From assembly GCF_048403405.1 (NCBI RefSeq), contig NZ_CP183129.1: a DNA stretch of 64,000 nucleotides; one strand, given 5' to 3'. The notes beneath the pieces were generated by a model, which did not search any database, was not told the origin of the DNA, and saw only the letters and a list, made by a program, of their open reading frames with translations. Shown piece after piece: positions 1 to 64,000 of the stretch. The translations under genes were made by a program, and so were the position numbers. This DNA is from Escherichia coli. GTDB lineage: Bacteria; Pseudomonadota; Gammaproteobacteria; Enterobacterales; Enterobacteriaceae. How positions within the stretch are numbered: position 1 is the stretch's first letter; each line of letters starts with the position of its first letter.

Positions 1-1919
1 CGCTCACGCTCCAGCAACTGTTGCAGATATTCAGTGACGTCCTGGCTGGAGGTGAACTCTTCGCCGCACTGTTCGCTCAACTGGTTGAGACTGTTTTGCG
101 CTGCCAGCCAAACCGGCGCACGCTGCATCAAACTCTGAATGCGAGACTGCAGCTGTTCCTGTTCCTGGCGCAGTGCCATGCGCTCTTCGCGGGCGTTAGA
201 CACGCTATCGGAAAGAGAGGCAATGCGTGCTTCCAGCTCCTGATGCAGAGCTTCCAGTTCATCAATATCAAAATTCTTGCCCTGACGTTTGCAGAAATCT
301 GCCAGCAGGCGTTCGGCTTCTTGCTGCTCGCGCAGACGCTGTTCCAGTTCGCTTAAGCGCATCCGCAACGGTTGAACCTGCTCTGCCAGGTGACGCTGAT
401 CGACCCCTTCGCGCAATAGTTCGCGAGCGACATCCCACGCCTCGTTACGCGCCAGCGGGCCATTAATTGCCACCACCAGCTGATAAGCCTGCTCAAACTG
501 GCTGTGTGCGGTTTGCGCCATGCTCATTTTCTGCTCAAGAGAGAGCATTTTTTCAGTCGCTTCCAGCTCTTTCGCCTGGAAGGTTTCCAGCCATTCGGCG
601 GCGCTGTCGGCGGTTAAGTCCGGCAGATGGCACAGTTCTTTGGCACGATTAAGCGCAGCAATCGCCTGGTTATACTGGATCGCGCGCGTTTGCTGGACGT
701 CCAGCGCCTGCTGATAGTCAGCAAGCTGGCTTTTCAGCTCGTCCACTTCCAGTTCGGCAGCTTCCGCACGAGCCTCGTTCTCTTCCTGGCGTTCGATGGC
801 TTCTGCCACCACTTCGTTTTGCTCTTCCAGACGGATCTGCAGCTCATCGAGATCCGCTTCGTAACGTTCGATCTTCTCCTGCTGACGCAGTGCGGTTTGC
901 ACCAGGTTCAGGTGATCGCTGGCCGCCTGATAATCCGCTTCCAGATCGCCTTCGGCACCGTTGTGCTCTGCCAGCTCACGCGCCATATCGACGTGTTTGT
1001 ACTGCTCAGCCGCCAGTTGCTGACGCGAAGTGTGTAGCTCGCGACGAAACTCCAGGGCTTTGTCGAGATGGACACGGCGCTCGTTGGCGTGACGCATGTA
1101 GTCCGCCGCCACGTAGTTGGTGGCTTCGCTGATCAGATGCTTAAACAGGTCACGGTCCGACTGGGTGACACGAATCGCTTCCAGCGTCATGCGGTTTTCG
1201 CGCAGCGCCGCTTCCATGTCCTGGAACGCTTTCCGCACGCCGCTGTTTTCCGGCAACAGGTAGTCGCGCAGAGAGCGCGTAATGGCGCTGGAGATCCCGC
1301 CGTACAGCGAAGCTTCGATCAGACGATAGAATTTGCTACGGTCAGACGCTGAGCGCAGACGACGCGCGATGATGCCCAGATCGAACATCAGCGAGTGGTA
1401 ATCGGTAATGGAGTTGAACTGCTTAAACTGCACGCCTTCCATCGCCTCGAGCTTGTCTTTCAGCTCGTTCAGCGGCAGTACACGCGCCTGGCGTTCGTTG
1501 AGGGTTTCGGTCACCAGCTGCGTCGGCAGCACCGACATCGGCAGGCCCTGAATGGCAAACGGTTTGATATCGACTTTACGATCGCGTCCGGCAACCTGTT
1601 GCAGACGCACACCGACCACCACACGCTGGTGGCGCGAGTTAATGGTGTCGAGCATCGAATAACAGACACCCGCTTTCAGCTTACCGTGCAGACCTTTATC
1701 GCGCGAACCGCTGGTGGCCCCGGCTTCCGTGGTGTTACGGAAATGCAGCAGGGTCAGGTCGGGGATCAGCGCCGTAACGAACGCCGCCATGGTGGTGGAT
1801 TTACCCGCCCCGTTACCGCCGGAGAGCGTCGTAACCAGCTCATCGAGGTCAAAAGTTCGGGCAAAAAAGCCGTTCCAGTTAATCAGCGTCAGTGAGCGAA
1901 ATTTACCGCGTTCAATCAT
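1..1919 (-). CDS. mukB: chromosome partition protein MukB, N-terminal portion (continues beyond window start)
   Basis: Minus-strand frame starts ATG ATT GAA CGC (MIER) at 1919-1917, overlapping the mukE stop (TAATG); Walker A GGNGAGKS encoded near 1797-1823; runs off the window. Confidence 0.85.
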
Positions 1920-2623
1920 TATTCTTCCTCTCCGCTATCTGGCTGACTCTCTTCGGTTTCATCGTTGAGTTGCAGATGATTTTCAATCGGCATTGCTTCG
2001 CCATCACGAATCAGGCGACGCTGTGCTTCACGGGGATCGTCGCCAGCACGCACATCGGCTCCGAAGCGGAACACCGATTCGGTAATGCGGAACTTGCTGC
2101 TGTCGTGGCCCATAAACCACACCATGCCCAAACGACGCAGACGGTTGAGCGAAGAACGTACTTTCTCCTGCAACTTCTGCCGGTCAACGTCTGAACCGGT
2201 TGAACGGTTGTTCACCAGTTTCAGCAGTTTCGCTTCATCGGCCAGGGTGAGCAGTTCGTCGTACAGTTCCTGTTGAGTAAAAATCCCCTCATTCGCCAGC
2301 CGTTCCGGGCTGAGATAGAGATAACAGAGGATTTTCCCGACCATCATATCCAGTTCCGACAAGACAGAACGAGGGATCAGCGTGGTGGAACGTGGGCGTA
2401 AATAGAAGAACCCTTCCGGTGCACGAATAAGCTCAACGTTATAACGCGCGTAAAACTCTTCCAGATATTCCTGAAAATCCATCAGGAATGCATGATTATC
2501 CAGTTCGTCGAGGCCAATATGGCGGCCTGAACGTAAGGCGCTATCCAGCGCCGGAAATAACGGATTCGCCAGCGCCTGCGCCAGCTTAACCGGCATCACT
2601 TGTTCAATATTTGTCGATGACAT
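1919..2623 (-). CDS. mukE: chromosome partition protein MukE
   Basis: ORF track 1919..2650; protein matches MukE; start placed at ATG 2623-2621 ([12 protein letters not shown]...), which is 234 aa as recalled. Confidence 0.9.
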
Positions 2624-3926
2624 GCGCCTGTACCTTGGCTCCGTAATCATTAATCGGCTGCCATTTCGCTGGCAGTCCGGTGAAATCTGCTTGCGCTACG
2701 CCAAGACGTACCGCCTGATCAATAACAATGCGCGCAACGTCAAAGTGACGTGCACGCGGATACTGTGACAGATATTCGCGTACCACCAGACCAAGATCCA
2801 GCGGCACTTGTCTGGTTTTGTACACGGCGAGTTGTTCTTCGATGATCGCCGCCAGCTGTTCGCGGATCTCGTTAAACTCTTCGTATTCCAGATCCTCAGG
2901 AAGTTCCCCAGTCACTTCTTCATCGCGCAGTGCCATCTCTTCGTCACGCATATCCAGCAGACGATCGGCATTGGCATAAGTTAGCGCCCACGGCTCATCA
3001 AAATAGGTTTGTACCGACTGACGTAACCGCTGAGCAAAGACACGGTTTTTATCCATATCGATAGCGGTACGGATAAATTTATGTACGTGGCGGTCGTAGC
3101 CAATCCACAAATCGATGGATTGCTGGCCCCAGCTGATAATACGGTCAAGTTTGCTCTGCAGATCGAATACCAGACGATCGACAAAATGCAGATCGTCATG
3201 GGTCATCGTCGCATCCTGAATGCGCAACAGATTAGCCTGCAATTTGTCGCCTGCCGCTTCCAGCGTATCCTGCAATTCACGCAGCGTTCCGGAAGTTTCC
3301 GAAAGCAACAATTCACAGCTGGAGATCGCCGCCCGCCAGTCTTTGTTCAGCAACTGGGCGATATCGTCCTTCACCTGCTGCTGCTGTTCGTCCATCAGAC
3401 GTTGCGTCAGGTCGATACTGTCGAAAATTTCTGCTACCGAATATTTCAGTGGCGCATAAACATTACGGTGCCAGTGAAATTCATCACCGCCCTCTTCGGC
3501 GGCATCTGCCGCGCGTTTGAGCTCACCCGCCACAATCGACAACTGCATAGAAAGGCGCAGCGTAGAAAACTCGCGCTGACGGATGTAATAGTCAGTAATG
3601 CCGATGCCGAGCGGCGTCAGACGGTAAATTGCGTTCCCTTCCGCCTGCTCGCTGGTAAAGCGGTTCAGCAGACGTTGACGCACCATGTCGTTGATCGCGT
3701 TGTTGGCGCGCACGCCGATGGTTTCGCTGGTTTGCTCAAACGCATCACTCACATGGCGGAATGCATCCACCAGCTCGCCTTCACTCATCTCACCATCCAG
3801 ACGCTCGCCGTTCAGCGTGGCAACCGCCAGCAGAAAAGAGAGTCGGTCTACCGGCAGCGAGATGGAGAAGTCATTTTTTCTGGCCCAGGCAACCAGTTCG
3901 GGGACTGTCTGGGAAAATTCACTCAT
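2604..3926 (-). CDS. mukF: chromosome partition protein MukF (kleisin)
   Basis: 440-aa ORF; sequence recognised as MukF; sits between mukE and smtA in the expected order. Confidence 0.93.
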
Positions 3927-4708
3927 ACTTTATCCTTGCTCTGCGGTTTGCGCGCGGTGACATGAATATAACGCCCCAGGGTAATATACGGTTCCTGACG
4001 GCAATAACGCGTTTCTAATTCAAGTAATGCTTCATAGCAGTCGCGCTGCTGGTGCTTCTCGCGCAGATAATCATGAAACACGCGAACGCCTGTCTTACCC
4101 ATAATTTGCCAACCAGCTTCTTCCAGCCACAGATAAACCTGCGCCGGGTCGCGTGGATAATCTGGCGAAAGCGTCCGTTTTTTCTTTTTCGGCATTCCCG
4201 CCTGCACGTAATCAAAATTCCCGGCGACCATGTTATGCATCAGCAAGCCGTGCGCATTGTAGAACATTAACGACAACACACCGCCTGGACGCAACACTGA
4301 CCACAGGGTCTGTAATACGCTGCGGGGATCGGCCACCCACTCGAGCACCGCATGGAACAATATCAGATCAACGGGCGTTTCCAAATGCGAAGCAACATCC
4401 TGAGCGGCGCAATGTATAAATTGCATGTTGTCGCTCACACCTTTTGCTTCTGCCGCCTGTTTTGCGCGGTCGATCATCTGCGCAGAAAGATCGCATAAAA
4501 TGACCTGATGCCCACGCTCGGCCATTTTGATTGCGGTCTGCCCTTCTCCACCGCCAGCATCCAGCACACGCAGTTTTTGCGGGCCCATTTCCGCCAGCAC
4601 GCGATCGAGATCCTGCCACAGAATAGCCTGTCGAAGCTGCCCTTTGGTGGTGCCGTAAATGTTACGGGAAAACTTTTCCGCAATATCATCAAAATTGCGA
4701 TCCTGCAT
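3923..4708 (-). CDS. smtA: SAM-dependent methyltransferase SmtA/CmoM
   Basis: ORF 3923..4720; methyltransferase motif VLDAGGGEG; start placed at ATG 4708-4706 (MQDRNFDD...), 261 aa. Confidence 0.9.
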
Positions 4709-4843
4709 TGCTTTCTCCACCGGTTGGCTAAGACGTTTTCTGATAAAGACGCTATTTTGTCACAGCCACGGCGAGAATGAACCCGTCTGGTGTAATATCG
4801 CTGGCGATCCCTTGCTATATGGTTAAAAAAGGAACCAGAAAGG

Positions 4844-5623
4844 ATGCTTTTTACACTGAAAAAAGTGATTGGCAATATGTTGCTGCCACTTCCGCTGATG
4901 TTGTTGATTATTGGCGCTGGCCTGGCGCTGCTGTGGTTTAGCCGTTTTCAAAAAACCGGGAAGATTTTTATTAGCATTGGGTGGCTGGCGCTCTTGTTAT
5001 TGAGTTTGCAACCGGTAGCCGACCGCCTGCTGCGTCCCATCGAAAGCACCTATCCGACATGGAATAATTCGCAAAAAGTGGACTATATCGTGGTGCTCGG
5101 AGGTGGTTATACCTGGAACCCGCAGTGGGCACCAAGCTCGAATTTAATCAATAACAGTCTGCCCCGCCTGAATGAAGGTATTCGCTTATGGCGCGAAAAT
5201 CCGGGATCAAAACTGATCTTCACGGGAGGCGTAGCAAAAACCAATACGGTGAGTACAGCCGAAGTAGGTGCCCGAGTTGCGCAATCGCTGGGCGTGCCGC
5301 GCGAGCAAATTATCACTCTGGATTTGCCAAAAGATACCGAAGAAGAAGCTGCGGCAGTGAAACAGGCGATTGGTGACGCCCCTTTCCTGCTGGTGACATC
5401 CGCGTCTCATTTGCCGCGGGCGATGATCTTTTTTCAGCAGGAAGGGTTAAATCCGCTGCCAGCCCCGGCGAATCAGTTGGCCATCGACTCGCCGCTTAAC
5501 CCGTGGGAACGGGCAATCCCTTCTCCGGTCTGGTTGATGCATAGCGATCGTGTTGGCTATGAAACGCTTGGCCGTATCTGGCAGTGGCTAAAAAGTTCGT
5601 CAGACGAGCCACGGCAAGAGTGA
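4844..5623 (+). CDS. elyC: envelope biogenesis factor ElyC (DUF218 membrane protein)
   Basis: 259-aa ORF with N-terminal TM helix; matches ElyC/YcbC as recalled; position next to smtA. Confidence 0.88.
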   Translation: MLFTLKKVIGNMLLPLPLMLLIIGAGLALLWFSRFQKTGKIFISIGWLALLLLSLQPVADRLLRPIESTYPTWNNSQKVDYIVVLGGGYTWNPQWAPSSNLINNSLPRLNEGIRLWRENPGSKLIFTGGVAKTNTVSTAEVGARVAQSLGVPREQIITLDLPKDTEEEAAAVKQAIGDAPFLLVTSASHLPRAMIFFQQEGLNPLPAPANQLAIDSPLNPWERAIPSPVWLMHSDRVGYETLGRIWQWLKSSSDEPRQE

Positions 5624-6493
5624 TTTTGATGCCAGATCGAAGTTGCGCCGACTAAATCGTCCGGTATTAACCAGTTGCGCAACTTCATCCCATAACACAT
5701 ACAACCAACGCCGCCAGATGAATGACTCCGCCACTGGCGCGCGTTGCAGGTAACTCCAGAGCAAATCTTCCGCCAGAGAATTATCCATTAGTCGGAACAG
5801 TTCGTATTCTCGCGGTGCCCAAAGCATTAGTCCCGGCCCGACCATCGCCAGTAACTGATCGCTGCGCGAATCTTTCAGCATGCTGCGTAAACAGAAGTTA
5901 CCGTGAATCAGCACACAATTGTCGTTAAAGCCTTCAAATAATGCCGGGAGACATTCGCGAGTACGAAACAGGATCCGCTTATCCTGCATCGTTAGCCCGG
6001 TGTTATTGAACTGATTGAGCGTAGTCCATAGCACTTCAACATGTTGCCGGTACCATGAGGGCCAGAAATTTTCCTGAGTATTGTCGACCGCGCCGACGCA
6101 ACCGCGACTGTCCTGACGGTGCCAGGCCAGTAAGGCTTCAACGATTTGATCTTTGAGTTGTTCCCAGCGTTCTGGTGTTCGGGCTGGTGCCTCCACCGAA
6201 ACACCACGCATCCGCTCCAGTAGCAGGACATCGGGGCCGGGGTGTTCTTCATGCGTCATCACACCATAAATAGTCGGCATACGGACAGTTCCACTTCTTG
6301 CCAGCATGGTGGTTTTCCATGCCAGTTGTCGGGCTTTTCCGGGCGTACTAAAGCTTCTTGCCATTAACGGCATTGGGTTTCCCTGGCTGTCATACAAAGC
6401 CCACAACGCCGTATCCGCTTTTTCATTGACGCACTCAATACGACTGAGTTTTTCGCCCAGTAAATGGCTTAATTCGGCACGCAGCTGTTCCAT
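5600..6493 (-). CDS. ycbJ: putative phosphotransferase/kinase-like protein YcbJ
   Basis: 297-aa ORF; synteny between elyC and kdsB. Confidence 0.85.
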   Translation of the reverse strand: MEQLRAELSHLLGEKLSRIECVNEKADTALWALYDSQGNPMPLMARSFSTPGKARQLAWKTTMLARSGTVRMPTIYGVMTHEEHPGPDVLLLERMRGVSVEAPARTPERWEQLKDQIVEALLAWHRQDSRGCVGAVDNTQENFWPSWYRQHVEVLWTTLNQFNNTGLTMQDKRILFRTRECLPALFEGFNDNCVLIHGNFCLRSMLKDSRSDQLLAMVGPGLMLWAPREYELFRLMDNSLAEDLLWSYLQRAPVAESFIWRRWLYVLWDEVAQLVNTGRFSRRNFDLASKSLLPWLV

Positions 6494-6646
6494 TCAGATT
6501 ACCCTCATAAAAGCTACTGCTTTCATAATGAGCGCCAATATAAAAGATGTCACCTGAATGAGATCAATTGTTGAAAAGAAAAATTGAGGAAAATCGTAAC
6601 GGTACGACACTCCTCCCAAAATTGGCTGGAGTGTCGTGAAGTGAAA

Positions 6647-7572
<926 letters not shown>

Positions 7573-7623
7573 AGTTCCTCCAGATGGATCGGGTTATGAA
7601 TGCATAAATCTTATCATAATCAT

Positions 7624-8856
7624 TTATGCGACGGGGTCTATTTCCCAGCCGGTGCGGCAATCAGTAAAGAGGCCTTGCGGGCAGCGTCCTAATGTCACCC
7701 GCGTTGCCTGCTGCCAGTTAGCGAAATCAGTAATCGCCTGACGTAACCCTTTTTGCAGCGTTGTCGTTGGTTTAATGCCTTCTTGTAACCACAGAGAGAT
7801 AACTTCAAGGATGCCTGTCTGGCGATGCATTTTGGCATCCATTCGCCCAACTAATTGCCCACGATGTAATAACGGCAGAACAAAATAGCCATACTGGCGT
7901 TTCGGCGCTGGGGTATAGCACTCCAGCCGGTAGCTAAAATCAAAAAGCTGCTCTGCGCGTTTGCGATCCCAGACAACAGGATCAAAAGGCGAAAGTACCG
8001 CGCTGTGCGTTGCAGTGAGCTTTCCGGCCAGCGCACGCTCGAGTAGCGGCAGCAAATCAGCATGCAGCCAAAGATTGCCCAATTTTTCAACATGCACAGC
8101 AATGATTTGCTGCTGTTCAGCCCTCGCTTCGCGCCAAACCGCCAGTGCCGGACGTTTCAGCCGATAGTAATCTGCCAGCCACTGTTCGCGGAATATGCCA
8201 AGGCTACGCGCACTGTTATCCAGCATGATGATTTCTGCTTCTGTTTGCGAAACGAGATCGCGCTCATCATCCCAGTCAGGCATGACACGATGGGTTAAAT
8301 CATAAACGCGCTGGAAGTTGCGCCGTTCAATCACCATCACTTTCCCGGCAGTAAATAAACCTTCCAGATGCCGTTTATGCGGCTTCCATTCCCACCAGCC
8401 GCTTGCACCTTTACGAGGATGCTCAAAATCGGCTGAACGTACCGGCCCCTTATCATGAATATGCTGAATTAACTGTGCAATTTCCGCCGCATGTTCCTGC
8501 ATCCAGGCGTCTTTGTATTTCCAGCCCATTTTTTCAGGTGCCAGCATGCGGTGGCGAATAAGACGAAAGTCGCTACGCGGCATAAAGCAGGCTTCATGCG
8601 CCCAGTATTCCATTAATTCGCCACGCGCCAGAGACTCATCCAGCCACTGGGCAGGATAATTTCCCAGACGACTGAAAAGCACCAGATATGGACTACGGGC
8701 AACAATATTAATGGTATCGATTTGCAGCAAGGACATTCGGGAGATCGTTGCCGGAATATCCTCCAACGACGCTCGACGGCGGGGTTTGTTTAACAGGCCT
8801 TGCGCGGCGAGGTGAAGATTACGCGCATCAGCAAGAGAGAGGTGCGGCAGCGACAT
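7624..8856 (-). CDS. ycaQ: winged-helix DNA-binding protein YcaQ
   Basis: 410-aa ORF; synteny between ycaR and lpxK. Confidence 0.87.
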   Translation of the reverse strand: MSLPHLSLADARNLHLAAQGLLNKPRRRASLEDIPATISRMSLLQIDTINIVARSPYLVLFSRLGNYPAQWLDESLARGELMEYWAHEACFMPRSDFRLIRHRMLAPEKMGWKYKDAWMQEHAAEIAQLIQHIHDKGPVRSADFEHPRKGASGWWEWKPHKRHLEGLFTAGKVMVIERRNFQRVYDLTHRVMPDWDDERDLVSQTEAEIIMLDNSARSLGIFREQWLADYYRLKRPALAVWREARAEQQQIIAVHVEKLGNLWLHADLLPLLERALAGKLTATHSAVLSPFDPVVWDRKRAEQLFDFSYRLECYTPAPKRQYGYFVLPLLHRGQLVGRMDAKMHRQTGILEVISLWLQEGIKPTTTLQKGLRQAITDFANWQQATRVTLGRCPQGLFTDCRTGWEIDPVA

Positions 8857-8892
8857 TCATGACTCCATCAATCGAACGCTGCCGCGGCGTAA

Positions 8893-9879
8893 CTAGTTGC
8901 CAGAAGCCAGCGAGGTTAGTTGCGCAAGCAGTTTCGCTGGTTCATCACCTGAAAGCTGTGCGTCTACAGGCAAATACCACCAATTTTCTTCTGCAAAGGC
9001 CCGGCATTTCACCGCATCTTTTTCAGTCATTACCAGCGTTTGCCCGGCGTTTACCAACGCACTAACATCCGCATGGTTCAAAGACTGATGATCGGCCAGT
9101 GGTACACATTTTTCCGGTTGTACGCCGCACATCTTCAGCGTGGCAAAAAAGCGCGGCGGATGCCCAATCCCTGCCATCGCCACCACATGTTCAAGCTGAG
9201 CAACGTCACAACGCATACCGGTACGCAAATTCACCGCCTGACCCGGCAGCAGATGCATGGGGATTTCACCGCTGCGTGGGACACCGCCGTTGACGATTAC
9301 CGCATCAACCGACTTTAAGCGCCCCGCTCGCTCACGCATTGGCCCCGCCGGCAACCACCAGCCATTGCCAAAGCGACGCACACCATCAATAACGACGATT
9401 TCCATATCACGCGCCAGACGATAATGCTGTAAACCGTCGTCGGTTACGATGATCTGCACATCAGGGTGTTGCGCCAGAATGGCTTTTACCGCATCAGAAC
9501 GCACGGGAGAAACCGCAACAGGCGCATCAGTGCGTTGATAAATCAACACAGGTTCATCACCCGCCTGTGCTGTGGTGGTATCTGCCGACAATAACAGCGG
9601 ATAAGATTCAGCCTTACCACCATATCCCCGCGATACGACCCCCACGCGAATACCGCGCTGTTGCAGCTGTTCCACCAGCCAGATAACGACCGGGGTTTTT
9701 CCGTTGCCGCCTGCGGTGAGATTACCAACCACGACAACCGGTACGGGGGCACGCCAGGCGCGCTTCAGTTTTAGTTTATAGCAAAGACGGATCGCGCCAC
9801 TCACCAGGCCATACAACCAGGAGAGTGGCAGCAATAGCCGCCACAAAGGGGATTCACCAGACCAGATTTTTTCGATCAT
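8893..9879 (-). CDS. lpxK: tetraacyldisaccharide 4'-kinase
   Basis: 328-aa ORF with P-loop [12 protein letters not shown]; overlaps msbA stop. Confidence 0.94.
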
Positions 9880-11624
9880 TGACCAAACTGCATTTTGTGA
9901 AGTTGCGCGTAAACGCCACGGTGCTCAAGCAAATCGTTATGCGTACCGCGTTCCACAATGACACCATCCTCGACGACCACGATTTCGTCTGCCTTTTCAA
10001 TGGTAGACAAGCGGTGGGCAATCACCAGAGAGGTACGGTTTTTCTGCAACTCATCCAGTGCCGCCTGAATCGCACGTTCGGATTCGGTATCCAACGCCGA
10101 GGTAGCTTCGTCCAGAATCAGAATCGGGCTATCACGCAACAAGGCTCGAGCGATAGCAATACGCTGACGCTGACCGCCAGAGAGCAGCACGCCGTTTTCA
10201 CCAATCACTGTATCGAGACCGTTATCCATCTTATTGATGAAGTCCATGGCGTAGGCCATACGCGCCGCTTCTTCAATTTGCTCACGGCTGTACTGTTCAG
10301 TCCGTGCGTAAGCAATGTTGTTAGCAACCGTATCGTTAAACAGATGGACATTCTGCGACACCAGAGCAACCTGGTTACGTAACGACGCCAGGGTATACTC
10401 GCGCAGATCGTGACCATCCATCAGAATTTCGCCTTCATCAATATCGTAAAAACGCGTGATCAGGCTGGCGATGGTTGATTTACCCGAACCAGAGCGTCCA
10501 ACCAGAGCAACCGTCTTCCCTGCCGGAATTTTCAGGTTGATGTTACGCAATGCGGGTACGTCACGTCCCGGATAAGTAAAGGTGACATTGCGGAATTCCA
10601 CGTCGCCAGTCGCACGCTCGATCACGCGCTTACCTTCGTCTTTCTCCTGCTCACTGTCCAGAATGGTAAACAGCGTCTGACAAGCCGCCATACCGCGCTG
10701 GAACTGGGCGTTAACGTTGGTCAGCGATTTCAGCGGACGCATCAGTGCAATCATTGAAGAGAAAACAACGGTAATCGTACCGGCAGTCAGGTTATCCATA
10801 ACACTTGGGAAGCTCGCCGCATACAGAACAAACGCCAGCGCCAAAGAGGCGATCAGCTGAATGATCGGATCAGAGATGGAAGAGGCTGAAACCATTTTCA
10901 TCCCCTGAAGACGCATTCGGTTACTGACTTTATCGAAGCGTTTCGTTTCCACTTCCTGACCACCGAAAATCAATACTTCTTTGTGGCCCTTCAGCATTTG
11001 TTCTGCGCTGGTGGTTACCTGCCCCATGGTGTTCTGCATGTTTTTACTGATATTGCGAAAACGCTTCGATACAACGCGAATCGCAATCGAAACAATCGGT
11101 GCCAGCACAATCAAAATGATCGACAGTTGCCAACTGTAATAGAACATCATGATGAACAGGCCGATGATCGACGCACCTTCACGCACAACAGTAATCAGTG
11201 CGCCGGAAGAGGAAGAAGCAACCTGTTCGGAATCGTAGGTGATACGTGACAACAGCGTACCCGTTGACTGTTTGTCAAAGAATGAAACCGGCATTCCCAT
11301 CATGTGACCAAACAGGCGGCGACGCATGGTCATTACCACCTTTCCTGATACCCAGGAGATACAGTAGCTGGAGACATAGCTGGTGATACCACGTAAAATC
11401 ATCAGCCCGATCACCACCAGCGGCATCCACACCAGCACGGAGCGATCTGTTTTACCAAAGCCATCATCAAGAAGTGGCTTAAGGAGCGATAACATGAAGG
11501 TATCGCTGGCTGCGTTGAGGATTAACGCTACGCCCGCCACGATCAGACCCGCTTTGAAAGGCGCAATGGTTGGCCACAGTCGGCGGAATGTCTGCCACGT
11601 AGAGAGATCTTTGTCGTTATGCAT
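9876..11624 (-). CDS. msbA: lipid A export ABC transporter ATP-binding/permease MsbA
   Basis: 582-aa ORF; Walker [13 protein letters not shown] signature LSGGQRQR, N-terminal TM domain. Confidence 0.96.
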
Positions 11625-11660
11625 TCAAAAAACCAGCATTTGTTGAAATAGCCGCATATT

Positions 11661-13925
11661 CTACCCGTTATCCACTGGCACGCCAAACCACTGATGATAC
11701 CAACGAGGTAAAATTTGCTCCCTGAAGCTGCTAATCCGCCAGCCTTGCGCTGAAAAATTGACCGTCATTTGCCCCTGATGAGGAGTATCAAGCCACTTAT
11801 AACCCTGTTGTTGATAGCGATGTTTAACTTTGCTTGAGGGCAGTCGCCATGCGTTATAGCGCGATGCCGATGCGAGTGCCACTTTTCCATTCACTCGCTG
11901 AATTAATGGCAACGATGATGAGGTATTACTGCCATGGTGAGGTACCTGAAGTAATGTTGCCTGCATTTGCTGCCAGTAACGGCTTAGCATCTTTTGTTCA
12001 GCGGGGGCTTCAATATCACCGGTTAGAAGAATGCTATTCGTCCCGTCATCAATCTTAACCACACAGGAATGGTTATTTCCTTTATCGTTGCTACCTTGTA
12101 AAGGCCAGTGCGCGCTGAAACTCAATCCTTGCCATTGCCACGCTTCGCCACGCACACAGGGCTGATGATGTTCCCAGTTTAACGGACTTCTGATCCATAA
12201 CATCGGCCATGTATGCAATATTGAGTCCAGCCCTCCCCGGTGATCCAGATGTTCATGACTCAGAATAACGCCTTCCGGTTCAAGATTATGCCAGTGGAGC
12301 CAGGGGATAATCAGTTGTTGCCCACTATCCCCTTCGGGCCAGGCCAGTCCCGTGTCATAGAGAATCGCTTTGCCGTTTCTGGCTATCACCATTGCCAGCC
12401 CTTGCCCGACATCAAGCATGTACACTTGCCACTCGTCAGGTCGAGGTTTTTGCCACAGCGGCCAGCACATCAGCAAGCCTACAGCCACACACATTGCTGG
12501 CAACGTTCGCCAGGCGTTTAATCGCCATACCACCAGTAAGAACCATGGGGAAAATGTTAGCCATTGCCAACGTTCAGCAATGTTGATCCACCCTTCCGGC
12601 AAACTCTTTAACCCCCAGAAAAGTAAAGCCAAAGACCGGTCGGCAAGAAACCATAATCCTTGTTCCAGAATAAGCGGCCCGCTTAAATGCACAACCATCG
12701 CGGCGAGGATCAACGGAACCGTGATAAATGTCACCAGGGGAATTGCAAAAAGATTTGCAATAAACGAGGTCAGACTAATGCCATGAAATATGACGATTTG
12801 CACGGGCATAAGCAGGAGGGTGATTCCCAGTTGCAGATGGATGAGGGAAACAACCGCACGCAATACCGGCGGCAGCTGCCACTCAGGACAGGGAAACCAC
12901 TGATACCAAAAAATCAGTGCCGCGACCGCAGCGGCAGAGAGCCATAAACTTTGCGAGAGAATGGCAACAGGATCCATCAACAAAATTGCCGCCAGACAAC
13001 ATATCCATACATCCCAGCCACTCCATTGTCGCCCACTTAACTTAAGCATTCCCCACATGGCAAGCGCCACCACGGTACGCAATGCAGGAGGTTGCATCCC
13101 AGTCAGCCAGGCATAAAAAGCAGCACAGCAGATTCCGCCAATTAATGGCATTTGCCATTGGATCCAGCGCCCGGGCAGAAAAACTTGCCCACCGCGAATG
13201 AGTCCGGCAGCCAGCAACGCCGCAAAAGCGATATGCAATCCCGATATCGCCATTAAATGCGCCGTTCCAGTATCGCGCATGATATTTTTGATTTCTTTGG
13301 GAACGGATAACCGTTCCCCCATACCTAAACCAAGAATAACCGCATTCCACATATAGGGTTGCAGCGTTGTTTGTAGTGACGCCAGATACTGTGCACGCAG
13401 GCTACAATTCGGTTCAATGACACTTGCCTGCAGAAATCGGCCGGTGAGCGGCTGATGCTGGGCAATGGCATAACGCTGGCTATCAAAGCCGCCATCATTA
13501 AGTTGGCCATGAACTGCACGAACTTTGAGTTTCATTGACCACAGTTGTCCAGCACAAACCGCTTGCGGAAGATATTCGCCATACAGCACGAGGCCTGGCG
13601 CAGGGAATATACGTCGACCTTGTAGATGAGTAATTTGACCGTAATGAGTGGTCATACCGTCAGTAGCAGTGATCTCAACAATTGCATCCTGCGTCGCGCC
13701 AGTTAACGTTTCTCCTGCCCACAAAATTTGCTTTGCTGCTAATATGCCCCAAACGAAAAACAGCAACGTCAGCGCGATATAACGGACAGTTTTAAAAGGG
13801 ATAAATACCAGTACGCAGGCGAAGACGGTCAGAGACGCAAGGGTTAATGTCCCAGGCAATTGTGGCAAAACCAGCAACGGAAAAATTCCGCAAATTATGC
13901 ATACGCCGACTGTCGTTATTTTCAT
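11661..13925 (-). CDS. ycaI: ComEC/Rec2-family inner membrane protein YcaI
   Basis: ORF 11661..14003; polytopic membrane N-terminus plus C-terminal metallo-beta-lactamase-like HxHxDH region; start placed at ATG 13925-13923 (MKITTVG...), 754 aa. Confidence 0.88.
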   Translation of the reverse strand: MKITTVGVCIICGIFPLLVLPQLPGTLTLASLTVFACVLVFIPFKTVRYIALTLLFFVWGILAAKQILWAGETLTGATQDAIVEITATDGMTTHYGQITHLQGRRIFPAPGLVLYGEYLPQAVCAGQLWSMKLKVRAVHGQLNDGGFDSQRYAIAQHQPLTGRFLQASVIEPNCSLRAQYLASLQTTLQPYMWNAVILGLGMGERLSVPKEIKNIMRDTGTAHLMAISGLHIAFAALLAAGLIRGGQVFLPGRWIQWQMPLIGGICCAAFYAWLTGMQPPALRTVVALAMWGMLKLSGRQWSGWDVWICCLAAILLMDPVAILSQSLWLSAAAVAALIFWYQWFPCPEWQLPPVLRAVVSLIHLQLGITLLLMPVQIVIFHGISLTSFIANLFAIPLVTFITVPLILAAMVVHLSGPLILEQGLWFLADRSLALLFWGLKSLPEGWINIAERWQWLTFSPWFLLVVWRLNAWRTLPAMCVAVGLLMCWPLWQKPRPDEWQVYMLDVGQGLAMVIARNGKAILYDTGLAWPEGDSGQQLIIPWLHWHNLEPEGVILSHEHLDHRGGLDSILHTWPMLWIRSPLNWEHHQPCVRGEAWQWQGLSFSAHWPLQGSNDKGNNHSCVVKIDDGTNSILLTGDIEAPAEQKMLSRYWQQMQATLLQVPHHGSNTSSSLPLIQRVNGKVALASASRYNAWRLPSSKVKHRYQQQGYKWLDTPHQGQMTVNFSAQGWRISSFREQILPRWYHQWFGVPVDNG

Positions 13926-14080
13926 GCACCCCTCCCTGTTTATGGAAAGTGTGCAACTTTGTTGAGCGGTTGTCTGGTGGGAGTTTTGCGTTCCCCGAGG
14001 CACGTTCAGAAGAATTTAACGAGAGGGTGAAAACTGTTCAAAACTCTGCGAGGCTGCTTCCAGTTCCAGATTAGAGAAAT

Positions 14081-14103
14081 GAAAAAAGCACCCGACAGGT
14101 GCT
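14081..14103 (-). terminator. intrinsic terminator hairpin downstream of ihfB
   Basis: Inverted repeat AGCACC / GGTGCT with U-run on the minus-strand transcript, 30 nt after the ihfB stop. Confidence 0.55.
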
Positions 14104-14131
14104 TTTCTCGCGTTCAAGTTTGAGTAAAAAC

Positions 14132-14416
14132 TTAACCGTAAATATTGGCGCGATCGCGCAGTTCTTTACCTGGTTTAAAGTGAGGAACGTATTTTCCTTC
14201 CAGTTCTACTTTATCGCCAGTCTTCGGATTACGTCCGGTACGTGGTGCGCGGTAGTGCAAAGAGAAACTGCCGAAACCGCGGATTTCAATACGCTCGCCC
14301 TGCGCAAGAGTCGAGGCCATATGCTCCAGCATCTCTTTTACTGCATCTTCAACCGTCTTGGCGGGAATGTGCGATTGCTGGGTGGCAAGTCTTTCTATCA
14401 ATTCTGACTTGGTCAT
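14132..14416 (-). CDS. ihfB: integration host factor subunit beta
   Basis: 94-aa [14 protein letters not shown]...; matches IHF-beta. Confidence 0.97.
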
Positions 14417-14470
14417 GATTCCTCCGGTTCCTTAAAGGCAAATTAAGCGGCTGCTGTTGCTGCATTGATT

Positions 14471-14492
14471 AAGGGCGGCCGTAGCCGCCCTT
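14471..14492 (-). terminator. hairpin in rpsA-ihfB intergenic region (candidate partial terminator)
   Basis: Perfect inverted repeat AAGGGCGGC-cgta-GCCGCCCTT downstream of rpsA stop; no strong U-run. Confidence 0.4.
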
Positions 14493-14575
14493 AGTGCTTG
14501 ATTACAGGACGAAACCTGCAATCTGTCAAGTAAACTCAACAAACTTCGGAATAAAAATCCCGAAGAGTCAGAGAA

Positions 14576-16249
14576 TTACTCGCCTTTAGCTGCTTTGAAA
14601 GCTTCAGCCATTGCGTTGTTGGAGAAGTTTGCATCTTCCTGTTTGTTAACAGTTGCGATTGCATCTTTCTCGTCAGCTTCGTCTTTCGCACGAACAGACA
14701 GGCTGATTGCGCGGTTTTTACGATCAACGCCGGTGAATTTAGCTTCAACTTCGTCGCCAACGCTCAGAACCAGGGTAGCGTCTTCAACGCGGTCACGGGA
14801 TGCTTCAGAAGCACGCAGGTAACCTTCAACGCCGTCAGCCAGTTCTACGGTTGCGCCTTTAGCGTCAACTGCAGTTACTTTACCGGTTACGATAGCGCCT
14901 TTCTTGTTCAGAGCAACCCAGTTGTTGAACGGATCTTCTGCGAGCTGTTTAACGCCCAGGGAGATACGTTCACGTTCTGCGTCAACCTGCAGAACAACTG
15001 CAGCGATTTCGTCGCCTTTTTTGTATTCACGAACTGCTTCTTCGCCTGCAACGTTCCAGGAGATGTCAGACAGGTGAACCAGGCCGTCGATGCCGCCGTC
15101 AAGGCCGATGAAGATACCGAAGTCAGTGATAGACTTGATTTTACCTTCAACACGGTCACCCTTGTTGTGGGTTTCCGCGAACTGCTGCCACGGGTTAGCT
15201 TTGCACTGTTTCAGACCCAGGGAGATACGACGACGTTCTTCGTCGATATCCAGAACCATAACTTCCACTACATCGCCAACGTTAACAACTTTGGACGGGT
15301 GGATGTTTTTGTTGGTCCAATCCATTTCGGAAACGTGTACCAGGCCTTCAACGCCTTCTTCGATTTCAACGAAGCAGCCGTAGTCGGTCAGGTTGGTCAC
15401 GCGACCAGTCAGTTTGGTACCTTCCGGATAACGTTTAGCGATAGCTACCCACGGATCTTCGCCCAGCTGTTTCAGGCCCAGGGATACACGGGTACGTTCG
15501 CGGTCGAACTTCAGCACTTTAACAGTGATTTCGTCGCCAACGTTGACGATTTCGCTCGGATGCTTAACGCGTTTCCAGGCCATGTCAGTGATGTGCAGCA
15601 GGCCGTCAACGCCGCCCAGATCAACGAATGCACCGTAGTCAGTGAGGTTCTTAACGATACCTTTAACTTCCATGCCTTCCTGCAGGTTTTCCAGCAGCTG
15701 ATCGCGCTCTGCGCTGTTTTCGGATTCGATAACGGCACGACGAGAAACAACAACGTTGTTGCGCTTCTGATCCAGCTTGATTACTTTGAATTCAAGCTCT
15801 TTGCCTTCCAGGTGCAGAGTGTCACGCACCGGACGAACGTCTACCAGAGAACCTGGCAGGAACGCACGAATACCGTTCAGCTCAACAGTGAAGCCGCCCT
15901 TAACTTTGCCGTTGATAACACCGGTAACAGTTTCAGCATCTTCGTAAGCTTTTTCCAGCGTGATCCAGGCTTCGTGACGTTTAGCTTTCTCACGGGACAG
16001 CAGAGTTTCACCGAAGCCGTCTTCTACTGCGTCCAGAGCAACGTCAACTTCGTCACCTACCTGGATTTCCAGCTCGCCCTGGGCGTTTTTGAACTGCTCA
16101 GCCGGGATGGCGGACTCAGATTTCAGACCAGCGTCAACCAGTACTACGTCTTTGTCGATAGCAACAACAACGCCACGAACGATAGAACCCGGGCGGGTTT
16201 CGATTTCTTTTAAGGACTCTTCAAAGAGTTGAGCAAAAGATTCAGTCAT
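14576..16249 (-). CDS. rpsA: 30S ribosomal protein S1
   Basis: 557-aa ORF with repeated S1 domains; [27 protein letters not shown]-terminus. Confidence 0.97.
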
Positions 16250-16359
16250 GTTTAATCTTCAGGTTTATATTTAACGTCCACCTGGCTCCATGCCGGATGG
16301 GGTTGTTTAACATACCCGCTGTCATTCCATTGCAACGGGGGTACTGCAAATTCGGTCGC

Positions 16360-17043
16360 TTATGCGAGAGCCAATTTCTGGCGCGCGTATTGTAGCGCTT
16401 TTTCAATCACTTGCTCAATGCTTAAGGTGGTGGAATCCAACACTAAAGCATCGGCTGCCGGAACCAGTGGCGCTACCGCTCGGTTACGATCGCGGTCGTC
16501 GCGTTCTTTGATCTCGGCCAAAAGGCGCTCAAAGTTAACACTAAAGCCCTTCTCCTGCAACTGTAGCATGCGGCGATGCGCACGTTCTTCCGAGGAGGCG
16601 TCAAGGAAAATTTTCACTGGCGCATCAGGGAATACCACCGTTCCCATATCGCGGCCATCGGCAATCAAGCCTGGTAATTCGCGAAACGCGCGTTGGCGAC
16701 GCAATAATGCTTCACGAACGCGTGGGAATGCCGCGACTTGTGAAGCAGCATTCGCCACTTCCTGAGTACGAATTTCGCCGCTGACATCTTCCCCTTCGAG
16801 GATCACTTCCAGATTGCCATTGGTCGACACAAAACGTACATCCAGATGGGATGCCAGCGGCACGAGCGCATCTTCCGATGCAACATCAACATGGTGATGT
16901 AATGCCGCCAGTGCCAGTACGCGATAAATTGCACCCGAGTCCAGCAGATGCCATTGCAACGCTTCCGCCATAGCCTTACACAAGGTGCCTTTCCCTGCAC
17001 CGCTTGGGCCATCAATGGTAATAACCGGGGCAATTGCCGTCAT
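16360..17043 (-). CDS. cmk: cytidylate kinase
   Basis: 227-aa ORF; P-loop GPSGAGKGT. Confidence 0.96.
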
Positions 17044-17215
17044 CTTTATCTCCTTAAAACAGGCGTACCGTTAACATAACCGCGCGCATTATACGCGCCG
17101 ACGCCCCAAATCGTTAACGTTGTGTGCAAAAACCAGTTTTGTCTGTATTCAGATGGGGATTTATTGCGCAATTATAGCGGGCTGGCAGAAGACCAGCCCG
17201 AAAGATGACAATGAT

Positions 17216-17980
17216 TTACTTACCAGAGGCGATACGATCACGGATGTGTTGCGCACGCTCTGTTGATGGTGGGTGAGAGTCAAACATGGACTGGGTACGA
17301 CCGCCATCCAGGCTGGCCAATTTTTCAAAGCTGCCAACCAGCCCCTGGGTGCTGATGCCACGTTTCTTCAACAGATCAAAGGAGAAATCATCTGCTTCGG
17401 ACTCTTTATCGCGGGAGTATTTAGCATTGATCGCGCCTTCTGCGATATCACCTAATTGTGAGCGAGAAAGCTGGGAAGCCACACCGCTGGTAGCGGAAAT
17501 CGCATCACGTGCGGCAACGATCGCATAAGAAGCTTTCATTTCAGCCAGCGAGTGACCCAACGCGACGTGGCCCAGTTCATGACCCAGAACGCCTTCAATT
17601 TCGTTGTCGTTCATCATGTCCATCAGGCCACTGTAGACACGAACACAGCCGTTCGCCATCGCCCATGCGTTGACGTCGCTGGTCATATAAACCTTATAGT
17701 TGACCGGCGTGCCATTAATATTGTTACCCAATGCTTTGGCGATTTTTGCCAGACGTTTACCGTACTTGCTGGATTTACTTGCGACTTTATTGCCGCTGTC
17801 CATTTCGACACAGCCCTGATTGGCAATCGCTTTTGCATCAGCATCGCTTAACGTTGCTGCTTTATAGGCATTTAAACCTGAGCTGATAGCCATATTGGTA
17901 TCAATACCGTGGGTATTTTGACACCCTGTCAGTAATGCTGCAGAGGCCGCAATCGCCAGCAGTAATTTAGTATTCTTCAT
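17216..17980 (-). CDS. ycaL: M48-family metalloprotease lipoprotein YcaL
   Basis: ORF 17216..18004; lipoprotein signal with LTGC lipobox, HELGH zinc motif; start placed at ATG 17980-17978. Confidence 0.88.
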   Translation of the reverse strand: MKNTKLLLAIAASAALLTGCQNTHGIDTNMAISSGLNAYKAATLSDADAKAIANQGCVEMDSGNKVASKSSKYGKRLAKIAKALGNNINGTPVNYKVYMTSDVNAWAMANGCVRVYSGLMDMMNDNEIEGVLGHELGHVALGHSLAEMKASYAIVAARDAISATSGVASQLSRSQLGDIAEGAINAKYSRDKESEADDFSFDLLKKRGISTQGLVGSFEKLASLDGGRTQSMFDSHPPSTERAQHIRDRIASGK

Positions 17981-18148
17981 GTGAATCATCCGTTGATTAA
18001 TCATATATAAATATTATGTATCAACAACTTACATTGACAAGCGACGCTACCATTAATCAAAATGACTCACAAGGTCCGAAAAAAAACGCCGACAATGTGC
18101 CGACGTTTTGATAAAGAAAGATTTGGCTATTTATTGCCCGTTGTTCAT

Positions 18149-19432
18149 TCAGGCTGCCTGGCTAATCCGCGCCAGCTGCTCGAAATAATCCGGAAATGTT
18201 TTGGCCGTACATTTGGGATCAAGAATCGTCACTGGTGTATCTGACAACGCCACCAGCGAGAAACACATCGCCATCCGGTGATCATTGTATGTCGCGATCT
18301 CGGCAAAGTTCAGTTTTTCCGGTGGAGTGATACGAATGTAATCGTGCCCCTCTTCTACTTCCGCACCAACTTTACGCAGTTCTGTTGCCATCGCAAACAG
18401 GCGATCGGTCTCTTTAACACGCCAGTTATAGATATTGCGCAGCGTGGTGGTGCCTTTTGCAAATAACGCCGCCGTGGCAATGGTCATCGCCGCATCGGGA
18501 ATATGGTTCATATCCATATCAATAGCGTTCAGTTCACCACGCGTGCAGGAAATATAATCGTCGCCCCAGCAAATAGTCGCGCCCATTTTTTCCAGCACAT
18601 CAGCAAAGCGAATATCACCCTGCATACTGTTGCGTCCAATGCCGGTCACTTTTACAGTGCCGCCTCTGATTGCTGCTGCTGCCAGGAAGTAAGAAGCCGA
18701 AGATGCATCGCCTTCGACCAAATAAGTACCCGGAGACTGATAAGACTGCCCGCCTTTTACGACAAATTGTTGATAGTGCTGATTTTCAATTTCAACACCA
18801 AACGTCTTCATCAGATTGAGTGTGATGTCGATATAAGGTTTAGAAACCAGATCGCCTTTAATACGAATAACCGTATCTTCCGGCGCAAGAGGCGCAGTCA
18901 TTAATAGTGCGGTGAGGAACTGGCTGGAAACGGAGCCATCAACGTCAACGTTGCCGCCAGTAAAGCCGCCCTGTAAACGCAATGGTGGATAATTTTCTTG
19001 TTCCAGGTAAGTGATCTTCGCTCCGCCCAGGCGCAGCGCATCCACCAGATGACCAATCGGGCGCTCTTTCATACGCGGCTCACCAGTCAGCACAATATCA
19101 TTGCTACCCAGACAAAGAGCTGCCGCCAGCGGGCGCATTGCCGTTCCGGCGTTTCCGAGGAACAACTCCAGGGCACCTTCTGCGTGTAATGGACCGCCGT
19201 TACCGATAATTTCGCAACGCGTACGATCAGCTGAAAGCGTATAGCTTACCCCTAACGCTGTTAATGCATTCAGCATATGGCGCACGTCATCGCTATCCAG
19301 CAGATTGGTTAATACTGTTTTGCCGTGTGCTAATGCCGCCAGCAATAAAGCGCGGTTAGAAACGCTCTTGGAACCGGGCAGATTAATAGTGCCATCGACA
19401 CGAGCGATGGGTTGTAACGTCAGGGATTCCAT
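18149..19432 (-). CDS. aroA: 3-phosphoshikimate 1-carboxyvinyltransferase (EPSP synthase)
   Basis: 427-aa [38 protein letters not shown]... Confidence 0.97.
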
Positions 19433-19454
19433 GAACTCAACTCTCTACAACAGA

Positions 19455-19483
19455 AATAAAAACCCCACAGGCTGGCTGTGGGG
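19455..19483 (-). terminator. intrinsic terminator/attenuator between serC and aroA
   Basis: Hairpin CCCCACAG-ccagc-CTGTGGGG followed by U-run on minus-strand transcript just after serC stop. Confidence 0.55.
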
Positions 19484-19502
19484 ATTATGCAAAATTTCGA
19501 CA

Positions 19503-20591
19503 TTAGCCGTGACGGCGTTCGAACTCAATCATGAAGTCTGTCAGCGCTTTAACGCCTTCCAGTGGCATGGCGTTATAAATGGACGCGCGCATTCCGCCGA
19601 CCACACGGTGACCTTTCAGTGCATGAAGGCCAGCAGCAAAAGACTCTTCAAGGAACAATTTGTCAAGCGCACTGTCCGCCAACTGGAACGGCACGTTCAT
19701 CCGCGAACGGTTAGCTTTCGCCACGTCATTGCGGTAGAAATCGCTGTTATCAATCACCCCATACAGCAGTTCTGCTTTTTGCTGATTGATTTTATCCATT
19801 GCAGCTACACCGCCGTTCGCTTTCAGCCATTTAAAGACCAGACCAGACAGATACCAGGCAAATGTCGGCGGCGTGTTAAACATGGAGTCGTTATCGTTGA
19901 GAATGGAATAATCCAGAATCGACGGACACGCGATATTCGCTTTGCCCAGCAAATCTTCACGAACGATGACGATTGTCAGGCCAGCCGGGCCGATATTTTT
20001 CTGCGCGCCAGCGTAAATTACACCATAACGGCTGACGTCAATCGGACGGGAAAGAATGGTTGAAGAGAAGTCGGCGGCGACCACCACATCTTTGCCGAAG
20101 TCTGGCGTTTCGTCGATAGCGATACCGTCGATGGTTTCATTCGGGCAGTAATGCATATAAGCAGCATTATCAGAGAGTTGCCATTCGCGCATTGGCTTAA
20201 CCGCGCGCAGACCATCAACAGTCACTTTGGCGTCGAAGACATTAGGCGTGCAATATTTTTTCGCTTCTTTAATGGCACTTGCCGCCCAGTAACCGGCATC
20301 AACATAATCTGCGGTGGTTTTATCACCGAGAATATTCAGCGGAACAGCAGCAAACTGACCGCGACCGCCGCCATGGCAGAACAATACCTTGTAGTTGGAG
20401 GGGACATTAAGAAGATCGCGAAAATCCTTCTCGGCTTCCTCTGCAACCTGAATGAACTCTTTGCCACGGTGACTCACTTCCATCACCGACGTACCAAGAC
20501 CGTTCCAGTCGCGCAGTTCCTGTTGAGCCTGTTTAAGCACCTCTGCCGGTAGCATTGCCGGACCAGAACTAAAATTGAAGATTTGAGCCAT
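19503..20591 (-). CDS. serC: phosphoserine aminotransferase
   Basis: 362-aa [22 protein letters not shown]... Confidence 0.97.
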
Positions 20592-20789
20592 TTCCCCTCA
20601 CCACGTTGCGTTGCTATTAACCCGCGGTCAATCGATTGCGACCACAGGTAATACATTATTCCTGTGGCTATCGGTTTTATCATTCAGTGACACACATCGC
20701 AATGAGTAAAACCGTTGAGGGCAAAAATGTGGCTTGCATCACACAAAAGAATCTCTTGGATTATTAGCAAAAAGCCGATGTTTTTACTG

Positions 20790-21482
20790 TCACGTCACCC
20801 GTTTTGCCCGACTTGCCTTCGTCCATTCTGGATTTGCACAGCGCGGACATAATTGTTTTTCCCCCGCGTTCATATGAATGATTTCACTGCAACGAATGCA
20901 GGCATAGTCCGCCGACTCGGGTACCACTTTGTAACGCTGAGTACAGTCACTGGGTAAAATAAGTAAGCCCGGTTTCACCTTGTCATCTTCAAAGAAATAG
21001 ACACTGATTTGCCCGTTGGTTTCGAGAATCGCCAGACGTACTTGCCCCAACTGCTCTACACCGCGCAATCGTAGCTCCATAAAGAACTCAAATTCCGTCA
21101 TGTTGGAGTTATTGAGTTTCGACCAGGCCAGCTCGCCATCTTCAATAATGACAACCGGCTTACCTTCCAGAAGATCTTCCAGTTTTTCACTGTGTGCCAT
21201 CAACCACATTACCAGGCGGTATAACAACGCCAGAGTAATAAAGACGATAAGTACCGGGACCATCGGCACATCATCATAAAACGCCACATCTCCCGCCGCT
21301 GATCCCAGCGTCAGAATGATTAACACTTCAAAAAGCGACATCTGCCGCACACCGCGTCTTCCGGTCATTTTGAGGAACAAAAAAACCAGTACAAAGGTAT
21401 AAAGACTACGTAGTGCCACTTCGCCAAGGAAATCAAAAGGCACTTTATCAAATGCCATACGGTGGAGATCAAACGCCTTCAT
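20790..21482 (-). CDS. ycaP: DUF421-family inner membrane protein YcaP
   Basis: 230-aa ORF with TM helices; synteny between serC and ycaO. Confidence 0.85.
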   Translation of the reverse strand: MKAFDLHRMAFDKVPFDFLGEVALRSLYTFVLVFLFLKMTGRRGVRQMSLFEVLIILTLGSAAGDVAFYDDVPMVPVLIVFITLALLYRLVMWLMAHSEKLEDLLEGKPVVIIEDGELAWSKLNNSNMTEFEFFMELRLRGVEQLGQVRLAILETNGQISVYFFEDDKVKPGLLILPSDCTQRYKVVPESADYACIRCSEIIHMNAGEKQLCPRCANPEWTKASRAKRVT

Positions 21483-21611
21483 TTTTATGCTCTTATCGTG
21501 GTTTATCCACTAAAAGCATAGTCAACAGTTCATCGGCATGGCGGCGGTGATAGCGCCTTTGAGATAAAACCCGTATTATTGCGCGCTTTCCGTACGACTA
21601 AAGTGATTTTC

Positions 21612-23372
21612 ATGACGCAAACATTTATCCCCGGCAAAGATGCCGCACTGGAAGATTCCATCGCTCGCTTCCAGCAAAAACTTTCAGACCTCGGCTTTCA
21701 GATTGAAGAGGCCTCCTGGCTGAATCCGGTGCCTAACGTCTGGTCTGTACATATTCGCGACAAAGAGTGCGCACTGTGTTTTACCAACGGTAAAGGCGCA
21801 ACCAAAAAAGCGGCGCTGGCTTCTGCACTCGGTGAATATTTCGAGCGTCTCTCAACCAACTACTTTTTTGCTGATTTCTGGCTGGGCGAAACCATCGCCA
21901 ACGGTCCGTTCGTGCATTATCCCAACGAAAAATGGTTCCCACTGAGCGAAAATGACGATGTGCCAGAAGGGCTGCTCGATGACCGTCTGCGCGCATTTTA
22001 CGATCCGGAGAATGAATTGACCGGCAGTATGCTGATTGACCTGCAATCCGGTAACGAAGATCGTGGTATTTGCGGTCTGCCGTTTACGCGCCAGTCCGAC
22101 AATCAGACCGTTTATATTCCGATGAATATCATTGGTAACCTGTACGTTTCTAACGGTATGTCCGCTGGCAATACCCGCAACGAAGCACGCGTTCAGGGGT
22201 TGTCCGAAGTTTTCGAACGCTACGTGAAAAACCGCATTATTGCTGAAAGCATCAGCTTGCCGGAAATCCCGGCAGACGTGCTGGCGCGTTACCCAGCGGT
22301 GGTTGAAGCCATCGAAACGCTGGAAGCAGAAGGTTTCCCAATCTTTGCTTATGATGGTTCGCTTGGCGGCCAGTATCCGGTGATTTGCGTGGTACTGTTT
22401 AATCCTGCTAACGGCACCTGCTTTGCCTCTTTCGGTGCGCATCCTGATTTTGGCGTAGCACTGGAACGTACCGTGACCGAGCTGCTGCAAGGTCGTGGCC
22501 TGAAAGATTTGGATGTGTTTACTCCGCCAACCTTCGATGATGAAGAAGTTGCTGAACATACCAACCTCGAAACGCACTTTATCGATTCCAGCGGTTTAAT
22601 CTCCTGGGACCTGTTCAAGCAGGATGCCGATTATCCGTTTGTGGACTGGAATTTCTCCGGCACCACGGAGGAAGAGTTTGCTACGCTGATGGCTATCTTC
22701 AACAAAGAAGATAAAGAAGTTTATATTGCCGATTACGAGCATCTGGGCGTTTATGCTTGCCGAATTATCGTGCCTGGCATGTCCGATATTTATCCGGCTG
22801 AAGATCTGTTGCTGGCGAATAACAGTATGGGCAGCCATTTACGTGAAACGATTCTTTCGTTACCAGGCAGCGAGTGGGAAAAAGAAGATTACCTGAACCT
22901 CATCGAGCAACTGGATGAAGAAGGTTTTGATGACTTTACCCGCGTGCGTGAGCTGTTGGGTCTGGCGACCGGGTCGGATAACGGTTGGTACACCCTGCGT
23001 ATCGGTGAATTAAAAGCCATGCTGGCGCTGGCTGGTGGCGATCTGGAACAGGCTCTGGTCTGGACCGAATGGACGATGGAGTTTAACTCATCAGTATTTA
23101 GTCCGGAACGCGCCAACTATTATCGCTGCCTGCAAACGTTGTTATTACTGGCGCAGGAAGAAGATCGCCAGCCGCTGCAATATTTGAATGCGTTTGTTCG
23201 CATGTACGGCGCAGATGCCGTGGAAGCCGCCAGTGCGGCAATGAGCGGCGAAGCGGCGTTTTATGGCTTGCAACCAGTAGATAGCGATCTGCACGCGTTT
23301 GCAGCACATCAGTCGTTGTTGAAGGCCTACGAAAAGCTGCAGCGCGCCAAAGCAGCATTCTGGGCAAAATAA
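21612..23372 (+). CDS. ycaO: YcaO-domain protein (ribosomal protein S12 methylthiotransferase accessory factor)
   Basis: ORF 21579..23372; start placed at ATG 21612 (MTQTFIPGKD...), 586 aa. Confidence 0.9.
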   Translation: MTQTFIPGKDAALEDSIARFQQKLSDLGFQIEEASWLNPVPNVWSVHIRDKECALCFTNGKGATKKAALASALGEYFERLSTNYFFADFWLGETIANGPFVHYPNEKWFPLSENDDVPEGLLDDRLRAFYDPENELTGSMLIDLQSGNEDRGICGLPFTRQSDNQTVYIPMNIIGNLYVSNGMSAGNTRNEARVQGLSEVFERYVKNRIIAESISLPEIPADVLARYPAVVEAIETLEAEGFPIFAYDGSLGGQYPVICVVLFNPANGTCFASFGAHPDFGVALERTVTELLQGRGLKDLDVFTPPTFDDEEVAEHTNLETHFIDSSGLISWDLFKQDADYPFVDWNFSGTTEEEFATLMAIFNKEDKEVYIADYEHLGVYACRIIVPGMSDIYPAEDLLLANNSMGSHLRETILSLPGSEWEKEDYLNLIEQLDEEGFDDFTRVRELLGLATGSDNGWYTLRIGELKAMLALAGGDLEQALVWTEWTMEFNSSVFSPERANYYRCLQTLLLLAQEEDRQPLQYLNAFVRMYGADAVEAASAAMSGEAAFYGLQPVDSDLHAFAAHQSLLKAYEKLQRAKAAFWAK

Positions 23373-23380
23373 AATCAAAT

Positions 23381-23399
23381 AGCCTACGCAATGTAGGCT
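23381..23399 (+). terminator. hairpin downstream of ycaO
   Basis: Inverted repeat AGCCTAC-gcaat-GTAGGCT 9 nt after ycaO stop; weak T-run. Confidence 0.4.
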
Positions 23400-23777
23400 T
23401 AATGATTCGTCTGAGTTATATTACGGGGCGTTTTTTTAATGCCCCGCTTTACATATATTTGCATTAATAAAATAATTGTAATTATAAAGTTAAATGTCGG
23501 TAATTTGTATTTAATAAATACGATCGATATTGTTACTTCATTCGCCTGGTGCTCCCTTTTAATTAACTGTTTTAGCGGAGGATGCGGAAAAAATTCAACT
23601 CATTTGTTAATTTTTAAAATTTATTTTTATTTGGATAATCAAATATTTACTCCGTATTTGCATAAAAGCCATGCGAATTACGGGCCTATAAGCCAGGCGA
23701 GATATGATCTATATCAATTTCTCATCTATAATGCTTTGTTAGTATCTCGTCGCCGACTTAATAAAGAGAGAGTTAGT
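23400..23777 (+). promoter_or_regulatory. focA-pflB multi-promoter regulatory region
   Basis: 378-bp AT-rich non-coding leader upstream of focA; FNR-like half-site pair ATGAT-ctat-ATCAA at 23704-23717 and TATAAT at 23725-23730; the pfl operon is known to be FNR/ArcA controlled. Confidence 0.5.
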
Positions 23778-24635
23778 GTGAAAGCTGACAACCCTTTTGA
23801 TCTTTTACTTCCTGCAGCAATGGCCAAAGTGGCCGAAGAGGCAGGTGTCTATAAAGCAACGAAACATCCGCTTAAGACTTTCTATCTGGCGATTACCGCC
23901 GGTGTTTTCATCTCAATCGCATTCGTCTTCTATATCACAGCAACCACTGGCACAGGAACAATGCCCTTCGGCATGGCAAAACTGGTTGGCGGCATTTGCT
24001 TCTCTCTGGGGCTGATTCTTTGTGTTGTCTGCGGAGCCGATCTCTTTACTTCCACAGTGTTGATTGTTGTTGCTAAGGCGAGTGGGCGAATCACCTGGGG
24101 TCAGTTGGCGAAAAACTGGCTAAATGTCTATTTTGGCAACCTGGTCGGCGCACTGCTGTTTGTACTTTTAATGTGGCTTTCCGGCGAGTATATGACCGCG
24201 AATGGTCAATGGGGACTAAACGTCCTACAAACCGCCGACCACAAAGTGCACCATACTTTTATTGAGGCCGTCTGCCTTGGTATCCTGGCAAACCTGATGG
24301 TATGTCTGGCAGTATGGATGAGTTATTCTGGCCGCAGCCTGATGGATAAAGCGTTCATTATGGTGCTGCCGGTCGCGATGTTTGTTGCCAGCGGTTTTGA
24401 GCACAGTATCGCAAACATGTTTATGATCCCGATGGGTATTGTAATCCGCGACTTCGCATCTCCGGAGTTCTGGACCGCTGTCGGTTCTGCACCGGAAAAT
24501 TTTTCTCACCTGACCGTGATGAACTTCATCACTGATAACCTGATTCCGGTTACGATCGGTAATATTATCGGCGGTGGTTTGTTGGTTGGGTTGACATACT
24601 GGGTCATTTACCTGCGTGAAAACGATCACCATTAA
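23778..24635 (+). CDS. focA: formate channel FocA
   Basis: ORF track frame 23439..24635; N-terminus VKADNPFDLLLPAAMAKVAEEAG; start placed at GTG 23778, 285 aa. Confidence 0.92.
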   Translation: MKADNPFDLLLPAAMAKVAEEAGVYKATKHPLKTFYLAITAGVFISIAFVFYITATTGTGTMPFGMAKLVGGICFSLGLILCVVCGADLFTSTVLIVVAKASGRITWGQLAKNWLNVYFGNLVGALLFVLLMWLSGEYMTANGQWGLNVLQTADHKVHHTFIEAVCLGILANLMVCLAVWMSYSGRSLMDKAFIMVLPVAMFVASGFEHSIANMFMIPMGIVIRDFASPEFWTAVGSAPENFSHLTVMNFITDNLIPVTIGNIIGGGLLVGLTYWVIYLRENDHH

Positions 24636-24689
24636 TGGTTGTCGAAGTACGCAGTAAATAAAAAATCCACTTAAGAAGGTAGGTGTTAC

Positions 24690-26972
24690 ATGTCCGAGCT
24701 TAATGAAAAGTTAGCCACAGCCTGGGAAGGTTTTACCAAAGGTGACTGGCAGAATGAAGTAAACGTCCGTGACTTCATTCAGAAAAACTACACTCCGTAC
24801 GAGGGTGACGAGTCCTTCCTGGCTGGCGCTACTGAAGCGACCACCACCCTGTGGGACAAAGTAATGGAAGGCGTTAAACTGGAAAACCGCACTCACGCGC
24901 CAGTTGACTTTGACACCGCTGTTGCTTCCACCATCACCTCTCACGACGCTGGCTACATCAACAAAGCGTTGGAAAAAGTTGTTGGTCTGCAGACTGAAGC
25001 TCCGCTGAAACGTGCTCTTATCCCGTTCGGTGGTATCAAAATGATCGAAGGTTCCTGCAAAGCGTACAACCGCGAACTGGACCCGATGATCAAAAAAATC
25101 TTCACTGAATACCGTAAAACTCACAACCAGGGCGTGTTCGACGTTTACACTCCGGACATCCTGCGTTGCCGTAAATCCGGTGTTCTGACCGGTCTGCCAG
25201 ATGCTTATGGCCGTGGTCGTATCATCGGTGACTACCGTCGCGTTGCGCTGTACGGTATCGACTACCTGATGAAAGATAAACTTGCACAGTTCACCTCTCT
25301 GCAGGCTGATCTGGAAAACGGCGTAAACCTGGAACAGACTATCCGTCTGCGCGAAGAAATCGCTGAACAGCACCGCGCTCTGGGTCAGATGAAAGAAATG
25401 GCTGCGAAATACGGCTACGACATCTCTGGTCCGGCTACCAACGCTCAGGAAGCTATCCAGTGGACTTACTTCGGCTACCTGGCTGCTGTTAAGTCTCAGA
25501 ACGGTGCTGCAATGTCCTTCGGTCGTACCTCCACCTTCCTGGATGTGTACATCGAACGTGACCTGAAAGCTGGCAAGATCACCGAACAAGAAGCGCAGGA
25601 AATGGTTGACCACCTGGTCATGAAACTGCGTATGGTTCGCTTCCTGCGTACTCCGGAATACGATGAACTGTTCTCTGGCGACCCGATCTGGGCAACCGAA
25701 TCTATCGGTGGTATGGGCCTCGACGGTCGTACCCTGGTTACCAAAAACAGCTTCCGTTTCCTGAACACCCTGTACACCATGGGTCCGTCTCCGGAACCGA
25801 ACATGACCATTCTGTGGTCCGAAAAACTGCCGCTGAACTTCAAGAAATTCGCTGCTAAAGTGTCCATCGACACCTCTTCTCTGCAGTATGAGAACGATGA
25901 CCTGATGCGTCCGGACTTCAACAACGATGACTACGCTATCGCTTGCTGCGTAAGCCCGATGATCGTTGGTAAACAAATGCAGTTCTTCGGTGCGCGTGCA
26001 AACCTGGCGAAAACCATGCTGTACGCAATCAACGGTGGCGTTGACGAAAAACTGAAAATGCAGGTTGGTCCGAAGTCTGAGCCGATCAAAGGCGATCTCC
26101 TGAACTACGATGAAGTGATGGAGCGCATGGATCACTTCATGGACTGGCTGGCTAAACAGTACATCACTGCACTGAACATCATCCACTACATGCACGACAA
26201 GTACAGCTACGAAGCCTCTCTGATGGCGCTGCACGACCGTGACGTTATCCGCACCATGGCGTGTGGTATCGCTGGTCTGTCCGTTGCTGCTGACTCCCTG
26301 TCTGCAATCAAATATGCGAAAGTTAAACCGATTCGTGACGAAGACGGTCTGGCTATCGACTTCGAAATCGAAGGCGAATACCCGCAGTTTGGTAACAACG
26401 ATCCGCGTGTAGATGACCTGGCTGTTGACCTGGTAGAACGTTTCATGAAGAAAATTCAGAAACTGCACACCTACCGTGACGCTATCCCGACTCAGTCTGT
26501 TCTGACCATCACTTCTAACGTTGTGTATGGTAAGAAAACTGGTAACACCCCAGACGGTCGTCGTGCTGGCGCGCCGTTCGGACCGGGTGCTAACCCGATG
26601 CACGGTCGTGACCAGAAAGGTGCAGTAGCCTCTCTGACTTCCGTTGCTAAACTGCCGTTTGCTTACGCTAAAGATGGTATCTCCTACACCTTCTCTATCG
26701 TTCCGAACGCACTGGGTAAAGACGACGAAGTTCGTAAGACCAACCTGGCTGGTCTGATGGATGGTTACTTCCACCACGAAGCATCCATCGAAGGTGGTCA
26801 GCACCTGAACGTTAACGTGATGAACCGTGAAATGCTGCTCGACGCGATGGAAAACCCGGAAAAATATCCGCAGCTGACCATCCGTGTATCTGGCTACGCA
26901 GTACGTTTCAACTCGCTGACTAAAGAACAGCAGCAGGACGTTATTACTCGTACCTTCACTCAATCTATGTAA
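24690..26972 (+). CDS. pflB: pyruvate formate-lyase (formate C-acetyltransferase 1)
   Basis: 760-aa [18 protein letters not shown]...; glycyl-radical motif RVSGYAVRF near C-terminus. Confidence 0.97.
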
Positions 26973-27012
26973 TTAGATTTGACTGAAATCGTACAGTAAA
27001 AAGCGTACAATA

Positions 27013-27040
27013 AAGGCTCCACGAAAGTGGGGCCTTTTTT
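27013..27040 (+). terminator. pflB intrinsic terminator
   Basis: GC hairpin GGCTCCAC-gaaa-GTGGGGCC followed by TTTTTT, 40 nt after pflB stop. Confidence 0.6.
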
Positions 27041-27165
27041 AGCACGAGAGCCTTTTTTGTCAGCTATCTATACTTTAAGGTGACTGCCAAAACAGACTCG
27101 ACGTAGCCTTCGAGCTGCGCACCAACACGGCCTCAGATGGGCCACATCTGGAGAAACACCGCAAT

Positions 27166-27178
27166 GTCAGTTATTGGT
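27166..27178. repeat. prophage attachment-site core, left copy (attL)
   Basis: GTCAGTTATTGGT identical to 62788-62800; preceded here by the native pflA ATG (27164-27166). Confidence 0.75.
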
Positions 27179-27253
27179 GACATTTTTTGATATCTAATTA
27201 CATGAAATAAAAGGATTTATTTCTTGTCACGTCCACACATTGACCACATCGAC

Positions 27254-27282
27254 AAAAAAGCCCCTCGACTGAGGGGCTTTCT
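27254..27282 (-). terminator. bidirectional hairpin terminator downstream of ogr
   Basis: AGCCCCTC-gact-GAGGGGCT flanked by A-run/T-run. Confidence 0.5.
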
Positions 27283-27290
27283 GTTTGTAA

Positions 27291-27509
27291 TTACATCCAC
27301 ATAATTTGCTGTCCTGATGGCAACGGGTGCGGCCTTACGGCGTGGACTTCTCCCGGCTTCACGATGTATCGCTGTACCGACTCATAAGTGATGAACGTGG
27401 CGCTGCAATTCACGTTCTGGCACTGATGATAACGCTCTTTTGTCGTGTCAGTGATATAGCGACTTGTACGCGCATGTGCGGCATGCTGGCATAAAGGACA
27501 ATGAAACAT
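27291..27509 (-). CDS. ogr: late-gene transcriptional activator Ogr (zinc finger)
   Basis: ORF 27291..27572; MFHCPLCQHAAHARTSRYITDTTKERYHQCQNVNC matches P2 Ogr; start placed at ATG 27509. Confidence 0.9.
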   Translation of the reverse strand: MFHCPLCQHAAHARTSRYITDTTKERYHQCQNVNCSATFITYESVQRYIVKPGEVHAVRPHPLPSGQQIMWM

Positions 27510-27590
27510 CGCGAGCACCTCTTCCGGTTTTGTTGATGGTGCCATTTTAGTTAATTTATCCTTACAAAACAAACAGATAAAACAAAAACA

Positions 27591-28754
27591 TCACTCATCA
27601 TCTTCTGTTTCGTACTCCACATCAGAAAGCCTGACCTCAAGCTCTAAGGACGTCGTGAAGCCGCTATTATTCAGAAAATGTGTCACCTTAGTGATTGTCC
27701 AGTCCTGCTCGTCTATGACGCGCTTAAAGCCAGACACTTTGACCGGTGTTTCCGTGTAAATATCTGCCCGACCGGTAGCCAGGCTGATGGAGAACTCCGC
27801 AACGCCCCGTTGCAGTTTATCCCACTTCGCCTGAGCGGCGCGCATGGCCTGCGCTTTCGTGGCATATACCGTGGTCAGGGCAAAAACGTTGTCAGCCTCA
27901 CCGGCCATGTATTCACCTTCACGCGCTTCCGGTACTTTAGGCGCTTTCTTCTGCCTGACCGGTTTCGCTTTCGGGTGCTCCAGTGCGCGCAGGTGTTTCT
28001 CTTTCTTTTTGCGTTTCAGTTTTACCTTCTGCTTTTGAGGCTTCGGGTCTTTGGTGTGTAGCCATTTTGCCGTTACACCGGTGTAGGCTCCACGGTCAGC
28101 AATCGCAAAATGATGGCGGTCGCCGTCGCTGCGGGTTATGGTGACCTGCGGGATTTTTTTACCGCTGGCCGTCACTCCCTGCCCCGCTTTGAGAAACAAC
28201 AGTTTTCCCATTTTTACCGACACCTCCCCGCCGTTGCGTTCAGCAAGGCGGGTCAGGAATTTTGCATCAGACTCCTGCGACTGGTCGATGTGCGGGATTT
28301 TAATTCCGGCCAGTGACGGCGCGACACTGGCTTCCAGCCTGTTACGGGAGGCTATCACCTCAACAATCGCACCGAGCGTGGTGTCATGCCAGGAGCCTTC
28401 ACTGCGGGAATTGAGCGTCCCGCGAAAATCTGCACTCCGGGCGCGGATGGTAACCACATCCGGCGCGCCCCGGTGTTCAACCTCATCAACGGTAAATTTC
28501 CCTTTGCATACCAGGGCAAAACCTTTCCAGCCGATATACACCGTCAGGACAGCGCCACGAACCGGCAGCCCGACCTGCCCGTCGGCATCGTTCAGTTCAA
28601 TATCAAGCTGGTCAGCCTCAAAGCCCCGGTTATCCGTCAGGGTCATGCTCATCAGACGGTCGCTGATATTGCCGGTAATATCCCTGCTGTCGAGCATCAG
28701 CATGTAATCCGGCGTCAGCGTACTGCCTGCATCAAATGTCAGCGCATCCAGCAT
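27591..28754 (-). CDS. D: tail protein D (late control D)
   Basis: 387-aa ORF; P2 gene order and size. Confidence 0.85.
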   Translation of the reverse strand: MLDALTFDAGSTLTPDYMLMLDSRDITGNISDRLMSMTLTDNRGFEADQLDIELNDADGQVGLPVRGAVLTVYIGWKGFALVCKGKFTVDEVEHRGAPDVVTIRARSADFRGTLNSRSEGSWHDTTLGAIVEVIASRNRLEASVAPSLAGIKIPHIDQSQESDAKFLTRLAERNGGEVSVKMGKLLFLKAGQGVTASGKKIPQVTITRSDGDRHHFAIADRGAYTGVTAKWLHTKDPKPQKQKVKLKRKKKEKHLRALEHPKAKPVRQKKAPKVPEAREGEYMAGEADNVFALTTVYATKAQAMRAAQAKWDKLQRGVAEFSISLATGRADIYTETPVKVSGFKRVIDEQDWTITKVTHFLNNSGFTTSLELEVRLSDVEYETEDDE

Positions 28755-29233
28755 TATCCCGCCCCCGTCATACCCGTGAATCTGGTCGCCATACTGCCAG
28801 CCTTACCGATGAGCGATTCCGCCTGTTTACCGATATCGCCATAAAGCGCGGCCAGTGATTCATCAACGCGGGTGAGCGACAGCGTAAAATCAATTTTCCG
28901 GGGTGTGCCGTCTGCAAAGAAAATACTCCCTGTTTCACTCACCCTGCTGATGACATACATGCCGTAAATCATGCCGGTGCCATCCAGCAACGGCCACGCC
29001 CGACCTTCCTCTGCCATCAGCCTGAGCGTGGTCATCGTCAGCTTTCCGCCTGTCAGTTCGGGATAAAGCACACCGGCAAGCGTAATGTTTTCCTCACCCA
29101 CACCGAGAAACTGAAAGGCATCCCGTTTACCGATACGGGAATTTGACGGCCAGCGATAATCTGATTCACGCTGCATGGTCTGGTGTGGCAGCGTCTGGCG
29201 CATAAAAACAAACATACCTAACGCGAGCATCAT
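28754..29233 (-). CDS. U: tail protein U
   Basis: 159-aa ORF; position between T and D. Confidence 0.85.
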   Translation of the reverse strand: MMLALGMFVFMRQTLPHQTMQRESDYRWPSNSRIGKRDAFQFLGVGEENITLAGVLYPELTGGKLTMTTLRLMAEEGRAWPLLDGTGMIYGMYVISRVSETGSIFFADGTPRKIDFTLSLTRVDESLAALYGDIGKQAESLIGKAGSMATRFTGMTGAG

Positions 29234-29247
29234 TTTTCGTCACCTCC

Positions 29248-31695
29248 TTAACCGTCATGCATCATGCTGGCACGGGCGCGCGCACGTTTATCCCGCTCGT
29301 ATTTTTCGAGCGCATCCTGTAACTGGCGGTCGAGCTGAGTCCCCGGTGCAGTACCGCCCGTCAGACTGATGTGATATTCGTTTTTACTCTGGTCCACATA
29401 AGAGCGGCCAGCCGGTGCCGTAACCGGCTGATAAGCCTGATAGCCTGCATAAGAGCTGGTCGCCGGAATATAACCACCGCTGCCATACGTGGCGGCTTGA
29501 GTTCTGGCGGCGGTCTGGTCAAGTGCGTCAGACTCTTTGTTGATGACCCCGAGCTTTTCCAGTACCCAGTCAATACCGCTGCGCAGTTTGTTGAACGCAT
29601 TAAGCGGCAGCATCAGCGCGTCAGCCAGTGCCTGCCCGAACATGACGCCCGTGTCACGGCAACGATTCAGGGTGTCCTGGGTGGCTTTAACCGGGGCAAT
29701 CAGGTTTTTAAACCACTGCCACGCGGCCTGTAACTTTTCGCCCAGCCAGTCAAACACCGGTTTCAGTGGCGTGAACAGCTCCCCCACCGGCGCAAATGCC
29801 GCTTTCAGCCCTTCAACCACACCGCCAAAGAATGCGCTGACAGGCTCCCAGTATTTACGGATAAGCAACGCCCCGGCGACAATGGCAGCCACCACGGCCA
29901 CAACCGGCCAGCTAATCGCCCCGATGGCCGTCATAATGGCACTACCAACCGTCGTGAAGATTGCACCCATTGCGCCTGCTGCCGCGATGATGGCATTGAT
30001 GCCGGTGATAACCGGCCAGGCTACGAGGCCAATGGCACCGATGACACCAGTCAGCGCCAGTGCACCACCGACAATGATGCCGATGGTTGACGCCAGTGAT
30101 TTGTTTTTCTGTATCCAGCCGTCGAGTTTTAACACATACTTTGTGGCCGTCTGCGTGAGCTTACGCAGCGCGCCTTCCTGCTGGTCAAACAGGTCAGTCC
30201 CCACCGCCTCATAAGCGGACTGAAACTCCTTAAAGTCACCGCCGAGGTTGTCCTGCATGATATTTACCAGCTCCGCGGTCTTCCCGTCTGAGGCTTTAAA
30301 CGCAGCGGTCAGTTTGTCCAGCTTTCCGGTTGAGGCGGCAGTCATCAGCACGGCGGCGGCTGAGCTGGCCTCCTCCCCGAAAATGGTTTTCATGTATTCA
30401 GCCTGCTGGGCAGTACCGAGCCGGTTTTTCTCAAAACTGGCCTGCATTTCTTTCAGAATTGTAAATACTGGTCGGGTGTTTCCCTTGCTATCTGAGGTTT
30501 TCACTCCAAGCTCTTTGAGTGCATCCCATGCTTTTCCCGTCGGTGCCTGCAGGCGACTTAACACGGCACGGCTTCCCGTCCCCGCCATTGAACCGGTAAT
30601 TTTTGCATCATGCAGCGCCCCGACCATTGCGGCGGTTTCTTCAATGCTGACACCGGCATTTTTTGCCACAGGTGCGGCATAGGTCAGCGCATCGCTCATA
30701 CCGTCAAAATCGGCGGCGGTTTTGTTCATCGTCATGGAGAGAACATCCCCGATATGAGCGACCTTATCGTTTGAAAGCTGAAAGGCGGATTTCATCCCCA
30801 TCAGCAGGGCGGCGTTTTCTTCCATCGTGCGACGGTTCGCCAGCGCCATATTCAGCGTGACCGGCGTTGCCGCCTGAATGGCATCAACATCCCCACCGGC
30901 TTTCGCAATAATAATCTGAGCACCGGCTGCATCATCTGCCGAGGCTGCGGTATTGTCGCCGAGCTGGCGCGCCTGCTTGCGGAGCGCGGCCATTTCGGCG
31001 GAGTCTTTTGCCACACCGAGCACGGCCTGCAATTCTGAGTTTTTCTGCGCAAACTCATAACCGGGCATCAGCAACTTAACTCCGGCCATCGTTCCCGCAG
31101 CAGCAATCCCCACACCGGCAGCGCCCACTGAGGCCATATTTCCGGCCAGTTCCTTTCCGGCCTGATAACGCTGTTTGACTGCGTTAAGTTTTGCCTGTTG
31201 CGCACTGACACGCGCCAGCGCGTCACGCTGCCGGTTAAGCTGGGCGGTGGTTTCACTGATACGGTTTTTCAGTCCCTGCTCATCATGTGCAAGATTGCGG
31301 GTATTAATTCCCACAACGGCCAGTTCCCGCTGCTGGCGTTTAACGGAATCCGTCAGGCGGTAATATTTCGCCTGTAAGTCCTCCGCCGCACGCTTCGCGG
31401 ATTCCAGCACTTTCGCCTTAGCACGTGTCGGACGTTCGGTGTTTTTAAACTGTGTTGCAAGGGCTTCGGCCTCCTGCCGTGCCTTTTCAAGTGCATGACC
31501 AGTCACGGCGAGCTGTGCACTGGTCTTGCGAAATCCCTCAATACGGGATGCGTGACCGTTCAGCTCGCGCAGTGATTTTTGTGTTTCCCGGATATCCCCC
31601 GACAGCGATTTGCTCGCTGTGCGGATGGATTTAAACGGGCGGGATGCCTGGTCAACAGCCCTGAGCAATACCTGTAATTTTACATTGTTACTCAT
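29248..31695 (-). CDS. T: tail tape-measure protein T
   Basis: 815-aa Ala/Gly-rich coiled-coil protein with TM stretch; P2 T size. Confidence 0.88.
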   Translation of the reverse strand: MSNNVKLQVLLRAVDQASRPFKSIRTASKSLSGDIRETQKSLRELNGHASRIEGFRKTSAQLAVTGHALEKARQEAEALATQFKNTERPTRAKAKVLESAKRAAEDLQAKYYRLTDSVKRQQRELAVVGINTRNLAHDEQGLKNRISETTAQLNRQRDALARVSAQQAKLNAVKQRYQAGKELAGNMASVGAAGVGIAAAGTMAGVKLLMPGYEFAQKNSELQAVLGVAKDSAEMAALRKQARQLGDNTAASADDAAGAQIIIAKAGGDVDAIQAATPVTLNMALANRRTMEENAALLMGMKSAFQLSNDKVAHIGDVLSMTMNKTAADFDGMSDALTYAAPVAKNAGVSIEETAAMVGALHDAKITGSMAGTGSRAVLSRLQAPTGKAWDALKELGVKTSDSKGNTRPVFTILKEMQASFEKNRLGTAQQAEYMKTIFGEEASSAAAVLMTAASTGKLDKLTAAFKASDGKTAELVNIMQDNLGGDFKEFQSAYEAVGTDLFDQQEGALRKLTQTATKYVLKLDGWIQKNKSLASTIGIIVGGALALTGVIGAIGLVAWPVITGINAIIAAAGAMGAIFTTVGSAIMTAIGAISWPVVAVVAAIVAGALLIRKYWEPVSAFFGGVVEGLKAAFAPVGELFTPLKPVFDWLGEKLQAAWQWFKNLIAPVKATQDTLNRCRDTGVMFGQALADALMLPLNAFNKLRSGIDWVLEKLGVINKESDALDQTAARTQAATYGSGGYIPATSSYAGYQAYQPVTAPAGRSYVDQSKNEYHISLTGGTAPGTQLDRQLQDALEKYERDKRARARASMMHDG

Positions 31696-32115
31696 TCGTG
31701 TTTCCGCTTCGCCGGAGCGCCTTTTCGCGCCATGTGATGAGTTCGGTCAGGCTCATGGGATACAGTTCTGATGGCGGCCAGTGAAATATCACTGCCACAT
31801 CCGCCATCAGGTCATCGACCGAGAGATTTTTCGGAAACGTCACTGCACCGAGTTCGGTGACAAAAAACCGACCACCTTACCGGCCAGCGCCACAAGGTCA
31901 GGCAGTTCCAGTGCGGCGACTTCCTGCTCGGTCAGCATCGGTGCCGTCATGCGCGGCAACACCTTAATCAGTGCATCGACTTCGGAGTTTGCGACCGCTG
32001 CCAGACTGACACCGCGCAGCGTCCCGGCACTGGGTTTCATCAGCGTGACCTGTTCGATAACCTGCTCACCACGTTTGACCGGATTGTCCAGGGTAATCAC
32101 ATTTTCTTTGTTCAT
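31688..32115 (-). CDS. E: tail assembly chaperone E and frameshift product E+E'
   Basis: E = 31840..32115 (91 aa). Slippery heptamer T_TTT_TTG on the minus strand at 31867-31861; the -1 frame continues to TAA at 31690-31688, overlapping the T start. Confidence 0.8.
31861..31867 (-). other. programmed -1 ribosomal frameshift site (E/E')
   Basis: mRNA heptamer UUUUUUG about 20 nt before the E stop; the -1 frame stays open for 59 codons. Confidence 0.7.
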
Positions 32116-32171
32116 GGTTTTCTCACTTATGAATCGGGGTTAACCGGTCAGCCAGGCTGACCGGATGAAAA

Positions 32172-32690
32172 TCACAGGCCGATATTGCGGCGGTGTTGCT
32201 CCAGCCGGTCGACGCCGTTCACCTTCTCAATCATGTTGATGGTGTCGATTTCGACCAGCTCCTTACCGTCCATCGTCAGCCGGAAATAGGTGCAGACCAC
32301 GGAGATTTTCGACTCGGTGTCTTCTCCCTGTTTACCCTCGCCGGTGTCGATTTCTTTCTGACGTCCACGCATGACCACCTCGACGGCCACCGTTTCGCCG
32401 GTATCGTCACGCTGGTAAGAGCCTGCAAAACGAATCGGCACAGCATCCACACCGGTTGCGGCGTAAAGCTCCCAGATAACCGAATCCGGGAAGCCACCCA
32501 GCGACCACTCCATTGACAGCGCATCGTCATCAAGGCCGAGGTCTACCGGTGCGCTGCCGTTCATTCCCGCACCGCGATAGTTTTCGAGCTTACGGGTCAG
32601 TTTTGGCAGCGTGACGGACTTTGCAACGCCCTGATAGCTGTAGCCGTTCAGAAAGACGTTCATTAATTTGAGTTTGCGCGGCATTGCCAT
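32172..32690 (-). CDS. FII: tail tube protein FII
   Basis: 172-aa ORF; matches P2 FII. Confidence 0.9.
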   Translation of the reverse strand: MAMPRKLKLMNVFLNGYSYQGVAKSVTLPKLTRKLENYRGAGMNGSAPVDLGLDDDALSMEWSLGGFPDSVIWELYAATGVDAVPIRFAGSYQRDDTGETVAVEVVMRGRQKEIDTGEGKQGEDTESKISVVCTYFRLTMDGKELVEIDTINMIEKVNGVDRLEQHRRNIGL

Positions 32691-32702
32691 CGGTCAGGCT
32701 CC

Positions 32703-33893
32703 TTAATTGCTGTTAACCGAGGTGACCAGATTTGCCAGGTATTTATCGGTAATACGCTGGCGCAGGGTCAGGTTTTCGAGAGGAGGCACCGGTGTATAGT
32801 CGTAGTCGATATACAGTTTTCCGGCCTTGAGGGTTTCCGCATCGTTGGATTCTTCGCTGAACCAGCAGGTCGCATCCACGATATAGCCGTTTGTTTTCAG
32901 CTCACGGAATTTGGCATTGATACCGTCAACGATGTCGCGAATCAGCGTTGCGGTGATGGGCTTGTCCACCGCCCACATGTGCGCCTCAGCCATCGTGTCG
33001 GCCAGCACCTGCGCGGTGCGGGTGTAGTTTTCAAAGAGGAACAGCGGGTCATCAGAGCAGGTACGGTTACCCCAGAAGCGGAAACCGTCGCGGCGAATCA
33101 GCGTAGTGACGCCTGACTCGTTAAGCAGGTCAGCATCGGTGCCGGACTCCTGCAAATCCCAGAATACAGATGCACTGATGCCGGTAACACCGTTCACCCC
33201 AACGTTGGACAGCGTTTTATGCCAGCCCTGCTCCTGGTCGATTTTAGCGCGCAGCCCCAGCGCACGGGCAGTGGCATACGCGGTGGCGGTGGTACTGGTG
33301 ACCGTATCCCATGCGAGGAAATCCGGCCAGATGACCATCAGCTCACGCTGGCTGAAATTCTGGCGGTAGGCTTTCACCTCAGAAATGGTTTTACAGCCCC
33401 ATGCGCTGATATACCCGAAAGCGCGCAGCTTCTGACAGACTGATGCCAGTGCAACAGCCACCTCTTTGGTATCCAGTCCCGGCACGCCGAGAATACGCGG
33501 TTTAACACCGGTTACCGACTCCGCCGCCAGCAGGGCTTTCAGTCCGGTGTACTGACCGTTTTCGTCGGTGGTACCGATGATATTGGAAACGGTCTGCGCA
33601 AGTTTCGTTTCTTCGTCGTCGCCGGTGCCGTCTTCCACGCGCACAACAACGGTGACCGGTTTTGACTGGTCAGCGATGGCCTGTAACGACGCCGCCAGCG
33701 TGCCTTTTTTACCGGCCTTTGCAATTGCGCTCTGCACATTGGTAATCAGCACCGGTTTATTGAGGGGGAAGGTTTCCGCATCTGCATCGCTGGCCGTGCA
33801 GACCATGCCGACAATGGCAGTGGATACGGTGGAAATGACGCGGGTGCCGTCGTTAATCTCCAGCACCTGCACGCCGTGATGATAGTCACTCAT
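32703..33893 (-). CDS. FI: contractile tail sheath protein FI
   Basis: ORF 32703..34007; start placed at ATG 33893 (MSDYHHGVQVLEINDGTR...), 396 aa. Confidence 0.9.
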   Translation of the reverse strand: MSDYHHGVQVLEINDGTRVISTVSTAIVGMVCTASDADAETFPLNKPVLITNVQSAIAKAGKKGTLAASLQAIADQSKPVTVVVRVEDGTGDDEETKLAQTVSNIIGTTDENGQYTGLKALLAAESVTGVKPRILGVPGLDTKEVAVALASVCQKLRAFGYISAWGCKTISEVKAYRQNFSQRELMVIWPDFLAWDTVTSTTATAYATARALGLRAKIDQEQGWHKTLSNVGVNGVTGISASVFWDLQESGTDADLLNESGVTTLIRRDGFRFWGNRTCSDDPLFLFENYTRTAQVLADTMAEAHMWAVDKPITATLIRDIVDGINAKFRELKTNGYIVDATCWFSEESNDAETLKAGKLYIDYDYTPVPPLENLTLRQRITDKYLANLVTSVNSN

Positions 33894-34353
33894 CCGTCTA
33901 ACTCCGTGGTTAATGGGTGAGTGGTATTTTCTGTTGTGCAGAGCATGAGACGCTATTTGACCTGGCTGGTCAGTGGATGAAACAACAGATAAAGAAAAGG
34001 CGGACAATCCGCCCGCCTGTCATGATTTGTACTCACTTATTTCCCGACTGACAATTTACATAGCCAAAACGCTATCAAATCTGACAGTCTGCTTTGAGCG
34101 AGGAGCGGAAGTTAAGGGGCGGTTTAGTATCTAACATGATCTATATGAAATAGTGATTCTTGGCGTATTGCTAATACAACCCCGATTTGATGTAACTCTT
34201 GTCCACTTTCATCTAACTTCCTCTTGTTCAGGTTCATTTTTAACTGCTAATATGCAGTATATAAAGGAACATGGGTTTACCGTTGTAAGATGCTGCTGAA
34301 AGGTAAGCATAATTATATTGTTAGGTGTCTTTTTATTTTTAAAGGCTTTAAAC

Positions 34354-35460
34354 ATGTCTAAAACACGCGATGATTTCAGCTCAAAAACTGTAAGAGCTCT
34401 AGCACTACGGGCTGGTTATAGGTGCTCATTCCCCGGTTGTAATCAGCTTACAGTTGGCCCCAGTGATGAATCCTTAACATCTATCACAAATATTGGGGTA
34501 GCTGCGCACATTCATGCCGCAGCTCCTGGGCCATTAGCAAGACGATATGATCCTAATCAAACACCAGATGAAAGGAAAGATATAAATAATGGCATCTGGA
34601 TGTGTGTTAATCACAGCGTTGAAATTGATAGAGATGAAATTAGATATACAGCAGAAATTCTTAAAGAAATGAAGAAAGCCCACGAAGAAGAGATTAAAAA
34701 AGAGGTGAGCAATGGTTCTTCATCAACCAAACATAATGATTTCATTGCAATAGGTATAGACATTATCGTTTTCGGAGAGCTTACCGGAATCTCAACCAAT
34801 GAGTGGACTATAAAATTTGCAAACTTCTTTACTGGCGATTTATCTAAGTTAATATCTTTCAACGAAAGATTCCACTCCATCCCTACCGAAGAAAAATTTA
34901 TTCTAGTTAATCAACTTGGTGAGGGGCGTTTGTTATCAGCACCAATAAAATTAAATAAATTACCAGATAGCTATGAAGTAATCGTCCCTGTTGAAATAGA
35001 CACTCCGCGCATCAATTGCAATAGCCTCCCAATGGATTTAGATATTTTCACGACAGGCGATTTATTTGTAAATAGTTCTGGTGATATAGCTACGATATCG
35101 GGGTTTGAAGCTTTACCACAAAAAATATATACTTCCCTTTCCACCATTAGAGGTGAGATTTATTCCCATCCAACATTGGGTTCCAGAATAAGACAGTTCT
35201 TCCATGACTTTGAAGGAACAATGTGGCTAGACAAATTAGTTAAATTAGAAGTTATACGCTTATCTTGTATACCAATTTTTGATTCAATCACAAAAAACAA
35301 ATACACTCCATTACATTGTGTAAAAAATGTCAAAAATATTCGGGTGATACCAACTGAATATAAAGATAGCAAATTACCTATTGAGTTCACCCTTGATATT
35401 GAAGGTTTCGGCATCTGGTCCAAAGAAATAAGTGTTTTCTCACCTAAATACGATGAATAA
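34354..35460 (+). CDS. accessory (moron) protein with N-terminal HNH-nuclease-like motif; function unknown
   Basis: ORF 34318..35460 (TTG); probable ATG start 34354 with AAAGG SD. Motif RCSFPGC...AAHIHAAAPG...NNGIWMCVNHSVEID fits the HNH pattern; AT-rich; at the P2 Z/fun variable position. Confidence 0.6.
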   Translation: MSKTRDDFSSKTVRALALRAGYRCSFPGCNQLTVGPSDESLTSITNIGVAAHIHAAAPGPLARRYDPNQTPDERKDINNGIWMCVNHSVEIDRDEIRYTAEILKEMKKAHEEEIKKEVSNGSSSTKHNDFIAIGIDIIVFGELTGISTNEWTIKFANFFTGDLSKLISFNERFHSIPTEEKFILVNQLGEGRLLSAPIKLNKLPDSYEVIVPVEIDTPRINCNSLPMDLDIFTTGDLFVNSSGDIATISGFEALPQKIYTSLSTIRGEIYSHPTLGSRIRQFFHDFEGTMWLDKLVKLEVIRLSCIPIFDSITKNKYTPLHCVKNVKNIRVIPTEYKDSKLPIEFTLDIEGFGIWSKEISVFSPKYDE

Positions 35461-35932
35461 AATTGAAGTTCTTGAACCGCTATATTTGGCTCCGGTATTT
35501 ACTCCGTGAGTGGTATCCTAGGGCCCTGTGCGGAGGATTTCATTGTAATGCTCATACGCTGTAGCCAGGTTCATGTTTCTTCAGCAAGGCCATTTGGGCT
35601 AGTGGCCTGCTCCCCATTGCTCCACACAAAAAATTATTCGTTACGTCCGCTCCTGGCACACAGTAGACATCGAGAGACAGCTTCGAGCGATAATCAGAAG
35701 TTCGCAATTGTCATCACCCAAAAGTTGTTTATAACTTGTAGCAAGGTGCATTGTTCAACGTTGAGTTGGTCAAGTTCAGTTAATGATCGGACGATATCTC
35801 ACTCTGCCCAATAGCACATCTGTTTTACGGGAAGTGAGTTTCAACATCACGAGCTTTGTTAGTAAACATCACTTATTTATTAAGAATATGTTTCATAGAA
35901 CAGGGCCGGAGAACTTAATTTCATATTCTAAA

Positions 35933-35954
35933 AAGTGATGCGCAGACATCACTT
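35933..35954 (-). terminator. hairpin downstream of the 353-aa cargo gene
   Basis: AAGTGATG-cgcaga-CATCACTT about 30 nt after the stop at 35984. Confidence 0.35.
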
Positions 35955-35983
35955 TAAACTTTTTAAAGCGCGAAAACCCTACG

Positions 35984-37045
35984 TCAGAATTTGACAGTAG
36001 GAACGGTTGGCCAGATTCTAGCAATAGACTTAAACATAGTCTCCACAATATATTCGAGAACCTCATCATCAGGCTCTTTCATTAATGCTTTTACTTTATT
36101 TATTCTATCCTGAAGTGAAGGGTGAGATTTTGAAAAACCCCAGTTGTTTTTACCTAACATAGTAACGCTGAATAATGCACAGTATATAGAAAGTCTTCTT
36201 TTCCTGCTCACCAACACACGGTCATACATAGACTCTTCACAGTAATTATCTATATGGTCAAGGATGAATTTATTTGCAAACTCATCACATGAGAACTCTT
36301 CATTATGAGCTTGTTCTTGTGTGAATTCATTCATATCATAACTGGTACCTTCCTGCTGATGAATGATATGTCGGACTTCATGCAAAAATGCCCAAGCAGC
36401 AGCAATAATTGCTAATTCAGCTGTTGCTCTTTTAACTGGTTCGATTTTACTGTCAGGCATGGTGCCAGGTTCAGGAATTCCTATTGGTAGTGGTTTTTCA
36501 TCCGGTACCTCATCTTTAGCCGTGTTTTCAAAAGCGCAGATTAACTGTTCAAAGTTTACGAAGTCTGCCGAACTGAAATCAGCAAGTTCTTCCTGTAGCT
36601 CCTCGAGTAAAACATGTAATTCTGACTCGGTTGAGACTAATGATATTTTCTTTGAGTCAAAAAGATCTAAAATAGAATCCCTTTTATCGATAATGTCTTC
36701 AATTTTTTTATTTTGCTCAGTGTTTATTGCTTCGTAGCCCGCCATTGCAGCAAATGTTCCTATCCAGAACGTGCGCAAAACACGATGATTGAAGCGGATA
36801 AATCGATACATCCCCGCATCAAAAATAAATTTACCGTCTGTATGATTATCGCTATGATTTTGGAAGGTCATGTTAAATTTAGACCAGAACTCATCCAGTT
36901 CATTCTGACGCTCTGGAATAGAGGCTAAAAACATTTTTCTTACGCTGTCCTGAACTGTTTTATCTTCATTATGCTCTTCAAACATTTGCTCACCTATATT
37001 GCTGTTAATTTTATCTAATGATGAACCGAGTGGGTTGTTTACCAA
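35984..37045 (-). CDS. accessory (moron) protein with HEXXH motif (putative zinc metallopeptidase-like); function unknown
   Basis: ORF starts at TTG 37045; more likely ATG 36985 with AGGTGA SD. Motif FLHEVRHIIH; AT-rich; convergent with the HNH gene. Confidence 0.5.
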   Translation of the reverse strand: MVNNPLGSSLDKINSNIGEQMFEEHNEDKTVQDSVRKMFLASIPERQNELDEFWSKFNMTFQNHSDNHTDGKFIFDAGMYRFIRFNHRVLRTFWIGTFAAMAGYEAINTEQNKKIEDIIDKRDSILDLFDSKKISLVSTESELHVLLEELQEELADFSSADFVNFEQLICAFENTAKDEVPDEKPLPIGIPEPGTMPDSKIEPVKRATAELAIIAAAWAFLHEVRHIIHQQEGTSYDMNEFTQEQAHNEEFSCDEFANKFILDHIDNYCEESMYDRVLVSRKRRLSIYCALFSVTMLGKNNWGFSKSHPSLQDRINKVKALMKEPDDEVLEYIVETMFKSIARIWPTVPTVKF

Positions 37046-37248
37046 GCCTCATGTTACATGTTTTTTGCTTTCCGAATATTTAAGCGTTAGAAGCAAGTAG
37101 GAAAAACGTAGAGCAGTTAACCAAGGCTTTCTACAGGCAGATTAACATAACTTGGTCAGGAATGTCCGCTCTTGGCACATAGCGGACTGTCAGATTAGGC
37201 TTTACTCTGTGCTATAGATATGTAAGCTCACACCAGAGATCATACAAC

Positions 37249-37776
37249 TTATTGCGGCATTTCCGGCCATTCGGGATTTGCAGGATCCACACGACTGACC
37301 AGAACGCTGTAGCGTTCCCATGCTTCCAGTCGGCTGCGTTCCTCATCCGTCGCCATATTCAGCCTGACAGCGCGTTCCAGCGGCAAAATCACGGATTCAG
37401 CTTCGGAAAGTAAAGCTGCCTTTTGTGATTCTGCCTGTTGCTCCTGTTCATCTGCCGTATAAATCCGCTTAATCACGGCACCATCCTTAAACATCCATTT
37501 ACCTGAGTCATCAGCACGTCGGTTGGAGGTAATATCAGGAACCTCGACAACGCTGAAACCTTCAGGGTTAAGCGTTGAAGCATCTCTGGTGATGCCGACA
37601 ATTATATTATTCTCGTCGTAAACAATCTTTATCGTGTCTTCCTGAAAATTACTTACTTCCTCATACCAGTTTTTTCCCTCTTCGGACCATAACCAGATAA
37701 CATCAAAATTTTTTGTCAGTTGATATTGGGCAACAGTTTTTGGATTACCCGCAGTAATATTTTTTAAATGCTGCAT
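37249..37776 (-). CDS. G: tail fiber assembly protein G
   Basis: 175-aa ORF; matches P2 G. Confidence 0.88.
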
Positions 37777-37779
37777 AAA

Positions 37780-39825
37780 TTACACCTGTGCGACGTTATA
37801 CCATGTGCCATTGATGTATTTTTGTATTGGCCTGAATACTGCGGGGTCATCACCATCGACTTCACCGACAATACCAAGCCCGGTAATTACGTGCCCTGCT
37901 TTCTCATACATCACCCCTTTCTGCATGGTCTGGACAACACGTGTGCCAAGTCTGATATCTCTCACATAGCGGGAATCAAAGTTACCGTAATCCGAGGGAT
38001 TAACACGCCCCGTAATATTTATGGTCTTATTACTTTGAATGCTTCCGGAAACAAAGCGCATAACATGGACGTTATTAGCATAAACATCCAGATTACCATC
38101 GCCATTTTGTTTAAATCCGGTGTCGTTATCACCAAGAACAATAGAGTTCCCACCCAACGCGTTATTCGTGCCAAGTGCCAGCCCGCCATCAATCCTGGCA
38201 CCATTACCAACAGACACAACTCCTGTTCTTAAGTTGATGCCGAATGGCCTTAATGGCCCAATATCTCCATTTTCACCCTCATTTTCTCGTGTAGGAATGA
38301 TATACAGGTTTTCTTCAGAACGGCGAAAAATAGCACCAAAAGATGAATTAAATATCCTCAGCGCATTGACTGTAGATATTTTTACTTCACTGCTGAAAAG
38401 GGCTTTAACAAGAACATACAGAGCATCCCATTTAAGATTCATCAGGTCTTTTGTTGTGGTGCTCTGGCGACTTCTCCATTTGAAATATTCATTGCCGTTA
38501 TCCCCCGTTTCAAACCACATGTATGAATCAGTGTCACCATCGGCATCATTTTTAAATCCAATCTTCGCCCAGTCAGTATTTCGAATCCAGGCAAGGATTG
38601 AGTCGTTTTCAAAAGTAAGTCCACCGGACAAGGTATCGCCATTTTTTTGCACGGCGTTCCCGGCTCGGTTTACCGTTTCCTGTAAACCGAGATATTCGAT
38701 AACGGCGGCAACGGTCGATTTAGCCAGAATATCCCGCCCGACTTTTGTCAGGGTCGCCAGGCTGGCAACATCATTCCCCGTAAAATACGGAAACCTGTCT
38801 GCCGCAGTAGCAAGCCCCGCCAGCGCCGTCAAAGTGGCATCTTTCGGTTGCTTACCCGCAAGCGCATTAGTCATGGTGGTAGCAAAATTCGGGTCATTGC
38901 CCAGCGCCGCCGCCAGCTCGTTCAGCGTATTCAGTGCGTCAGGCGACGAGTCTACAAGGGCGGCAATCGCGGCCATAACGAAAGCCGTGTTTGCGATCTG
39001 AGTATTATTCGTTCCCTGTCGCGCAGTTGGCGTCGTTGGCGTTCCGGTCAGTGCAGGGCTGTTTAATGGCGCTTTCTTGTTCGTTTCATCCATTACCGTC
39101 TTAACGGCTTTTGGTGTTGCGGCGAGCGTTTCAGACGTGCTGTTGGTCGCACTACTGAGCTGGACAAGGCCTTTTCGCGCTATGGTGGCGTCCTGTGCGG
39201 TATATTTCCCGTTAGCAAGGTCATACGCGGCCTTTACCGCTTTCGGCGTTGCGGCCAGTGTTTCAGACGTGCTGTTGGTCGCACTGCTTAACTGAGTAAA
39301 ACCTTTTGCGGTCAGCGAGGCGTCAGGGTGACGTCGTGACTGTTCATGTTCTGCAATTTTGTCATCAACGTAATCCTGCGTTGCCATCACCGTTGTGGTG
39401 TCAATGGTCAGCTCCACTGAGGCCACACTGCTGACGATGATGACCATGCGGCAGGTCTGCGAACGCCCTGAGCCTTCGGCAAGGGCTGGCTTATAACTTT
39501 CGGCCATGTTCGCCACGGCAATTAGCGTTCCCGCATCATCGTACAGGCCAAGTTCACGCATCCAGAAACCGCCCACCTCCGGCGGAATAACCAGCTCTGC
39601 GATAATATAATTACTGTTTCGTTTGTCCTGGCTGATTTTGTTCAGCGCATGTCGCCAGACTTCGTGGATAAGCCCGGTCTGTCCGGCATCCGGGACAGGC
39701 AATTTACCACCGCCATCCCCGACGGCCATCGTGGTAATGTTGACCTTCCGCCCTCCCGGTGCGGTTGCCGCTGCCAGCTTTGCTGCACCGGCAGTGGTGA
39801 TAACGGTTTTGAATTTTGTGCTCAT
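37780..39825 (-). CDS. H: tail fiber protein H
   Basis: 681-aa ORF; conserved N-terminus MSTKFKTVITTAGAAKLAAA; internal repeat QLSSATNSTSETLAATPKAVK. Confidence 0.9.
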   Translation of the reverse strand: MSTKFKTVITTAGAAKLAAATAPGGRKVNITTMAVGDGGGKLPVPDAGQTGLIHEVWRHALNKISQDKRNSNYIIAELVIPPEVGGFWMRELGLYDDAGTLIAVANMAESYKPALAEGSGRSQTCRMVIIVSSVASVELTIDTTTVMATQDYVDDKIAEHEQSRRHPDASLTAKGFTQLSSATNSTSETLAATPKAVKAAYDLANGKYTAQDATIARKGLVQLSSATNSTSETLAATPKAVKTVMDETNKKAPLNSPALTGTPTTPTARQGTNNTQIANTAFVMAAIAALVDSSPDALNTLNELAAALGNDPNFATTMTNALAGKQPKDATLTALAGLATAADRFPYFTGNDVASLATLTKVGRDILAKSTVAAVIEYLGLQETVNRAGNAVQKNGDTLSGGLTFENDSILAWIRNTDWAKIGFKNDADGDTDSYMWFETGDNGNEYFKWRSRQSTTTKDLMNLKWDALYVLVKALFSSEVKISTVNALRIFNSSFGAIFRRSEENLYIIPTRENEGENGDIGPLRPFGINLRTGVVSVGNGARIDGGLALGTNNALGGNSIVLGDNDTGFKQNGDGNLDVYANNVHVMRFVSGSIQSNKTINITGRVNPSDYGNFDSRYVRDIRLGTRVVQTMQKGVMYEKAGHVITGLGIVGEVDGDDPAVFRPIQKYINGTWYNVAQV
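39101..39311. repeat. imperfect direct repeat (about 80 bp, two copies) inside tail fiber gene H
   Basis: Copies at 39101-39179 and 39233-39311 share an identical 26-nt core GTTTCAGACGTGCTGTTGGTCGCACT. Confidence 0.8.
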
Positions 39826-39835
39826 TATTCCTCAC

Positions 39836-40366
39836 TTATCCGGGGTAAACCGTAATTACATCGCCGTCATAAGCCACACCACCGACGAACAGGTAGCCGG
39901 GAATGTCCCGGGTAATGTTCAGGCCAATAAGGTGGCGGCTTGCAGGTTTGGCATCAGCAATCAGCCGTTCCATTTCCTGATACATTGCCTCTGTGATACC
40001 GCTTTCCAGTACACCAATATCAAGCCGGAAGGTGCCGGGCGGGTCACTGGTTTCCCACCACTCCGTCACGTTGATGAGATAGCCCAGCGGCTCCACCACA
40101 CGCCGGATTGCACCTATAGTGCCTTTATGACAGTGGATGAAATAGGCATCGCGAATAACGGCGCGTTTGGTCGCTTCCGGCCACTTTTCATCCCATCTGT
40201 CGACCGAAAACGCCCACGCCAGCCACGGCAGCAGATTTGCCGGGCAGGTGTCCGGGTTCCACAGCTCACGAATACTGACCGGCGTTTTTTCAATTTCCGC
40301 ACAGGCTTTTGCAGCGGCGACTTCAAGCGGTGATGAGCCGGTCGGCAGCAGGCGCGAATCACTCAT
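39836..40366 (-). CDS. I: baseplate assembly protein I
   Basis: 176-aa ORF; P2 order. Confidence 0.85.
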   Translation of the reverse strand: MSDSRLLPTGSSPLEVAAAKACAEIEKTPVSIRELWNPDTCPANLLPWLAWAFSVDRWDEKWPEATKRAVIRDAYFIHCHKGTIGAIRRVVEPLGYLINVTEWWETSDPPGTFRLDIGVLESGITEAMYQEMERLIADAKPASRHLIGLNITRDIPGYLFVGGVAYDGDVITVYPG

Positions 40367-41267
40367 CCGAGCCTCCGGTCACGACGCGGTATTCGGTACA
40401 GAAAGACGCCTGCGTACTGTTGAGCACGATGTCGGCCAGCGGTGCAGCCAGTTCGACACGCTGCACGCCTTCCACATGCAAAGCGGCATAAATGGCAGAC
40501 AGTCGGATGTCGCGCCCCAGCCGGTGCTGTGCCGTGATATACGCTTCCAGTTTTTTCACGGCGGCAGCGCGAATGGGTTCGCTTTTGGGGCCAGGGTAAA
40601 GGTAAAGCATGGCATTTATCTGGTATTCAACGATGGCGGCAGACTGCACGGTCACACGGTCGGCCACCGGTCTGACGTCCTCGCCATTCAGGGCGTTGCG
40701 CACCACAGCCAGCAGGTCTTCAGATGCCACACCGTTATTTTCACGTGACAGCACAGAGATGGTGACACAGGCCGGAGACGGACTGGTGACAGAGATATCC
40801 GCGACACGCCCGTCGGCACTGCGACCATGATACTGATAGGCTCCCACCGACCCGGCGACGCTTAAGCCTTCAAACGCCTGCTGAATACGCAGACGATAAT
40901 CGGTGTCAGACTCCATCACTGCCGGTGTCGGCGGGATAGTCGAATCATCTGCCGGGGTGATAGTCAGGCGCGTGGTGTTGTAATTGGCACCAATCACATC
41001 AAGGTCATTACCGGCTGCACAGGCCAGCATCACCGCCCGTGCAGCCTCATTCACACGCTGACGCCAGATAAGCTCGCGATACGCATTTTCCTCCAGCAGT
41101 TTGACGAGAGGCTCGGATTCCAGCGTCAGGGTACGGGCGACCGCCTCCTGCTGGTCTTCCGGGTAAAGGGAAATCAGTGTCGCCTTGCGTTCGGCAAGAA
41201 TGGTTTCAAAGTCCAGCTCCTCGACCACATCCGGTGCGGGTAGCTGGTTCAGGTCGATAATCGGCAT
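40359..41267 (-). CDS. J: baseplate protein J
   Basis: 302-aa ORF; P2 order. Confidence 0.87.
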   Translation of the reverse strand: MPIIDLNQLPAPDVVEELDFETILAERKATLISLYPEDQQEAVARTLTLESEPLVKLLEENAYRELIWRQRVNEAARAVMLACAAGNDLDVIGANYNTTRLTITPADDSTIPPTPAVMESDTDYRLRIQQAFEGLSVAGSVGAYQYHGRSADGRVADISVTSPSPACVTISVLSRENNGVASEDLLAVVRNALNGEDVRPVADRVTVQSAAIVEYQINAMLYLYPGPKSEPIRAAAVKKLEAYITAQHRLGRDIRLSAIYAALHVEGVQRVELAAPLADIVLNSTQASFCTEYRVVTGGSDE

Positions 41268-41271
41268 GGTT

Positions 41272-41619
41272 TCAACTCACAGGGATGGTTAATGAAAGTG
41301 GCTGGCCGGTGTCGTTGTGCTGGCCGGTTAACGTGACCGTCATTCGCCCGTCAAAGCTGCGCGCCGTGGTAACGGATGACAGGGTGACGCGGGGTTCCCA
41401 TTTCAGCACCGCCATGTAACAGGCGACCTTAATCTGCAACTCAAGCGCCGGGGTCTGCGGCTGGTCAATCATTGACGCCAGCAACGAGCCGTAATCACGA
41501 CGCATCACCCGTGAGCCGACCGGCGTGCGCAGGATATCGCCGATACTCTGGCTGATATGCTCAAGGTCAGTGACAGTCAGGCCATCACTGCGATTCATTC
41601 CGAGATAACGCGCTGTCAT
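41272..41619 (-). CDS. W: baseplate wedge protein W
   Basis: 115-aa ORF; P2 order. Confidence 0.85.
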   Translation of the reverse strand: MTARYLGMNRSDGLTVTDLEHISQSIGDILRTPVGSRVMRRDYGSLLASMIDQPQTPALELQIKVACYMAVLKWEPRVTLSSVTTARSFDGRMTVTLTGQHNDTGQPLSLTIPVS

Positions 41620-42257
41620 TTTGTCCCCTGCGTCCAGTTGTCACCTGACTTAACACCACCGTGACCGTGGTCATCCACCTGAACGCCGTTAGAAGTGAAT
41701 TTCCCGTCGGTATGCTCGATGTTGCCGTGCATCTTCCCGCCCTTCTGCACTTCCAGCGTGCCGGTAATCAGCCTGTTGGTGCAGACCACCTCCGGTGTGT
41801 CCAGGGTGACGCGGGTTGATGCTTTCACCATGACCACCGGCACCGTGGCAGTAACAGAATCAGAAGCCGTCACGCTGGCTGTTTTAATTCCGCTTACCGT
41901 GAGTGCACTGGTTTCGGGTTCATATTCAATCACCGCCCCGTCAGGGAAACGGATATGCAGGGCATCCGCCGACGCAGACGGCGCGGGGTTATCGCCGGAA
42001 TAAATCCCCGGCAGAACGAACGCCGTGTCGAGTTCACCGCCCACGGCCAGAATCAGCACCTGCTCCCCCACGGAAGGTGCCCACCATGTGCGCGAACGAC
42101 CGGCACGATGGGTCAGCCACTGAAGCCAGTCAGTGCACATGCCGCCGGTCTGCACACGGCAGCGACCGGCGTTAAGGTCGGTTTCGACGATAATGCCGGT
42201 GCGAATCATGTTGCGCAGTGCGCGCGCGAGTTCCTGAATATTTGCGAGAGTGTTCAT
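41616..42257 (-). CDS. V: baseplate spike protein V
   Basis: ORF 41616..42275; start placed at ATG 42257 (MNTLANIQELARAL...). Confidence 0.87.
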   Translation of the reverse strand: MNTLANIQELARALRNMIRTGIIVETDLNAGRCRVQTGGMCTDWLQWLTHRAGRSRTWWAPSVGEQVLILAVGGELDTAFVLPGIYSGDNPAPSASADALHIRFPDGAVIEYEPETSALTVSGIKTASVTASDSVTATVPVVMVKASTRVTLDTPEVVCTNRLITGTLEVQKGGKMHGNIEHTDGKFTSNGVQVDDHGHGGVKSGDNWTQGTK

Positions 42258-42340
42258 GCATGTGAGATTGCACAATATATAAAAGTTATGCTATCTGGAT
42301 TCATTTGTAGAACTACCAGACAACATTCAAGGAGAGCGTA

Positions 42341-43126
42341 ATGGTCAGCTATAATGTGACTAATGTGTGGGGGCTAATCGTTTTTTTCCTTTGTAGCTTT
42401 GCAGTATTAGCATTTTTTAGCTTTGGTAAAAGTAACCTTATGAGGCTTATTGCACATTATTTCAATTTTGGATATTCAGACAAAAAATTAAAAAGACTTG
42501 ACCGCGAGTGGCGCGACATTCAACTATTTAAAATAATTAATGGAATCAATGTATCAGGCATTGAAAATGTGAGAATGATACAGCAGGGACTGATTGATGG
42601 AAAACTAAAAACATCGTATTTTTTCCTTACTCGCATCTGGGGTGACATAACAAAACCACCACACATAATTAAAACAATAATTGTAATTCTGGCCAGTATT
42701 TTTTACATTCTCCTCGCATGTTACATACACAACGAACAATCCGTTATAGTAAGGGATGCCATAGGCATACCATATAAAAACATGATGTACTATGTTTATA
42801 GTGACAAAGTTCTTTTATCCTTCAAAAATAAAGCAGTTGAATTTAATAAAACTTATAGCCTTGCCGATTGCAAGAGACTGCAAAACGTATTTATAAAAGA
42901 CACACTTCCTGAGATCGCCTGCAATAAGCTCTTACAGCTAAACGAGGAGGACTCCGAATGGTTAAGCCAGGAGATTAAAGATAATAACAGTCACAAAAAA
43001 GCATTATTAATACTATCCCTCGTCTATTTCACTTCAGGTCTGGTTATATTCCTGTCATATACAAAATTCTTTTACGCCAATAAGAAGGTTTTAGAATACA
43101 AAGCATCAAATAAAAATCACTCATAA
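42341..43126 (+). CDS. accessory membrane protein (3 predicted TM helices), function unknown
   Basis: 261-aa ORF with strong SD AAGGAGAG; very AT-rich; opposite strand to flanking V and S; at the P2 orf30 position. Confidence 0.6.
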   Translation: MVSYNVTNVWGLIVFFLCSFAVLAFFSFGKSNLMRLIAHYFNFGYSDKKLKRLDREWRDIQLFKIINGINVSGIENVRMIQQGLIDGKLKTSYFFLTRIWGDITKPPHIIKTIIVILASIFYILLACYIHNEQSVIVRDAIGIPYKNMMYYVYSDKVLLSFKNKAVEFNKTYSLADCKRLQNVFIKDTLPEIACNKLLQLNEEDSEWLSQEIKDNNSHKKALLILSLVYFTSGLVIFLSYTKFFYANKKVLEYKASNKNHS

Positions 43127-43197
43127 ACCTCTAAACATTGAGCGACCAGCATGGCCGCTCAATGTTTAATTGCGCATCAGCCTCTGCCTGGATAAAA

Positions 43198-43650
43198 CTA
43201 ACGCTCAAGGTGAGTCAGGATAATCTCTTCAATCATCTGCACATCCTCACCGGTAAAGCTGAGCAGAGGACGCGCCGGATAATCAATTTTCTTACCGTCT
43301 TTCCGGGTTTCTTCCGACAGACCGAACTGATGCACACTGGCGATTTTCGGCGACTTCCCGCCGTAAAATTCCATTGATGCCTGTTCCGGGCTGGCGCGGA
43401 TATGCAAAAAACGACTGGTGATAAGTTTCGCAAACATTTTTCGCTTAACACGACCGGTCTTTTTTCTGGCGCTCTGCTGCTGGCGTGGCGCGTAGGGTGT
43501 GCCGTCCGGGGCTTTCTGTGCCATCACCCGACGCTGCTGACTCTGCCGCAGACGCTTCGCCAGCTCTGCACTCAGCCGCCGACGCCCTGACGGTGACAGC
43601 GACTCAATCAGTCCGGTCAGCCGGTCTTCAAAACGCTTAAACTCATTCAT
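43198..43650 (-). CDS. S: tail completion protein S
   Basis: 150-aa ORF; P2 order. Confidence 0.85.
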   Translation of the reverse strand: MNEFKRFEDRLTGLIESLSPSGRRRLSAELAKRLRQSQQRRVMAQKAPDGTPYAPRQQQSARKKTGRVKRKMFAKLITSRFLHIRASPEQASMEFYGGKSPKIASVHQFGLSEETRKDGKKIDYPARPLLSFTGEDVQMIEEIILTHLER

Positions 43651-44110
43651 CCCACTTGCTCACCAGTTCGCCATTGATATAAAGCTCCATCGGGCGGGTG
43701 ACCGGCTCCGGCGGCGGGGGTTCCGGGATATTCTTCACATGCAGTGCGCCGTCCACCTCACTGACCAGCGTTCGCTCGGTCAGCATCAGGCTGATGCTGA
43801 TATCAAAGCTGCTGTCATTGTTGATGTCCGCATAAAACGTGAAGCCCTTTTTCTGGCCTGCGTCGGTGGTCATGATGTCGGGCTGATTTTCCCGCAGCCA
43901 CGCCAGCACCGGCACAATGAGCAGGTCAAAATCACCGGTAAAGTCGGTCACAATCACATTGAGCGTGTAACGCTTTTCGAATGACAGCGACGTCGCCAGT
44001 GTGGAGGCAATACTCCCGTTATCCACGAATATCCGCAGCATATCGGGGTTAGTTTTCAGCACCGTGACGGCATCAGTCAGCGCCCTGCGCAGGCTGTCGG
44101 GTTTGAGCAT
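43643..44110 (-). CDS. R: tail completion protein R
   Basis: 155-aa ORF; P2 order. Confidence 0.85.
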   Translation of the reverse strand: MLKPDSLRRALTDAVTVLKTNPDMLRIFVDNGSIASTLATSLSFEKRYTLNVIVTDFTGDFDLLIVPVLAWLRENQPDIMTTDAGQKKGFTFYADINNDSSFDISISLMLTERTLVSEVDGALHVKNIPEPPPPEPVTRPMELYINGELVSKWDE

Positions 44111-44363
44111 CGTTTTCGTCCTGACAGTGTTTAATCATTTTTACCTGGCTGGCACAGCGTGCCAGCGCGTTCTCAAGCTGCCGGATATCGGCACTTAAAT
44201 CGCCGTTCGTCTCCGGGTCACTGCCCGGCATCGGGCAAAGACTCACTTTCGGGCAGGCGTTGTGGACAATCACTGGCGTCAGTGCAGGCCGGACGCTGGT
44301 GCAACCGGCGCACAGCATCAGGCAGGTCAGCGCCATACCAGCGGCGAAAATCTTCGTTTTCAT
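44073..44363 (-). CDS. lysC: LysC (Rz1-like outer-membrane spanin lipoprotein), nested in lysB
   Basis: Frame inside lysB; MKTKIFAAGMALTCLMLCAGC lipobox; start placed at ATG 44363. Confidence 0.7.
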   Translation of the reverse strand: MKTKIFAAGMALTCLMLCAGCTSVRPALTPVIVHNACPKVSLCPMPGSDPETNGDLSADIRQLENALARCASQVKMIKHCQDENDAQTRQPAQGAD

Positions 44364-44652
44364 TGAGTAACCTCGTGATGGTTTTCTCGCGCTGTGCTTC
44401 ACGCTTCGCGGCGTTCTCCAGTTCCTGACGCAGTGCCACCTGCGCCAGCTCGTTTTTGTCTGCCCTGGTGAGCGCAACATGAAGCTGATTTTTCAGCATG
44501 GTGATGGTCGTCTGCTGCCCGCTGGCGACGTTGTTCGCCCTGTCCAGCGAGGCGCGCAGGCTGGCATTTTTGTGTTTCACCAGAAACAGACCGGCCACCG
44601 CCAGTGATAACAACACAACCAGCACAGTCATCAGCCTTGACATGGTTCCCAC
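44218..44652 (-). CDS. lysB: LysB (Rz-like inner-membrane spanin)
   Basis: 144-aa ORF, N-terminal TM then coiled coil. Confidence 0.8.
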   Translation of the reverse strand: MGTMSRLMTVLVVLLSLAVAGLFLVKHKNASLRASLDRANNVASGQQTTITMLKNQLHVALTRADKNELAQVALRQELENAAKREAQREKTITRLLNENEDFRRWYGADLPDAVRRLHQRPACTDASDCPQRLPESESLPDAGQ

Positions 44653-45056
44653 CCCTCAAAACGCTGACAGCAGGCCGTACGTATCAACCGGAAGAACACC
44701 GATGCCACAAGATAAATCAGCGCGGTAAAAATCCACCCGGCAGCGACCAGCGAGATAAACGTCGCCACCACCACTACCAGAGCCACTGCCCGTCTGCGCC
44801 ACGGCACCGGCTGCAAAAACAGCGACGTGACAATCTTCACGGCCAGCGATTCCGGCGGCAGCTCCCGTCCGTAGCGTTCCAGTACATACTCAGTGGCATA
44901 CATGCCGACACCACCGGCAACCACACAGATAACCGTCGCCAGAATCGCCCAGGTGGCGACAAAACTGACGGCCACGCTCTGCGGGTAAATCAGGGACAGT
45001 GCCAGCATCAGCGCCAGCGACACGTTCAGCATCAGTGAAAGGGATAATTTCTTCAT
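44631..45056 (-). CDS. lysA: LysA lysis-timing membrane protein
   Basis: 141-aa polytopic membrane ORF between K and lysB. Confidence 0.8.
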   Translation of the reverse strand: MKKLSLSLMLNVSLALMLALSLIYPQSVAVSFVATWAILATVICVVAGGVGMYATEYVLERYGRELPPESLAVKIVTSLFLQPVPWRRRAVALVVVVATFISLVAAGWIFTALIYLVASVFFRLIRTACCQRFEGWEPCQG

Positions 45057-45070
45057 GGTGTTTACTCCGT

Positions 45071-45568
45071 TTAAGCCGGTACGCCGCCAGCGGTACGCCA
45101 GACGGTGACCAGTTTTTCCAGTGAATGCTCACGCTGACCGTAACCGGCACCCGGCAGGGACGCCCAGATATTGCGACAGCGTGAAATGGCGCGTTCAATG
45201 CGTCCCGCCCGGATGTCATCCAGTGCACCGCGTTCGCGGATCAACTGAATGGCGAGTCTGTCCTGTGACAACGGACTGAAATCCGGCAGGGCAAGCTGTT
45301 TGCGGTAATGCGGCCAGAACAGGTAAAGCTGCTGATAGCGACCGGAGGCCGTTGATTTTTCACCGCGACGGTTAAACACCTTCGCCGGTCGGCCATGTGC
45401 GAACGGGTGGTCACTGTAGTCGGTGAAAATTTCCGGCTTTCCGTCCAGTCCGGTGACTATCACGTCATAGCCCCGGTTTTTCGTCAGCGGATGATTCGCC
45501 GTCCCTTCGGACACGGCCAGCATGTCGAGAAAGGCGGCGATATTCTGATGCGTGTTAATTACCGGCAT
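45071..45568 (-). CDS. K: endolysin K (lysozyme)
   Basis: 165-aa ORF MPVINTHQNIAAFLDMLAVSEGT...; matches P2 K. Confidence 0.9.
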   Translation of the reverse strand: MPVINTHQNIAAFLDMLAVSEGTANHPLTKNRGYDVIVTGLDGKPEIFTDYSDHPFAHGRPAKVFNRRGEKSTASGRYQQLYLFWPHYRKQLALPDFSPLSQDRLAIQLIRERGALDDIRAGRIERAISRCRNIWASLPGAGYGQREHSLEKLVTVWRTAGGVPA

Positions 45569-45849
45569 TACGGTTTCCCCCTGCCCTTAAAGCGGCGCTG
45601 AATGGCAATCTCAATCACCTGATAACCGGCGATACCCAGCATGGAGCCGATGCCGCACACCGCAGGCAGTGACAGGTCAGGAAACTGCACCAGAACAACA
45701 CCGGCAACCATCGAGACAAAACCACCGAGTAACATGCGCCCGATAAACAGACGCGGGGTGATGGGTTCACCACCGGCAAGCACCTTGCCGACAACAATCA
45801 GCACCCCAATCATGAAAAGCGACAGGACGCTTTTTTCTTCTGCTGTCAT
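45568..45849 (-). CDS. Y: holin Y
   Basis: 93-aa membrane ORF directly upstream of K. Confidence 0.85.
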   Translation of the reverse strand: MTAEEKSVLSLFMIGVLIVVGKVLAGGEPITPRLFIGRMLLGGFVSMVAGVVLVQFPDLSLPAVCGIGSMLGIAGYQVIEIAIQRRFKGRGKP

Positions 45850-45852
45850 GCG

Positions 45853-46056
45853 TTACTCCCACAGATTGACAGTTTCAGCCACGGGCGCGGTCTGAACGTC
45901 GGGCAGTTCGACGGCGGTGCCGTGCGGCAGCACCGCACCCAGTTCAGCCAGTCCCGGATTTGCGGCGAGCACGGCCTCGACCACGCCCTCAGTGCGCCCG
46001 TAATACCGGACACAGATGGCGTCGAGCGTGTCGCCCTGTAGCGCAAAGGTCTTCAT
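45853..46056 (-). CDS. X: tail protein X
   Basis: ORF 45853..46125; start placed at ATG 46056 (MKTFALQGDTLDAICVRYYG...), 67 aa. Confidence 0.85.
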   Translation of the reverse strand: MKTFALQGDTLDAICVRYYGRTEGVVEAVLAANPGLAELGAVLPHGTAVELPDVQTAPVAETVNLWE

Positions 46057-46565
46057 CAGATTTGACTCACAATGCAGCGCGGCTTGTCCTGGATTCGCGC
46101 CACTGCCCAGCGCATATCCCGCCACAGCTCATCAATGGTGCTGTCAATGCTGTCGGCCTTCTTGTCGCCTTTGGCACTGGCATCCACGCCGCGATAACGC
46201 TCATAAAGCGACGCGGTCGCCATCGCACACACGGCGCGCTCGTAGTAAAAAACTTTGATGCTTTCACCGTCGATGTCGTCCGCCGGGACTTCCGCCAGAC
46301 ACGTAAAACCGGCGGCAATTTTCTGTTCGCGGTACTCGTACAGCTCCGCATTCGTCTCCGCCATGCCTGACTTGATGGCCTCACGCAGACGGGCGGGGGC
46401 GACGGTCTGCTCAAGGCGCATACGTTCCCGGACGCGCTTCGGGTCGATATCGGGAAAAAAGAACGTGTTTTTAATCACCGGCTCGTCGCCTGCCGGTTGC
46501 GGGATGACCACCGTACCCTCACCGGACACGGGAGCCTCCTTTCGCGGAATAATCAGCGTCATCAT
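46056..46565 (-). CDS. L: head completion/stabilisation protein L
   Basis: ORF 46056..46625; start placed at ATG 46565 (MMTLIIPRKEAP...), 169 aa. Confidence 0.85.
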   Translation of the reverse strand: MMTLIIPRKEAPVSGEGTVVIPQPAGDEPVIKNTFFFPDIDPKRVRERMRLEQTVAPARLREAIKSGMAETNAELYEYREQKIAAGFTCLAEVPADDIDGESIKVFYYERAVCAMATASLYERYRGVDASAKGDKKADSIDSTIDELWRDMRWAVARIQDKPRCIVSQI

Positions 46566-46664
46566 GACTACCTCTGAAAAGTCGGGCGGTGGACGCCGGT
46601 GCAGTGTCAGGTGATTCACCCTCACTGACCGGCGTGCCGCCCTGGCGCGGGGCGCATTCGGTTG

Positions 46665-47408
46665 TTAACTGGCTTTCTTTTTCGGGCGTCCACGTTTTGC
46701 CGGTGTCACGCTCCGGGTCTTACGCGGGGCGCGGGTGGCCGCTTTGGGCTGCGGCTCCGGCTTCGGTTTCAGCTCCCGCTCCAGTCGTTCAATCTCTTTT
46801 TTGACGCCTGCCTGACAGTCGAGCTGTGTCGCACGTTGCAGGTGCGCCAGCGCGCCGGCGGCATCACCAGCGTCACGCAGAAACAGACCGGTGATTTTGT
46901 GCAGCTTTGCGCGCACTTCATCAGGCATGTCAGCCGTGGCGGTCAGTTCAAGGGTGTCCGTCAGCAGGCGGGGATCCACAGACTCACCGGCAGCGTGAGC
47001 GCGCATGGCCGCAAGCGCCACCTCCTCGGTGAACATGTACGGCGGGGTGCGGCGGTGTTTCCCCGGCATGGTCAGACCATACTTCAGGGCATAACGGGCA
47101 ATCTCCAGCGCACCGGCAATATCGCCGGTATCCAGACGCCACAGCATGACCGTCATCAGAATGTCATCCTGTGCACCTTTGCCCTGCTCCAGCACGCCGT
47201 TCACCCACGGCAACCAGAACGGCAGCAGTTCGCGTTTTTTCGCGGCCTTCAGCTCTTTTGAATAAATCGCTTTCAGTGTGCGCTGGTCTGCGGCCAGCTT
47301 GACCAGCATCTGCTCATAGACAGTTGCATGTCGCAGCGGGGCGGCTTCCCGCTGCGCGGTCATCGCTGCCGAGACCCGCATCATGTGGCGCTGTGCGGGA
47401 CTCGTCAT
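46665..47408 (-). CDS. M: terminase endonuclease subunit M
   Basis: 247-aa ORF; P2 order. Confidence 0.87.
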   Translation of the reverse strand: MTSPAQRHMMRVSAAMTAQREAAPLRHATVYEQMLVKLAADQRTLKAIYSKELKAAKKRELLPFWLPWVNGVLEQGKGAQDDILMTVMLWRLDTGDIAGALEIARYALKYGLTMPGKHRRTPPYMFTEEVALAAMRAHAAGESVDPRLLTDTLELTATADMPDEVRAKLHKITGLFLRDAGDAAGALAHLQRATQLDCQAGVKKEIERLERELKPKPEPQPKAATRAPRKTRSVTPAKRGRPKKKAS

Positions 47409-47411
47409 CGG

Positions 47412-48485
47412 TTACGCTCCCGGCTCTGCGGTCGCTTTAGCCGGTGTGGAGAAATCACCGACCTTAATTTTTTCCACCAGACAACCGGCGGCGTAGTCTT
47501 CCACCACGTAATCAATGTTCATTGACTCGTAGTTCTCCACGCGGTCGAGTTTCGGGTTTTCCACAATCACGCGGCGATGGCTGTCATCCATGTAGTAGAT
47601 GGACAGGTTTTCCAGCTTCGTGATGAGCATCGCATCCGCCGGGAAGTACGGGACGCGTACCGCCGGCAGGTTGCCGATGCGTTTCTGGCTGATGATGACG
47701 TCAGCGGCCAGCATCTCGCTGTTGTCCTGCTCCTTGTTAACGATGGGGAAATACTTGTCCGCCAGTAGCTGACGCCCCACAATCACCACAAGGTCAGGGT
47801 CTTCCTGATACCACGGCTCAATCAGGTTGTTGGTCGCATCCATCACCAGTGCATCGAGGCTGGCATAATCACCACCCTTACCCACGCGGATGACCTCAGA
47901 GGTGGTGTGACCTTCCTCGTCAGTAACCTTGCTCATCACGCGCGCCGGGGCTTCATTGCGGTATTTCTGCAGCCAGCCGACCGCCACATCCTGCAGCATC
48001 GGATTGCTGCTGCGGTCAGAGGTTTCGGCACGCTTCACGCCGTTAAAACCGGCCATGATGAAATCAAGGGACTGGCGTTTGATAATGGCGTTACGGATAC
48101 GGAGCTGGAAATCCTGATAACGCGCCCACAGGTCCAGCGTTTTGTAGCGGATATAAAAATCGAAGTTAATCTGGTCGCATTCGTACTTGTTTGACGCCAG
48201 CTTCGAGAAGTCCTTCGGCTGACGCTCGGTGCCACCGGCGGTGTCGGTGGTGCTGGCGATGGAGCCGGTGACACCAATACCAATTTTTTCCCCTTTCATT
48301 TCGCTGACCGGCACAATGTTGATGCGGGTCAGAAAATCAGAGGACTCCTGCATGGTGTTCATCAGGATCTGGGTGACCGACGGTTCAACGGTGAATTTTT
48401 TCGACACATCACCGGCGTCGATGCCGTTCAGTTCGGCAACACGGGACAGGTAGGCATTAAATTTAAAGCGGGTTTCCTGGCGCAT
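47412..48485 (-). CDS. N: major capsid protein N
   Basis: 357-aa ORF; P2 order. Confidence 0.9.
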   Translation of the reverse strand: MRQETRFKFNAYLSRVAELNGIDAGDVSKKFTVEPSVTQILMNTMQESSDFLTRINIVPVSEMKGEKIGIGVTGSIASTTDTAGGTERQPKDFSKLASNKYECDQINFDFYIRYKTLDLWARYQDFQLRIRNAIIKRQSLDFIMAGFNGVKRAETSDRSSNPMLQDVAVGWLQKYRNEAPARVMSKVTDEEGHTTSEVIRVGKGGDYASLDALVMDATNNLIEPWYQEDPDLVVIVGRQLLADKYFPIVNKEQDNSEMLAADVIISQKRIGNLPAVRVPYFPADAMLITKLENLSIYYMDDSHRRVIVENPKLDRVENYESMNIDYVVEDYAAGCLVEKIKVGDFSTPAKATAEPGA

Positions 48486-48543
48486 AGTTTTTCCTGAAAT
48501 TAAGGGTTAATCGTGAAGGTTTTCCCGGACTGACTGACGCCGG

Positions 48544-49398
48544 TCAGCAGTTCGTCATCAGGGCGTCACCGCCACCGCCGGTGGCCTTGCTGCGGCGCTG
48601 CTGGGTCAGACTTTCGGTGTGGTCGAGGCTGTTTTTCAGGCGGGTGAATGCCTGGCTGGTTTCATCCGCCCTGTCAGTCACCTCCTGCTTAAGTGCGGAA
48701 AAGGCGGTTTCCATCTCAGCGAGGCGCTGCTCAGTGGCGCTCAGTTTTTCCTGCACATGTTCAGCAACAGCGGTCACCGCTTCATGCACGTCATTCAGAC
48801 GGGCGTCATCGCTGGCCTGTTTGCGGCCAAAAATGGATTTCACCTTTTCGGTCAGGGCGGTGAACACGGTTTCAGGCAGGTCTTCAAATTCCAGCTCAAC
48901 AGGCGTTGCCACTGAAATCAGGTTTTCAGGGCTTAATTTGAAGCGGTTCAGGGGGTTGTGTTTTGCCGTGCGGCAGAATTCCAGGTATTCCGTGCCGAGG
49001 CTTGCCGGGTCATCGGTGACGGCCAGACCCACCAGATAACATTTGCCGGTATTGGCAAAGTTCGGCTGAATTTCCATTGAGGTATAGACCTTCTGCGCGG
49101 CCTTGTTCATCGCGATAAGGTCATCGGTCGGGGTGATTTTCGCAAACAGCGCCCATTTGCCTTTCAGCGCCGAATCATCGTCAATCTTTTCGGCCTTCAG
49201 TTCGACCACATCGCCATAACGCTTAAAAATGCCGTCAGGCAGGATGCCGCGCAGATGTTCCAGGTTAATGCGGCAACCATAGACTCGCGGGTCAAAGGTT
49301 TCGGCCATTTCCTGAATATCCTGCGCACTGATGACACGCCCGTCACAGGTGTCACCCTCAACGCCGATACGAAAGAATTTTGAGACTTTTTTTGCCAT
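48544..49398 (-). CDS. O: capsid scaffolding protein O
   Basis: ORF 48544..49464; start placed at ATG 49398 (MAKKVSKFFRIGVEGDT...), 284 aa. Confidence 0.88.
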   Translation of the reverse strand: MAKKVSKFFRIGVEGDTCDGRVISAQDIQEMAETFDPRVYGCRINLEHLRGILPDGIFKRYGDVVELKAEKIDDDSALKGKWALFAKITPTDDLIAMNKAAQKVYTSMEIQPNFANTGKCYLVGLAVTDDPASLGTEYLEFCRTAKHNPLNRFKLSPENLISVATPVELEFEDLPETVFTALTEKVKSIFGRKQASDDARLNDVHEAVTAVAEHVQEKLSATEQRLAEMETAFSALKQEVTDRADETSQAFTRLKNSLDHTESLTQQRRSKATGGGGDALMTNC

Positions 49399-49571
49399 TG
49401 TCAGGAGTCCTGAATAGTGATTAGAGGAGTCACATGTCGGCATCAGTTTCCCGACGATGCGCATCCTCCGCCATCAGTCCCGGATGGCTTATCACTGACA
49501 CAACAGCACCTTAGCGAATCGCAGGGCGCGACTCAGTAGCCTTGCCGTGTATTCATCACGGCGAGGTATTC
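49399..49571. promoter_or_regulatory. divergent late promoter region between O and P
   Basis: 173-bp gap between divergent late operons; dyad GCCGTG-tattcat-CACGGC at about 49533-49553; P2 late promoters are Ogr-dependent. Confidence 0.4.
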
Positions 49572-51344
49572 ATGACCATCACCACAGACACCACTCTTTT
49601 ACACGACCCGCGTCGTCAGGCGGCGCTGCTGTACTGGCAGGGGTTTTCCGTGCCGCAGATTGCCGCCATGTTGCAGATGAAACGCCCGACGGTGCAGAGC
49701 TGGAAACAGCGCGACGGCTGGGACAGCGTTGCCCCCATCAGCCGTGTCGAAATGAGTCTGGAAGCGCGGCTGACCCAGCTCATCATCAAACCGCAGAAAA
49801 CCGGCGGTGACTTCAAGGAAATTGACCTGCTGGGACGCCAGATTGAACGACTGGCACGGGTCAACCGCTACAGCCAGACCGGCAACGAGGCAGACCTTAA
49901 TCCGAACGTCGCTAACCGCAACAAAGGCGGGCGGCGCAAACCGAAAAAGAATTTTTTCAGTGACGAGGCCATCGAAAAGCTGGAGCAGATTTTCTTTGAG
50001 CAGTCTTTCGAATATCAGTTGCACTGGTATCGCGCCGGGCTTGAGCACCGCATCCGCGATATCCTGAAATCCCGCCAGATTGGCGCGACGTTTTATTTTT
50101 CCCGCGAGGCGCTGCTGCGCGCCCTGAAAACCGGTCATAACCAGATTTTTCTGTCGGCCAGTAAAACGCAGGCGTATGTGTTCCGCGAATACATCATCGC
50201 CTTTGCCCGTCTGGTTGACGTTGACCTGACCGGTGACCCGATTGTCCTGGGCAATAACGGCGCAAAACTGATTTTTCTCGGCACCAACTCCAACACCGCG
50301 CAGAGCCATAACGGCGACCTGTACGTCGACGAGATTTTCTGGATCCCGAATTTTCAGGTACTGCGTAAGGTGGCATCAGGTATGGCCTCACAGAGTCACC
50401 TGCGCTCGACCTATTTCTCCACCCCGTCCACGCTGGCACACGACGCCTACCCGTTCTGGTCGGGTGAACTGTTCAACCGGGGACGCGCCAGCGCCGCCGA
50501 ACGCGTGGAAATCGACGTCAGTCATAACGCCCTTGCCGGTGGGCTTCTCTGTGCGGACGGCCAGTGGCGACAGATTGTCACCATTGAGGACGCCCTGAAA
50601 GGCGGCTGCACGCTGTTCGACATTGAGCAGCTCAAACGCGAAAACAGCGCCGACGATTTTAAAAACCTGTTCATGTGTGAATTTGTTGACGACAAGGCGT
50701 CGGTGTTCCCGTTTGAGGAGCTGCAACGCTGCATGGTCGACACGCTGGAAGAATGGGAAGACTATGCGCCGTTTGCCGCAAATCCGTTCGGCTCCCGACC
50801 GGTATGGATTGGTTACGACCCGTCACACCGTGGCGACAGCGCAGGATGCGTGGTACTGGCACCGCCGGTGGTGGCCGGTGGCAAATTCAGGATCCTTGAG
50901 CGTCACCAGTGGAAAGGCATGGACTTTGCCACTCAGGCTGAATCCATCCGCAAACTCACCGAAAAATACAACGTCGAATACATCGGTATTGATGCCACCG
51001 GCCTCGGTGTCGGCGTGTTCCAGCTCGTGCGCTCGTTCTATCCCGCCGCGCGCGACATCCGCTACACGCCGGAAATGAAAACCGCAATGGTGCTCAAGGC
51101 AAAAGACGTCATCCGCCGTGGCTGTCTGGAATATGACGTCAGCGCCACCGACATCACCAGCTCGTTTATGGCTATCCGCAAGACCATGACCAGCAGCGGA
51201 CGCAGCGCCACCTATGAGGCCAGCCGCAGCGAGGAAGCCAGCCACGCCGACCTCGCCTGGGCGACCATGCACGCCCTGTTAAATGAGCCACTCACCGCCG
51301 GTATCAGCACCCCGCTGACATCCACCATTCTGGAGTTTTACTGA
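49572..51344 (+). CDS. P: terminase ATPase (large) subunit P
   Basis: ORF 49542..51344; start placed at ATG 49572 with GAGGT SD (MTITTDTTLLHDPRRQAALLYWQ...), 590 aa. Confidence 0.9.
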   Translation: MTITTDTTLLHDPRRQAALLYWQGFSVPQIAAMLQMKRPTVQSWKQRDGWDSVAPISRVEMSLEARLTQLIIKPQKTGGDFKEIDLLGRQIERLARVNRYSQTGNEADLNPNVANRNKGGRRKPKKNFFSDEAIEKLEQIFFEQSFEYQLHWYRAGLEHRIRDILKSRQIGATFYFSREALLRALKTGHNQIFLSASKTQAYVFREYIIAFARLVDVDLTGDPIVLGNNGAKLIFLGTNSNTAQSHNGDLYVDEIFWIPNFQVLRKVASGMASQSHLRSTYFSTPSTLAHDAYPFWSGELFNRGRASAAERVEIDVSHNALAGGLLCADGQWRQIVTIEDALKGGCTLFDIEQLKRENSADDFKNLFMCEFVDDKASVFPFEELQRCMVDTLEEWEDYAPFAANPFGSRPVWIGYDPSHRGDSAGCVVLAPPVVAGGKFRILERHQWKGMDFATQAESIRKLTEKYNVEYIGIDATGLGVGVFQLVRSFYPAARDIRYTPEMKTAMVLKAKDVIRRGCLEYDVSATDITSSFMAIRKTMTSSGRSATYEASRSEEASHADLAWATMHALLNEPLTAGISTPLTSTILEFY

Positions 51345-52363
51345 TGAGCAAGAAAAAAGGGAAAACACCGCAACCTGCGGCAAAAAAAATGACCGCCAGC
51401 GCCCCGAAAATGGAGGCATTCACCTTTGGCGAGCCGGTGCCGGTACTCGACCGCCGTGACATTCTGGATTACGTCGAGTGCATCAGTAACGGCAGATGGT
51501 ATGAGCCGCCGGTCAGCTTTACCGGTCTGGCGAAAAGCCTGCGTGCTGCCGTGCATCACAGCTCGCCGATTTACGTCAAACGCAATATTCTGGCCTCGAC
51601 ATTTATCCCGCATCCGTGGCTTTCCCAGCAGGATTTCAGCCGCTTTGTGCTGGATTTTCTGGTGTTCGGTAATGCGTTTCTGGAAAAGCGTTACAGCACC
51701 ACCGGTAAGGTCATCAGACTGGAAACCTCACCGGCAAAATATACCCGCCGTGGCGTGGAGGAGGATGTTTACTGGTGGGTGCCGTCCTTCAACGAGCCGA
51801 CAGCCTTCGCGCCCGGCTCCGTGTTTCACCTGCTGGAGCCGGATATCAATCAGGAGCTGTACGGCCTGCCGGAATATCTCAGCGCCCTTAACTCTGCCTG
51901 GCTGAATGAGTCGGCCACGCTGTTCCGCCGCAAGTATTACGAAAACGGCGCTCATGCCGGATACATCATGTATGTCACCGATGCCGTGCAGGATCGCAAC
52001 GATATCGAAATGCTTCGCGAAAACATGGTGAAGTCGAAAGGCCGCAACAACTTTAAAAACCTGTTTCTCTATGCCCCACAGGGGAAAGCCGACGGCATTA
52101 AAATTATCCCCCTCAGTGAAGTGGCGACGAAGGACGATTTTTTTAATATCAAAAAAGTCAGCGCCGCAGATCTCCTGGACGCACACCGCATCCCCTTTCA
52201 GTTGATGGGCGGTAAGCCGGAGAATGTCGGGTCACTAGGAGATATTGAAAAAGTGGCAAAGGTCTTTGTCCGCAATGAACTCACTCCATTACAGGAGAGA
52301 ATAAAGTCAATAAATGAATGGTTAGATATGGAAGTCATAAAATCCCTTGATTATAACTTATAA
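51344..52363 (+). CDS. Q: portal protein Q
   Basis: 339-aa ORF overlapping the P stop; P2 order. Confidence 0.88.
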   Translation: MSKKKGKTPQPAAKKMTASAPKMEAFTFGEPVPVLDRRDILDYVECISNGRWYEPPVSFTGLAKSLRAAVHHSSPIYVKRNILASTFIPHPWLSQQDFSRFVLDFLVFGNAFLEKRYSTTGKVIRLETSPAKYTRRGVEEDVYWWVPSFNEPTAFAPGSVFHLLEPDINQELYGLPEYLSALNSAWLNESATLFRRKYYENGAHAGYIMYVTDAVQDRNDIEMLRENMVKSKGRNNFKNLFLYAPQGKADGIKIIPLSEVATKDDFFNIKKVSAADLLDAHRIPFQLMGGKPENVGSLGDIEKVAKVFVRNELTPLQERIKSINEWLDMEVIKSLDYNL

Positions 52364-52375
52364 GTAAATATATAA

Positions 52376-52402
52376 AGTTGGCGGAATGCAATCCCGCCAA
52401 CT
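52376..52402. terminator. bidirectional terminator hairpin between Q and the convergent RT-module
   Basis: AGTTGGCGG-(loop)-CCGCCAACT between convergent genes. Confidence 0.5.
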
Positions 52403-52405
52403 TAA

Positions 52406-53113
52406 CTATATATACTTCCTTTTTACTCTACTTAATTCTATCACTGATGAGGAGTGACAAAATGACAAATTAATAGTATCGATATAATCCAAAATTTGAC
52501 TCTCAACCTCAATAAAAATATTTTTGGGCCCATTACTAATCGATATACCGATTTCATCCAAAACAGCCATCATTTTTCTCTGATGAGTTTTATATTTATA
52601 GTCTTTATTTTCCTCTGTAATATGTGCATTGGCTTCCTCAATAACACATTTGATTCTAGATATTATTTCTAGATAATCTCTCGAAACAGATATATCACCG
52701 CCTTGCGCTTCAGGGAACATAACCCTATACCATCTAAAAAAATTAACTTTCTCTGGATAGATGCTACTTCTTTTAGTTAACTCAGCACTTGCAAATTCTC
52801 TAAACATCGTCAGATGACTAGTGTAATTACTATTATTATTATTTTTAACTCCAGCGTTATATGTCATCAAAGCAATCATAACACCAAAAACGGTAACAAA
52901 AGTTGTTATAAGCCATCCAAACGCCTGAAAATACATTACTATACCAGATGTTTTTTCCGCAAAAAATTTTAAGCACTGGCTATCGAAGCATATATCACGC
53001 TCATATAGCTTTTCATTCTGAATAGTTTCAAAAAGAGAAATTAGCGAAAAAATCAAAAAAAGAGCTGACGACACACCGACAATATATTTGAGAAGTCTAA
53101 TATTTGCATTCAT
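52406..53113 (-). CDS. 2-TM membrane protein, translationally coupled to the upstream reverse transcriptase (candidate effector)
   Basis: 235 aa; start ATG overlaps the RT stop (ATGA at 53113-53110); two N-terminal hydrophobic helices; AT-rich. Confidence 0.6.
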   Translation of the reverse strand: MNANIRLLKYIVGVSSALFLIFSLISLFETIQNEKLYERDICFDSQCLKFFAEKTSGIVMYFQAFGWLITTFVTVFGVMIALMTYNAGVKNNNNSNYTSHLTMFREFASAELTKRSSIYPEKVNFFRWYRVMFPEAQGGDISVSRDYLEIISRIKCVIEEANAHITEENKDYKYKTHQRKMMAVLDEIGISISNGPKNIFIEVESQILDYIDTINLSFCHSSSVIELSRVKRKYI

Positions 53114-54384
53114 AATGGTTTTAAAGATGCCAATCTAGATTTAAAACACTCCAGTTTTTCTTTAAATGATTCAGAGCGAGTAAGAATAATCATCTTATAT
53201 CTCGTCAAATCATATTTTCTTTTATACCAATGTTTATTTTGATTACCTTTCGAATACGACAACTCTAAACTTTTTATAGCTGCATCAATCACAGCAACAT
53301 CTCTTTTAGATGGCATCGGTTTTATTGCCTGCAACTGTTTCTTGAATGATTCATATTTTTCATGCCCAACACGGCCAAGCTTATTCACTCTCCCCATACA
53401 TCTATTGAATTCTTTTCTGTATGCAACACTTGTTTTTGTGTTATTTTTTGCCGCCAGTAATTTCAAATTATGTATAGATGCCCTGATTCTTTTGACTTCA
53501 TCGGATGGTAGTCGAGGTGAGTCATAGTCAACTCTTAAACCATGTACTTTTATAGGTTCAGATGAACAGTGAAATATTTTTGTTTTGTGCTTATTTATCG
53601 GCAAGTCATGCTCAGAAAGCATCCTCTCTATATGGCTTTGCATTTGAGAAAAATCATAATTACTTATTTTAGATGACACGGTAATATCATCTACCAAACG
53701 CGTATAAACAAGTCCTTTCCTCTGCGCACGTCTTACCACATCCCCTTCAACAGCGAATAAACACAAAGTTGCTATATAGCTTGATGTTAAGGCCCCCTGT
53801 ACGACAAAATCATCCTTAGTACATATATCCACCAAGTATTCAAGAGCCTCATCCTTAATATGCAATATCTCCTCAAACACGCTCCTAACCAGATCTCTAT
53901 GGATATTATCGAAAAAATTACTTATATCCACCTTGAGAACTGTTTTTGCTCCACAATGAGCCTTTGCACATGAAACATAGTCACGTTTGACATTAGAATT
54001 TAAAACATCATTTTTACTGGGAACTGAACCAAACAAAAATGAAGGAAAAACAACCAATTCCTTAAAAATACGTTTATTAATTCTACTCTGTAATAATCTC
54101 ATTTTAGGATGTAGGGAGTAGACAATCCGTTTGCTTCCGTCAATTTTGGGAATTTCTTTTAGAGTATATTTCTCATCTAATGATAATTCTGCAATAGCTT
54201 TAAGCTCTTCAACAGAAATCGATAAAGCCTTTGACAACTTTTCAAGTGTTGTGATAGGAGCATTGGATTTGCTGTATGGTTTAAATTTATCCATAAACAT
54301 ACCATTCAAATTCAAAGTTACGTACGGTCTTCCCATACTCAAGGGTGGAACAGCAGAGATGCTTACATCAACAATTGTCAGCAA
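53110..54384 (-). CDS. retron-type reverse transcriptase with about 100-aa C-terminal extension
   Basis: RT motifs IPKIDGSKRIVY, CAKAHCGAKTVLKVDISNFFDNI, QGALTSSYIATLCL, YTRLVDDITV (YxDD), IKVHGL. Track start is TTG 54384; in-frame ATGs at 54336, 54300, 54294. Confidence 0.75.
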   Translation of the reverse strand: MLTIVDVSISAVPPLSMGRPYVTLNLNGMFMDKFKPYSKSNAPITTLEKLSKALSISVEELKAIAELSLDEKYTLKEIPKIDGSKRIVYSLHPKMRLLQSRINKRIFKELVVFPSFLFGSVPSKNDVLNSNVKRDYVSCAKAHCGAKTVLKVDISNFFDNIHRDLVRSVFEEILHIKDEALEYLVDICTKDDFVVQGALTSSYIATLCLFAVEGDVVRRAQRKGLVYTRLVDDITVSSKISNYDFSQMQSHIERMLSEHDLPINKHKTKIFHCSSEPIKVHGLRVDYDSPRLPSDEVKRIRASIHNLKLLAAKNNTKTSVAYRKEFNRCMGRVNKLGRVGHEKYESFKKQLQAIKPMPSKRDVAVIDAAIKSLELSYSKGNQNKHWYKRKYDLTRYKMIILTRSESFKEKLECFKSRLASLKPL

Positions 54385-54625
54385 CAGCCTCTGCTATCTT
54401 TCGACCGTACGTAATGTCGTCGGCTACGGCACCATCGTAGTTGACGACGGTGGGGCCTCGCTGATAGGTCCATAGTGGACGCTTTTTTGTAAAAGCAAAA
54501 ACTGACAATTTAATGTTGTTGACTGCCGCATACCAAGCGAATCGCTGGTGCGCTAAGAATAATGCAACAAAAAAATAAGAATTTCAACCGGGTAACTGCA
54601 AGCCAGCGACATCGTTTAGCGCGCA

Positions 54626-54644
54626 GTGCTTTCCCCGCCTCGCC
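54626..54644. other. phage cos site (19-nt cohesive-end sequence)
   Basis: GTGCTTTCCCCGCCTCGCC is the reverse complement of the P2 cohesive end GGCGAGGCGGGGAAAGCAC as I recall it; located between Q and the A-side genes as in P2. Confidence 0.7.
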
Positions 54645-54805
54645 CGCCCGCTTCGTGGGGCGGTTTTAATGCAGGTGCAATACCGCTTTTGAGCCACGCC
54701 CGTCCTGGCGGACGCACGGCCGGAACATGCAACTCCGGCACATGCAAAACCATGCACATATTGCACGCAGAAAGATAAATGCCAAAATACCTAAATCAAC
54801 TTCCA

Positions 54806-56644
54806 TTAATCAGCCAGATAAGGTTCAACTTTATCTTCCCATACACTAAATAAAGGCAAACAAGTTAAATAAAAGATAAAGACACAGGCAAAAACTGAAG
54901 TTGGTTGATAACAATGATTTACAGTATACCTGCCATGAGCCATCGTGTGTCTAATTGCAGCACCACCTTTCATATTGAACAATAAATCCATAGTCAATAC
55001 ATGATCACTATCAAAAACACCTTCCATTTCACTCCTATAATTTGCAAGCATTTGAGATAGGCTAGTAGCCTCCTCAAAAAGCGACACATCTATTTTCGTT
55101 GTTTCTTTTCTTCTTAATTCTAAAATCCATCTAATTGAATTCTCCAATTGCGGCAATAACAAATAACAGGCAGACACATAATCTCCCTGCCAAAGCTTAT
55201 AAAACCCCAAAGAAAATATTTCTGCATACCCAGGTGGAACAAATGCACTTTGTTGTGAGATTGGGTCAAATGTATTTTCATTTAATGAATACCTAGCCAA
55301 CACACTTTGCCTAACGACTTCAAACTCACCACAAACATAGACCTGATGCTCAATGTTACTAGTTCTTAAATAATTTGCACAAGCATCATTTAAACTTATA
55401 TCCCCCGCAGGATCCAAAGGTGAACGACTTGCTACAACGCGCCCTCTATCATCATAAACAACCGTTTCACTCATATTAAGAAAAAAATGTTTTTTAGCAT
55501 CGGAACGAGCTCTTTCCATAATTTCACTGGCACTTACAATCTTAAATCTAGCAATTAAAGTTTTAATTACCCTTGAGAAATCCAATTGATTATAAACATG
55601 CTCTTTCTGAGCGATAACATCACTAAGATCCATTGGTATTGCAAAGAAGTGCATTTCATCATTGATTTGATCTCGAATAGAATTCAATTCCTCTCTAATC
55701 TTTTTAATTTCTTCATTCATTCCACCAATTGCTCTAAATTCGCCAAGAGCAACTCTTAACCAATGAGCCTTCAATATTGAAGATGAAGACTGTTCAAATT
55801 GAGCCAATGTTATTTCTGACGCTTTAATTCTGCACCGTCTTCCTTGCTCTTCCATATCGTTTTTAACATATAATTCAGACGCAAAATAAAACAATTTTTT
55901 CACTGCATCAAAATAAGACGCTCCACAATGCTCATCAGCTATCTTTTCTGCATTCTCAGCCAATTGCAAGGGACACAATAAATTATTCTTATAAAGAATT
56001 TCAGAAACTCTTAATACACCGGTGAATATACCAGAGTCTATTAATACATGATATAACCTTAATGTCGAATCAACTATCCCCCCTTGTAGTTGTTTTTTCC
56101 TGCCAATAAGCATGCGCGATATTGCGATACCTCTATCCAAGCAGTCAACAACATCAAAAATATGGATATCACCTGACTCTTGTTTTTCTATTAAAGTATC
56201 GCAAGCATCATTAACCATTAGAGAATATGACTCTATTGCTTTATTGGCAGAGTCTATATCCTTACGGTTATTTATCCATAAAACATCACACACCCTAGAT
56301 ATAATATAAGGATTATCGGAGTTTTCTTTAATACAAGTTAATATTGTTGAAAAACTCTCCTTATAATCTGAAGGCCTATAGCCCCTCTCAGGATAGAGAA
56401 TGATTTTTGGCTCAAAACCGATAATATCACCAGACCTAGAAAATTTAAAATTAAACAACGCACGTAATAAATAGCAAAGCCGCCAAGAACTTACATCGTT
56501 TTTTAGCTTGTAAGATGACAACAACTGAACAAAATAAGACTCCATATCAAAATGAGAATAACTTCTTGGCGATGATAATATACTGGCGTATTCACTTTTT
56601 TTAAAATCATCAACTGAAATAGAAAAAACATCAAACTCGCTCAT
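54806..56644 (-). CDS. large accessory protein of unknown function (612 aa) at the P2 tin/old position
   Basis: ATG 56644 with strong SD AGGTGAGGA; no Walker A or other recognised motif except a possible Rx4H (IRHTMAHGRY) near the C-terminus; AT-rich. Confidence 0.6.
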   Translation of the reverse strand: MSEFDVFSISVDDFKKSEYASILSSPRSYSHFDMESYFVQLLSSYKLKNDVSSWRLCYLLRALFNFKFSRSGDIIGFEPKIILYPERGYRPSDYKESFSTILTCIKENSDNPYIISRVCDVLWINNRKDIDSANKAIESYSLMVNDACDTLIEKQESGDIHIFDVVDCLDRGIAISRMLIGRKKQLQGGIVDSTLRLYHVLIDSGIFTGVLRVSEILYKNNLLCPLQLAENAEKIADEHCGASYFDAVKKLFYFASELYVKNDMEEQGRRCRIKASEITLAQFEQSSSSILKAHWLRVALGEFRAIGGMNEEIKKIREELNSIRDQINDEMHFFAIPMDLSDVIAQKEHVYNQLDFSRVIKTLIARFKIVSASEIMERARSDAKKHFFLNMSETVVYDDRGRVVASRSPLDPAGDISLNDACANYLRTSNIEHQVYVCGEFEVVRQSVLARYSLNENTFDPISQQSAFVPPGYAEIFSLGFYKLWQGDYVSACYLLLPQLENSIRWILELRRKETTKIDVSLFEEATSLSQMLANYRSEMEGVFDSDHVLTMDLLFNMKGGAAIRHTMAHGRYTVNHCYQPTSVFACVFIFYLTCLPLFSVWEDKVEPYLAD

Positions 56645-56798
56645 TCCTCACCTTTAAAGCACTTAACAAACAATCATGGTAAACAATACCAAACTGCAAG
56701 CAACGATTAAATACAGAAAACTCTTTCTGTCGAGATTTTTCAATAACACTAAATATATACAGTACGAAATTATCTAATATTGCGTGAATTTTTGCCAT
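56631..56798 (-). CDS. small hypothetical protein (55 aa) coupling gene A to the 612-aa gene
   Basis: ATG 56798-56796 overlaps the A stop (TAATG); its 3' end overlaps the 612-aa gene start by 14 nt. Confidence 0.35.
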   Translation of the reverse strand: MAKIHAILDNFVLYIFSVIEKSRQKEFSVFNRCLQFGIVYHDCLLSALKVRNERV

Positions 56799-59083
56799 TA
56801 TGTCCACTCCATTACTGTTGAGAATCCCGGCCACTCATCAATGACCGGATACGTGAATTTTTTCCCGCCATAATTTATGGTCGCTCCCCGAGCCAGCGCC
56901 TCAAGCTCCCATCGCTGTGGCCTGATACCGTTCTGAGCAAGGTCAACGCGGATACGGGTAATTTGCATTCGTTCCGACCGGGTCAGTCTGGCCGATGGCG
57001 CTATTTCATGCGGTTTTAACGGGCTTCCGTTTCTTTGCTGACGGTTTGGTCTTCTCAGACCGTGTTTTAATGCACCTCTGAGCGCCCTCACGACCTCCTG
57101 GTCATTCCATTCGATAACACCGTCATCTACCAGATTAAGCACTGCTACGGCGTGTTCAGAAGGCGTGGGAGCCGGTGACGAAGTATCACCACCGGTGAGC
57201 TTTCCACAGTTATTGACAGGACTCCGAGGCGCGGCGATGCCGCTTTTTAAAGTCAACGGCTCAACGACCGGAACTTTCGGCACAATGCGCCAGTCCGTCG
57301 TTCTGGTGATATGAATATGACGCGTGCCGAGATGCGGCGCGTAAATGCCGACCACTCTCTCGACTTCTTCCTCGTACTCGTTAACGTCATCCGACGGGCT
57401 ACGGGCGACCCTGACAGTCTGACAATCGCGCGGGACATTTGCCCCGCCCTGCGCGCTGATATACAACGCAAAATCACCACTGTCTGCGGCGGCGCGTGCA
57501 GCCTCGACGCGTTCGTCAAACTCATCAGCAATGCTGACGCCGCGAGGCAATTTGCGTAGTTCACGGTAAGCCCCCATTGTCGGCAGGCCAACCGTTTTAA
57601 ATTGCGGGATACGCCACGTTGACGCCCATGCGGTAACAGCCGCTGCAGTGTCTTTCAGCGGCCTGCCGGTATCGTTATCGAGCTGACCATCCAGTGCATA
57701 GCCGTCGATATTTTTTGAGATGTATTTCGCGATATATCCCGCAGCACCGCCCCGGTTAAGGTGTTTCGCCTGAAAACGGTTTCGCGCGGCTCCTCTTTCG
57801 TCGCCATCCTCTTTGAGCGCATAGCGACGCATGATTTCGATAATCTGGTTACGCTGGCGTGGATTACAAAAAAGCATCATATGCCAGTGCGGCGTTCCGT
57901 CGTGGTGTGGCTCGACGACTCGCAAACCGTAGACCTGTAAATCATTATCCTTGAATGCCGTGCGCATCAGGCTCCAGATACGGCAGAGATAACGCTGCGC
58001 ATCCTTCGGATTAAATGCCTCATCATTCCAGCCGTGATTAAGCTGCACGGTTTTACTTTCTCCTTTTCCGACCTGACGTGTCGGGTGATACTTTGACGGC
58101 GCGGTCAGCGTGATAAACATCCCCACATCACCCTCTGCGGCGGCGTAACGCTCAATACCGGCGATGGTGTTCATCAGCTCCATCCGGCGAATTTCAGGAT
58201 TAGAAATACTGCCCATCACCTTACTGATAAGGTCGATGCGCTCGCCGGTTTCCCTGTTTTCGAGGTCACACGATTTAAGAAATTCCAGATTTGCCTGGCG
58301 GCGTGCACGCACATCACGAATGGCGTGTTTACTGGCATAAGGAGAACGATCTTTATTGACCTCCCCGACAGCAATCAGTAACGCCTCATGCCAGCGCATA
58401 CGCTGGCCTTTAAGCTGATGAGTCCACCACTCATCGTTAAACAGGCGGGCAATGGCAGAATATGCCTGCCTCGTGGTCATCTGTCCTTTACGGTATTTTT
58501 TCCAGTAGAGCGGGGAAATATTGAAAGCACGTGCAGCGCCAGCAACATGACTATACAGGTGAGCCTGCGCCTCATCCGTAAACAGCGATTCTTTTTCGCC
58601 ATGCGCATCCACCCAGGCATCGCTGAGTTCCTCATACATCATGAAAAGCTGCGATGAGATACGGGCGGCAAACTTTTTCAGCTCCTTGTCATTCATTCCA
58701 GGCAGGCGCGCATAGTGGTCACGCTCTGCCAGAAACAGCAACGACGCGTCGGTGTTCATTTCATGGCGCTGATTCACGCGCTCAATGCGCGGCCATAAAC
58801 GACGCTGAAAAGTGGATGTGAGGAAATAAAACCCGTGTACCGGGCTTTTATTGCGCCGGATGTAGTCATAGCGTGAAGTAAACAGCGAGCGCAAAAAGTA
58901 AGGCAGGCGGTTAATCGTGGATAAAACCCCTTGCACCTGACGCATCTCGTCACGTGTAAGGGGTCTTTCGCGCCCGACGGCCTCGCGTGGCGCGTTCCAT
59001 GCATAAGCACCGGTAAACGTCTTACCGGTGCCTGCGGCAAATGCTGACGGAGGGACAAAACGCCCGGAGGCTTTAACGGCCAT
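56798..59083 (-). CDS. A: replication initiation protein A (rolling-circle nickase)
   Basis: ORF 56798..59125; start placed at ATG 59083 (MAVKASGRFVPP...), 761 aa; catalytic region YIAKYISKNIDGYALDG. Confidence 0.9.
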   Translation of the reverse strand: MAVKASGRFVPPSAFAAGTGKTFTGAYAWNAPREAVGRERPLTRDEMRQVQGVLSTINRLPYFLRSLFTSRYDYIRRNKSPVHGFYFLTSTFQRRLWPRIERVNQRHEMNTDASLLFLAERDHYARLPGMNDKELKKFAARISSQLFMMYEELSDAWVDAHGEKESLFTDEAQAHLYSHVAGAARAFNISPLYWKKYRKGQMTTRQAYSAIARLFNDEWWTHQLKGQRMRWHEALLIAVGEVNKDRSPYASKHAIRDVRARRQANLEFLKSCDLENRETGERIDLISKVMGSISNPEIRRMELMNTIAGIERYAAAEGDVGMFITLTAPSKYHPTRQVGKGESKTVQLNHGWNDEAFNPKDAQRYLCRIWSLMRTAFKDNDLQVYGLRVVEPHHDGTPHWHMMLFCNPRQRNQIIEIMRRYALKEDGDERGAARNRFQAKHLNRGGAAGYIAKYISKNIDGYALDGQLDNDTGRPLKDTAAAVTAWASTWRIPQFKTVGLPTMGAYRELRKLPRGVSIADEFDERVEAARAAADSGDFALYISAQGGANVPRDCQTVRVARSPSDDVNEYEEEVERVVGIYAPHLGTRHIHITRTTDWRIVPKVPVVEPLTLKSGIAAPRSPVNNCGKLTGGDTSSPAPTPSEHAVAVLNLVDDGVIEWNDQEVVRALRGALKHGLRRPNRQQRNGSPLKPHEIAPSARLTRSERMQITRIRVDLAQNGIRPQRWELEALARGATINYGGKKFTYPVIDEWPGFSTVMEWT

Positions 59084-59348
59084 ATGAGCCAAAAGCCTCT
59101 GAACAACGCTTGCTGAGTTGCTCAACCTGCGCGTTTAAATCAGCAAAAGACTTTGCGCTTCCGGTCAGAATATCGTGATGCATCAGGCCGGAAACGAGCT
59201 GGCTTAATTTCGGGTAATAACCAACCACCGCCAGCCATTCCTGACCGGCGTTTTTACCGCTTTCCGCTCTCTTTTTCTCGTGGAGAATAAACTGAAAGCT
59301 GTCACTGGTAACGACATAACGTTCGCCAATTTCAATACGAATGCTCAT
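59073..59348 (-). CDS. hypothetical early protein (P2 orf83 position)
   Basis: 91-aa ORF in early operon upstream of A. Confidence 0.6.
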   Translation of the reverse strand: MSIRIEIGERYVVTSDSFQFILHEKKRAESGKNAGQEWLAVVGYYPKLSQLVSGLMHHDILTGSAKSFADLNAQVEQLSKRCSEAFGSYGR

Positions 59349-59569
59349 GCCATTCTCCGGTAATGTTTGTTTTTTGCTTCAAAGACTGACTGACAGGAAA
59401 CACAACGCGTGGCTGACGGATAAGCCGCACGACGGGCAGCAGGTATTGGCGCGTCACACTCTTCGCAAACCAGCGCAGAAGCACCGCAATGTTTTACCCT
59501 TGCCGCGTTAATCTGGCGCTCCAGTAATTCAGCCTGTTGTTCCTGAATAAAATCTACGTTGTCCGGCAT
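59345..59569 (-). CDS. DksA/TraR-type C4 zinc-finger protein (P2 orf82 position)
   Basis: 74 aa with CEECDAPIP...CVSC four-cysteine motif. Confidence 0.7.
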   Translation of the reverse strand: MPDNVDFIQEQQAELLERQINAARVKHCGASALVCEECDAPIPAARRAAYPSATRCVSCQSVFEAKNKHYRRMA

Positions 59570-59571
59570 TA

Positions 59572-59874
59572 TCAGCTCCTTTTATCGTTAAGTTTCCTGG
59601 ATACATCAGCGCAATAACTGGCAAGTTCTGTCGTTAATTTTGTCAGTTCATCCACTGAGGAAATTTGCTTGTGGAATACAGCGCGTTTAACAAGTAAATT
59701 GACCACATCAGACAGGAGGTTTAATTCATTCTGATAAATCGCGATAACAGATTCAGTGATGTCGCGTTTTTCTTTATCAAGACAAAGTTGAATAAGAGAC
59801 AAATCGCCATTTTTCATAACGGCGATTTTTAAGGCGTTATTCAGTAATACAACTGAATGAGAACAGGACATCAA
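59572..59874 (-). CDS. hypothetical early protein (P2 orf81 position)
   Basis: 100-aa ORF, abutting neighbours. Confidence 0.55.
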
Positions 59875-60095
59875 AGTACCTCCCCGCGAGACAATCCGAT
59901 ATTGTGAAATTTTTCCGACTCCTGACTGAGCAGCTCGACTATCTCCACGCGGGATAACTCCGCCTTTGTGATATGGCGAATCATGGCGTCAAGATGAGAA
60001 GAAAAGCGCGTCGCAGCGTCGGCCTGTGCTTCGGTTCTGGCCTGTTGCAGCAGTAATGCGTATTTACCGCACTGATTTTCAGAAACTGTATGCAT
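59871..60095 (-). CDS. hypothetical early protein (P2 orf80 position)
   Basis: 74-aa ORF, abutting neighbours. Confidence 0.55.
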
Positions 60096-60158
60096 GACTT
60101 TCTCCAGGCAAAAAGAAGCCCCGCACGATTAAGTGCGTTAAAAACTCTGGTTAATTAC

Positions 60159-60659
60159 TTAATGCAGATATTGCTCTGGTTTTACCGACGTCAGAATTGT
60201 CGGTGCATACTCAAACAGACTGAATAATTCACGTAATGCACGGAATAAAGCATCACGCCAGTAACATGATTCTTCATTAATTCGCCAGTATGGCTGGTTA
60301 AATTCTTTTTCTGTCAGTCGTGCGTGCATAAATAAAGTGCGACGCTGACTGACTGTTAAAAAACTAATATATGCATACTCACTTGCGCCAACCTGACGGC
60401 GTTTTGAGAATGCCCCACGCAATTCATCAATTGCACAAACCAGCCGTTCACGTTCGACGTCGTTCATTTCTTCAAAACGCATCGTTGCGTGACGCTGTTT
60501 TAACTGCGCATGGAAGCAAACCGTTAGCCGTTCACGTTCCATCATCTGATTATAATAATCGCATGTCTCCTGCCAGCGAGGGACGGCCAGATGCTTACCA
60601 ATTATCCGGCGCATAGCTGCTGGCTGTTTTTCAACAAGATTGAGCGTCATCACTGTCAT
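60159..60659 (-). CDS. B: replication protein B (helicase loader)
   Basis: 166-aa ORF; size and position match P2 B. Confidence 0.8.
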   Translation of the reverse strand: MTVMTLNLVEKQPAAMRRIIGKHLAVPRWQETCDYYNQMMERERLTVCFHAQLKQRHATMRFEEMNDVERERLVCAIDELRGAFSKRRQVGASEYAYISFLTVSQRRTLFMHARLTEKEFNQPYWRINEESCYWRDALFRALRELFSLFEYAPTILTSVKPEQYLH

Positions 60660-60916
60660 TTCCAGACCCTCCGGCTTTTCAGAAAGGTCAGAGCCTTCTT
60701 TAACGGACTCTGTTTTTTGGTGCGGATAATGATTCCCTTACGCCCCTTACCGTGGGTAATGGTGAAGTCAATCGCCCTTGGGCTTTCGTTACGCAATAAC
60801 TGAGCAATACAACGAGGCTCGTTCATCCTTTCCACCTTAAGCCGCACGGCCATGTCTTGATTTGCTGTAACTAATGCGATTTTTCCAGTCATGCCATTAT
60901 GTCGGAGCTTCATCAA
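60656..60916 (-). CDS. hypothetical early protein (P2 orf78 position)
   Basis: 86-aa ORF between cox-like gene and B. Confidence 0.55.
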   Translation of the reverse strand: MMKLRHNGMTGKIALVTANQDMAVRLKVERMNEPRCIAQLLRNESPRAIDFTITHGKGRKGIIIRTKKQSPLKKALTFLKSRRVWK

Positions 60917-61175
60917 CTAGCTGGGCTGCGTACTTGTCCCACTCACGGCGATTAATCCATAACTCAGCATGACCGCCCGGCTTTAATGGGTCCGTCATAT
61001 AAAAGGCTGGTAACTTGCCTGCTTTCGCCATTTCAGCAACAGCGCGAGGCGTCTTACCGATGTAAAGAGCAAAACCCTCTTTCGAGAGCAAATCCGACGG
61101 TGCGGCTGCAAGTTTGATGTCACATTTTTTACTTTTTGTGAGATCAGATACTTTTTCTCCAACATCGTTATTCAT
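60897..61175 (-). CDS. cox: Cox-like excisionase/transcriptional regulator
   Basis: ORF 60897..61223; HTH-like segment ALYIGKTPRAVAEMAKAGKLPAFYMTDP resembles P2 Cox; start probably ATG 61175 (about 92 aa), uncertain. Confidence 0.65.
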   Translation of the reverse strand: MNNDVGEKVSDLTKSKKCDIKLAAAPSDLLSKEGFALYIGKTPRAVAEMAKAGKLPAFYMTDPLKPGGHAELWINRREWDKYAAQLVDEAPT

Positions 61176-61297
61176 TTCTGATCCAATACTCATTTTGATA
61201 TCCTCAACTTTGGTGCCATTCAACCAGAGCTATTTGAAGCCGCTCTGCGTTGTTCTGGCGTGTCGCATACAACATAAATTACGAGATACGACAATTC
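61176..61297. promoter_or_regulatory. lysogeny/lysis switch region (divergent Pe/Pc promoters and operators)
   Basis: Intergenic region between divergent cox-like and C genes, as in P2. Confidence 0.5.
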
Positions 61298-61609
61298 ATG
61301 TCAAATACACAAATCACATCTCAAGCAGAGAAACTCGCACTTATTCGGGAATCAGAAAGAATGACAAGGAAGCAAGTTGCTGAATTAACTGGAATTAACT
61401 ACAACACCTATGCTGGATATGAGCAGGGAAAAGTAAAGATGTCTTTTGACGCAGGTATGAAATTTTTCAAGCCAGAAAGATTTCGCAAGTACCGTGACTG
61501 GTTCATGTTTGATGAAACTGATCCCGCTGGCGGACAAATAGCCCCGGCGCTCGCGCACATTGGGCAAGACTCAACAACCTTGCACCACTCAGACCAAAAG
61601 ACTGGCTGA
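61298..61609 (+). CDS. C: immunity repressor C (HTH)
   Basis: ORF 61250..61609; start placed at ATG 61298 (MSNTQITSQAEKLALIRESERMTRKQVAELTGINY...); C-terminus GQIAPALAH...SDQKTG resembles P2 C. Confidence 0.8.
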   Translation: MSNTQITSQAEKLALIRESERMTRKQVAELTGINYNTYAGYEQGKVKMSFDAGMKFFKPERFRKYRDWFMFDETDPAGGQIAPALAHIGQDSTTLHHSDQKTG

Positions 61610-61702
61610 CGATTTATTCAGCATATGTGTGCAGTAAATGTACGAAAGAAAATTGCATTAATTTTCAAGTAGTAGAAGTAAACAGCGTCATCGGAGGGCT
61701 TT

Positions 61703-62698
61703 ATGTCTATTAAAAAGCTCGATGATGGTCGTTATGAAGTGGACGTCAGACCGCAGGGTGCAGATGGAAAACGTATCAGGCGGAAATTTAAAACTAAAGG
61801 TGAAGCTCAAGCATTCGAACGTCATGTGCTGGTTAACTACCACAACAAAGAGTGGCTGGAGAAGCCAGCCGACCGCCGAACTCTTACAGAGTTGTTAGGC
61901 AGATGGTGGATATATCACGGAAAATCACATGAGCGTGGAAATATTGAACGGGGGCGTTTGACGACAATAATCGCCAAATTTGCAGAAATGGGGGTGTCCA
62001 GAGCTGACCAGTTAACAAAGAAAACGATAACTGATTATCGAGTTGTAATGATGAACGATGGTCTAAAACCAGCCAGCGTAAATCGGCATCTGGCAATAAT
62101 GAGCGGGATGTTCACCAAGTTAATTGACGCCGGTGAATACCACTCTCACAACCCGTTCCGTGAGGTTAAGCGGTTACGTGAAGCTGTTACAGAAATGGCT
62201 TTTTTGTCCAGTGAAGAGATTACGCGGCTGTTATCCATGCTTGATGGTGATGAGTTAAATGCAACTCTGGTCTGCCTTTCTACTGGTGGACGCTGGAGTG
62301 AAGTGTCTAATTTGAAAGCTGAACACATCATTAACCAGATGGTTACGTTTATGAAAACTAAAAACGGAAAGCGCAGGACAATTCCCGTTTCGCAGGACCT
62401 GATTAAAAGGATCAAGACCAAAAATTCAGGCAGGCTTTTTAATGCCAGTTACTACAAAGTGCGTAACGCTCTCAGGGAAGTAAAACCCGATTTACCTGAC
62501 GGACAAGCAGTACATGTTTTGAGGCATACATTTGCCACACATTTTATAATGAATGGAGGTAACATAATCACATTGCAGCGCATCCTGGGTCATTCTAACA
62601 TTCAGCAAACTATGACCTACGCACACTTTGCACCGGATTTCTTACAAGATGCTGTGACTCTTAACCCGGTGTCAGGAATGTCCATAATGCGTCCATAA
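61703..62698 (+). CDS. int: tyrosine integrase
   Basis: 331 aa; MSIKKLDDGRY N-terminus; catalytic HVLRHTFATH and TYAHF; adjacent to attR. Confidence 0.9.
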   Translation: MSIKKLDDGRYEVDVRPQGADGKRIRRKFKTKGEAQAFERHVLVNYHNKEWLEKPADRRTLTELLGRWWIYHGKSHERGNIERGRLTTIIAKFAEMGVSRADQLTKKTITDYRVVMMNDGLKPASVNRHLAIMSGMFTKLIDAGEYHSHNPFREVKRLREAVTEMAFLSSEEITRLLSMLDGDELNATLVCLSTGGRWSEVSNLKAEHIINQMVTFMKTKNGKRRTIPVSQDLIKRIKTKNSGRLFNASYYKVRNALREVKPDLPDGQAVHVLRHTFATHFIMNGGNIITLQRILGHSNIQQTMTYAHFAPDFLQDAVTLNPVSGMSIMRP

Positions 62699-62729
62699 AC
62701 CAGAGTTAACTAGAGCCAATTGAAGCGAT

Positions 62730-63527
62730 ATGAGTAATTTAACTAATTGTAATACAACAGAAAATACCGCTACGGCGGGGGCTACCAAGTCAGTTATTGG
62801 TCGCATTCACTCCTTTGAATCCTGTGGAACCGTAGACGGCCCGGGTATTCGCTTTATCACCTTTTTCCAGGGCTGCCTGATGCGCTGCCTGTATTGTCAT
62901 AACCGCGACACCTGGGACACGCATGGCGGTAAAGAAGTTACCGTTGAAGATTTAATGAAAGAGGTGGTGACCTATCGCCACTTTATGAACGCTTCCGGCG
63001 GCGGCGTTACCGCATCCGGCGGTGAAGCAATCCTGCAAGCTGAGTTTGTTCGTGACTGGTTCCGCGCCTGCAAAAAAGAAGGCATTCATACCTGTCTGGA
63101 CACCAACGGTTTTGTTCGTCGTTACGATCCGGTGATTGATGAACTGCTGGAAGTAACCGACCTGGTAATGCTCGATCTCAAACAGATGAACGACGAGATC
63201 CACCAAAATCTGGTTGGAGTTTCAAACCACCGCACGCTGGAGTTCGCCAAATATCTGGCGAACAAAAATGTGAAGGTGTGGATCCGCTACGTTGTTGTCC
63301 CAGGCTGGTCTGACGATGACGATTCAGCGCATCGCCTCGGTGAATTTACCCGTGATATGGGCAACGTTGAGAAAATCGAGCTTCTCCCCTACCACGAACT
63401 TGGCAAACACAAATGGGTGGCGATGGGTGAAGAATACAAACTTGATGGTGTTAAACCACCGAAGAAAGAGACCATGGAACGCGTGAAAGGCATTCTTGAG
63501 CAGTACGGTCATAAGGTAATGTTCTAA
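62730..63527 (+). CDS. pflA: pyruvate formate-lyase activating enzyme with phage-derived N-terminal extension
   Basis: Radical-SAM motif CLMRCLYC; matches PflA from [11 protein letters not shown] onward; the native ATG is absent here (AAG TCA GTT) and the only in-frame start is ATG 62730, adding about 19 residues. Confidence 0.85.
62788..62800. repeat. prophage attachment-site core, right copy (attR), inside pflA 5' coding sequence
   Basis: GTCAGTTATTGGT identical to 27166-27178; continues into pflA codons (CGC ATT CAC ...). Confidence 0.75.
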
Positions 63528-63538
63528 TTTCCCCGTAA

Positions 63539-63570
63539 AGCGGCAACTTTTTTGAGTTGCCGCTTTTTTA
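63539..63570 (+). terminator. pflA intrinsic terminator
   Basis: AGCGGCAAC-(loop)-GTTGCCGCT followed by TTTTTT, 12 nt after pflA stop. Confidence 0.65.
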
Positions 63571-63736
63571 TTCCGCTCTGCATAAATAATTCAGAGCTCT
63601 ATTTCTAACGCCCTTACAGCACAGCTTCCAAATGTATTACCCAAACCGCCAGTATATGTCCTGCGGCTTACGCGCATTTCTCGATTATGTAAAAACGGGT
63701 CAGATCTGCCAGAGTCAGCGTCACCGACCACAATAA

Positions 63737-64000
63737 TTATTTACCATTCGCTTTACGCGCCAGCAGCGGGAATATCAGTCCTAATCCTACCAACACAAAC
63801 GGCGTTGCAACATTCAGCGCCAACTGGAAGGTCCACTCTGCAGTGAAGGCTTCCATTTTCGGGAAAATACCAGTCAAACAGGCAAAGGCGGTAAAGGCAA
63901 AACACCAAATCCCGACGGTCATTGCCAGAGGCTTATTACGAATAAAGACATATTCTGGTTTATATTTCTGCGCCAGGCGAACGACTGCAATAAATGCAAC
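63737..64000 (-). CDS. membrane (transporter-like) protein, C-terminal portion; gene start lies beyond window end
   Basis: Minus-strand frame open from the window end to the stop at 63737; hydrophobic helices; convergent with pflA. Confidence 0.5.
   Translation of the reverse strand, partial: VAFIAVVRLAQKYKPEYVFIRNKPLAMTVGIWCFAFTAFACLTGIFPKMEAFTAEWTFQLALNVATPFVLVGLGLIFPLLARKANGK

Follow-up and report, generated by a model that had tools for sequence, protein, structure and literature searches.

A Lit-family metalloprotease gene at the Z/fun site of a P2-like Escherichia coli prophage, probably a stand-alone abortive-infection gene

An AT-rich open reading frame with a HEXXH motif lies among the tail genes of an Escherichia coli prophage, convergent with a gene for an HNH protein. 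What does it encode, and does it act alone or together with its neighbor? We addressed these questions in a window of 64,000 nucleotides (positions count from its first letter), which is E. coli chromosome with a P2-like prophage. The prophage genes run from the tape measure gene (29248-31695) through E/E', the tube gene FII (32172-32690) and the sheath gene FI (32703-33893) to the cargo, after which come the tail fiber assembly gene G (37249-37776) and the tail fiber gene H (37780-39825). From this gene order, the cargo sits at the classical P2 Z/fun site, between G and FI. This is the site of the P2 exclusion cargo fun/Z, with old and tin at the other site. Across 34000-37200 the G+C content falls from about 0.55 to 0.35-0.40, and the reading frame itself is at 0.37-0.38 compared to 0.54-0.58 in the flanking tail genes, in agreement with a preliminary description of it as AT-rich cargo.

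Reading frame, family, and predicted fold

The open reading frame spans 35984..37045 on the minus strand and would encode 353 amino acids if counted from the TTG at 37045. The true start is the ATG at 36985, giving a product of 333 amino acids, because the close homologs all begin at a methionine aligned with that of the ATG 36985 product, because an 87%-identical homolog carries a 1-nt indel between the TTG and the ATG (alignment columns ~201-220) that breaks the upstream TTG frame, and because RefSeq and a 2004 GenBank entry also use this start. The resulting coordinates are those of RefSeq WP_000461305.1 and of ORF1 of the P2-EC46 Z-region. The Shine-Dalgarno sequence is kept as AGGTG in two homologous loci (L004 and L005). 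The frame, its TTG and ATG starts, and the best Shine-Dalgarno sequence preceding ATG 36985 were all as first described. The features of the gene are as follows.

35984..36985, minus strand: Lit-family (Peptidase U49) metalloprotease gene, 333 aa, stop codon included
36990..36995, minus strand: Shine-Dalgarno sequence AGGTGA, 5 bases 5' of ATG 36985
36548..36679, minus strand: 44-aa helical insert, residues 103-146, found in the enterobacterial clade only, the most variable segment of the protein
36368..36382, minus strand: HEXXH motif codons H202-E203-V-R-H206, aligned with Lit H160/E161/H164, invariant
36296..36301, minus strand: E229-E230 codons, invariant, 23-24 residues after H206, aligned with Lit E180/E181
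35932..35955, minus strand: hairpin and U tract ~30 nt past the stop codon, 10-bp stem by RNA folding and 9 pairs by scanning

The protein is almost certainly a full-length member of the Lit/Peptidase U49 family, that is, a Lit-family metalloprotease. The NCBIfam Lit model NF007238 matched residues 36-335 of the 353-aa frame over profile positions 13-269 of 309 (E 3.4e-22), PADLOC called Lit at E 9.5e-10, and Pfam Peptidase_U49 (PF10463) matched residues 205-317 of the 353-aa frame (E 5.9e-6, 26.5 bits). When the protein was compared by BLASTP to K-12 Lit (from the e14 region of MG1655), residues 186-319 aligned at 23% identity (E 3e-8). When a profile of the subfamily was compared by hhalign to a wider Lit/U49 profile built from K-12 Lit and 33 wider-family representatives, the two aligned over 261 columns with a probability of 100% and E 1.8e-55. 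Among 5.8 billion proteins searched, there were 38 relatives, and PF10463 was precomputed for 38/38. The sequence had been called otherwise unrecognizable, but its whole length is homologous to Lit/Peptidase U49, and RefSeq already gives the product the name "phage exclusion protein Lit family protein."

How wide this family is can be seen from an exhaustive profile search of 1.84 billion representatives, in which 1,013 clusters matched at E<=1e-3 and 148 of them at E<=1e-30. Scores fell steadily from ~250-440 bits for the best full-length representatives to ~120-160 bits for the other full-length members listed, and the 333-aa enterobacterial clade appeared as a single cluster representative, P0005. 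No Lit structure was found in the PDB. The PDB sequence search gave only marginal matches to the SMC6 coiled coil (E about 0.04) at residues 80-135 of the 333-aa protein; this stretch is a long helical arm into which part of the insert falls, and we dismissed the matches as meaningless.

The sole HEXXH of the 333-aa protein is HEVRH, at residues 202-206, within LHEVRHIIH. In the BLASTP alignment it falls on the catalytic HEISH (160-164) of K-12 Lit, and it is invariant in 31/31 aligned family members, with K-12 Lit among them. Thus, it is no chance match. It is likewise invariant in the alignment of K-12 Lit with the 33 wider-family representatives. The invariant residues of the 31-sequence alignment are P24, E25, W74, P173, E190, W198, H202, E203, H206, Q210, E229, E230, D234, K262, R263, H288, P289, and R294; those both invariant and common to Lit are P24 E25, H202 E203 H206, E229 E230, D234, K262 R263, H288 P289, and R294. 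E229/E230 are the candidate third zinc ligand, of the gluzincin type. The homology to Lit spans the N-terminal PE(R/K) domain, the catalytic helices, and the C-terminal HP...R motif.

The AF2 model of the protein has a pLDDT of 93.4 and a pTM of 0.91. Foldseek matches in AFDB50 at E<=1e-3 were nearly all Peptidase U49/Lit proteins, and the full-length matches at E<=1e-7 had TM scores of 0.6-0.97. As modeled, the Lit-like protein is a HEXXH protein with a zincin fold of the zinc-metallopeptidase type, and its protease activity is putative. The earlier reading of LHEVRHIIH as a zinc-metallopeptidase motif is backed by the alignment to K-12 Lit and by the invariance across the family, with the motif placed in a predicted peptidase fold and the confident homology being to a peptidase family.

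We also looked for the signals that would govern expression. The hairpin at 35932..35955 is a probable intrinsic terminator of the Lit-like gene and could act bidirectionally; its statistical support is weak (z = -1.4). Upstream of the gene, a sigma-70 scan called no promoter, and shuffled sequence contained more promoter-like sites than the region did. Reading the leader manually, we noted only a -10-like TAAAAT at about 37014-37009. No terminator was found after gene G, and transcription of the late H-G operon could therefore run on into the Lit-like gene. Positions 33900-37400 gave no Rfam matches at E<=1. The leader also holds a near-palindrome, CATGTAACATG, at 37050-37060 on the minus strand, ~65 nt upstream of the ATG, which is kept in the 87% and 74% homologs. 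This near-palindrome could be an operator or other regulatory site.

Probable function and the question of specificity

Lit is a founding example of abortive infection, and to our knowledge the protein encoded by e14 is the only Lit protein studied. The e14 protein is a zinc protease with a HEXXH motif and is latent. When the Gol segment of T4 gp23 attaches to domains II and III of EF-Tu, domain I becomes exposed; Lit then cleaves EF-Tu at Gly59-Ile60, which halts translation (PMC3014915). By analogy, the Lit-like protease would be produced in the lysogen and held inactive. Upon entry of a competing phage, a late phage product (in the case of Lit, nascent major capsid protein in complex with EF-Tu) would render an essential host translation factor cleavable (for Lit, EF-Tu, at the bond given above). 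The halt in translation would then kill the infected cell with no release of phage, thereby protecting the sister lysogens and the prophage that they carry.

We believe, with a probability of roughly two in three, that the gene encodes a Lit-family protease and works in abortive infection as a stand-alone gene. Single-gene abortive infection of the same kind is the most likely mode of action because conservation extends to the catalytic and structural residues as well as to the N-terminal domain. An anti-phage role by abortive infection is likely. With regard to its parts, the analogy makes EF-Tu a credible substrate at slightly under even odds, and a trigger derived from the capsid is a more tentative suggestion. 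Counted against this reading are the identity of only 23% to K-12 Lit over the catalytic half, the lack of a called sigma-70 promoter upstream, and the rarity of the cargo pair.

The strongest competing explanation keeps the Lit fold and abortive infection but assigns a substrate and/or trigger other than those of e14 Lit, e.g., another translation factor, a phage protein, or the sensing of a noncapsid phage product, with the helical arm at residues 103-146 as the specificity element. The divergence from K-12 Lit speaks for it. The protein scores 79 bits compared to the 274-bit equivalog cutoff of NF007238, which makes it a member of the family and rules it out as an ortholog of K-12 Lit; substrate and trigger may therefore differ. 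K-12 Lit is itself an outlier in the family, at 16-22% identity to the other representatives. The 44-aa insert is carried by an enterobacterial clade that consists of the window protein and P0002-P0007, and it is missing from K-12 Lit and from the nonenterobacterial members of the subfamily. It also evolves fastest, with an identity of 23-34% versus 67-75% in the catalytic core among four homologs of 55-57% overall identity. In the predicted structure it extends a long helical hairpin. Divergence and insert together leave real room for a specificity other than that of e14 Lit.

However, the N-terminal domain and every invariant residue, whether catalytic or structural, are common to Lit, which favors conservation of the core mechanism. 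As EF-Tu is universally conserved, we see no obvious pressure to switch substrate, and nothing in our analysis pointed to another one. We therefore regard a changed specificity as unlikely, though worth serious consideration, and retain Lit-type abortive infection as the preferred reading. Our literature search found no experimental test of any member of this Lit subfamily.

The cassette, its mobility, and the HNH neighbor

The preliminary description had the Lit-like gene convergent with the HNH gene, outside a common operon, and possibly acting on its own. The boundaries of the cargo bear on this point, and they are marked by a hairpin element, GTCYGCT-N10-AGCGGAC with conserved flanking bases, that occurs three times in the window where none is expected by chance.

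37165..37196, minus strand: right boundary hairpin (GTCCGCT-N10-AGCGGAC), just downstream of the tail fiber assembly gene G
35685..37176, minus strand: mobile Lit cassette of 1.5 kb, made up of a ~190-nt leader, the gene, and a ~300-nt trailer
35643..35668, minus strand: middle boundary copy, separating the Lit cassette from the HNH cassette
34078..34112, plus strand: left boundary copy, inverted compared to the other two, upstream of the tail sheath gene FI

With three copies so placed, the HNH gene and the Lit-like gene are each flanked by two copies of the element. The cassette at 37176..35685 has 90% DNA identity to a locus in an unrelated, non-P2 island, where it is found with a reverse transcriptase and an SLFN gene; the stretch of 90% identity begins within one hairpin element and ends just short of another copy. 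In unrelated non-P2 islands the element flanks a Lit gene and a reverse transcriptase system, with copies at 1196-1251, ~5806-5840, and ~7275-7300 of locus L004 and at ~5800-5830 and 7155-7215 of locus L005. It is present in 1-3 copies in 1,707/5,426 complete E. coli genomes and is thus no high-copy REP. In GenBank AJ512680, inverted repeats are annotated at the outer two copies only. We consider the element a likely recombination anchor for cassette exchange.

Homologs of the Lit-like protein at 87%, 74%, and 57% identity occur singly in three differing islands. One setting has a reverse transcriptase and an SLFN/AlbA_2 gene, another an OLD-like TOPRIM gene and an integrase next to smpB, and the third is an ICE, near T4SS genes and ArdC. 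The Lit-like gene is a stand-alone single gene on a mobile element, in a cassette of its own. A broader proposal would make the enterobacterial Lit subfamily a functionally distinct exclusion protease, with trigger or substrate set by the arm, that spreads as a hairpin-bounded cassette between P2 Z/fun hotspots and chromosomal or ICE defense islands by recombination at the shared boundary element. Taken as a whole, we think this proposal improbable, at perhaps one chance in a handful.

The HNH frame (34318/34354..35460, plus strand) converges with the Lit-like gene across a gap of 523 nt. Its product is from a separate family, which numbers at least 276 proteins and has a common full-length architecture. 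In the four genomic contexts that we read, members lie beside a type ISP restriction enzyme or a DUF4238 protein, or else on the edge of a T4SS region, and none has a Lit neighbor. Conversely, no HNH gene was near the Lit-like homologs in three other loci, and no conserved co-occurrence of the two genes across lineages was found. Because they come from separate families that are never neighbors elsewhere, the HNH gene and the Lit-like gene are independent modules joined in the hotspot, and the three claims of the preliminary description hold.

The same observations weigh on the idea of a two-gene system in which the protease controls or activates the nuclease, or the reverse. Both genes are always together in E. 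coli and in P2-EC46, and 0 complete E. coli genomes have either gene alone at high DNA identity, which would fit such a system. Set against this are the convergent arrangement, a gap holding a boundary repeat and an IS3 scar, the lack of this HNH neighbor beside any Lit-like homolog and of a Lit neighbor in the HNH contexts, and a Lit cassette that moves alone. We judge a two-gene system very unlikely and keep the stand-alone reading.

Two further observations concern the spacer itself. An 80-nt fragment at 35492-35571 is ~78% identical to IS3-family transposase DNA and is the scar of an earlier insertion. We considered the 523-nt spacer as a common P2 boundary sequence and rejected this, as apart from the IS3-like fragment and the repeat element it is confined to the same five genomes that carry the cargo.

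Regarding the HNH gene, its product is a three-part fusion of a family that often adjoins other defense genes. It matches the PADLOC candidate PDC-M68A at the N terminus only. The Cap5 SAVED sensor seems to have been replaced in it by baseplate-like modules, and these may sense tail parts of invading myophages. We also considered the C-terminal domain as a copy of the gpW of this prophage, but BLASTP similarity was absent. The HNH gene looks more novel than the Lit-like gene.

The cargo is rare. Positions 34000-37300 are 99.9-100% identical to five complete E. coli genomes (e.g., strains 4621 and MS 69-1), and the cargo pair occurs in 5/5,426 complete genomes of the species. The region is also 99.8% identical to AJ512680, "Bacteriophage P2-EC46 proviral Z-region, ORF1 and ORF2" (2004). 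Lit genes are almost absent from sequenced phages, with 1 match to the Lit-like gene among 50,697 phage records, so that a rare event is documented here. Homologs of roughly 25% identity are present on 48 plasmids, mostly conjugative Klebsiella plasmids. A 2026 preprint reports a Lit homolog in one P2-like prophage and otherwise mostly in plasmids and uncharacterized regions, and our own counts agree with its picture. A search on P2-EC46 within the literature available to us returned nothing, and Rousset et al. (2022) mention neither Lit, HNH, nor fun.

AJ512680 labels the Lit-like ORF1 a "putative lysogenic conversion protein," which raises the possibility of a conversion or virulence factor, or else of an inert passenger with no current function. 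Where a host or source is given for the five carrier genomes, it is mostly human, with at least one isolate from blood, and the promoter is only putative. However, the protein is acidic, has a soluble all-helical model, and lacks a signal peptide and a membrane segment, and defense genes are its neighbors in other loci. With a dN/dS of 0.21-0.28 relative to homologs in other genomes and contexts, the gene is under purifying selection, and values of 0.2-0.3 across differing mobile contexts argue against decay. We give very little credence to either variant compared to abortive infection. The weakest candidate is an ImmA/IrrE-type (M78) anti-repressor or a SprT-like protease that acts on a prophage or host regulator and does not exclude phages: it would fit a HEXXH within a small helical zincin and a few AFDB fragments of the same family labeled "IrrE N-terminal-like," but the profile check for ImmA/IrrE, M78, and SprT families that had been proposed gave no Pfam match even at E<=10 (U49 was the sole Pfam family reported, with Peptidase_M78 unmatched), no HTH/XRE repressor gene is adjacent in the window or in loci L004-L006, and the full-length match is Lit.

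Known systems and the other variable sites

The closest comparison is Lit itself, the cell death peptidase (MEROPS U49) of the e14 cryptic prophage of K-12. The two proteins are of the same family over their full length, with HEXXH at the same position, the same invariant EE, D, KR, HP, and R residues, and the same predicted zincin core, and each is encoded by a single prophage gene. They differ in sequence (~23% identity) and in length (333 versus 297 aa), with the 44-aa variable helical insert in the longer one, and in location, as the e14 lit gene is next to the e14 integrase and the Lit-like gene is in the P2 Z/fun hotspot. The P2 fun/Z cargo is the closest comparison by position: like it, the Lit-like gene lies between G and FI, is AT rich, and was horizontally acquired. 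As with the P2 exclusion genes, the Lit-like cargo presumably excludes competing phages. Unlike P2, the site holds two cassettes instead of fun, to which the Lit-like gene is unrelated in sequence and mechanism.

More distant proteins share less. The M48 zincins (BepA/YfgC, HtpX, and ZMPSTE24) and other gluzincins are 11-19% identical to the Lit-like protein, which gave no sequence-profile match to M48 or to SprT-like zincins, has no TPR or membrane domains, and differs in its N-terminal domain. ImmA/IrrE (Peptidase M78) proteins are also small HEXXH metalloproteases on mobile elements, but the Lit-like protein has neither an M78 profile match nor a partner repressor gene. CapRel-SJ46 and type IV Thoeris, known for capsid sensing or EF-Tu cutting, may follow the same logic, in which a phage structural protein is sensed and translation is shut down; the proteins are unrelated, and this is an analogy only.

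What we describe is a distant, intact, prophage-borne relative of Lit with a confident predicted structure and a variable arm specific to its clade. It provides a convenient second system in which to ask whether the family as a whole cleaves EF-Tu and senses capsid. In practical terms the gain is modest, because the annotation preexists and the mechanism most likely repeats the known one: the RefSeq Lit-family name, the 2004 GenBank entry for the locus, and the mention in the 2026 preprint are already available. Taken together, the Lit-like gene is a plausible but ordinary anti-phage gene.

The same prophage has cargo at other positions as well. At the other P2 variable site (52406-54384 and 54806-56644, both on the minus strand) there is a type IV (Ec48-like) retron, with matches to its reverse transcriptase (RT_IV, E 1e-176) and 2TM effector (E 4e-85), and a 612-aa DUF7380 protein that matches the PADLOC candidate PDC-S39 (E 2e-68). 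The retron 2TM gene is whole in the window and is split in two pieces by the RefSeq annotation of strain 4621. A third AT-rich island (42341-43126, plus strand, G+C 0.35) lies between the baseplate gene V and the virion morphogenesis gene, at the P2 orf30 position. Its product, named "hypothetical protein" in RefSeq and without a PADLOC match, is 261 aa long and has a hydrophobic segment at each end.

Follow-up and report, generated by a model that had tools for sequence, protein, structure and literature searches.

A PF03406 repeat pair in tail fibre gene H of a P2-like Escherichia coli prophage: an ancient tandem duplication that probably serves as a shaft module and recombination joint

Gene H, the tail fibre gene of a P2-like prophage in Escherichia coli GN02461, carries two tandem copies of the phage tail fibre repeat PF03406 (Phage_fiber_2, Pf2). 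We consider it highly probable that this ancient pair is a module of the proximal shaft of the fibre protein gpH and that it also acts as an in-frame recombination joint. The window analysed here is a 64,000-nucleotide stretch of contig NZ_CP183129.1 (RefSeq assembly GCF_048403405.1), to which all coordinates below refer. The feature is already known, being a catalogued Pfam family whose pair is present in reference phage P2, and the observation is correct but ordinary.

Mosaicism among tail fibre genes has been described since the early 1990s. Horizontal exchange of these genes is well documented, also between unrelated phages, and recombination of lambda with the stf regions of two defective prophages, Rac and Qin, has been obtained in experiments (PMC3945230). 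The Pf2 repeat, originally noticed in lambda Stf, occurs in many prophage fibres, and its structure and function have been described as unknown (PMC3368898).

Results

The prophage adjoins pflB in the chromosome of strain GN02461, a human blood isolate, from which the window differs at 8 positions in 40.5 kb. Gene H (37,780-39,825, minus strand) encodes a protein of 681 amino acids that RefSeq names 'phage tail protein' and that its open reading frame, Pfam matches and similarity to P2 identify as a tail fibre protein of the P2 gpH type. As H lies on the minus strand, the plus-strand letters are the reverse complement of its coding sequence. The Pfam matches are PF12571 (Phage_tail_fib) in the N-terminal domain (aa 1-151; 39,373-39,825, minus strand; E = 2.3e-58), PF03406 twice, and PF21446. 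The PF12571 N-terminus, matches to PHROG tail fibre families, and the neighbouring I, J and Caudo_TAP genes mark the product as a tail fibre, and its position in the late operon together with its N-terminal and central identity place it with P2 gpH. The gene order is V-W-J-I-H-G, with baseplate gene I (39,836-40,366, minus strand; Tail_P2_I, E = 6e-56) upstream of H and gene G (37,249-37,776, minus strand; Caudo_TAP, E = 4.8e-35; PHROG 136), which encodes the tail fibre assembly chaperone, directly downstream. The layout of AF063097 is the same, and the order W-J-I-H-G is common to the window and reference P2 (Peduovirus; AF063097/NC_001895). At the DNA level, H is 98.4% identical to its counterpart in phage P2_AC1 and 94.5% identical to P2 H across the aligned 80%.

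The similarity to reference P2 is unevenly spread along the protein, with 92% identity overall, near-identity across aa 1-470, and differences in the distal third, from about aa 470, where the insertion in P2 is longer. P2 gpH and the window protein may therefore not share the same receptor specificity. The N-terminal domain is almost invariant across four aligned P2-type H proteins. The distal part (aa 375-680; 37,786-38,703, minus strand) is a homologue of the Mu S protein (PDB 5yvq/9ki1, 281 bits) and the presumed variable receptor-binding end, and here P2, P2SIAC10 and the window protein diverge from about aa 470. Distal H and gene G are the established determinants of host range. The initial annotation had repeated this view, and it fits the pattern found, in which close relatives differ in distal H and agree in the N-terminus and the repeats.

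Several further genes were noticed in the prophage. Just downstream of G, in the position of the P2 Z/fun cargo, an ORF of 353 aa (35,984-37,045, minus strand) contains an HExxH motif (HEVRH). It is named 'phage exclusion protein Lit family protein' in RefSeq, matches Pfam Peptidase_U49 at 27.2 bits (cutoff 23.9), and is probably an anti-phage cargo gene. Between this Lit-like gene and the tail sheath gene lies an ORF of 368 aa on the opposite strand (34,354-35,460, plus strand), annotated as DUF2634 in RefSeq and scoring 19.7 bits to Pfam Sheath_initiator, below the cutoff of 32.9. An ORF of 261 aa (42,341-43,126), also on the opposite (plus) strand, is inserted between baseplate gene V and the tail genes upstream of it; it had no Pfam match, is annotated as hypothetical and likely occupies another cargo slot. 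In the interval from the portal gene to the replication gene, RefSeq annotates an effector membrane protein of the retron Ec48 family and a reverse transcriptase (52,406-54,294, minus strand), followed by a DUF7380 protein (54,806-56,644, minus strand). From the annotation, this stretch looks like a putative defence cargo region.

Within H, direct copies were found at 39,100-39,192 and 39,232-39,324, with starts 132 nt apart and 76% identity across 93 nt. An exact 26-nt core, GTTTCAGACGTGCTGTTGGTCGCACT, occurs at 39,260-39,285 in unit 1 and at 39,128-39,153 in unit 2 (both minus strand) and nowhere else in the window; no further copies with up to three mismatches were found across the whole window, and the core had no matches in 100 dinucleotide-preserving shuffles. 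The 21-residue peptide QLSSATNSTSETLAATPKAVK is present twice in identical form, at aa 178-198 (39,232-39,294) and aa 222-242 (39,100-39,162). The period of the tandem units is 132 nt, which equals 44 codons, and the duplication is therefore in frame. A duplicated module of about 80 bp with an identical core and a repeated peptide had been noted in the initial annotation. The duplication, core and peptide were all recovered, and the size has to be revised to the 132-nt period.

Unit 1 comprises aa 170-213 (SLTAKGFTQLSSATNSTSETLAATPKAVKAAYDLANGKYTAQDA; 39,187-39,318, minus strand) and contains the PF03406 stretch at 170-210, and unit 2 comprises aa 214-257 (TIARKGLVQLSSATNSTSETLAATPKAVKTVMDETNKKAPLNSP; 39,055-39,186, minus strand) with the second stretch. 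Over their full 132 nt the units share 62% DNA identity, with 50 positions differing, and 26 of 44 residues are the same. Tandem Repeats Finder reported no array in this region because the copies are too diverged, and no inverted repeats involving the units were found. An antisense ORF of 72 aa on the plus strand (39,077-39,295) spans the repeats and likewise has a repeated peptide (AFGVAASVSDVLLVALL). This peptide repeat arises mechanically from the H repeat on the other strand, and the ORF shows no sign of being a gene.

H scores 139 bits with PF03406 (cutoff 22; E = 3.3e-41) over two stretches, and the better of these (aa 170-210) spans positions 1-41 of the 42 in the profile. The consensus G-x-V-Q-L ... 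S-T-S-x-T-x-A-A-T-P-x-A-V-K, obtained from 69 diverse units, is matched by both window units; in it G6 and L10 never vary and A22 and A23 hardly do. A search with a single unit against 1.84 billion representative proteins (E ≤ 0.001) matched 1,755 representative clusters, with up to 18 units per protein, and the commonest spacing among the best 150 of these clusters was 44 residues. At the DNA level, the 501-nt repeat region has matches in 1,946 of the 5,426 complete E. coli genomes searched, with as many as 10 in a single genome, and the matches include stfR-type lambdoid side-fibre genes, which are 85-93% identical to the H repeat region. The motif of about 40 residues is shared between H and lambda Stf, the StfR-type prophage side fibres, and the collagen-like proteins of E. 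coli O157 prophages. Unlike H, the lambda Stf/StfR-type proteins, which are siphovirus side fibres, begin with a PF08400 domain (PMC3368898, Table 1), and some Stf/StfR/O157-type proteins have collagen or coiled-coil segments between their Pf2 units.

Reference P2 gpH has both PF03406 units at the same positions as the window protein, with 2 and 5 nucleotide differences per unit. Each window unit is thus nearer to its P2 counterpart than to its own neighbour (50-54 differences). The two-unit arrangement was also found in phages P2_AC1 and pro147, which were sequenced independently. Alignment with the H genes of other P2-like phages had been proposed as a check in the initial annotation, and P2, P2_AC1 and pro147 all share the two copies.

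The number of units varies among other relatives. H genes with exactly 44 codons missing occur in P2 isolate OU784549 and in the complete E. coli chromosomes of TOE51, 222 and BKQWHE. In the one-unit alleles (L001, L005-L007), the 5' end has the markers of copy 1 and the 3' end those of copy 2, and the change from one to the other falls within the unit. As they have a near-identical junction and a private variant in common, these four alleles may descend from a single event. Close homologues of H have two to six units at a constant period of 44 residues, and in arrays of three to six units the internal units combine a copy-2 head with a copy-1 tail, which is the reciprocal product expected of unequal exchange. 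Both kinds of hybrid agree with the proposal, made from the window alone, that the repeats are substrates for recombination.

Among 120 viral contigs that were chosen because they contain the exact core, 94 of them with a P2-type N-terminus, there were 21 genes with one unit, 28 with two, 11 with three, 47 with four, 7 with five and 1 with six. Neighbouring units in long arrays are up to 99% identical in DNA and share exact runs of as much as 128 nt, compared with about 62% identity in two-unit genes, which indicates that the long arrays expanded recently. The P2-type H proteins with three to six units and a Mu/P1 S-like distal module ('SAYDNAEK...') have an N-terminal domain 96-97% identical to that of the window protein and a first unit identical to window unit 1. 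They differ from window H in their longer arrays, near-identical internal units and other distal module. Unit number also varies within a distal type, from one to two in the P2 type and from three to five in the Mu/P1 S-like type.

The array is a mosaic joint. A set of 131 representative proteins included 51 with the P2-type upstream context, which the array linked to 23 downstream classes, and the P2-type downstream context was linked to 5 upstream classes; these counts show a pattern and not a frequency, since the classes were made by crude ungapped clustering of 30-mers and the hit lists are biased to multi-unit proteins. Divergence among the proteins starts directly after ...ATPKAVK, and BLAST matches in E. 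coli genomes begin or end at the edges of conserved cores. The tail fibre shuffling that the initial annotation had envisaged is therefore visible at the array itself, where a P2-type N-terminus meets so many distal classes.

Exchanges among stf genes have been attributed mainly to fibre-associated invertases (PMC3945230), and the window was scanned for crossover sites for this reason. The sole match to the crossover consensus lies at 38,677-38,702 (minus strand), over H codons ~375-383. Read on the coding strand, this gix-like site (TTATCGAATATCTCGGTTTACAGGAA) is identical at 23 of 26 positions to Mu gixL at the annotated boundary of the G segment, and its distal half-site is intact. Homology to Mu S starts at H residue 375, at the site, which marks a second mosaic junction. 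The same site is also found in reference P2 H. No invertase gene or alternative fibre gene set was found in the annotated prophage and no second crossover site in the window, so that the gix-like site is a relic and not a switch. The segment between the array and this site (H residues 260-372; 38,710-39,048; ...ALVDSSPDALNTLNELAAALGNDPNFATT...) matches PDB 9d93, 'Tail collar fibers, gp4' (E = 3.8e-10), and is a further shared tail fibre module.

Mu S (gp49; PDB 5yvq, 9ki1, 8ju3) has one Pf2 unit at residues 113-153, a gix site shortly downstream of it where the constant part meets the variable part, and a distal part homologous to that of window H (the 281-bit match above). Mu also has a functional Gin invertase, a pair of inverted gix sites and the alternative S'/U' set. 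The window prophage, in contrast, has two units and one degenerate site, with neither an invertase nor an alternative set, and an invertase-controlled switch of the Mu G or P1 C type was rejected.

It could still be argued that the mosaic joints of H were made by invertases of the Gin/Cin/Hin family and that the repeats are purely structural, merely forming the last conserved segment, given that the relic site sits exactly where Mu S homology starts. We regard this as unlikely. The relic lies about 400 nt downstream of the array, and the junction there is at codon ~375 and not at codon ~242. There is no crossover-like site at the array, and only one in the window, and no invertase is annotated in the prophage. 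Inversion also cannot explain the in-register changes in unit number or the switch points within the units of the hybrids. The gix-like site accounts for the downstream junction and not for the behaviour of the array.

The divergence between the copies speaks to the age of the pair. Over the 21 codons that encode the identical peptide there are 9 nucleotide differences, all of them synonymous (pS 0.57, dS about 1.09, dN 0). Taken with the greater closeness of each copy to its P2 counterpart, these values show that the duplication is ancient, and neither recent nor an artefact. The synonymous sites are near saturation and the peptide is identical, which points to selection on the protein. Codon comparison therefore shows that the H duplication is ancient and that its peptide has been held by purifying selection acting on the protein and not on the DNA. 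The two window units have escaped recent homogenisation, and the pair is old and stable.

The 26-nt core spans eight unchanged codons and is marginally unusual in length (permutation test, P about 0.057). It is present in two units at only 4 of 120 related loci, and the second unit usually lacks an exact copy; in two-unit genes, the longest shared run has a median of 20 nt. Judged by these relatives, the identical core is a state of the window's lineage and not a conserved feature. A special status of the core, through gene conversion or a nucleotide-level constraint, was considered and is unsupported, given the permutation result and the scarcity of the core in the second units of relatives.

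Action of the repeat at the DNA or RNA level is very improbable, whether as the template-variable pair of a diversity-generating retroelement, as a regulatory site or through an RNA structure. A direct repeat with an exact 26-nt core would be compatible with such a role, as would the retron-type reverse transcriptase annotated in the prophage (53,110-54,294). The substitutions, however, are mixed (G>C, G>A, T>C, A>C, C>T, A>G, A>T) and not adenine-specific, and the reverse transcriptase is annotated as part of retron Ec48 and lies about 14 kb away. This is the sole reverse transcriptase, and a diversity-generating retroelement was rejected on the pattern of substitutions and this distance. Near-saturated synonymous sites beneath an unchanged peptide also argue against a nucleotide-level role, as do the lack of an inverted repeat at the units and the absence of the exact core from the second unit of most relatives.

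An origin of the repeat in a recent local duplication or in an assembly artefact, either of which would leave it without biological standing, can practically be dismissed: although there are only two copies and tail fibre genes are often fragmented in draft assemblies, their homologues being mostly 'partial', the copies differ at 50 of 132 positions with a dS of about 1.09 within an identical peptide, each is far nearer to its P2 counterpart than to its neighbour, and the pair is present in reference P2, in the independently sequenced P2_AC1 and pro147, and in complete chromosomes, which excludes the assembly artefact that the initial annotation had named as its refutation. The close H homologues in public protein sets are mostly labelled 'partial', which suggests that draft assemblies often break inside tail fibre genes.

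Discussion

We propose that each Pf2 unit would form a structural module of fixed length in the trimeric fibre shaft, and that the array would sit between an N-terminal domain that presumably binds the baseplate and a variable distal part that presumably binds the receptor. Attachment of the H N-terminal domain to the baseplate is suggested by analogy with Mu, in which the fibre N-terminus docks on a baseplate wedge protein (PMC11915804). The unit peptide, and in part its DNA, recurs within the gene and across the fibre genes of phages and prophages, and thus supplies homology at which recombinants stay in frame. Exchanges at the array are probably homologous. Comparison with relatives shows that unequal exchange between units changes the copy number, which runs from 1 to 6 in P2-type genes, and that exchange between different genes joins one N-terminus to many distal modules.

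Searched with a profile of 69 diverse units, the PDB yielded Mu S chains only. In the Mu cryo-EM study, the fibre N-terminus was modelled and a C-terminal crystal structure was fitted (PMC11915804), and the published Mu models are confined to these two ends of the fibre. An AlphaFold2 monomer of aa 140-302, built from an alignment of 26 rows, had a mean pLDDT of 49 and a pTM of 0.17, and a pseudo-trimer of three copies joined by 30-residue Gly/Ser linkers, with concatenated alignment rows, had a mean pLDDT of 27. The sole recurring feature of the pseudo-trimer was a short helix over ...PKAVKAAYDLA..., at a confidence too low to rely on. Neither AlphaFold model was usable, and the role as a shaft spacer is inferred.

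It is doubtful that the number of Pf2 units is an adaptive, rapidly adjustable setting of fibre length. Under such a scheme, unequal exchange would alter the shaft in steps of 44 residues to suit the distal module or the depth of O-antigen or capsule. The variation in unit number within distal types and the recent expansions could equally be neutral and inherited with the lineage.

In conclusion, the pair has little value as a discovery and some practical value. The end of the array, after ...ATPKAVK, would be a sensible in-frame fusion point for the engineering of P2 or tailocin fibres, since many distal modules are already attached there to the P2 N-terminus. The natural alleles with one to six units would offer a ready-made series for relating fibre length to adsorption.

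What the first reader, a model, noticed from the sequence alone, without database searches (positions are those of the whole stretch)
42341..43126. Inverted-orientation AT-rich membrane protein between V and S
A 261-aa ORF with a strong SD (AAGGAGAG) and three predicted TM helices is on the opposite strand to the surrounding tail and baseplate operon and is much more AT-rich than the backbone. Small membrane proteins in this P2 slot are plausible superinfection-exclusion or abortive-infection factors; its function is unknown.
Basis: partly seen in the sequence, partly recalled or inferred. Interest (0 to 1): 0.5.

Follow-up and report, generated by a model that had tools for sequence, protein, structure and literature searches.

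The report
Phage P2 orf30 membrane gene
This is the long-known but never characterised orf30 gene of phage P2, a small membrane protein sitting backwards between two tail genes, and it belongs to a fast-evolving family that keeps this same position in many P2-type prophages and most likely protects the lysogen against other phages, although no experiment has shown that.

Summary
Window 42341-43126 (+) holds a 261-aa ORF with an AAGGAG ribosome site and three transmembrane helices. It has 34% GC against 55-59% in the flanking genes and lies antisense between tail genes V and S.

It is not new. It is bacteriophage P2 Orf30, 260/261 residues identical. GenBank annotates it only as "nonessential", and it falls in PHROG 2407, "unknown function". 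It has no Pfam, PADLOC or NCBIfam match, no informative structural match, and no functional paper in the library searched.

New context found here:
- Relatives only about 20% identical occupy the same V-S slot, antisense, in 9 of 12 sampled lineages. One prophage carries a tandem pair.
- Every member keeps GC3 at 0.25-0.36.
- dN/dS is about 0.45, against 0.03-0.2 for the neighbouring genes.
- In complete E. coli genomes that carry this backbone, about 28% have orf30, about 60% have an empty 66-bp slot, and a few have unrelated cargo.
- The predicted topology is N-out/C-in, with a conserved cytoplasmic helical domain and a periplasmic domain containing two conserved cysteines.

My best guess (about 0.35) is a prophage-expressed inner-membrane superinfection-exclusion protein that is analogous to P22 SieA but not homologous to it. 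The function remains untested.

The parts
42341..43126 (+). orf30 coding sequence (261 aa plus stop). It is P2 Orf30 with one substitution, T141I.
   Evidence: PHROG 2407 E=5.5e-149
42329..42336 (+). Shine-Dalgarno sequence AAGGAGAG, 6 nt before the ATG.
   Evidence: SD-like AAGG/GGAG motifs also precede the homologues in L007, L013, L018 and L019.
42258..42340 (.). 83-bp divergent V/orf30 control region. It contains the site P2 annotates as the late-activator (Ogr) binding site for pV, which maps to window 42299-42326. Any orf30 promoter must overlap the pV core region around the TATATA at 42276-42281. No clear sigma-70 match was found.
   Evidence: P2 annotation transferred by alignment. The scan found no + strand promoter upstream of the ORF. 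The conserved CACAACA half-site is present in all slot variants. The promoter placement is inference.
42365..42427 (+). TM1 (residues 9-29). The N-terminus is predicted to be periplasmic.
   Evidence: no K/R in the N-terminus of any of the 29 family members
42428..42664 (+). Predicted cytoplasmic helical domain (residues 30-108). It carries the family's best-conserved motif, D59-x-QLF(K/R)-x-x-NGINV...DA...G87-x-L.
   Evidence: Net positive in 29/29 members. Conservation. Helices at pLDDT 86-94.
42665..42727 (+). TM2 (residues 109-129).
42728..43000 (+). Predicted periplasmic domain (residues 130-220). It has a four-stranded beta-sheet (141-173) plus helices and two conserved cysteines (C177, C194), probably forming a disulfide.
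   Evidence: Model. Exactly 2 Cys in this loop in 28/29 members. C194 is invariant.
43001..43063 (+). TM3 (residues 221-241), followed by a basic cytoplasmic tail (242-261).
43132..43168 (.). 17-bp inverted repeat forming a shared terminator hairpin for the convergent orf30 and S (O operon) transcripts.
   Evidence: Folding energy is -22.4 kcal/mol on the + strand and -29.9 on the - strand, z about -4.8. P2 annotates it as the putative O-operon terminator.
41616..42257 (-). Flanking gene V (baseplate spike). Its start lies 83 bp from the orf30 start and it is transcribed divergently.
43198..43650 (-). Flanking gene S (tail completion), convergent with orf30.

Best explanation
Shown: the ORF is the orf30 gene of a P2-type prophage. 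It forms a self-contained antisense cassette with its own ribosome site and a terminator shared with S. The cassette replaces the 66-bp V-S spacer found in most related E. coli prophages. It encodes a protein with three hydrophobic segments and belongs to a family that keeps this exact slot and orientation across very divergent P2-type prophages.

Predicted: the topology is N-terminus out and C-terminus in. An ~80-residue cytoplasmic helical domain carries the conserved motif. A ~90-residue periplasmic domain has a beta-sheet, helices and a likely disulfide.

Inferred mechanism, untested: the gene is transcribed from the repressed prophage by host RNA polymerase, from a weak promoter that overlaps the silent late promoter pV. 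The protein inserts into the inner membrane and acts as a superinfection-exclusion factor, interfering with genome delivery or another envelope step of competing phages without killing the cell. In this it would resemble P22 SieA, HK97 gp15 and T4 Imm. When late genes are activated, activator and polymerase at pV would occlude the orf30 promoter.

The confidence figure applies to this mechanism. The identification as P2 Orf30 is essentially certain.
For: Identity:
- The protein is 260/261 aa identical to P2 Orf30.
- Synteny with P2 V, S, the terminator and the activator site is complete.

Accessory, independent unit:
- It is antisense, has an SD and a strong bidirectional hairpin.
- It is present in 446 of 1579 E. 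coli genomes with the backbone. Most of the others have an empty 66-bp slot.
- P2 annotates it as nonessential.

Real, selected protein: dN/dS is 0.3-0.5, and motifs are conserved across 29 sequences down to 17% identity.

Signatures often seen in conflict genes:
- dN is 5-10 times that of S and V.
- Two divergent tandem paralogues sit in one prophage.
- The allele phylogeny disagrees with the flanks. Between window and P2, dS is 0.013 in orf30, against 0.206 in V and 0.111 in S.

Membrane topology: three TM segments, loop 1 net positive in 29/29 members, and a Cys pair in loop 2 in 28/29. The model has pLDDT 84.8.

Location logic:
- This prophage's other two variable slots carry a retron-type RT+2TM pair, PDC-S39, a nuclease-domain protein and a Lit-like protein.
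- In P2 itself those slots hold old, tin and fun.
- P22 sieA has the same layout, antisense right after the ejection-protein genes, with 3 TM segments and sequence types below 30% identical.
Against: - No experiment links Orf30 to any phenotype in the literature searched.
- No PADLOC, Pfam or NCBIfam model matches it.
- It shows no homology to SieA.
- No characterised structure resembles it.
- The classical exclusion phenotypes of P2 lysogens map to old (lambda), tin (T-even) and fun (T5).
- From my own knowledge, P2 vir1 plates on P2 lysogens, so Orf30 cannot strongly exclude P2 itself.
- A functional selection against T4, lambda-vir and T7 recovered systems from the other two P2 hotspots and reports none from this slot. 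This is weak evidence, because I could not verify that orf30 was in that library.
- No convincing sigma-70 promoter was found, so expression in the lysogen is unproven.
- Positional conservation over deep divergence is also what a phage-cycle function would give.
Confidence: 0.35

Rival explanations
1. Abortive-infection or toxic membrane effector. Orf30 sits inert in the inner membrane of the lysogen. When it senses an invading phage component, through its cytoplasmic or periplasmic domain, it oligomerises and depolarises or permeabilises the membrane. The infected cell dies before the invader completes its cycle.
For: - It is a membrane protein with sizeable soluble domains on both sides of the membrane, which could act as sensors.
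- It is accessory and evolves fast.
- The same prophage carries a retron-type RT with a 2TM effector, so membrane effectors are common P2 cargo.
- Among close alleles, substitutions concentrate in the TM helices, with pooled dN/dS 1.3, 0.6 and 2.0.
Against: - No PADLOC match, including to the TM effector models.
- It is a single gene with no partner in most loci.
- Variable TM helices fit simple anchors better than a conserved pore lining.
- No toxicity is reported.
Confidence: 0.17
2. Lysogenic conversion unrelated to phages. Orf30 modifies an envelope or signalling property of the host, for example stress tolerance, colonisation or resistance to a colicin or tailocin. This benefits the lysogen, and so the prophage.
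For: - Family members also occur as chromosomal orphans outside prophages. One sits at a fixed locus between yegQ and yegS and was seen on dozens of contigs. Others lie next to housekeeping genes.
- Its structural relatives are uncharacterised 3-TM proteins across Proteobacteria.
- It is AT-rich like many conversion genes.
Against: - 9 of 12 sampled lineages are inside P2-type tail modules, which ties the family to the phage.
- No enzymatic or transporter fold was recognised.
- Rapid protein evolution is less expected for a housekeeping-like envelope role.
Confidence: 0.15
3. Accessory function in P2's own cycle. Orf30 helps the phage itself, for example by tuning lysis timing, by keeping progeny from injecting into lysing or already infected cells, or by assisting tail or spike function at the membrane. 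This would explain why it stays next to gene V.
For: - Strict positional and orientational conservation beside the spike gene at about 20% identity.
- It shares a control region with the late promoter pV.
- The soluble domains are under purifying selection.
Against: - It is annotated as nonessential.
- It is absent from about 60-70% of otherwise near-identical E. coli P2-type prophages and from the plaque-forming phage L-413C.
- The activator site lies only about 15-40 bp upstream of the ATG, the wrong distance for Ogr-type activation at about -55 towards orf30 (inference).
- Its codon composition is unlike that of the late genes.
Confidence: 0.12
4. Functionless passenger. The ORF is retained only because, in the P2 lineage, its cassette also supplies the pV promoter region and the O-operon terminator, so it cannot be deleted cleanly.
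For: In P2-type carriers the entire V-S spacer, including the activator site and terminator, differs from that of empty-slot prophages.
Against: - The ORF stays intact in 446 genomes.
- dN/dS is clearly below 1 in the soluble domains, at 0.26-0.36.
- Motifs, the Cys pair and the topology are conserved down to 17% identity.
- Orphan copies persist outside phages.
Confidence: 0.03

Closest known systems
Bacteriophage P2 Orf30 (AAD03281.1, GenBank AF063097 9439-10224; 'nonessential')
   Same: 260/261 residues are identical. The position, orientation, SD, upstream activator site and downstream terminator are the same.
   Different: One substitution, T141I. The surrounding prophage differs from P2 in the Z/fun and tin/old cargo, the immunity region and the tail-fibre end.
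PHROG 2407 (unknown function), with a weak link to Pfam DUF6216
   Same: All family members tested match phrog_2407 over their full length, with E values from 1e-29 to 1e-149. 3 of 29 members match DUF6216 at E<=0.001. AFDB structural neighbours include a DUF6216-labelled protein.
   Different: The window protein itself matches no Pfam family, even at E<=10. Neither family has a known function, so membership adds no mechanism.
Salmonella phage P22 SieA (inner-membrane superinfection-exclusion protein; PMC10883804)
   Same: It is prophage-encoded and accessory, has three predicted TM helices, and has sequence types below 30% identical. Its gene lies antisense immediately beside the genes of the DNA-delivery apparatus: 20 and 16 in P22, V in P2.
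   Different: No detectable homology (hhalign probability 0.2%). SieA is 162-164 aa, Orf30 is 261 aa with two ~80-90-residue soluble domains. P22 is a podovirus with ejection proteins, P2 a contractile-tailed phage. Exclusion is demonstrated for SieA and not for Orf30.
HK97 gp15 moron and T4 Imm (small inner-membrane proteins that block phage DNA entry; from my own knowledge, not checked here)
   Same: Each is a single membrane protein. HK97 gp15 is likewise a separately transcribed insert inside the tail gene cluster.
   Different: They are much smaller, with one or two TM segments. No sequence or fold relationship was found in PHROGs or BFVD. The comparison rests on memory.
P2 lysogenic-conversion genes old, tin and fun(Z)
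   Same: They are non-essential genes in variable slots of the same phage, transcribed against the late operons. From my own knowledge they are also AT-rich.
   Different: They have documented exclusion phenotypes (lambda, T-even, T5). From my own knowledge they are soluble proteins. Orf30 is a membrane protein with no known phenotype, and its family keeps its slot across divergent P2-type prophages.

Membership tests
P2 Orf30 / PHROG 2407 | Full-length sequence similarity to P2 Orf30 | tested here: met
   99.6% identity; phrog_2407 E=5.5e-149 over residues 1-261 of 261
P2 Orf30 / PHROG 2407 | Located between baseplate gene V and tail-completion gene S, on the opposite strand | tested here: met
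   The same holds in 9 of 12 sampled divergent lineages.
Moron (independently transcribed prophage insert) | Own terminator, and composition unlike the backbone | tested here: met
   Hairpin at 43132-43168, z about -4.8. GC is 0.34 against 0.55-0.59 in the flanks, and GC3 is 0.36 against 0.60-0.66.
Moron (independently transcribed prophage insert) | Own promoter, active in the lysogen | tested here: inconclusive
   No sigma-70 consensus match upstream on the + strand. Only a weak TTCATG-17-TATATA candidate, found by eye. No expression data were found.
SieA-type superinfection exclusion proteins | Sequence homology to SieA types A-C | tested here: not met
   hhalign of the family profile against P22 SieA gives probability 0.2%. 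No Sie PHROG matched at E<=1.
SieA-type superinfection exclusion proteins | Inner-membrane protein with about 3 TM helices | tested here: inconclusive
   Three TM segments and an N-out/C-in topology are predicted consistently across 29 sequences. Localisation has not been measured.
SieA-type superinfection exclusion proteins | Blocks DNA injection by superinfecting phage when expressed alone | not testable with these tools
   Needs plating, K+ efflux and DNA-entry assays.
Known or candidate anti-phage defence systems (PADLOC-DB v2) | Match to a defence-protein HMM | tested here: not met
   0 families for the window protein at E<=1. Eight divergent relatives at E<=0.1 gave only one insignificant hit, Csm2 at E=0.02 for P0008.
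Pfam DUF6216 | Match to PF19723 above threshold | tested here: inconclusive
   The window protein gives no hit. 3 of 29 relatives match at E<=0.001, with best i-Evalue 1.3e-5. One precomputed 'faint' hit was seen.
Phage lysis proteins (holin/antiholin/spanin) | Membership of the lysis cassette, or a holin/spanin family match | tested here: not met
   The P2 lysis genes Y, K, lysA, lysB and lysC lie upstream of R and S on the other strand. There is no holin PHROG or Pfam match.

The most novel reading that the evidence does not exclude
The Orf30 family would be a previously unrecognised class of superinfection-exclusion protein that is built into the tail module of P2-type phages. It would be a three-pass inner-membrane protein kept beside the spike gene, diversifying under phage-phage conflict. 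It would block genome delivery by competing contractile-tailed phages or tailocins at the inner membrane. Its extreme AT-richness would be maintained by selection, for example for H-NS-dependent control, rather than being a relic of recent import.
Probability: 0.25. Interest if true: 0.55.

Novelty: already known. Interest (0 to 1): 0.3.

Why it matters
P2 is a model temperate phage, and P2-type prophages sit in about 29% of complete E. coli genomes. Orf30 is still annotated with no function in the P2 record. Two of P2's variable slots have recently yielded many new defence systems. The papers read here on P2 hotspots do not treat the V-S slot as one. If Orf30 proves to be an exclusion or defence protein, it would add a third, membrane-based layer to P2-mediated immunity. 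It would also define a new family (PHROG 2407, possibly DUF6216) found across Enterobacterales. The persistent AT-richness at synonymous sites over deep divergence is a small evolutionary puzzle of its own. As a finding from a genome scan, though, this is a rediscovery of an annotated gene.

Tried and rejected
- Pfam, NCBIfam and PADLOC gave no usable match for the window protein. The NCBIfam hit RP671a, at 15 bits against a cutoff of 120, is noise.
- A sequence search of PDB chains returned only insignificant hits to an NDH subunit.
- Foldseek against BFVD found nothing at E<=0.001.
- Foldseek against AFDB50 found only uncharacterised proteins.
- Homology to P22 SieA was rejected.
- The alternative slot cargos, L004 (347 aa, phrog_9373) and L005 (246 aa, phrog_10503, the R18C-type ORF), are unrelated to Orf30.
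- E. coli YegR, at the locus where an orphan family member sits in another enterobacterium, is unrelated, and no remnant lies in the E. coli spacer.
Taxonomic breadth therefore rests on the AFDB hit names.
- Rfam gave only sub-threshold hairpin noise.
- The 5' region has no significant RNA structure (z = +0.41).
- Literature searches for orf30 with P2, for hotspots, for DUF6216 and for P2 lysogen transcriptomes found no functional data. Odegrip et al. 2006 is not held in the library.
- I considered Ogr-dependent late expression of orf30 and rejected it on geometry. The activator site is too close to the ATG.

Full report
**1. What is there**

Window 42341-43126 (+) is an ATG-initiated ORF of 261 codons. 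The sequence AAGGAGAG precedes it at 42329-42336, with 6 nt between GGAG and the ATG. The ORF lies antisense between two genes on the minus strand. One is the baseplate spike gene V (41616-42257). The other is the tail-completion gene S (43198-43650). The two start codons are 83 bp apart. G+C falls from 0.55-0.60 to about 0.34 across the block from roughly 42240 to 43120.

At this composition, a run of 261 sense codons has a probability of about 2e-9. The longest open frame in 5000 shuffles of the block was 190 codons, against 271 observed. No other ORF of 50 aa or more overlaps it.

**2. Identity**

The 2.1-kb region is 97.9% identical to bacteriophage P2 (AF063097). The proteins are 260/261 identical, differing by T141I. 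The AT-rich cassette with both intergenic regions differs from P2 at only a handful of positions.

Three P2 annotations transfer by alignment:
- the late-activator (Ogr) binding site for promoter pV, at window 42299-42326;
- the start of the V operon, at 42257;
- the putative O-operon terminator, at 43132-43168.

That terminator is a 17-bp inverted repeat. It folds strongly on both strands, at -22.4 and -29.9 kcal/mol with z about -4.8. It can therefore end both convergent transcripts.

The window as a whole carries a P2-type prophage from about 27.2 to 62.9 kb. It is 96-97% identical to P2 over the structural and replication genes. Its Z/fun slot, tin/old slot, immunity region and tail-fibre end differ from P2. 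In this region the window is 100% identical to E. coli GN02461.

**3. What is known about Orf30**

The protein matches only PHROG 2407, "unknown function". It has no Pfam match even at E<=10, no PADLOC match and no meaningful NCBIfam match.

Full-text searches found it only in gene tables, as "unknown". It is named as one of three P2 regions, with Z/fun and the TO region, where other P2-like phages carry different and presumably horizontally acquired genes (PMC3091744). In phage R18C a different 741-bp ORF occupies the slot (PMC6823313).

The recent hotspot papers cover other loci:
- the tin/old locus (PMC9122126);
- the tin/old and fun loci (PMC9519451);
- those two plus a tail-cI locus (bioRxiv 2024.10.15.618418).

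None of them mentions the V-S slot. No functional or expression data were found.

**4. The protein**

Kyte-Doolittle analysis gives three clear TM segments, at residues 9-29, 109-129 and 221-241. Across 29 family members:
- the N-terminus has no Lys or Arg in any sequence;
- loop 1 (30-108) is net positive in 29/29, with mean +5;
- loop 2 (130-220) is neutral on average and contains exactly two cysteines in 28/29;
- the C-tail is basic.

This gives an N-out/C-in topology, with loop 1 cytoplasmic and loop 2 periplasmic and probably disulfide-bonded. It is a prediction, not a measurement.

AlphaFold2 with the 29-sequence alignment gives pLDDT 84.8 and pTM 0.72. The model has a helical cytoplasmic domain. 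After TM2 comes a four-stranded sheet (141-173) plus short helices. A long helix then runs into TM3.

The best-conserved motif is cytoplasmic: D59-x-QLF(K/R)-x-x-NGINV...DA...G87-x-L...F-x-x-x-(F/W)G-x-I. G68, G87, C194 and I212 are invariant.

Fold searches were uninformative:
- BFVD gave nothing.
- AFDB50 gave 57 hits at E<=0.001. All are uncharacterised 3-TM proteins of 250-310 aa from Enterobacterales, Pasteurellaceae, Pseudomonas, Xanthomonas and Burkholderiales. A few carry DUF6216, DUF3592 or DUF2207 labels.

Three of the 29 relatives match Pfam DUF6216 weakly. That DUF has no literature.

**5. The family and its genomic behaviour**

A word-seeded search found only five 90%-identity clusters. 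An exhaustive profile search of 1.84 billion representatives found 44, about 25 of them full-length at 17-31% identity.

I looked up the contigs of 12 lineages. Nine lie between a gpV-type gene (PF04717) and a gpS-type gene (PF05069) of P2-type prophages, always antisense. These are P0006, P0021 with its tandem neighbour P0044, P0023, P0026, P0030, P0033, P0036 and P0047. In some of them other small cargo genes share the slot.

Three lineages are chromosomal orphans:
- P0029 lies between yegQ and yegS of a non-E. coli enterobacterium and was seen on dozens of contigs.
- P0016 lies beside a GNAT acetyltransferase gene and a DAHP synthase gene.
- P0017 lies beside a DsbA-like gene.

So orf30 is not a one-off insert in P2. 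It is the local representative of a family that has kept one position and orientation in the tail module while diverging to about 20% identity.

Every member examined has G+C of 0.30-0.38 and GC3 of 0.25-0.36. Its neighbours have GC3 of 0.48-0.79. The AT bias is therefore maintained at synonymous sites. This is unexplained. Either selection maintains it, for example for H-NS-dependent control, or alleles are continually re-imported from a low-GC pool.

**6. Population picture in E. coli**

Of 5426 complete genomes, 1579 carry the V-S backbone. In 446 of them the match covers at least 80% of the V-orf30-S query, which requires orf30.

In an evenly spaced sample of the ranking:
- about 28-30% carry orf30;
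- about 60% have a place of only about 1127-1227 bp;
- about 7% carry other cargo.

The short class has a 66-bp V-S spacer with a GC-rich hairpin. Phage L-413C is also in this class. Two other cargos are unrelated to Orf30: a 347-aa protein (phrog_9373) and a 246-aa protein (phrog_10503).

In orf30 carriers the whole spacer differs from the empty form. Only the CACAACA half-site of the activator site is shared. In P2 the cassette DNA therefore also provides the pV control region and the O-operon terminator.

**7. Evolutionary rates**

I compared seven close alleles: the window, P2, 12474II, YpM_115, P2DC1, P2_4A7b and YpM_46. For orf30, dN/dS is mostly 0.4-0.5, with a range of 0.13-0.53. For S it is 0.0-0.20. 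For V it is 0.10-0.22, excluding the window's V, which has a recombinant C-terminus. dN reaches 0.125 in orf30, against 0.021 or less in V (same exclusion) and 0.012 or less in S.

The gene is therefore under purifying selection, but its protein changes 5-10 times faster than its neighbours.

By domain, pooled dN/dS values are:
- TM1: 1.26
- TM2: 0.57
- TM3: 2.02
- cytoplasmic domain: 0.36
- periplasmic domain: 0.26
- C-tail: 0.25

The counts are small and I did not test significance. Both relaxed anchor helices and intramembrane conflict could produce this pattern.

The allele history disagrees with the flanks. Between the window and P2, dS is 0.013 in orf30, 0.206 in V and 0.111 in S. This indicates cassette exchange by recombination.

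**8. Regulation (inference)**

The consensus scan finds no sigma-70 promoter upstream on the + strand. The activator site lies only about 15-40 bp from the ATG. Any orf30 promoter must therefore sit in the AT-rich 42258-42300 stretch that also holds the pV core. The only candidate I can see is TTCATG-17-TATATA.

This geometry argues against Ogr-activated late expression of orf30. It fits expression in the lysogen followed by occlusion when pV fires. Neither is shown.

**9. Most likely function**

I commit to a prophage-expressed inner-membrane superinfection-exclusion protein, at about 0.35.

The support is circumstantial:
- The gene is accessory, antisense and separately terminated.
- It encodes a membrane protein.
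- It shows fast protein evolution, a tandem divergent paralogue and recombining alleles.
- This prophage's two other variable slots hold defence genes. These are a retron-type RT_IV + 2TM_IV pair, PDC-S39, a Cap4-like nuclease-domain protein and a weak Lit-like peptidase. In P2 itself these slots hold old, tin and fun.
- P22 sieA has the same layout. It encodes a 3-TM inner-membrane protein and lies antisense beside the ejection-protein genes. Its sequence types are below 30% identical, and it blocks DNA injection.

Against this:
- There is no homology to SieA or to any defence model.
- The known exclusion phenotypes of P2 lysogens belong to old, tin and fun.
- From my own knowledge, P2 vir1 plates on P2 lysogens, so homotypic exclusion is unlikely.
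- A functional selection against T4, lambda-vir and T7 reported nothing from this slot.

The rival explanations are:
- an Abi-type membrane effector (0.17);
- a phage-unrelated conversion function, supported by the chromosomal orphans (0.15);
- an accessory role in P2's own cycle, supported by the strict synteny beside V (0.12);
- a functionless passenger (0.03), which the conservation data contradict.

**10. Verdict**

The gene is already annotated and catalogued as PHROG 2407, so I rate its novelty as "already known". What remains open is its function.

This analysis adds family-level facts: deep positional conservation beside the spike gene, persistent AT-richness, elevated dN/dS, a tandem paralogue, chromosomal orphans and the predicted topology. 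Together they make the gene a reasonable and cheap experimental target. They do not establish a mechanism. Interest: 0.3.

Noticed in passing
window 52406-56644: The tin/old slot of this prophage holds a type IV retron-like pair. These are 2TM_IV at 52406-53113 (-), E=4e-85, and RT_IV at 53110-54384 (-), E=1e-176. A 612-aa PDC-S39 candidate defence protein lies at 54806-56644 (-), E=2e-68. They take the place of P2's tin and old.
   Followed up: partly
window 34113-37161: The Z/fun slot holds a 380-aa protein (34318-35460, +) with an N-terminal endonuclease domain like PDC-M68A or CBASS Cap4-type effectors. It also holds a 353-aa protein (35984-37045, -) with a weak Lit-peptidase match, E=1e-9. 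They take the place of P2's fun(Z).
   Followed up: partly
window 27203-62900: A complete P2-type prophage, 96-97% identical to P2 over the late and replication genes. Its int/C/cox immunity region (about 60840-62900) is not P2's. The H tail-fibre C-terminus and G are diverged (37161-38400). The V-orf30-S segment is 100% identical to E. coli GN02461, NZ_CP095533.1.
   Followed up: partly
window 41600-41700: The 3' end of V and the start of W do not align with P2. Matches to P2 start at query base 102, and the window's V ends ...WTQGTK instead of ...GSPL. This inflates dN for the window's V and suggests a recombination junction inside the spike gene.
   Followed up: no
L012 5001-6658: One P2-type prophage carries two tandem Orf30-family genes in the slot, P0021 and P0044. 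They are very divergent from each other. hhalign of the second against the family profile gives E=4e-53.
   Followed up: partly
L021 4001-4765; L009 991-1767; L016 991-1743: Orphan family members lie outside prophages. One sits between yegQ and yegS of a non-E. coli enterobacterium and was seen on dozens of contigs. One lies beside a GNAT acetyltransferase gene and a DAHP synthase gene. One lies divergently beside a DsbA-like gene, which is suggestive given the conserved periplasmic Cys pair. All are as AT-rich as the prophage copies.
   Followed up: partly
L003 859-924 and L006 959-1024 (empty slots): Most E. coli P2-type prophages have only 66 bp between V and S. This spacer holds a GC-rich hairpin (GCCGCCGG-N5-CCGGCGGC) directly before the V start, and the CACAAC activator half-site abuts the S stop. 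The late promoter architecture of V therefore differs between empty-slot and orf30-carrying phages.
   Followed up: no
L027 3800-5440; L029 1965-2899: In other P2-type prophages the V-S slot holds further cargo alongside the Orf30 homologue. L027 has an ORF6N-domain protein plus two small ORFs. L029 has a 180-aa ORF plus a DUF7480 protein. The slot can therefore accumulate several genes.
   Followed up: no
window 42341-43126 versus the flanking genes: Between the window and P2, dS in orf30 is 0.013, but 0.206 in V and 0.111 in S. In other pairs orf30 is the more diverged gene. The cassette's history is therefore uncoupled from its flanks, which indicates recombinational exchange.
   Followed up: partly

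Follow-up and report, generated by a model that had tools for sequence, protein, structure and literature searches.

A P2-type lysB/lysC spanin gene pair of overlapped architecture in an Escherichia coli prophage

Results

The lysis locus of a P2-type prophage

We analysed a 64-kb stretch of E. coli DNA (hereafter the window), in which both the list of open reading frames and the sequence itself place two genes, lysB and lysC, on the minus strand between positions 44073 and 44643. Our results indicate that this locus is almost certainly the two-component spanin of a P2-type (Peduovirus) prophage resident in the E. coli chromosome. In support of this, a megablast search with positions 43600-46200 matched Peduovirus P2 and P2-like phages along the full length of the query, with identities of 97-98%. 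The 580-nt stretch that holds the pair was 100% identical to at least five complete E. coli genomes, in which PGAP names the genes lysB and lysC; this allele is thus a common one, with identical copies in several E. coli genomes, and of the 5426 complete E. coli genomes, 1603 carried related copies of the stretch. The ogr-bearing end of the prophage adjoins focA-pflB, and the surrounding window is E. coli chromosome. The prophage itself looks complete and of the P2 type. The features of the locus are as follows.

45568-45849, minus strand: Y, holin, 93 aa (PF04550 Phage_holin_3_2, 2.6e-42; 92/93 aa identical to P2 gpY)
45071-45568, minus strand: K, endolysin, 165 aa (165/165 aa identical to P2 gpK; PGAP: glycoside hydrolase family 104 protein)
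44631-45056, minus strand: lysA, membrane protein of 141 aa, whose last 13 nt are shared with the start of lysB (131/141 aa identical to P2 LysA; NF038378, 1.4e-33)
44218-44643, minus strand: lysB, i-spanin, 141 aa (TIGR03495, phrog_89 and identity to P2 LysB at 138/141 aa)
44578-44634, minus strand: single transmembrane helix of LysB, residues 4-22, LMTVLVVLLSLAVAGLFLV, following M-S-R (Kyte-Doolittle)
44371-44374, minus strand: GAGG Shine-Dalgarno of lysC, 7 nt before its ATG and within lysB (upstream sequence ending in CACGAGGTTACTCA, directly followed by ATG)
44073-44363, minus strand: lysC, o-spanin precursor, 96 aa, predicted mature form of 76 aa from Cys21 (NF038368, PF23793, phrog_456 and identity to P2 LysC at 88/96 aa)
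44218-44363, minus strand: dual-coding zone of 146 nt, encoding LysB residues 94-141 and, in the +1 frame, LysC residues 1-48
44301-44315, minus strand: codons of the LysC lipobox, L17-C18-A19-G20-C21; in the lysB frame these nucleotides read A110-V-R-R-L-H115
44148-44166, minus strand: perfect 8-bp hairpin GCUGGCAC-GCU-GUGCCAGC inside lysC (P2 record feature 8399-8417)
44073-44110, minus strand: 38-nt overlap between the 3' end of lysC and the start of the tail-completion gene R, 43643-44110 (ORF coordinates)
43198-43650, minus strand: ORF matching PF05069 (1.4e-42)

Y, K and lysA lie immediately upstream of lysB on the same strand, and the P2 reference record NC_001895 has Y, K, lysA, lysB (426 nt), lysC (291 nt), R and S in identical order and at identical lengths; beyond S, that record continues with Orf30 on the opposite strand and then V. 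The initial annotation had regarded the lysis cassette as intact, and we agree: none of the five genes from Y to lysC differs from its P2 counterpart in length, start codon or stop codon, none has an internal stop, and their identities to P2 are those listed above. Downstream, the products of R and S are identical to their P2 counterparts at 152/155 and 146/150 aa, respectively, and the gene R product matched PF06891 (P2_Phage_GpR) at 3e-45.

The hairpin within lysC is labelled in the P2 record (8399-8417) as a 'putative transcription attenuator; O operon', and its sequence in the window is identical. Note that the hairpin is followed by no U-tract and was missed by the terminator scan, and that its 71-nt context showed no folding advantage over shuffled sequences (z = -0.5). 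An Rfam scan of positions 43000-56900 at the gathering thresholds found no RNA family, the spanin region included, and no retron msr.

LysB, the inner-membrane component

LysB matched the NCBIfam equivalog TIGR03495, 'Rz-like lysis system protein LysB', scoring 171.8 bits where the cutoff is 92.75 (E 8.4e-51, with the match spanning positions 2-135 of the 135-position model), and phrog_89 (Rz-like spanin) at E 4.3e-60. In the Pfam scan of LysB (E<=0.01) the sole match was a sub-threshold one to DUF5937, and a PDB profile search with the LysB alignment gave only spurious matches to designed repeat proteins and no solved relative. The Kyte-Doolittle profile (19-residue window) reached its maximum of 2.84 at residue 4, this being the sole hydrophobic segment of the protein, with Arg3 on its N side. 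Judging by this charge, LysB would be a type II membrane protein, with the N-terminus inside and the remainder in the periplasm. It has two periplasmic cysteines, the same count that SpaninDB gives for P2. In the AF2 model, built on an alignment of 14 sequences (mean pLDDT 83.5), a continuous helix runs through residues 3-104, comprising the anchor and a periplasmic stalk, and is followed by a short helix (109-116) and a disordered, low-confidence tail.

Translation of lysB starts at the ATG at 44643, which serves as the start codon in P2 and in the PGAP annotation and is preceded by the ribosome-binding site GGGGTGGG. The GTG at 44652, which the ORF lister had taken as the maximal start, sits within GGGGTGGG of this ATG and serves as the start in neither P2 nor PGAP. 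Thus, of the span 44073-44652 first assigned to the pair, the lower end coincides with the lysC stop, and the upper end has to be moved from this GTG to the ATG at 44643.

LysC, the lipoprotein component

The alternative-frame ORF that contains lysC is open from 44480 to 44073. Within it, lysC begins at the ATG at 44363, reads MKTKIFAAGMALTCLMLCAGC... and stops at 44073; the GAGG motif in front of this ATG is the same Shine-Dalgarno that SpaninDB gives for P2 lysC. LysC matched NF038368 (P2_Rz1, 'Rz1-like lysis system protein LysC') with 125.3 bits (cutoff 27; E 7.8e-37), Pfam PF23793 with 60.4 bits (cutoff 27; E 1.6e-16) and phrog_456 at E 1.5e-31. These family matches, together with the identity of both proteins to P2, uphold the earlier naming of the genes as the P2 lysB/lysC spanin pair.

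The mature part of LysC carries four periplasmic cysteines beyond the putative lipid-bearing one, which again equals the SpaninDB count for P2; the periplasmic cysteines of both proteins would thus be available for disulfides between them. The AF2 model, likewise built on 14 aligned sequences (mean pLDDT 73.6, above 90 for roughly residues 50-80) has a signal-peptide helix at residues 6-21, an extended stretch at 22-52 with C37 and C43, and a confident helix at 53-89 with C70 and C80. A PDB profile search with the LysC alignment returned nothing, and hence no solved relative. The predicted models of the two proteins are in agreement with the shapes of an i-spanin (LysB) and an o-spanin (LysC).

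The two genes are overlapped

lysC begins 280 nt into lysB, in the +1 frame. Its 291 nt are made up of 146 nt inside lysB and 145 nt past the lysB stop, the latter comprising 107 nt that are free of other genes and 38 nt in R. Kongari et al. 2018 (PMC6139136) define three spanin gene architectures, and in the 'overlapped' one (Summer 2007; Kongari 2018) the start of the o-spanin gene falls within the i-spanin gene, whereas its end lies beyond the i-spanin stop. Since the lysC stop lies 145 nt past that of lysB, inside R, the lysB/lysC pair has the overlapped two-component architecture and not the embedded one of lambda. The sources on P2 describe the same arrangement: SpaninDB classes P2 as 'ovl'; Lynch et al. 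2010 (PMC3091744) report that P2 lysC begins in the +1 register inside lysB and terminates in R, out of frame with it, in contrast to lambda Rz1, which lies wholly in Rz; and the PGAP product note calls the genes 'substantially overlapping although not fully embedded'. The pair had been described at the outset as nested, in the classical embedded arrangement, and this has to be corrected, given that 146 of the 291 nt of lysC are inside lysB and that its end is in R; the accompanying remark that this is known P2 biology agrees with SpaninDB and with Lynch et al. 2010.

We compared the locus with its relatives by fetching 12 further loci, which makes 14 in all and covers seven host genera; the further loci come from phages of Salmonella, Erwinia, Klebsiella, Yersinia, Burkholderia and Pseudomonas, and their LysC identity runs from 74% down to 33%. 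In every one of the 14, lysC is read in the +1 frame and shares 146-170 nt with lysB, continues for 94-157 nt after the lysB stop and ends 8-62 nt inside R.

The lipobox of LysC

The N-terminus of LysC resembles a lipoprotein signal: it has an n-region with K2 and K4, an uncharged core and a terminal A-G-C21, after which the predicted mature protein would begin C-T-S, with Thr at +2. In E. coli, sorting by the Lol system follows the +2 rule; since LysC has no Asp at this position, sorting to the outer membrane is expected.

LysC matched neither the strict PROSITE pattern PS51257 nor the DOLOP consensus [LVI][ASTVI][GAS]C, and satisfied the relaxed rule only. The strict patterns fail because of the Cys at -3; a further Cys lies at -7 in the signal. 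Across the whole 64-kb window the relaxed lipoprotein rule picked out three loci, namely lysC, a host lipoprotein gene at 17980 and a probably spurious ORF at 51462. For P2 LysC, whose C-region is identical to the one found here, SpaninDB gives the lipobox as LCAG/C and the LipoP sites as 20/21 and 17/18, with the remark 'No hit by Prosite'. C21 is invariant in the 14 LysC sequences, down to 33% identity, and at this column the box is LSGC in phages of Yersinia, Klebsiella and Salmonella, LAGC in the Pseudomonas phage and LCAC in those of Burkholderia. As canonical boxes occupy the same column in relatives, C21 is the predicted lipidated residue.

We considered reading the failure of the strict patterns as evidence that LysC is no lipoprotein, and rejected this in view of the invariant Cys21, the canonical boxes of the relatives and the identical SpaninDB remark for P2. 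Thus, the invariant Cys, these boxes and the curated family models support LysC as a lipoprotein-type precursor. The initial annotation had likewise seen such a precursor in another frame of lysB, and the +1 frame and LCAGC at residues 17-21 bear it out; for its lipobox the outcome is mixed, with the invariant Cys, the LSGC and LAGC boxes and the family models in favour and the strict consensus patterns against.

The codons of this lipobox are tied to those of a conserved LysB motif, A/V-V-R-R-L-H. The C21 codon, TGC, consists of positions 2-3 of the LysB Leu114 codon and position 1 of His115; likewise, the TGC at -3 consists of positions 2-3 of Val111 and position 1 of Arg112. With Val111 and Arg112 fixed in LysB, the -3 residue of LysC is limited to Phe, Ser, Tyr or Cys.

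Conservation of the overlap zone

In the alignment of 14 LysC sequences the invariant residues are M1, G9, C14, L15, C21, C37, C43, N53, L56, A66, C70, V74 and Q81, with C80 nearly so. Residues 94-120 are the most conserved stretch of LysB, with a majority fraction of 0.69 versus 0.44 (14 loci). We had expected conservation to be complementary in the overlap zone, with one frame kept where the other is free; this idea was dropped, as per-column conservation of the two frames was positively correlated (r = 0.50, 14 loci). The high conservation of the overlap fits a double constraint, and may also reflect a functional C-terminal region of LysB.

The window differs from P2 by 17 substitutions in 571 nt. 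Nine of them fall in the overlap zone, and each of these nine is silent in one of the two frames and changes the residue in the other; seven affect lysB third positions, which are lysC second positions. As a consequence of this bias, LysC differs from P2 at eight residues (R2K, T10M, V11A, A24V, P25R, P28L, P34H and Q51E) and LysB at three (I6T, M130L and P135S); seven of the eight LysC changes stem from third-position changes that are synonymous in lysB. Three prolines of P2 LysC have been lost in the linker after Cys21.

Comparison with known spanins

The locus is closest to P2 LysB/LysC (NC_001895, P2p11/P2p12), with which it shares the order Y-K-lysA-lysB-lysC-R-S, the lengths of 141 and 96 aa, the +1 frame, the 146-nt overlap with lysB and the 38-nt overlap with R, the GAGG Shine-Dalgarno, the LCAGC lipobox and the hairpin, at 96-97% nucleotide identity. 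The loci of other Peduoviridae (Fels-2/SEN8, Eganvirus SW9/EtG, Burkholderia KL3/KS14/phiE094 and Pseudomonas Dobby) are also overlapped in the +1 frame, by 146-170 nt, and in their LysC proteins the predicted lipidated Cys and three further Cys are invariant. They differ in LysC identity (33-74%), in the extent of the R overlap (8-62 nt) and in the lipobox, which is canonical or near-canonical in these phages (LSGC, LAGC, LCAC), the form in the P2/Eganvirus group being CAGC or CVGC.

As occurs with lambda Rz/Rz1, the predicted design pairs a type II inner-membrane protein with an outer-membrane lipoprotein encoded in the +1 frame, and the pair comes last in the lysis cassette. The gene layouts differ: lambda Rz1 is confined to Rz, and lysC continues beyond the end of lysB into R. 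Mature LysC (76 aa) is also longer than Rz1, less proline-rich (7 Pro) and has a predicted C-terminal helix of 37 residues, and its four conserved periplasmic Cys compare with a single one, C29, in Rz1. P2 lysB and lysC together reportedly complement lambda Rz/Rz1 null mutants. Since neither protein has a Pfam Rz/Rz1 match at E<=0.01, the mechanistic analogy to lambda is drawn from this published complementation and not from homology.

Alternative explanations

We weighed four other readings of the locus, two of which concern the limits of the genes. That the pair is of the lambda type, with the lipoprotein gene wholly within the i-spanin gene, is suggested by the start of lysC inside lysB in the +1 frame, just as Rz1 starts in Rz, and is extremely improbable: lysB stops at 44218 and lysC only 145 nt later, at 44073 in gene R, and the same layout holds in all 14 relatives; the lambda Rz and Rz1 Pfam models gave no match at E<=0.01 (only PF23793 was found, for LysC); and the literature places P2 in the overlapped class. 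The coordinates already refute embedding; the lysB TGA lies at 44218-44220 and further stops follow beyond it in the lysB frame. There is a slim chance that lysC is made from the internal Met10 (ATG at 44336, giving 87 aa) instead of Met1, since the PGAP CDS in NZ_CP095533, where the stretch is identical, begins at the equivalent of window position 44336. Residue 10 is Met in this allele and Thr in P2, so Met10 is allele-specific, whereas Met1 is invariant in the 14 homologues, all of which keep the start column. Moreover, a Met10 start would leave 11 residues before Cys21 with no Lys/Arg n-region, on which even the relaxed lipoprotein rule fails, and 44336 has no Shine-Dalgarno, in contrast to the GAGG in front of 44363. 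On these grounds, the lysC start was kept at 44363.

The other two readings concern what the genes do. The +1-frame ORF could in principle be a chance open frame that is not translated, and when the synonymous codons of lysB were shuffled 20,000 times, 81% of the shuffles indeed left the +1 frame open over the final 146 nt, which makes an open frame by itself weak evidence. However, just 0.1% of these shuffles yielded a lipoprotein-like signal that begins with Met. Together with the match to the curated equivalog NF038368 (7.8e-37), the five invariant Cys, a start, a Shine-Dalgarno and an architecture that are kept in seven host genera even at 33% identity, and the single difference from P2 in the 107-nt stretch that only lysC occupies, this leaves the chance reading with practically no probability. 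It would also be very surprising if LysB and LysC acted only as regulators of lysis timing and did not form a complex that disrupts the outer membrane. This reading draws on the notes in the P2 record ('nonessential; affects timing of lysis', 'regulation of lysis') and on the name 'lysis regulatory protein' that several phage records keep. Against it, the predicted topology and anatomy match an i-spanin/o-spanin pair, the current curated names are those of Rz-like and Rz1-like lysis system proteins, and spanin reviews treat P2 LysB/LysC as a paradigm of the two-component spanin. Effects on timing are, in any case, compatible with a spanin role.

Discussion

We have described an overlapped two-component spanin gene pair in a P2-type prophage of E. 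coli. The pair is an ordinary one and represents known, already described P2 biology. Its mode of action can be proposed from the literature on the P2 and lambda spanins, from which lipidation, sorting, complex formation and membrane fusion are carried over here. LysB would be anchored in the inner membrane by its one N-terminal helix and would expose a helix of about 80 residues and the conserved C-terminal region in the periplasm. Translation of lysC from its own GAGG and ATG within lysB, in the +1 frame, would supply the o-spanin, whose signal peptide would be cut before Cys21; this residue would then be lipidated, and the Thr at +2 would direct the protein to the outer membrane. LysB and LysC would join via their C-terminal parts, bridging the periplasm through the murein meshwork. 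Once endolysin K, released through holin Y, has degraded the murein, the spanin complexes would be freed and would fuse the two membranes, thereby disrupting the outer one as the final event of lysis.

The way in which the LysC lipobox is coupled to the conserved LysB motif is a neat example of a dual-coding constraint and leaves the known picture of spanins unchanged. One could go further and suppose that the CAGC lipobox is a by-product of dual coding with the conserved LysB V-R-R-L-H, and that the o-spanins of the P2 group are processed sub-optimally, or at either of two cysteines, C18 or C21, in line with the two LipoP sites of P2. We regard this reading, which builds on the codon relations described above, as unlikely; if true, it would represent a natural, overlap-constrained lipoprotein signal that tunes spanin dosage or the timing of lysis.

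The importance of the locus beyond correct annotation is slight. Overlapped o-spanin genes are often missed, truncated or mis-started by gene callers: in SW9, EtG, RCIP0057 and ST11-OXA245phi3.1 lysC is annotated only as a stub of 48-52 aa, and in vB_YenM_31.17, 4LV2017 and Dobby it is unannotated; the PGAP start at Met10 in the identical E. coli copy is a further case. As for the prophage, it has retained the complete P2 lysis cassette and is thus plausibly lysis-competent.

Prophage extent and divergent regions

Comparison with the genes of phage P2 (NC_001895) delimited a P2-type prophage in the window, with the host focA-pflB genes adjoining its ogr end:

window ~27200-62700: entire P2-type prophage

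Judged from its gene content, this prophage looks complete: all of the P2 essential genes have full-length matches in the window, with 88-100% amino acid identity, the exceptions being int, C and cox, and the C-terminal part of the tail fibre gene H (52% identity to P2). Since int, C and cox are just 40-53% identical to their P2 counterparts, the sequences indicate an immunity and integration module other than that of P2.

Two features were recorded in the interval between S and V:

42341-43126, + strand: AT-rich homologue of P2 Orf30, 261 aa, 99.6% amino acid identity, between S and V
43130-43170: inverted repeat AACATTGAGCG...CGCTCAATGTT, between S and orf30, which are convergent

Orf30 has hydrophobic segments at its N- and C-terminal ends and matched no family in Pfam, NCBIfam or PADLOC; it is a P2 gene in a known cargo position. 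The inverted repeat was not detected by a simple terminator scan, and the P2 record labels its position 'putative rho-independent terminator for O operon'.

Annotation of the lysis genes

We found that public records disagree on the annotation of lysC, both in the PGAP-annotated copy and in the phage loci compared (L005-L009, L013 and L015). In the identical E. coli copy, PGAP starts the gene at Met10 (window position 44336), giving 87 aa (1817-2080 in locus L004). Four phage records give lysC only as a 48-52-aa stub starting at the lysB stop, and three others leave it unannotated. The full lysC ORF, with its signal peptide, was found in every mis-annotated case.

The naming of LysA was also considered:

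44631-45056, - strand: LysA, 141 aa, very hydrophobic

P2 LysA is described as an antiholin by Lynch 2010 (PMC3091744). Both PHROGs (phrog_162) and the P2 entry of RefSeq nevertheless tag it 'endolysin', which looks like a propagated misnomer, the true muramidase being K (45071-45568).

Candidate defence genes

In the Z/fun slot of P2, between the tail-fibre assembly gene G and the sheath gene FI (window 34318-37045), we found two non-P2 ORFs, which are probably anti-phage cargo:

34318-35460, + strand: 380-aa ORF with an endonuclease-like N-terminal region (PDC-M68A, 1e-23; CBASS-effector endonuclease models, ~1e-20)
35984-37045, - strand: 353-aa ORF, Lit-like (9.5e-10) / Peptidase_U49 (3.7e-6)

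The tin, old and orf91 genes of P2 had no counterparts anywhere in the window in the gene comparison, and the tin/old slot holds a single ORF, which matches a PADLOC candidate defence family, PDC-S39:

54806-56644, - strand: 612-aa ORF (PDC-S39, 2e-68; Pfam DUF7380, 1.9e-24)

Finally, an insert of two genes, absent from P2, separates the cos site from Q, the portal gene:

52406-54384, perhaps extending to ~54620, - strand: two-gene insert
53110-54384, - strand: reverse transcriptase, 424 aa (PADLOC RT_IV, 1e-176; Pfam RVT_1, 1.7e-31)
52406-53113, - strand: 235-aa protein following the reverse transcriptase (PADLOC 2TM_IV, 4e-85)

An Rfam scan of 43000-56900 at gathering thresholds found none of the msr/msd RNA expected upstream of the reverse transcriptase. 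Taken together, the reverse transcriptase and the 235-aa protein resemble a retron defence system of type IV.

Follow-up and report, generated by a model that had tools for sequence, protein, structure and literature searches.

Between the portal gene Q and cos, a P2-like prophage in this Escherichia coli DNA holds two overlapping minus-strand genes, encoding a reverse transcriptase (RT) and a small membrane protein, and a structured RNA upstream of them that the initial annotation did not describe; the features of this interval are collected in table 1, with positions counted in the 64,000-nucleotide window, by which we mean the whole stretch of DNA that was analysed. Gene Q (51344-52363) lies on the plus strand and is convergent with the module, whose GC content is 35% (0.31-0.38) compared with 55% (0.53-0.59) in the flanking terminase and portal genes. 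The Q stop codon is about 2.25 kb from cos here and about 160 nt from the cos homology in a P2-like relative. The initial annotation, which described an AT-rich module convergent with Q in place of a short P2 spacer, was therefore right on each of these points. Homology to P2-like phages resumes at 54618, and the module spans from there to the terminator-like hairpin. The portal protein is 96% identical overall to that of the P2-like relative but diverges across its last approximately 26 residues, so the left junction lies inside the 3' end of Q. The gpA-cos-gpQ interval of the P2-like phages is a known defence hotspot in which retrons are among the cargo (Rousset et al. 2022). A scan of the window found no tRNA genes.

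Table 1. Features of the module between Q and cos (positions in the window)
Feature	Position	Strand	Basis
Intrinsic-terminator-like hairpin, 13-bp stem and T-rich tail, between the stop codons of the 2TM gene and Q	52375..52403	-	Sequence
Retron Ec48 2TM effector membrane protein, 235 aa	52406..53113	-	NF038235, 2TM_IV, two hydrophobic segments
Retron Ec48 RT CDS, from M31, 394 aa	53110..54294	-	RefSeq start; RT_IV, RVT_1, identity to Ec48-RT
Structured leader: Y' (54358-54349), small hairpin CCC-UUGAGUAU-GGG (54345-54332), X' (54329-54318)	54318..54358	-	Covariation, fold
a2 inverted repeat, CUGACAAUUGUUGA	54368..54381	-	Pairs with a1; covariation
Inferred msd, template of 48-nt msDNA, the 48 nt 5' of a2	54382..54429	-	a1/a2 geometry and published msDNA length
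Third hairpin, CACCGUCGU-CAACU-ACGAUGGUG, adjacent, on the 5' side, to the presumed end of reverse transcription	54430..54452	-	Folds; matches published Ec48 ncRNA primers
Two msr hairpins, GCUUUU-ACAA-AAAAGC and GUCCA-CUA-UGGAC	54468..54496	-	Folds, covariation
a1 inverted repeat, UCAACAA, 7-nt bulge, UUGUCAG	54502..54522	-	Pairs with a2; covariation
Conserved 5' hairpin, CCAGCG-AUU-CGCUUGG, 5' of a1	54533..54548	-	100% paired in 9 homologues over 6 pairs, 4 of them changed on both sides
Site resembling a promoter, TTGAAA-17 nt-CATTAT, 5' of the retron RNA	54559..54587	-	Consensus scan; consensus match only
P2-type cos cohesive-end sequence, GGCGAGGCGGGGAAAGCAC, 19 nt, marking the boundary of the inserted module	54626..54644		Sequence match

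The 424-codon frame first reported for the RT (53110..54384, minus strand) is present at those coordinates, although 424 is the length of the maximal ORF counted from a TTG codon and the RefSeq protein has 394 amino acids (see below). Its translation contains the motifs that had been pointed out, namely LKEIPKIDGSKR (IPKIDGSKR), VQGALTSS, YTRLVDD, the VTG-like IKVHGL and the NAxxH-like segment, which reads SCAKAH and is followed directly by TVLKVDISNFFDNI / LKVDISNFFDNI. Pfam RVT_1 matches residues 78-284 (E = 2.7e-31). Among the PADLOC models the best match is the type IV retron RT, RT_IV, with 585.7 bits over profile positions 2-385 of 386 (RT residues 36-423), and the next is RT_V with 212.6 bits. 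An additional C-terminal region had been noted and is indeed there, but it is not peculiar to this protein; the RT_IV profile runs through it, which marks it as a feature of the entire type IV family. A search of the PDB sequences with the RT found distant retron RTs only (Ec86 and Kva2, about 62 bits).

The RT stop codon and the start codon of the downstream 235-amino acid protein share four nucleotides (ATGA), as had been reported, and that protein has two hydrophobic segments near its N-terminus (residues ~10-28 and ~58-84), in agreement with the two transmembrane helices predicted for it. It matches the NCBIfam equivalog NF038235 (retron Ec48 family effector membrane protein) with 226.7 bits, where the cut-off is 65, and PADLOC 2TM_IV with 282.9 bits; a PDB sequence search with it gave no match. 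A 2TM homologue lies 3' of the RT gene in 33 of 39 type IV loci. The sequence reads as one minus-strand operon, in which the promoter-like site would be followed by the msr-msd RNA, the RT gene, the translationally coupled 2TM effector gene and the terminator-like hairpin. The -35 TTGAA and the spacing of the promoter-like site are kept in seven of the eight close homologues that could be aligned there.

Retrons are not the only RTs that might be expected in such a place. RT-based exclusion genes are known from P2-like prophages, and RTs of the Abi and DRT/UG types (Abi-P2, AbiA, AbiK, DRT2-4), which have no msr-msd RNA and some of which make untemplated DNA, occur in P2-like variable regions; the RT does match several NCBIfam models of these types weakly. 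Those matches are all far below the respective cut-offs, however (Drt3a, 39.8 of 200 bits; Drt2, 34.8 of 390; AbiA, 23.9 of 250; Drt4, 16.6 of 450), and all but one of the best 25 of the 68 PADLOC matches are to retron RT models (the other is a CRISPR-associated RT model), with type IV at the top. The profile search against retron, Abi and DRT families that had been suggested thus comes out clearly in favour of a retron, and the covarying msr-msd RNA and the identity of the RT to that of Ec48 (both below) point the same way, so it is extremely improbable that this is an Abi or DRT enzyme. Even more improbable is a group II intron or other mobile retroelement, with a maturase-like RT, inserted beside cos. 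Such an element would also have an RVT_1 domain, and TIGR04416 does match weakly, but its 45.3 bits compare with a cut-off of 300, the protein has no maturase or endonuclease domain (its C-terminal part is the extension seen in type IV retrons), and neither an intron RNA nor any other Rfam family was found in the region or the whole window, in a permissive scan of 52000-57000 and a scan of the 64,000 nucleotides at gathering thresholds.

The retron reading can be made much more specific. Read from M17, the RT is 100% identical across 399 amino acids to the Ec48-RT of Doman et al. 2023 (supplement), and under M17 numbering the aspartates D216 and D217 of Millman et al. 2020 are the DD of YTRLVDD. 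Among validated retrons, Ec48 is known for two motif deviations, a replaced asparagine in NAxxH and VHG instead of VTG (Simon et al. 2019); this RT carries CAKAH and VHG, and so has both of them. Type IV, of which Retron-Eco6/Ec48 is the archetype, is defined by a clade-3 RT and a 2TM protein encoded immediately 3' of the RT gene or overlapping it (Mestre et al. 2020); the profile scores and the ATGA overlap place both here, and the RT core with its motifs and an adjacent msr-msd RNA bounded by a1 and a2 are likewise both present. The RT (399 amino acids), effector family, gene order, stop/start overlap and ncRNA fragments all match the published Ec48/Retron-Eco6 and no differences from it were detected, so the two are the same element; none of the results speaks against the identification. 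We conclude that retron Ec48 (Retron-Eco6), a type IV anti-phage retron, is almost certainly present here in an intact copy, carried as cargo between Q and cos of a P2-like prophage. The initial annotation, which had proposed a retron-type RT with a 2TM effector as a candidate abortive-infection module and had left its retron or Abi group open, was thus correct in the former, as the type IV profiles and the published Ec48 phenotype indicate, and the group can now be assigned.

Of 5426 complete E. coli genomes, 56 (about 1%) carry the 2250-bp module as a single chromosomal copy with an identity of 99% or more, and RefSeq already names the effector there; in at least five complete genomes other than this one the module is 100% identical. 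Phage pro147 carries it at 99.6% identity; this was the only phage found when phage and plasmid collections were searched with tblastn, the plasmid matches were below 40% identity, and the collections gave no useful intermediate type IV homologues. Prophage cargo can decay, and one might ask whether the Ec48 copy in this genome is a decayed or silent one. We consider this very unlikely; both ORFs are intact, the RT is identical to that of the functional reference, the promoter-like site, the RNA helices and the terminator-like hairpin are all intact, and the near-identity among the 56 genomes argues against decay as well. Both Ec48 and the cos hotspot of the P2 family were already known, and this locus is one more occurrence of a characterised defence system.

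The RNA upstream of the RT gene was analysed by comparison with 39 type IV loci from diverse Proteobacteria and seven closer loci. No RNAalifold consensus emerged when 19 distant ncRNAs were aligned with plain MAFFT, and covariance models were therefore built from 9 close homologues. In the 9 homologues that could be aligned, the a1/a2 stem, the 5' hairpin and the two msr hairpins all show covariation. The model of a1-msr-msd-a2 recovered 14 loci, in which double changes occur at 14 of the 14 a1/a2 pairs with 85-94% of the cells paired, and the first msr hairpin (H1) is 98.8% paired with four covarying pairs; 18 distant loci have an inverted repeat of differing sequence in the a1/a2 register. 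Neither the Palka 2022 supplement nor that of the retron census gives the Ec48 ncRNA sequence, and a full-text literature search with an msd sequence string found nothing; only the primer fragments for the Ec48 ncRNA in Kong et al. 2021 could be matched, and these agree exactly with the DNA.

In retrons generally, the RT takes the G that terminates the a1/a2 stem as its priming site and copies the msd into msDNA. The G at 54502 is invariant in all nine close homologues and is the candidate branching G. Priming there would lead to the copying of the msd template into a short msDNA of about 48 nt, and, given the geometry of a1/a2 and the length published for the msDNA, the template is likely to be 54429-54382; the predicted msDNA, beginning beside 54382, would be 5'-CAACAGCCTCTGCTATC...GGCTACG(G). 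The msDNA of Ec48/Eco6 has been given as 48 nt, or 45 nt by sequencing (Palka et al. 2022). The far end of the msd so placed falls within an invariant CCGUAGC block, and the third hairpin would then belong to the msr rather than the msd. One group has placed editing donors in the loop of this hairpin (54430-54452), which is outside the 48-nt msd as drawn here.

Two segments of the putative template have complements between a2 and the RT gene. Template X (UUACGUACGGUC, 54414-54403) is complementary to leader X' (GACCGUACGUAA), and template Y (GAUAGCAGAG, 54398-54389) is complementary to leader Y' (CUCUGCUGUU).

Comparison with the homologues shows compensatory changes in these pairings. In 9 sequences the 12 bp of X:X' are 100% paired, with seven of the 12 pairs changed on both sides, and in Y:Y' eight of ten pairs are changed on both sides; in distant loci complementarity is found at the same offsets from a2 between unrelated sequences. 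A covariance model of the leader region, built from the 9 close sequences, found the element directly upstream of the RT gene in 31 loci. In the alignment fitted to that model, 93.9% of the cells are paired, compared with 35-42% after displacing the partner by 1-3 columns, and double changes occur at 22 of the 24 pairs; the observed values were reached by none of 500 shuffles of this model-fitted alignment. A weak match of model R1 elsewhere in the window (10270-10332, E = 0.014) was taken as chance. When the whole 5' RNA is folded, both the minimum-energy and the centroid structures take the template-leader pairing over a1/a2. The a2 repeat lies in the loop closed by Y:Y' and the two sets of helices cross, so the RNA must form either a pseudoknot or alternative conformations. 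Only the 5' arm would be copied, which would give an msDNA of the same sense as the leader arms.

The same structure bears on where the RT begins. Published Ec48 constructs use M17 (54336, 408 amino acids), whereas RefSeq and most homologues use the equivalent of M31 (54294); the homologous RTs are mostly 394-396 amino acids long. The first 30 codons of the maximal ORF overlap a2 and the structured leader. The native start is probably M31, because the M17 codon sits inside the small leader hairpin, in-frame stops upstream of the RT start close the M17 frame in three loci of the close-homologue alignment (L002, L082 and L084), and the RefSeq and homologous proteins have the shorter length. Conservation of the M17 extension ("MGRPYVTL") as protein was considered and rejected in view of the stops in these three loci and of the compensating changes found in the msd partner. 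We also considered whether the AUG conserved in the small leader hairpin might start a small toxic ORF like that of the type VI retrons, and rejected this because no consistent ORF is found across the loci.

What Ec48 does is known in some detail. It protects against phages of three families, and the defence requires the RT, the catalytic aspartates of the RT and the transmembrane helices (Millman et al. 2020). When lambda-vir and T7 escape the defence, the mutations lie in their inhibitors of RecBCD, Gam and gp5.9 respectively; expression of Gam or gp5.9 is lethal to cells with Ec48, and Ec48 could not be introduced into cells without RecB (Millman et al. 2020). These authors see Ec48 as a guardian of RecBCD, whose inhibition leads to abortive infection and death of the infected cell, and they inferred membrane damage by the 2TM effector by analogy with the 2TM effectors of CBASS. 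Lambda Gam has since been confirmed as a trigger of Eco6 (Zhang et al., bioRxiv 2025), and the Eco6 effector alone is not toxic (Palka et al. 2022). By this scheme, inhibition of RecBCD by a phage protein would cause the effector to damage the membrane and the infected cell to die. The module would then, as prophage cargo, protect the lysogen and hence the prophage from competing phages.

Other prophages of this kind offer parallels. Ec67 and Ec86 are likewise retron cargo beside cos, in 186-related prophages, where they replace DNA between cos and a terminator according to Dodd and Egan 1996 as cited in Simon et al. 2019. The retron types and effectors differ from those of Ec48, however; Ec67 is an RT-Toprim fusion of type I-C and Ec86 is of type II-A, with an RT only distantly related to that of Ec48 (62 bits). 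The P2 Old gene occupies the same hotspot next to cos, also as prophage cargo (Rousset et al. 2022), but it is on the opposite side of cos, where this DNA has a PDC-S39/DUF7380 gene, and its product is an ATPase/nuclease of the OLD family without RT, RNA or membrane effector. The action of P2 Old against lambda is linked to Gam/RecBCD status (the lambda Spi phenotype), and the phages of the P2 family thus carry two unrelated answers to the inhibition of RecBCD.

The closest parallel for the RNA is in the type VI retrons, which share RT clade 3 with Ec48 and make a "hybrid RNA" (Retron-Vpa2; Zhang et al., bioRxiv 2025). There, as in Ec48, the RNA is non-canonical in that the msr-msd continues into a structured downstream segment, and in type VI, a sister group, the msDNA derepresses translation of a toxin from this hybrid RNA (Zhang et al., bioRxiv 2025). 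The two differ in several respects. Type VI retrons encode a small toxic peptide and an HTH protein and make little msDNA before the trigger, whereas the effector of Ec48 is the 2TM protein and its msDNA is abundant and of the same sense as the leader. The repeats of type VI are direct and let the msDNA pair with the riboregulator, whereas those of Ec48 are inverted and it is the RNA template that pairs with the leader.

The type IV retron RNA may extend past a2, the a2-proximal half of the template pairing with the leader and a small conserved hairpin lying at the junction, and by analogy with type VI this could serve as a riboswitch-like means of coupling to translation of the RT and effector; we advance this tentatively and think it rather unlikely to prove correct in full. 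In such a scheme the leader would be freed by copying of the template and removal of the RNA by RNase H, or by annealing of the msDNA in trans to template that has not been copied, and the freed leader would alter translation of the RT and of the 2TM effector coupled to it. The case for coupling through msDNA is weakened by the abundant, constitutive msDNA of Ec48 and by its non-toxic effector (Palka et al. 2022). The pairing between template and leader in type IV retrons may itself be a new observation; no description of it was found in the literature accessible to us (Supplementary Figure S1 of Mestre et al. 2020 and Mao et al. 1997 excepted).

These findings have two consequences beyond this prophage. 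In the Ec48 RT ORF that is in common use, the N-terminal 14-30 codons overlap conserved RNA structure and may be absent from the native protein, a point of relevance to those who use this RT, for example in compact prime editors. And the pairing of template and leader provides a testable lead on how the clade-3 retrons might couple reverse transcription to toxin expression.

The template of the Ec48 (type IV) retron RNA, its msd, pairs over a long range with the leader that lies between the downstream inverted repeat, a2, and the start of the reverse transcriptase (RT) gene. Two msd segments, X and Y, form helices with the leader segments X' and Y', accompanied by a small junction hairpin, so that a2 lies inside the loop that the pairing encloses. 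This arrangement is conserved, with strong covariation across 31 type IV retron loci, and in the window and homologous loci L002-L040 and L081-L087 the element sits just upstream of each RT. We found no description of such template-leader pairing of type IV retrons in the accessible literature.

Coordinates of features of the retron module and its surroundings
Feature	Position	Strand	Location
Sequence divergence and fall in GC content	about 52280-52363	plus	3' end of Q
RT frame upstream of M31	54294-54384	minus	
Template-leader pairing	54318-54414	minus	
Donor-site hairpin	54430-54452	minus	
Conserved hairpin	54533-54548	minus	between promoter-like site and a1
AT-rich 612-aa gene	54806-56644	minus	interval from cos to replication gene A

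The RT open reading frame extends 30 codons upstream of its likely start, M31 (54294), and this upstream stretch overlaps both a2 and the structured leader; in homologues L002, L082 and L084 the corresponding frame contains stop codons. The published Ec48 RT is a protein of 408 amino acids that begins at M17 (54336), and it probably carries a non-native N-terminal extension.

Closer to the promoter-like site, the conserved hairpin preceding the upstream repeat, a1, is 100% paired with four covarying pairs among nine homologues, and the canonical description of the retron msr has no equivalent of this hairpin of the window copy of Ec48. Kong et al. (2021) placed editing donors in the loop of another hairpin (donor-site hairpin in the table), which by our reckoning would lie just past the end of the 48-nt msd. 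The donor site and this msd end are in conflict, and either the design of Kong et al. (2021) or the inferred msd boundary is off.

The portal protein Q is 96% identical overall to that of a P2-like relative, but its last ~26 residues diverge and it is 5 amino acids shorter. This divergence and the drop in GC content at the 3' end of Q suggest that the retron module has its left recombination junction within Q. On the other side of cos, the cos-to-gene A interval, which is occupied by old/tin in P2, contains a gene annotated in RefSeq as a DUF7380 protein, whose product is a match to PDC-S39, a defence candidate in PADLOC (E = 2e-68). At the cos-proximal end of this gene and in the adjoining intergenic DNA, the sequence is 99.4% identical to the P2-EC46 variable region (AM157366).

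Two loci on Logan and NCBI contigs, L086 and L087, have type IV retrons with 57-60% identity to Ec48. One flank of their RT (2501-3715) holds an Ogr/Delta-like gene together with a P4-type primase, and the opposite flank holds an integrase. Such a neighbourhood looks like the P4-like satellite hotspot, and therefore P2-like phages and apparent P4-like satellites alike seem to carry this one family of retrons.
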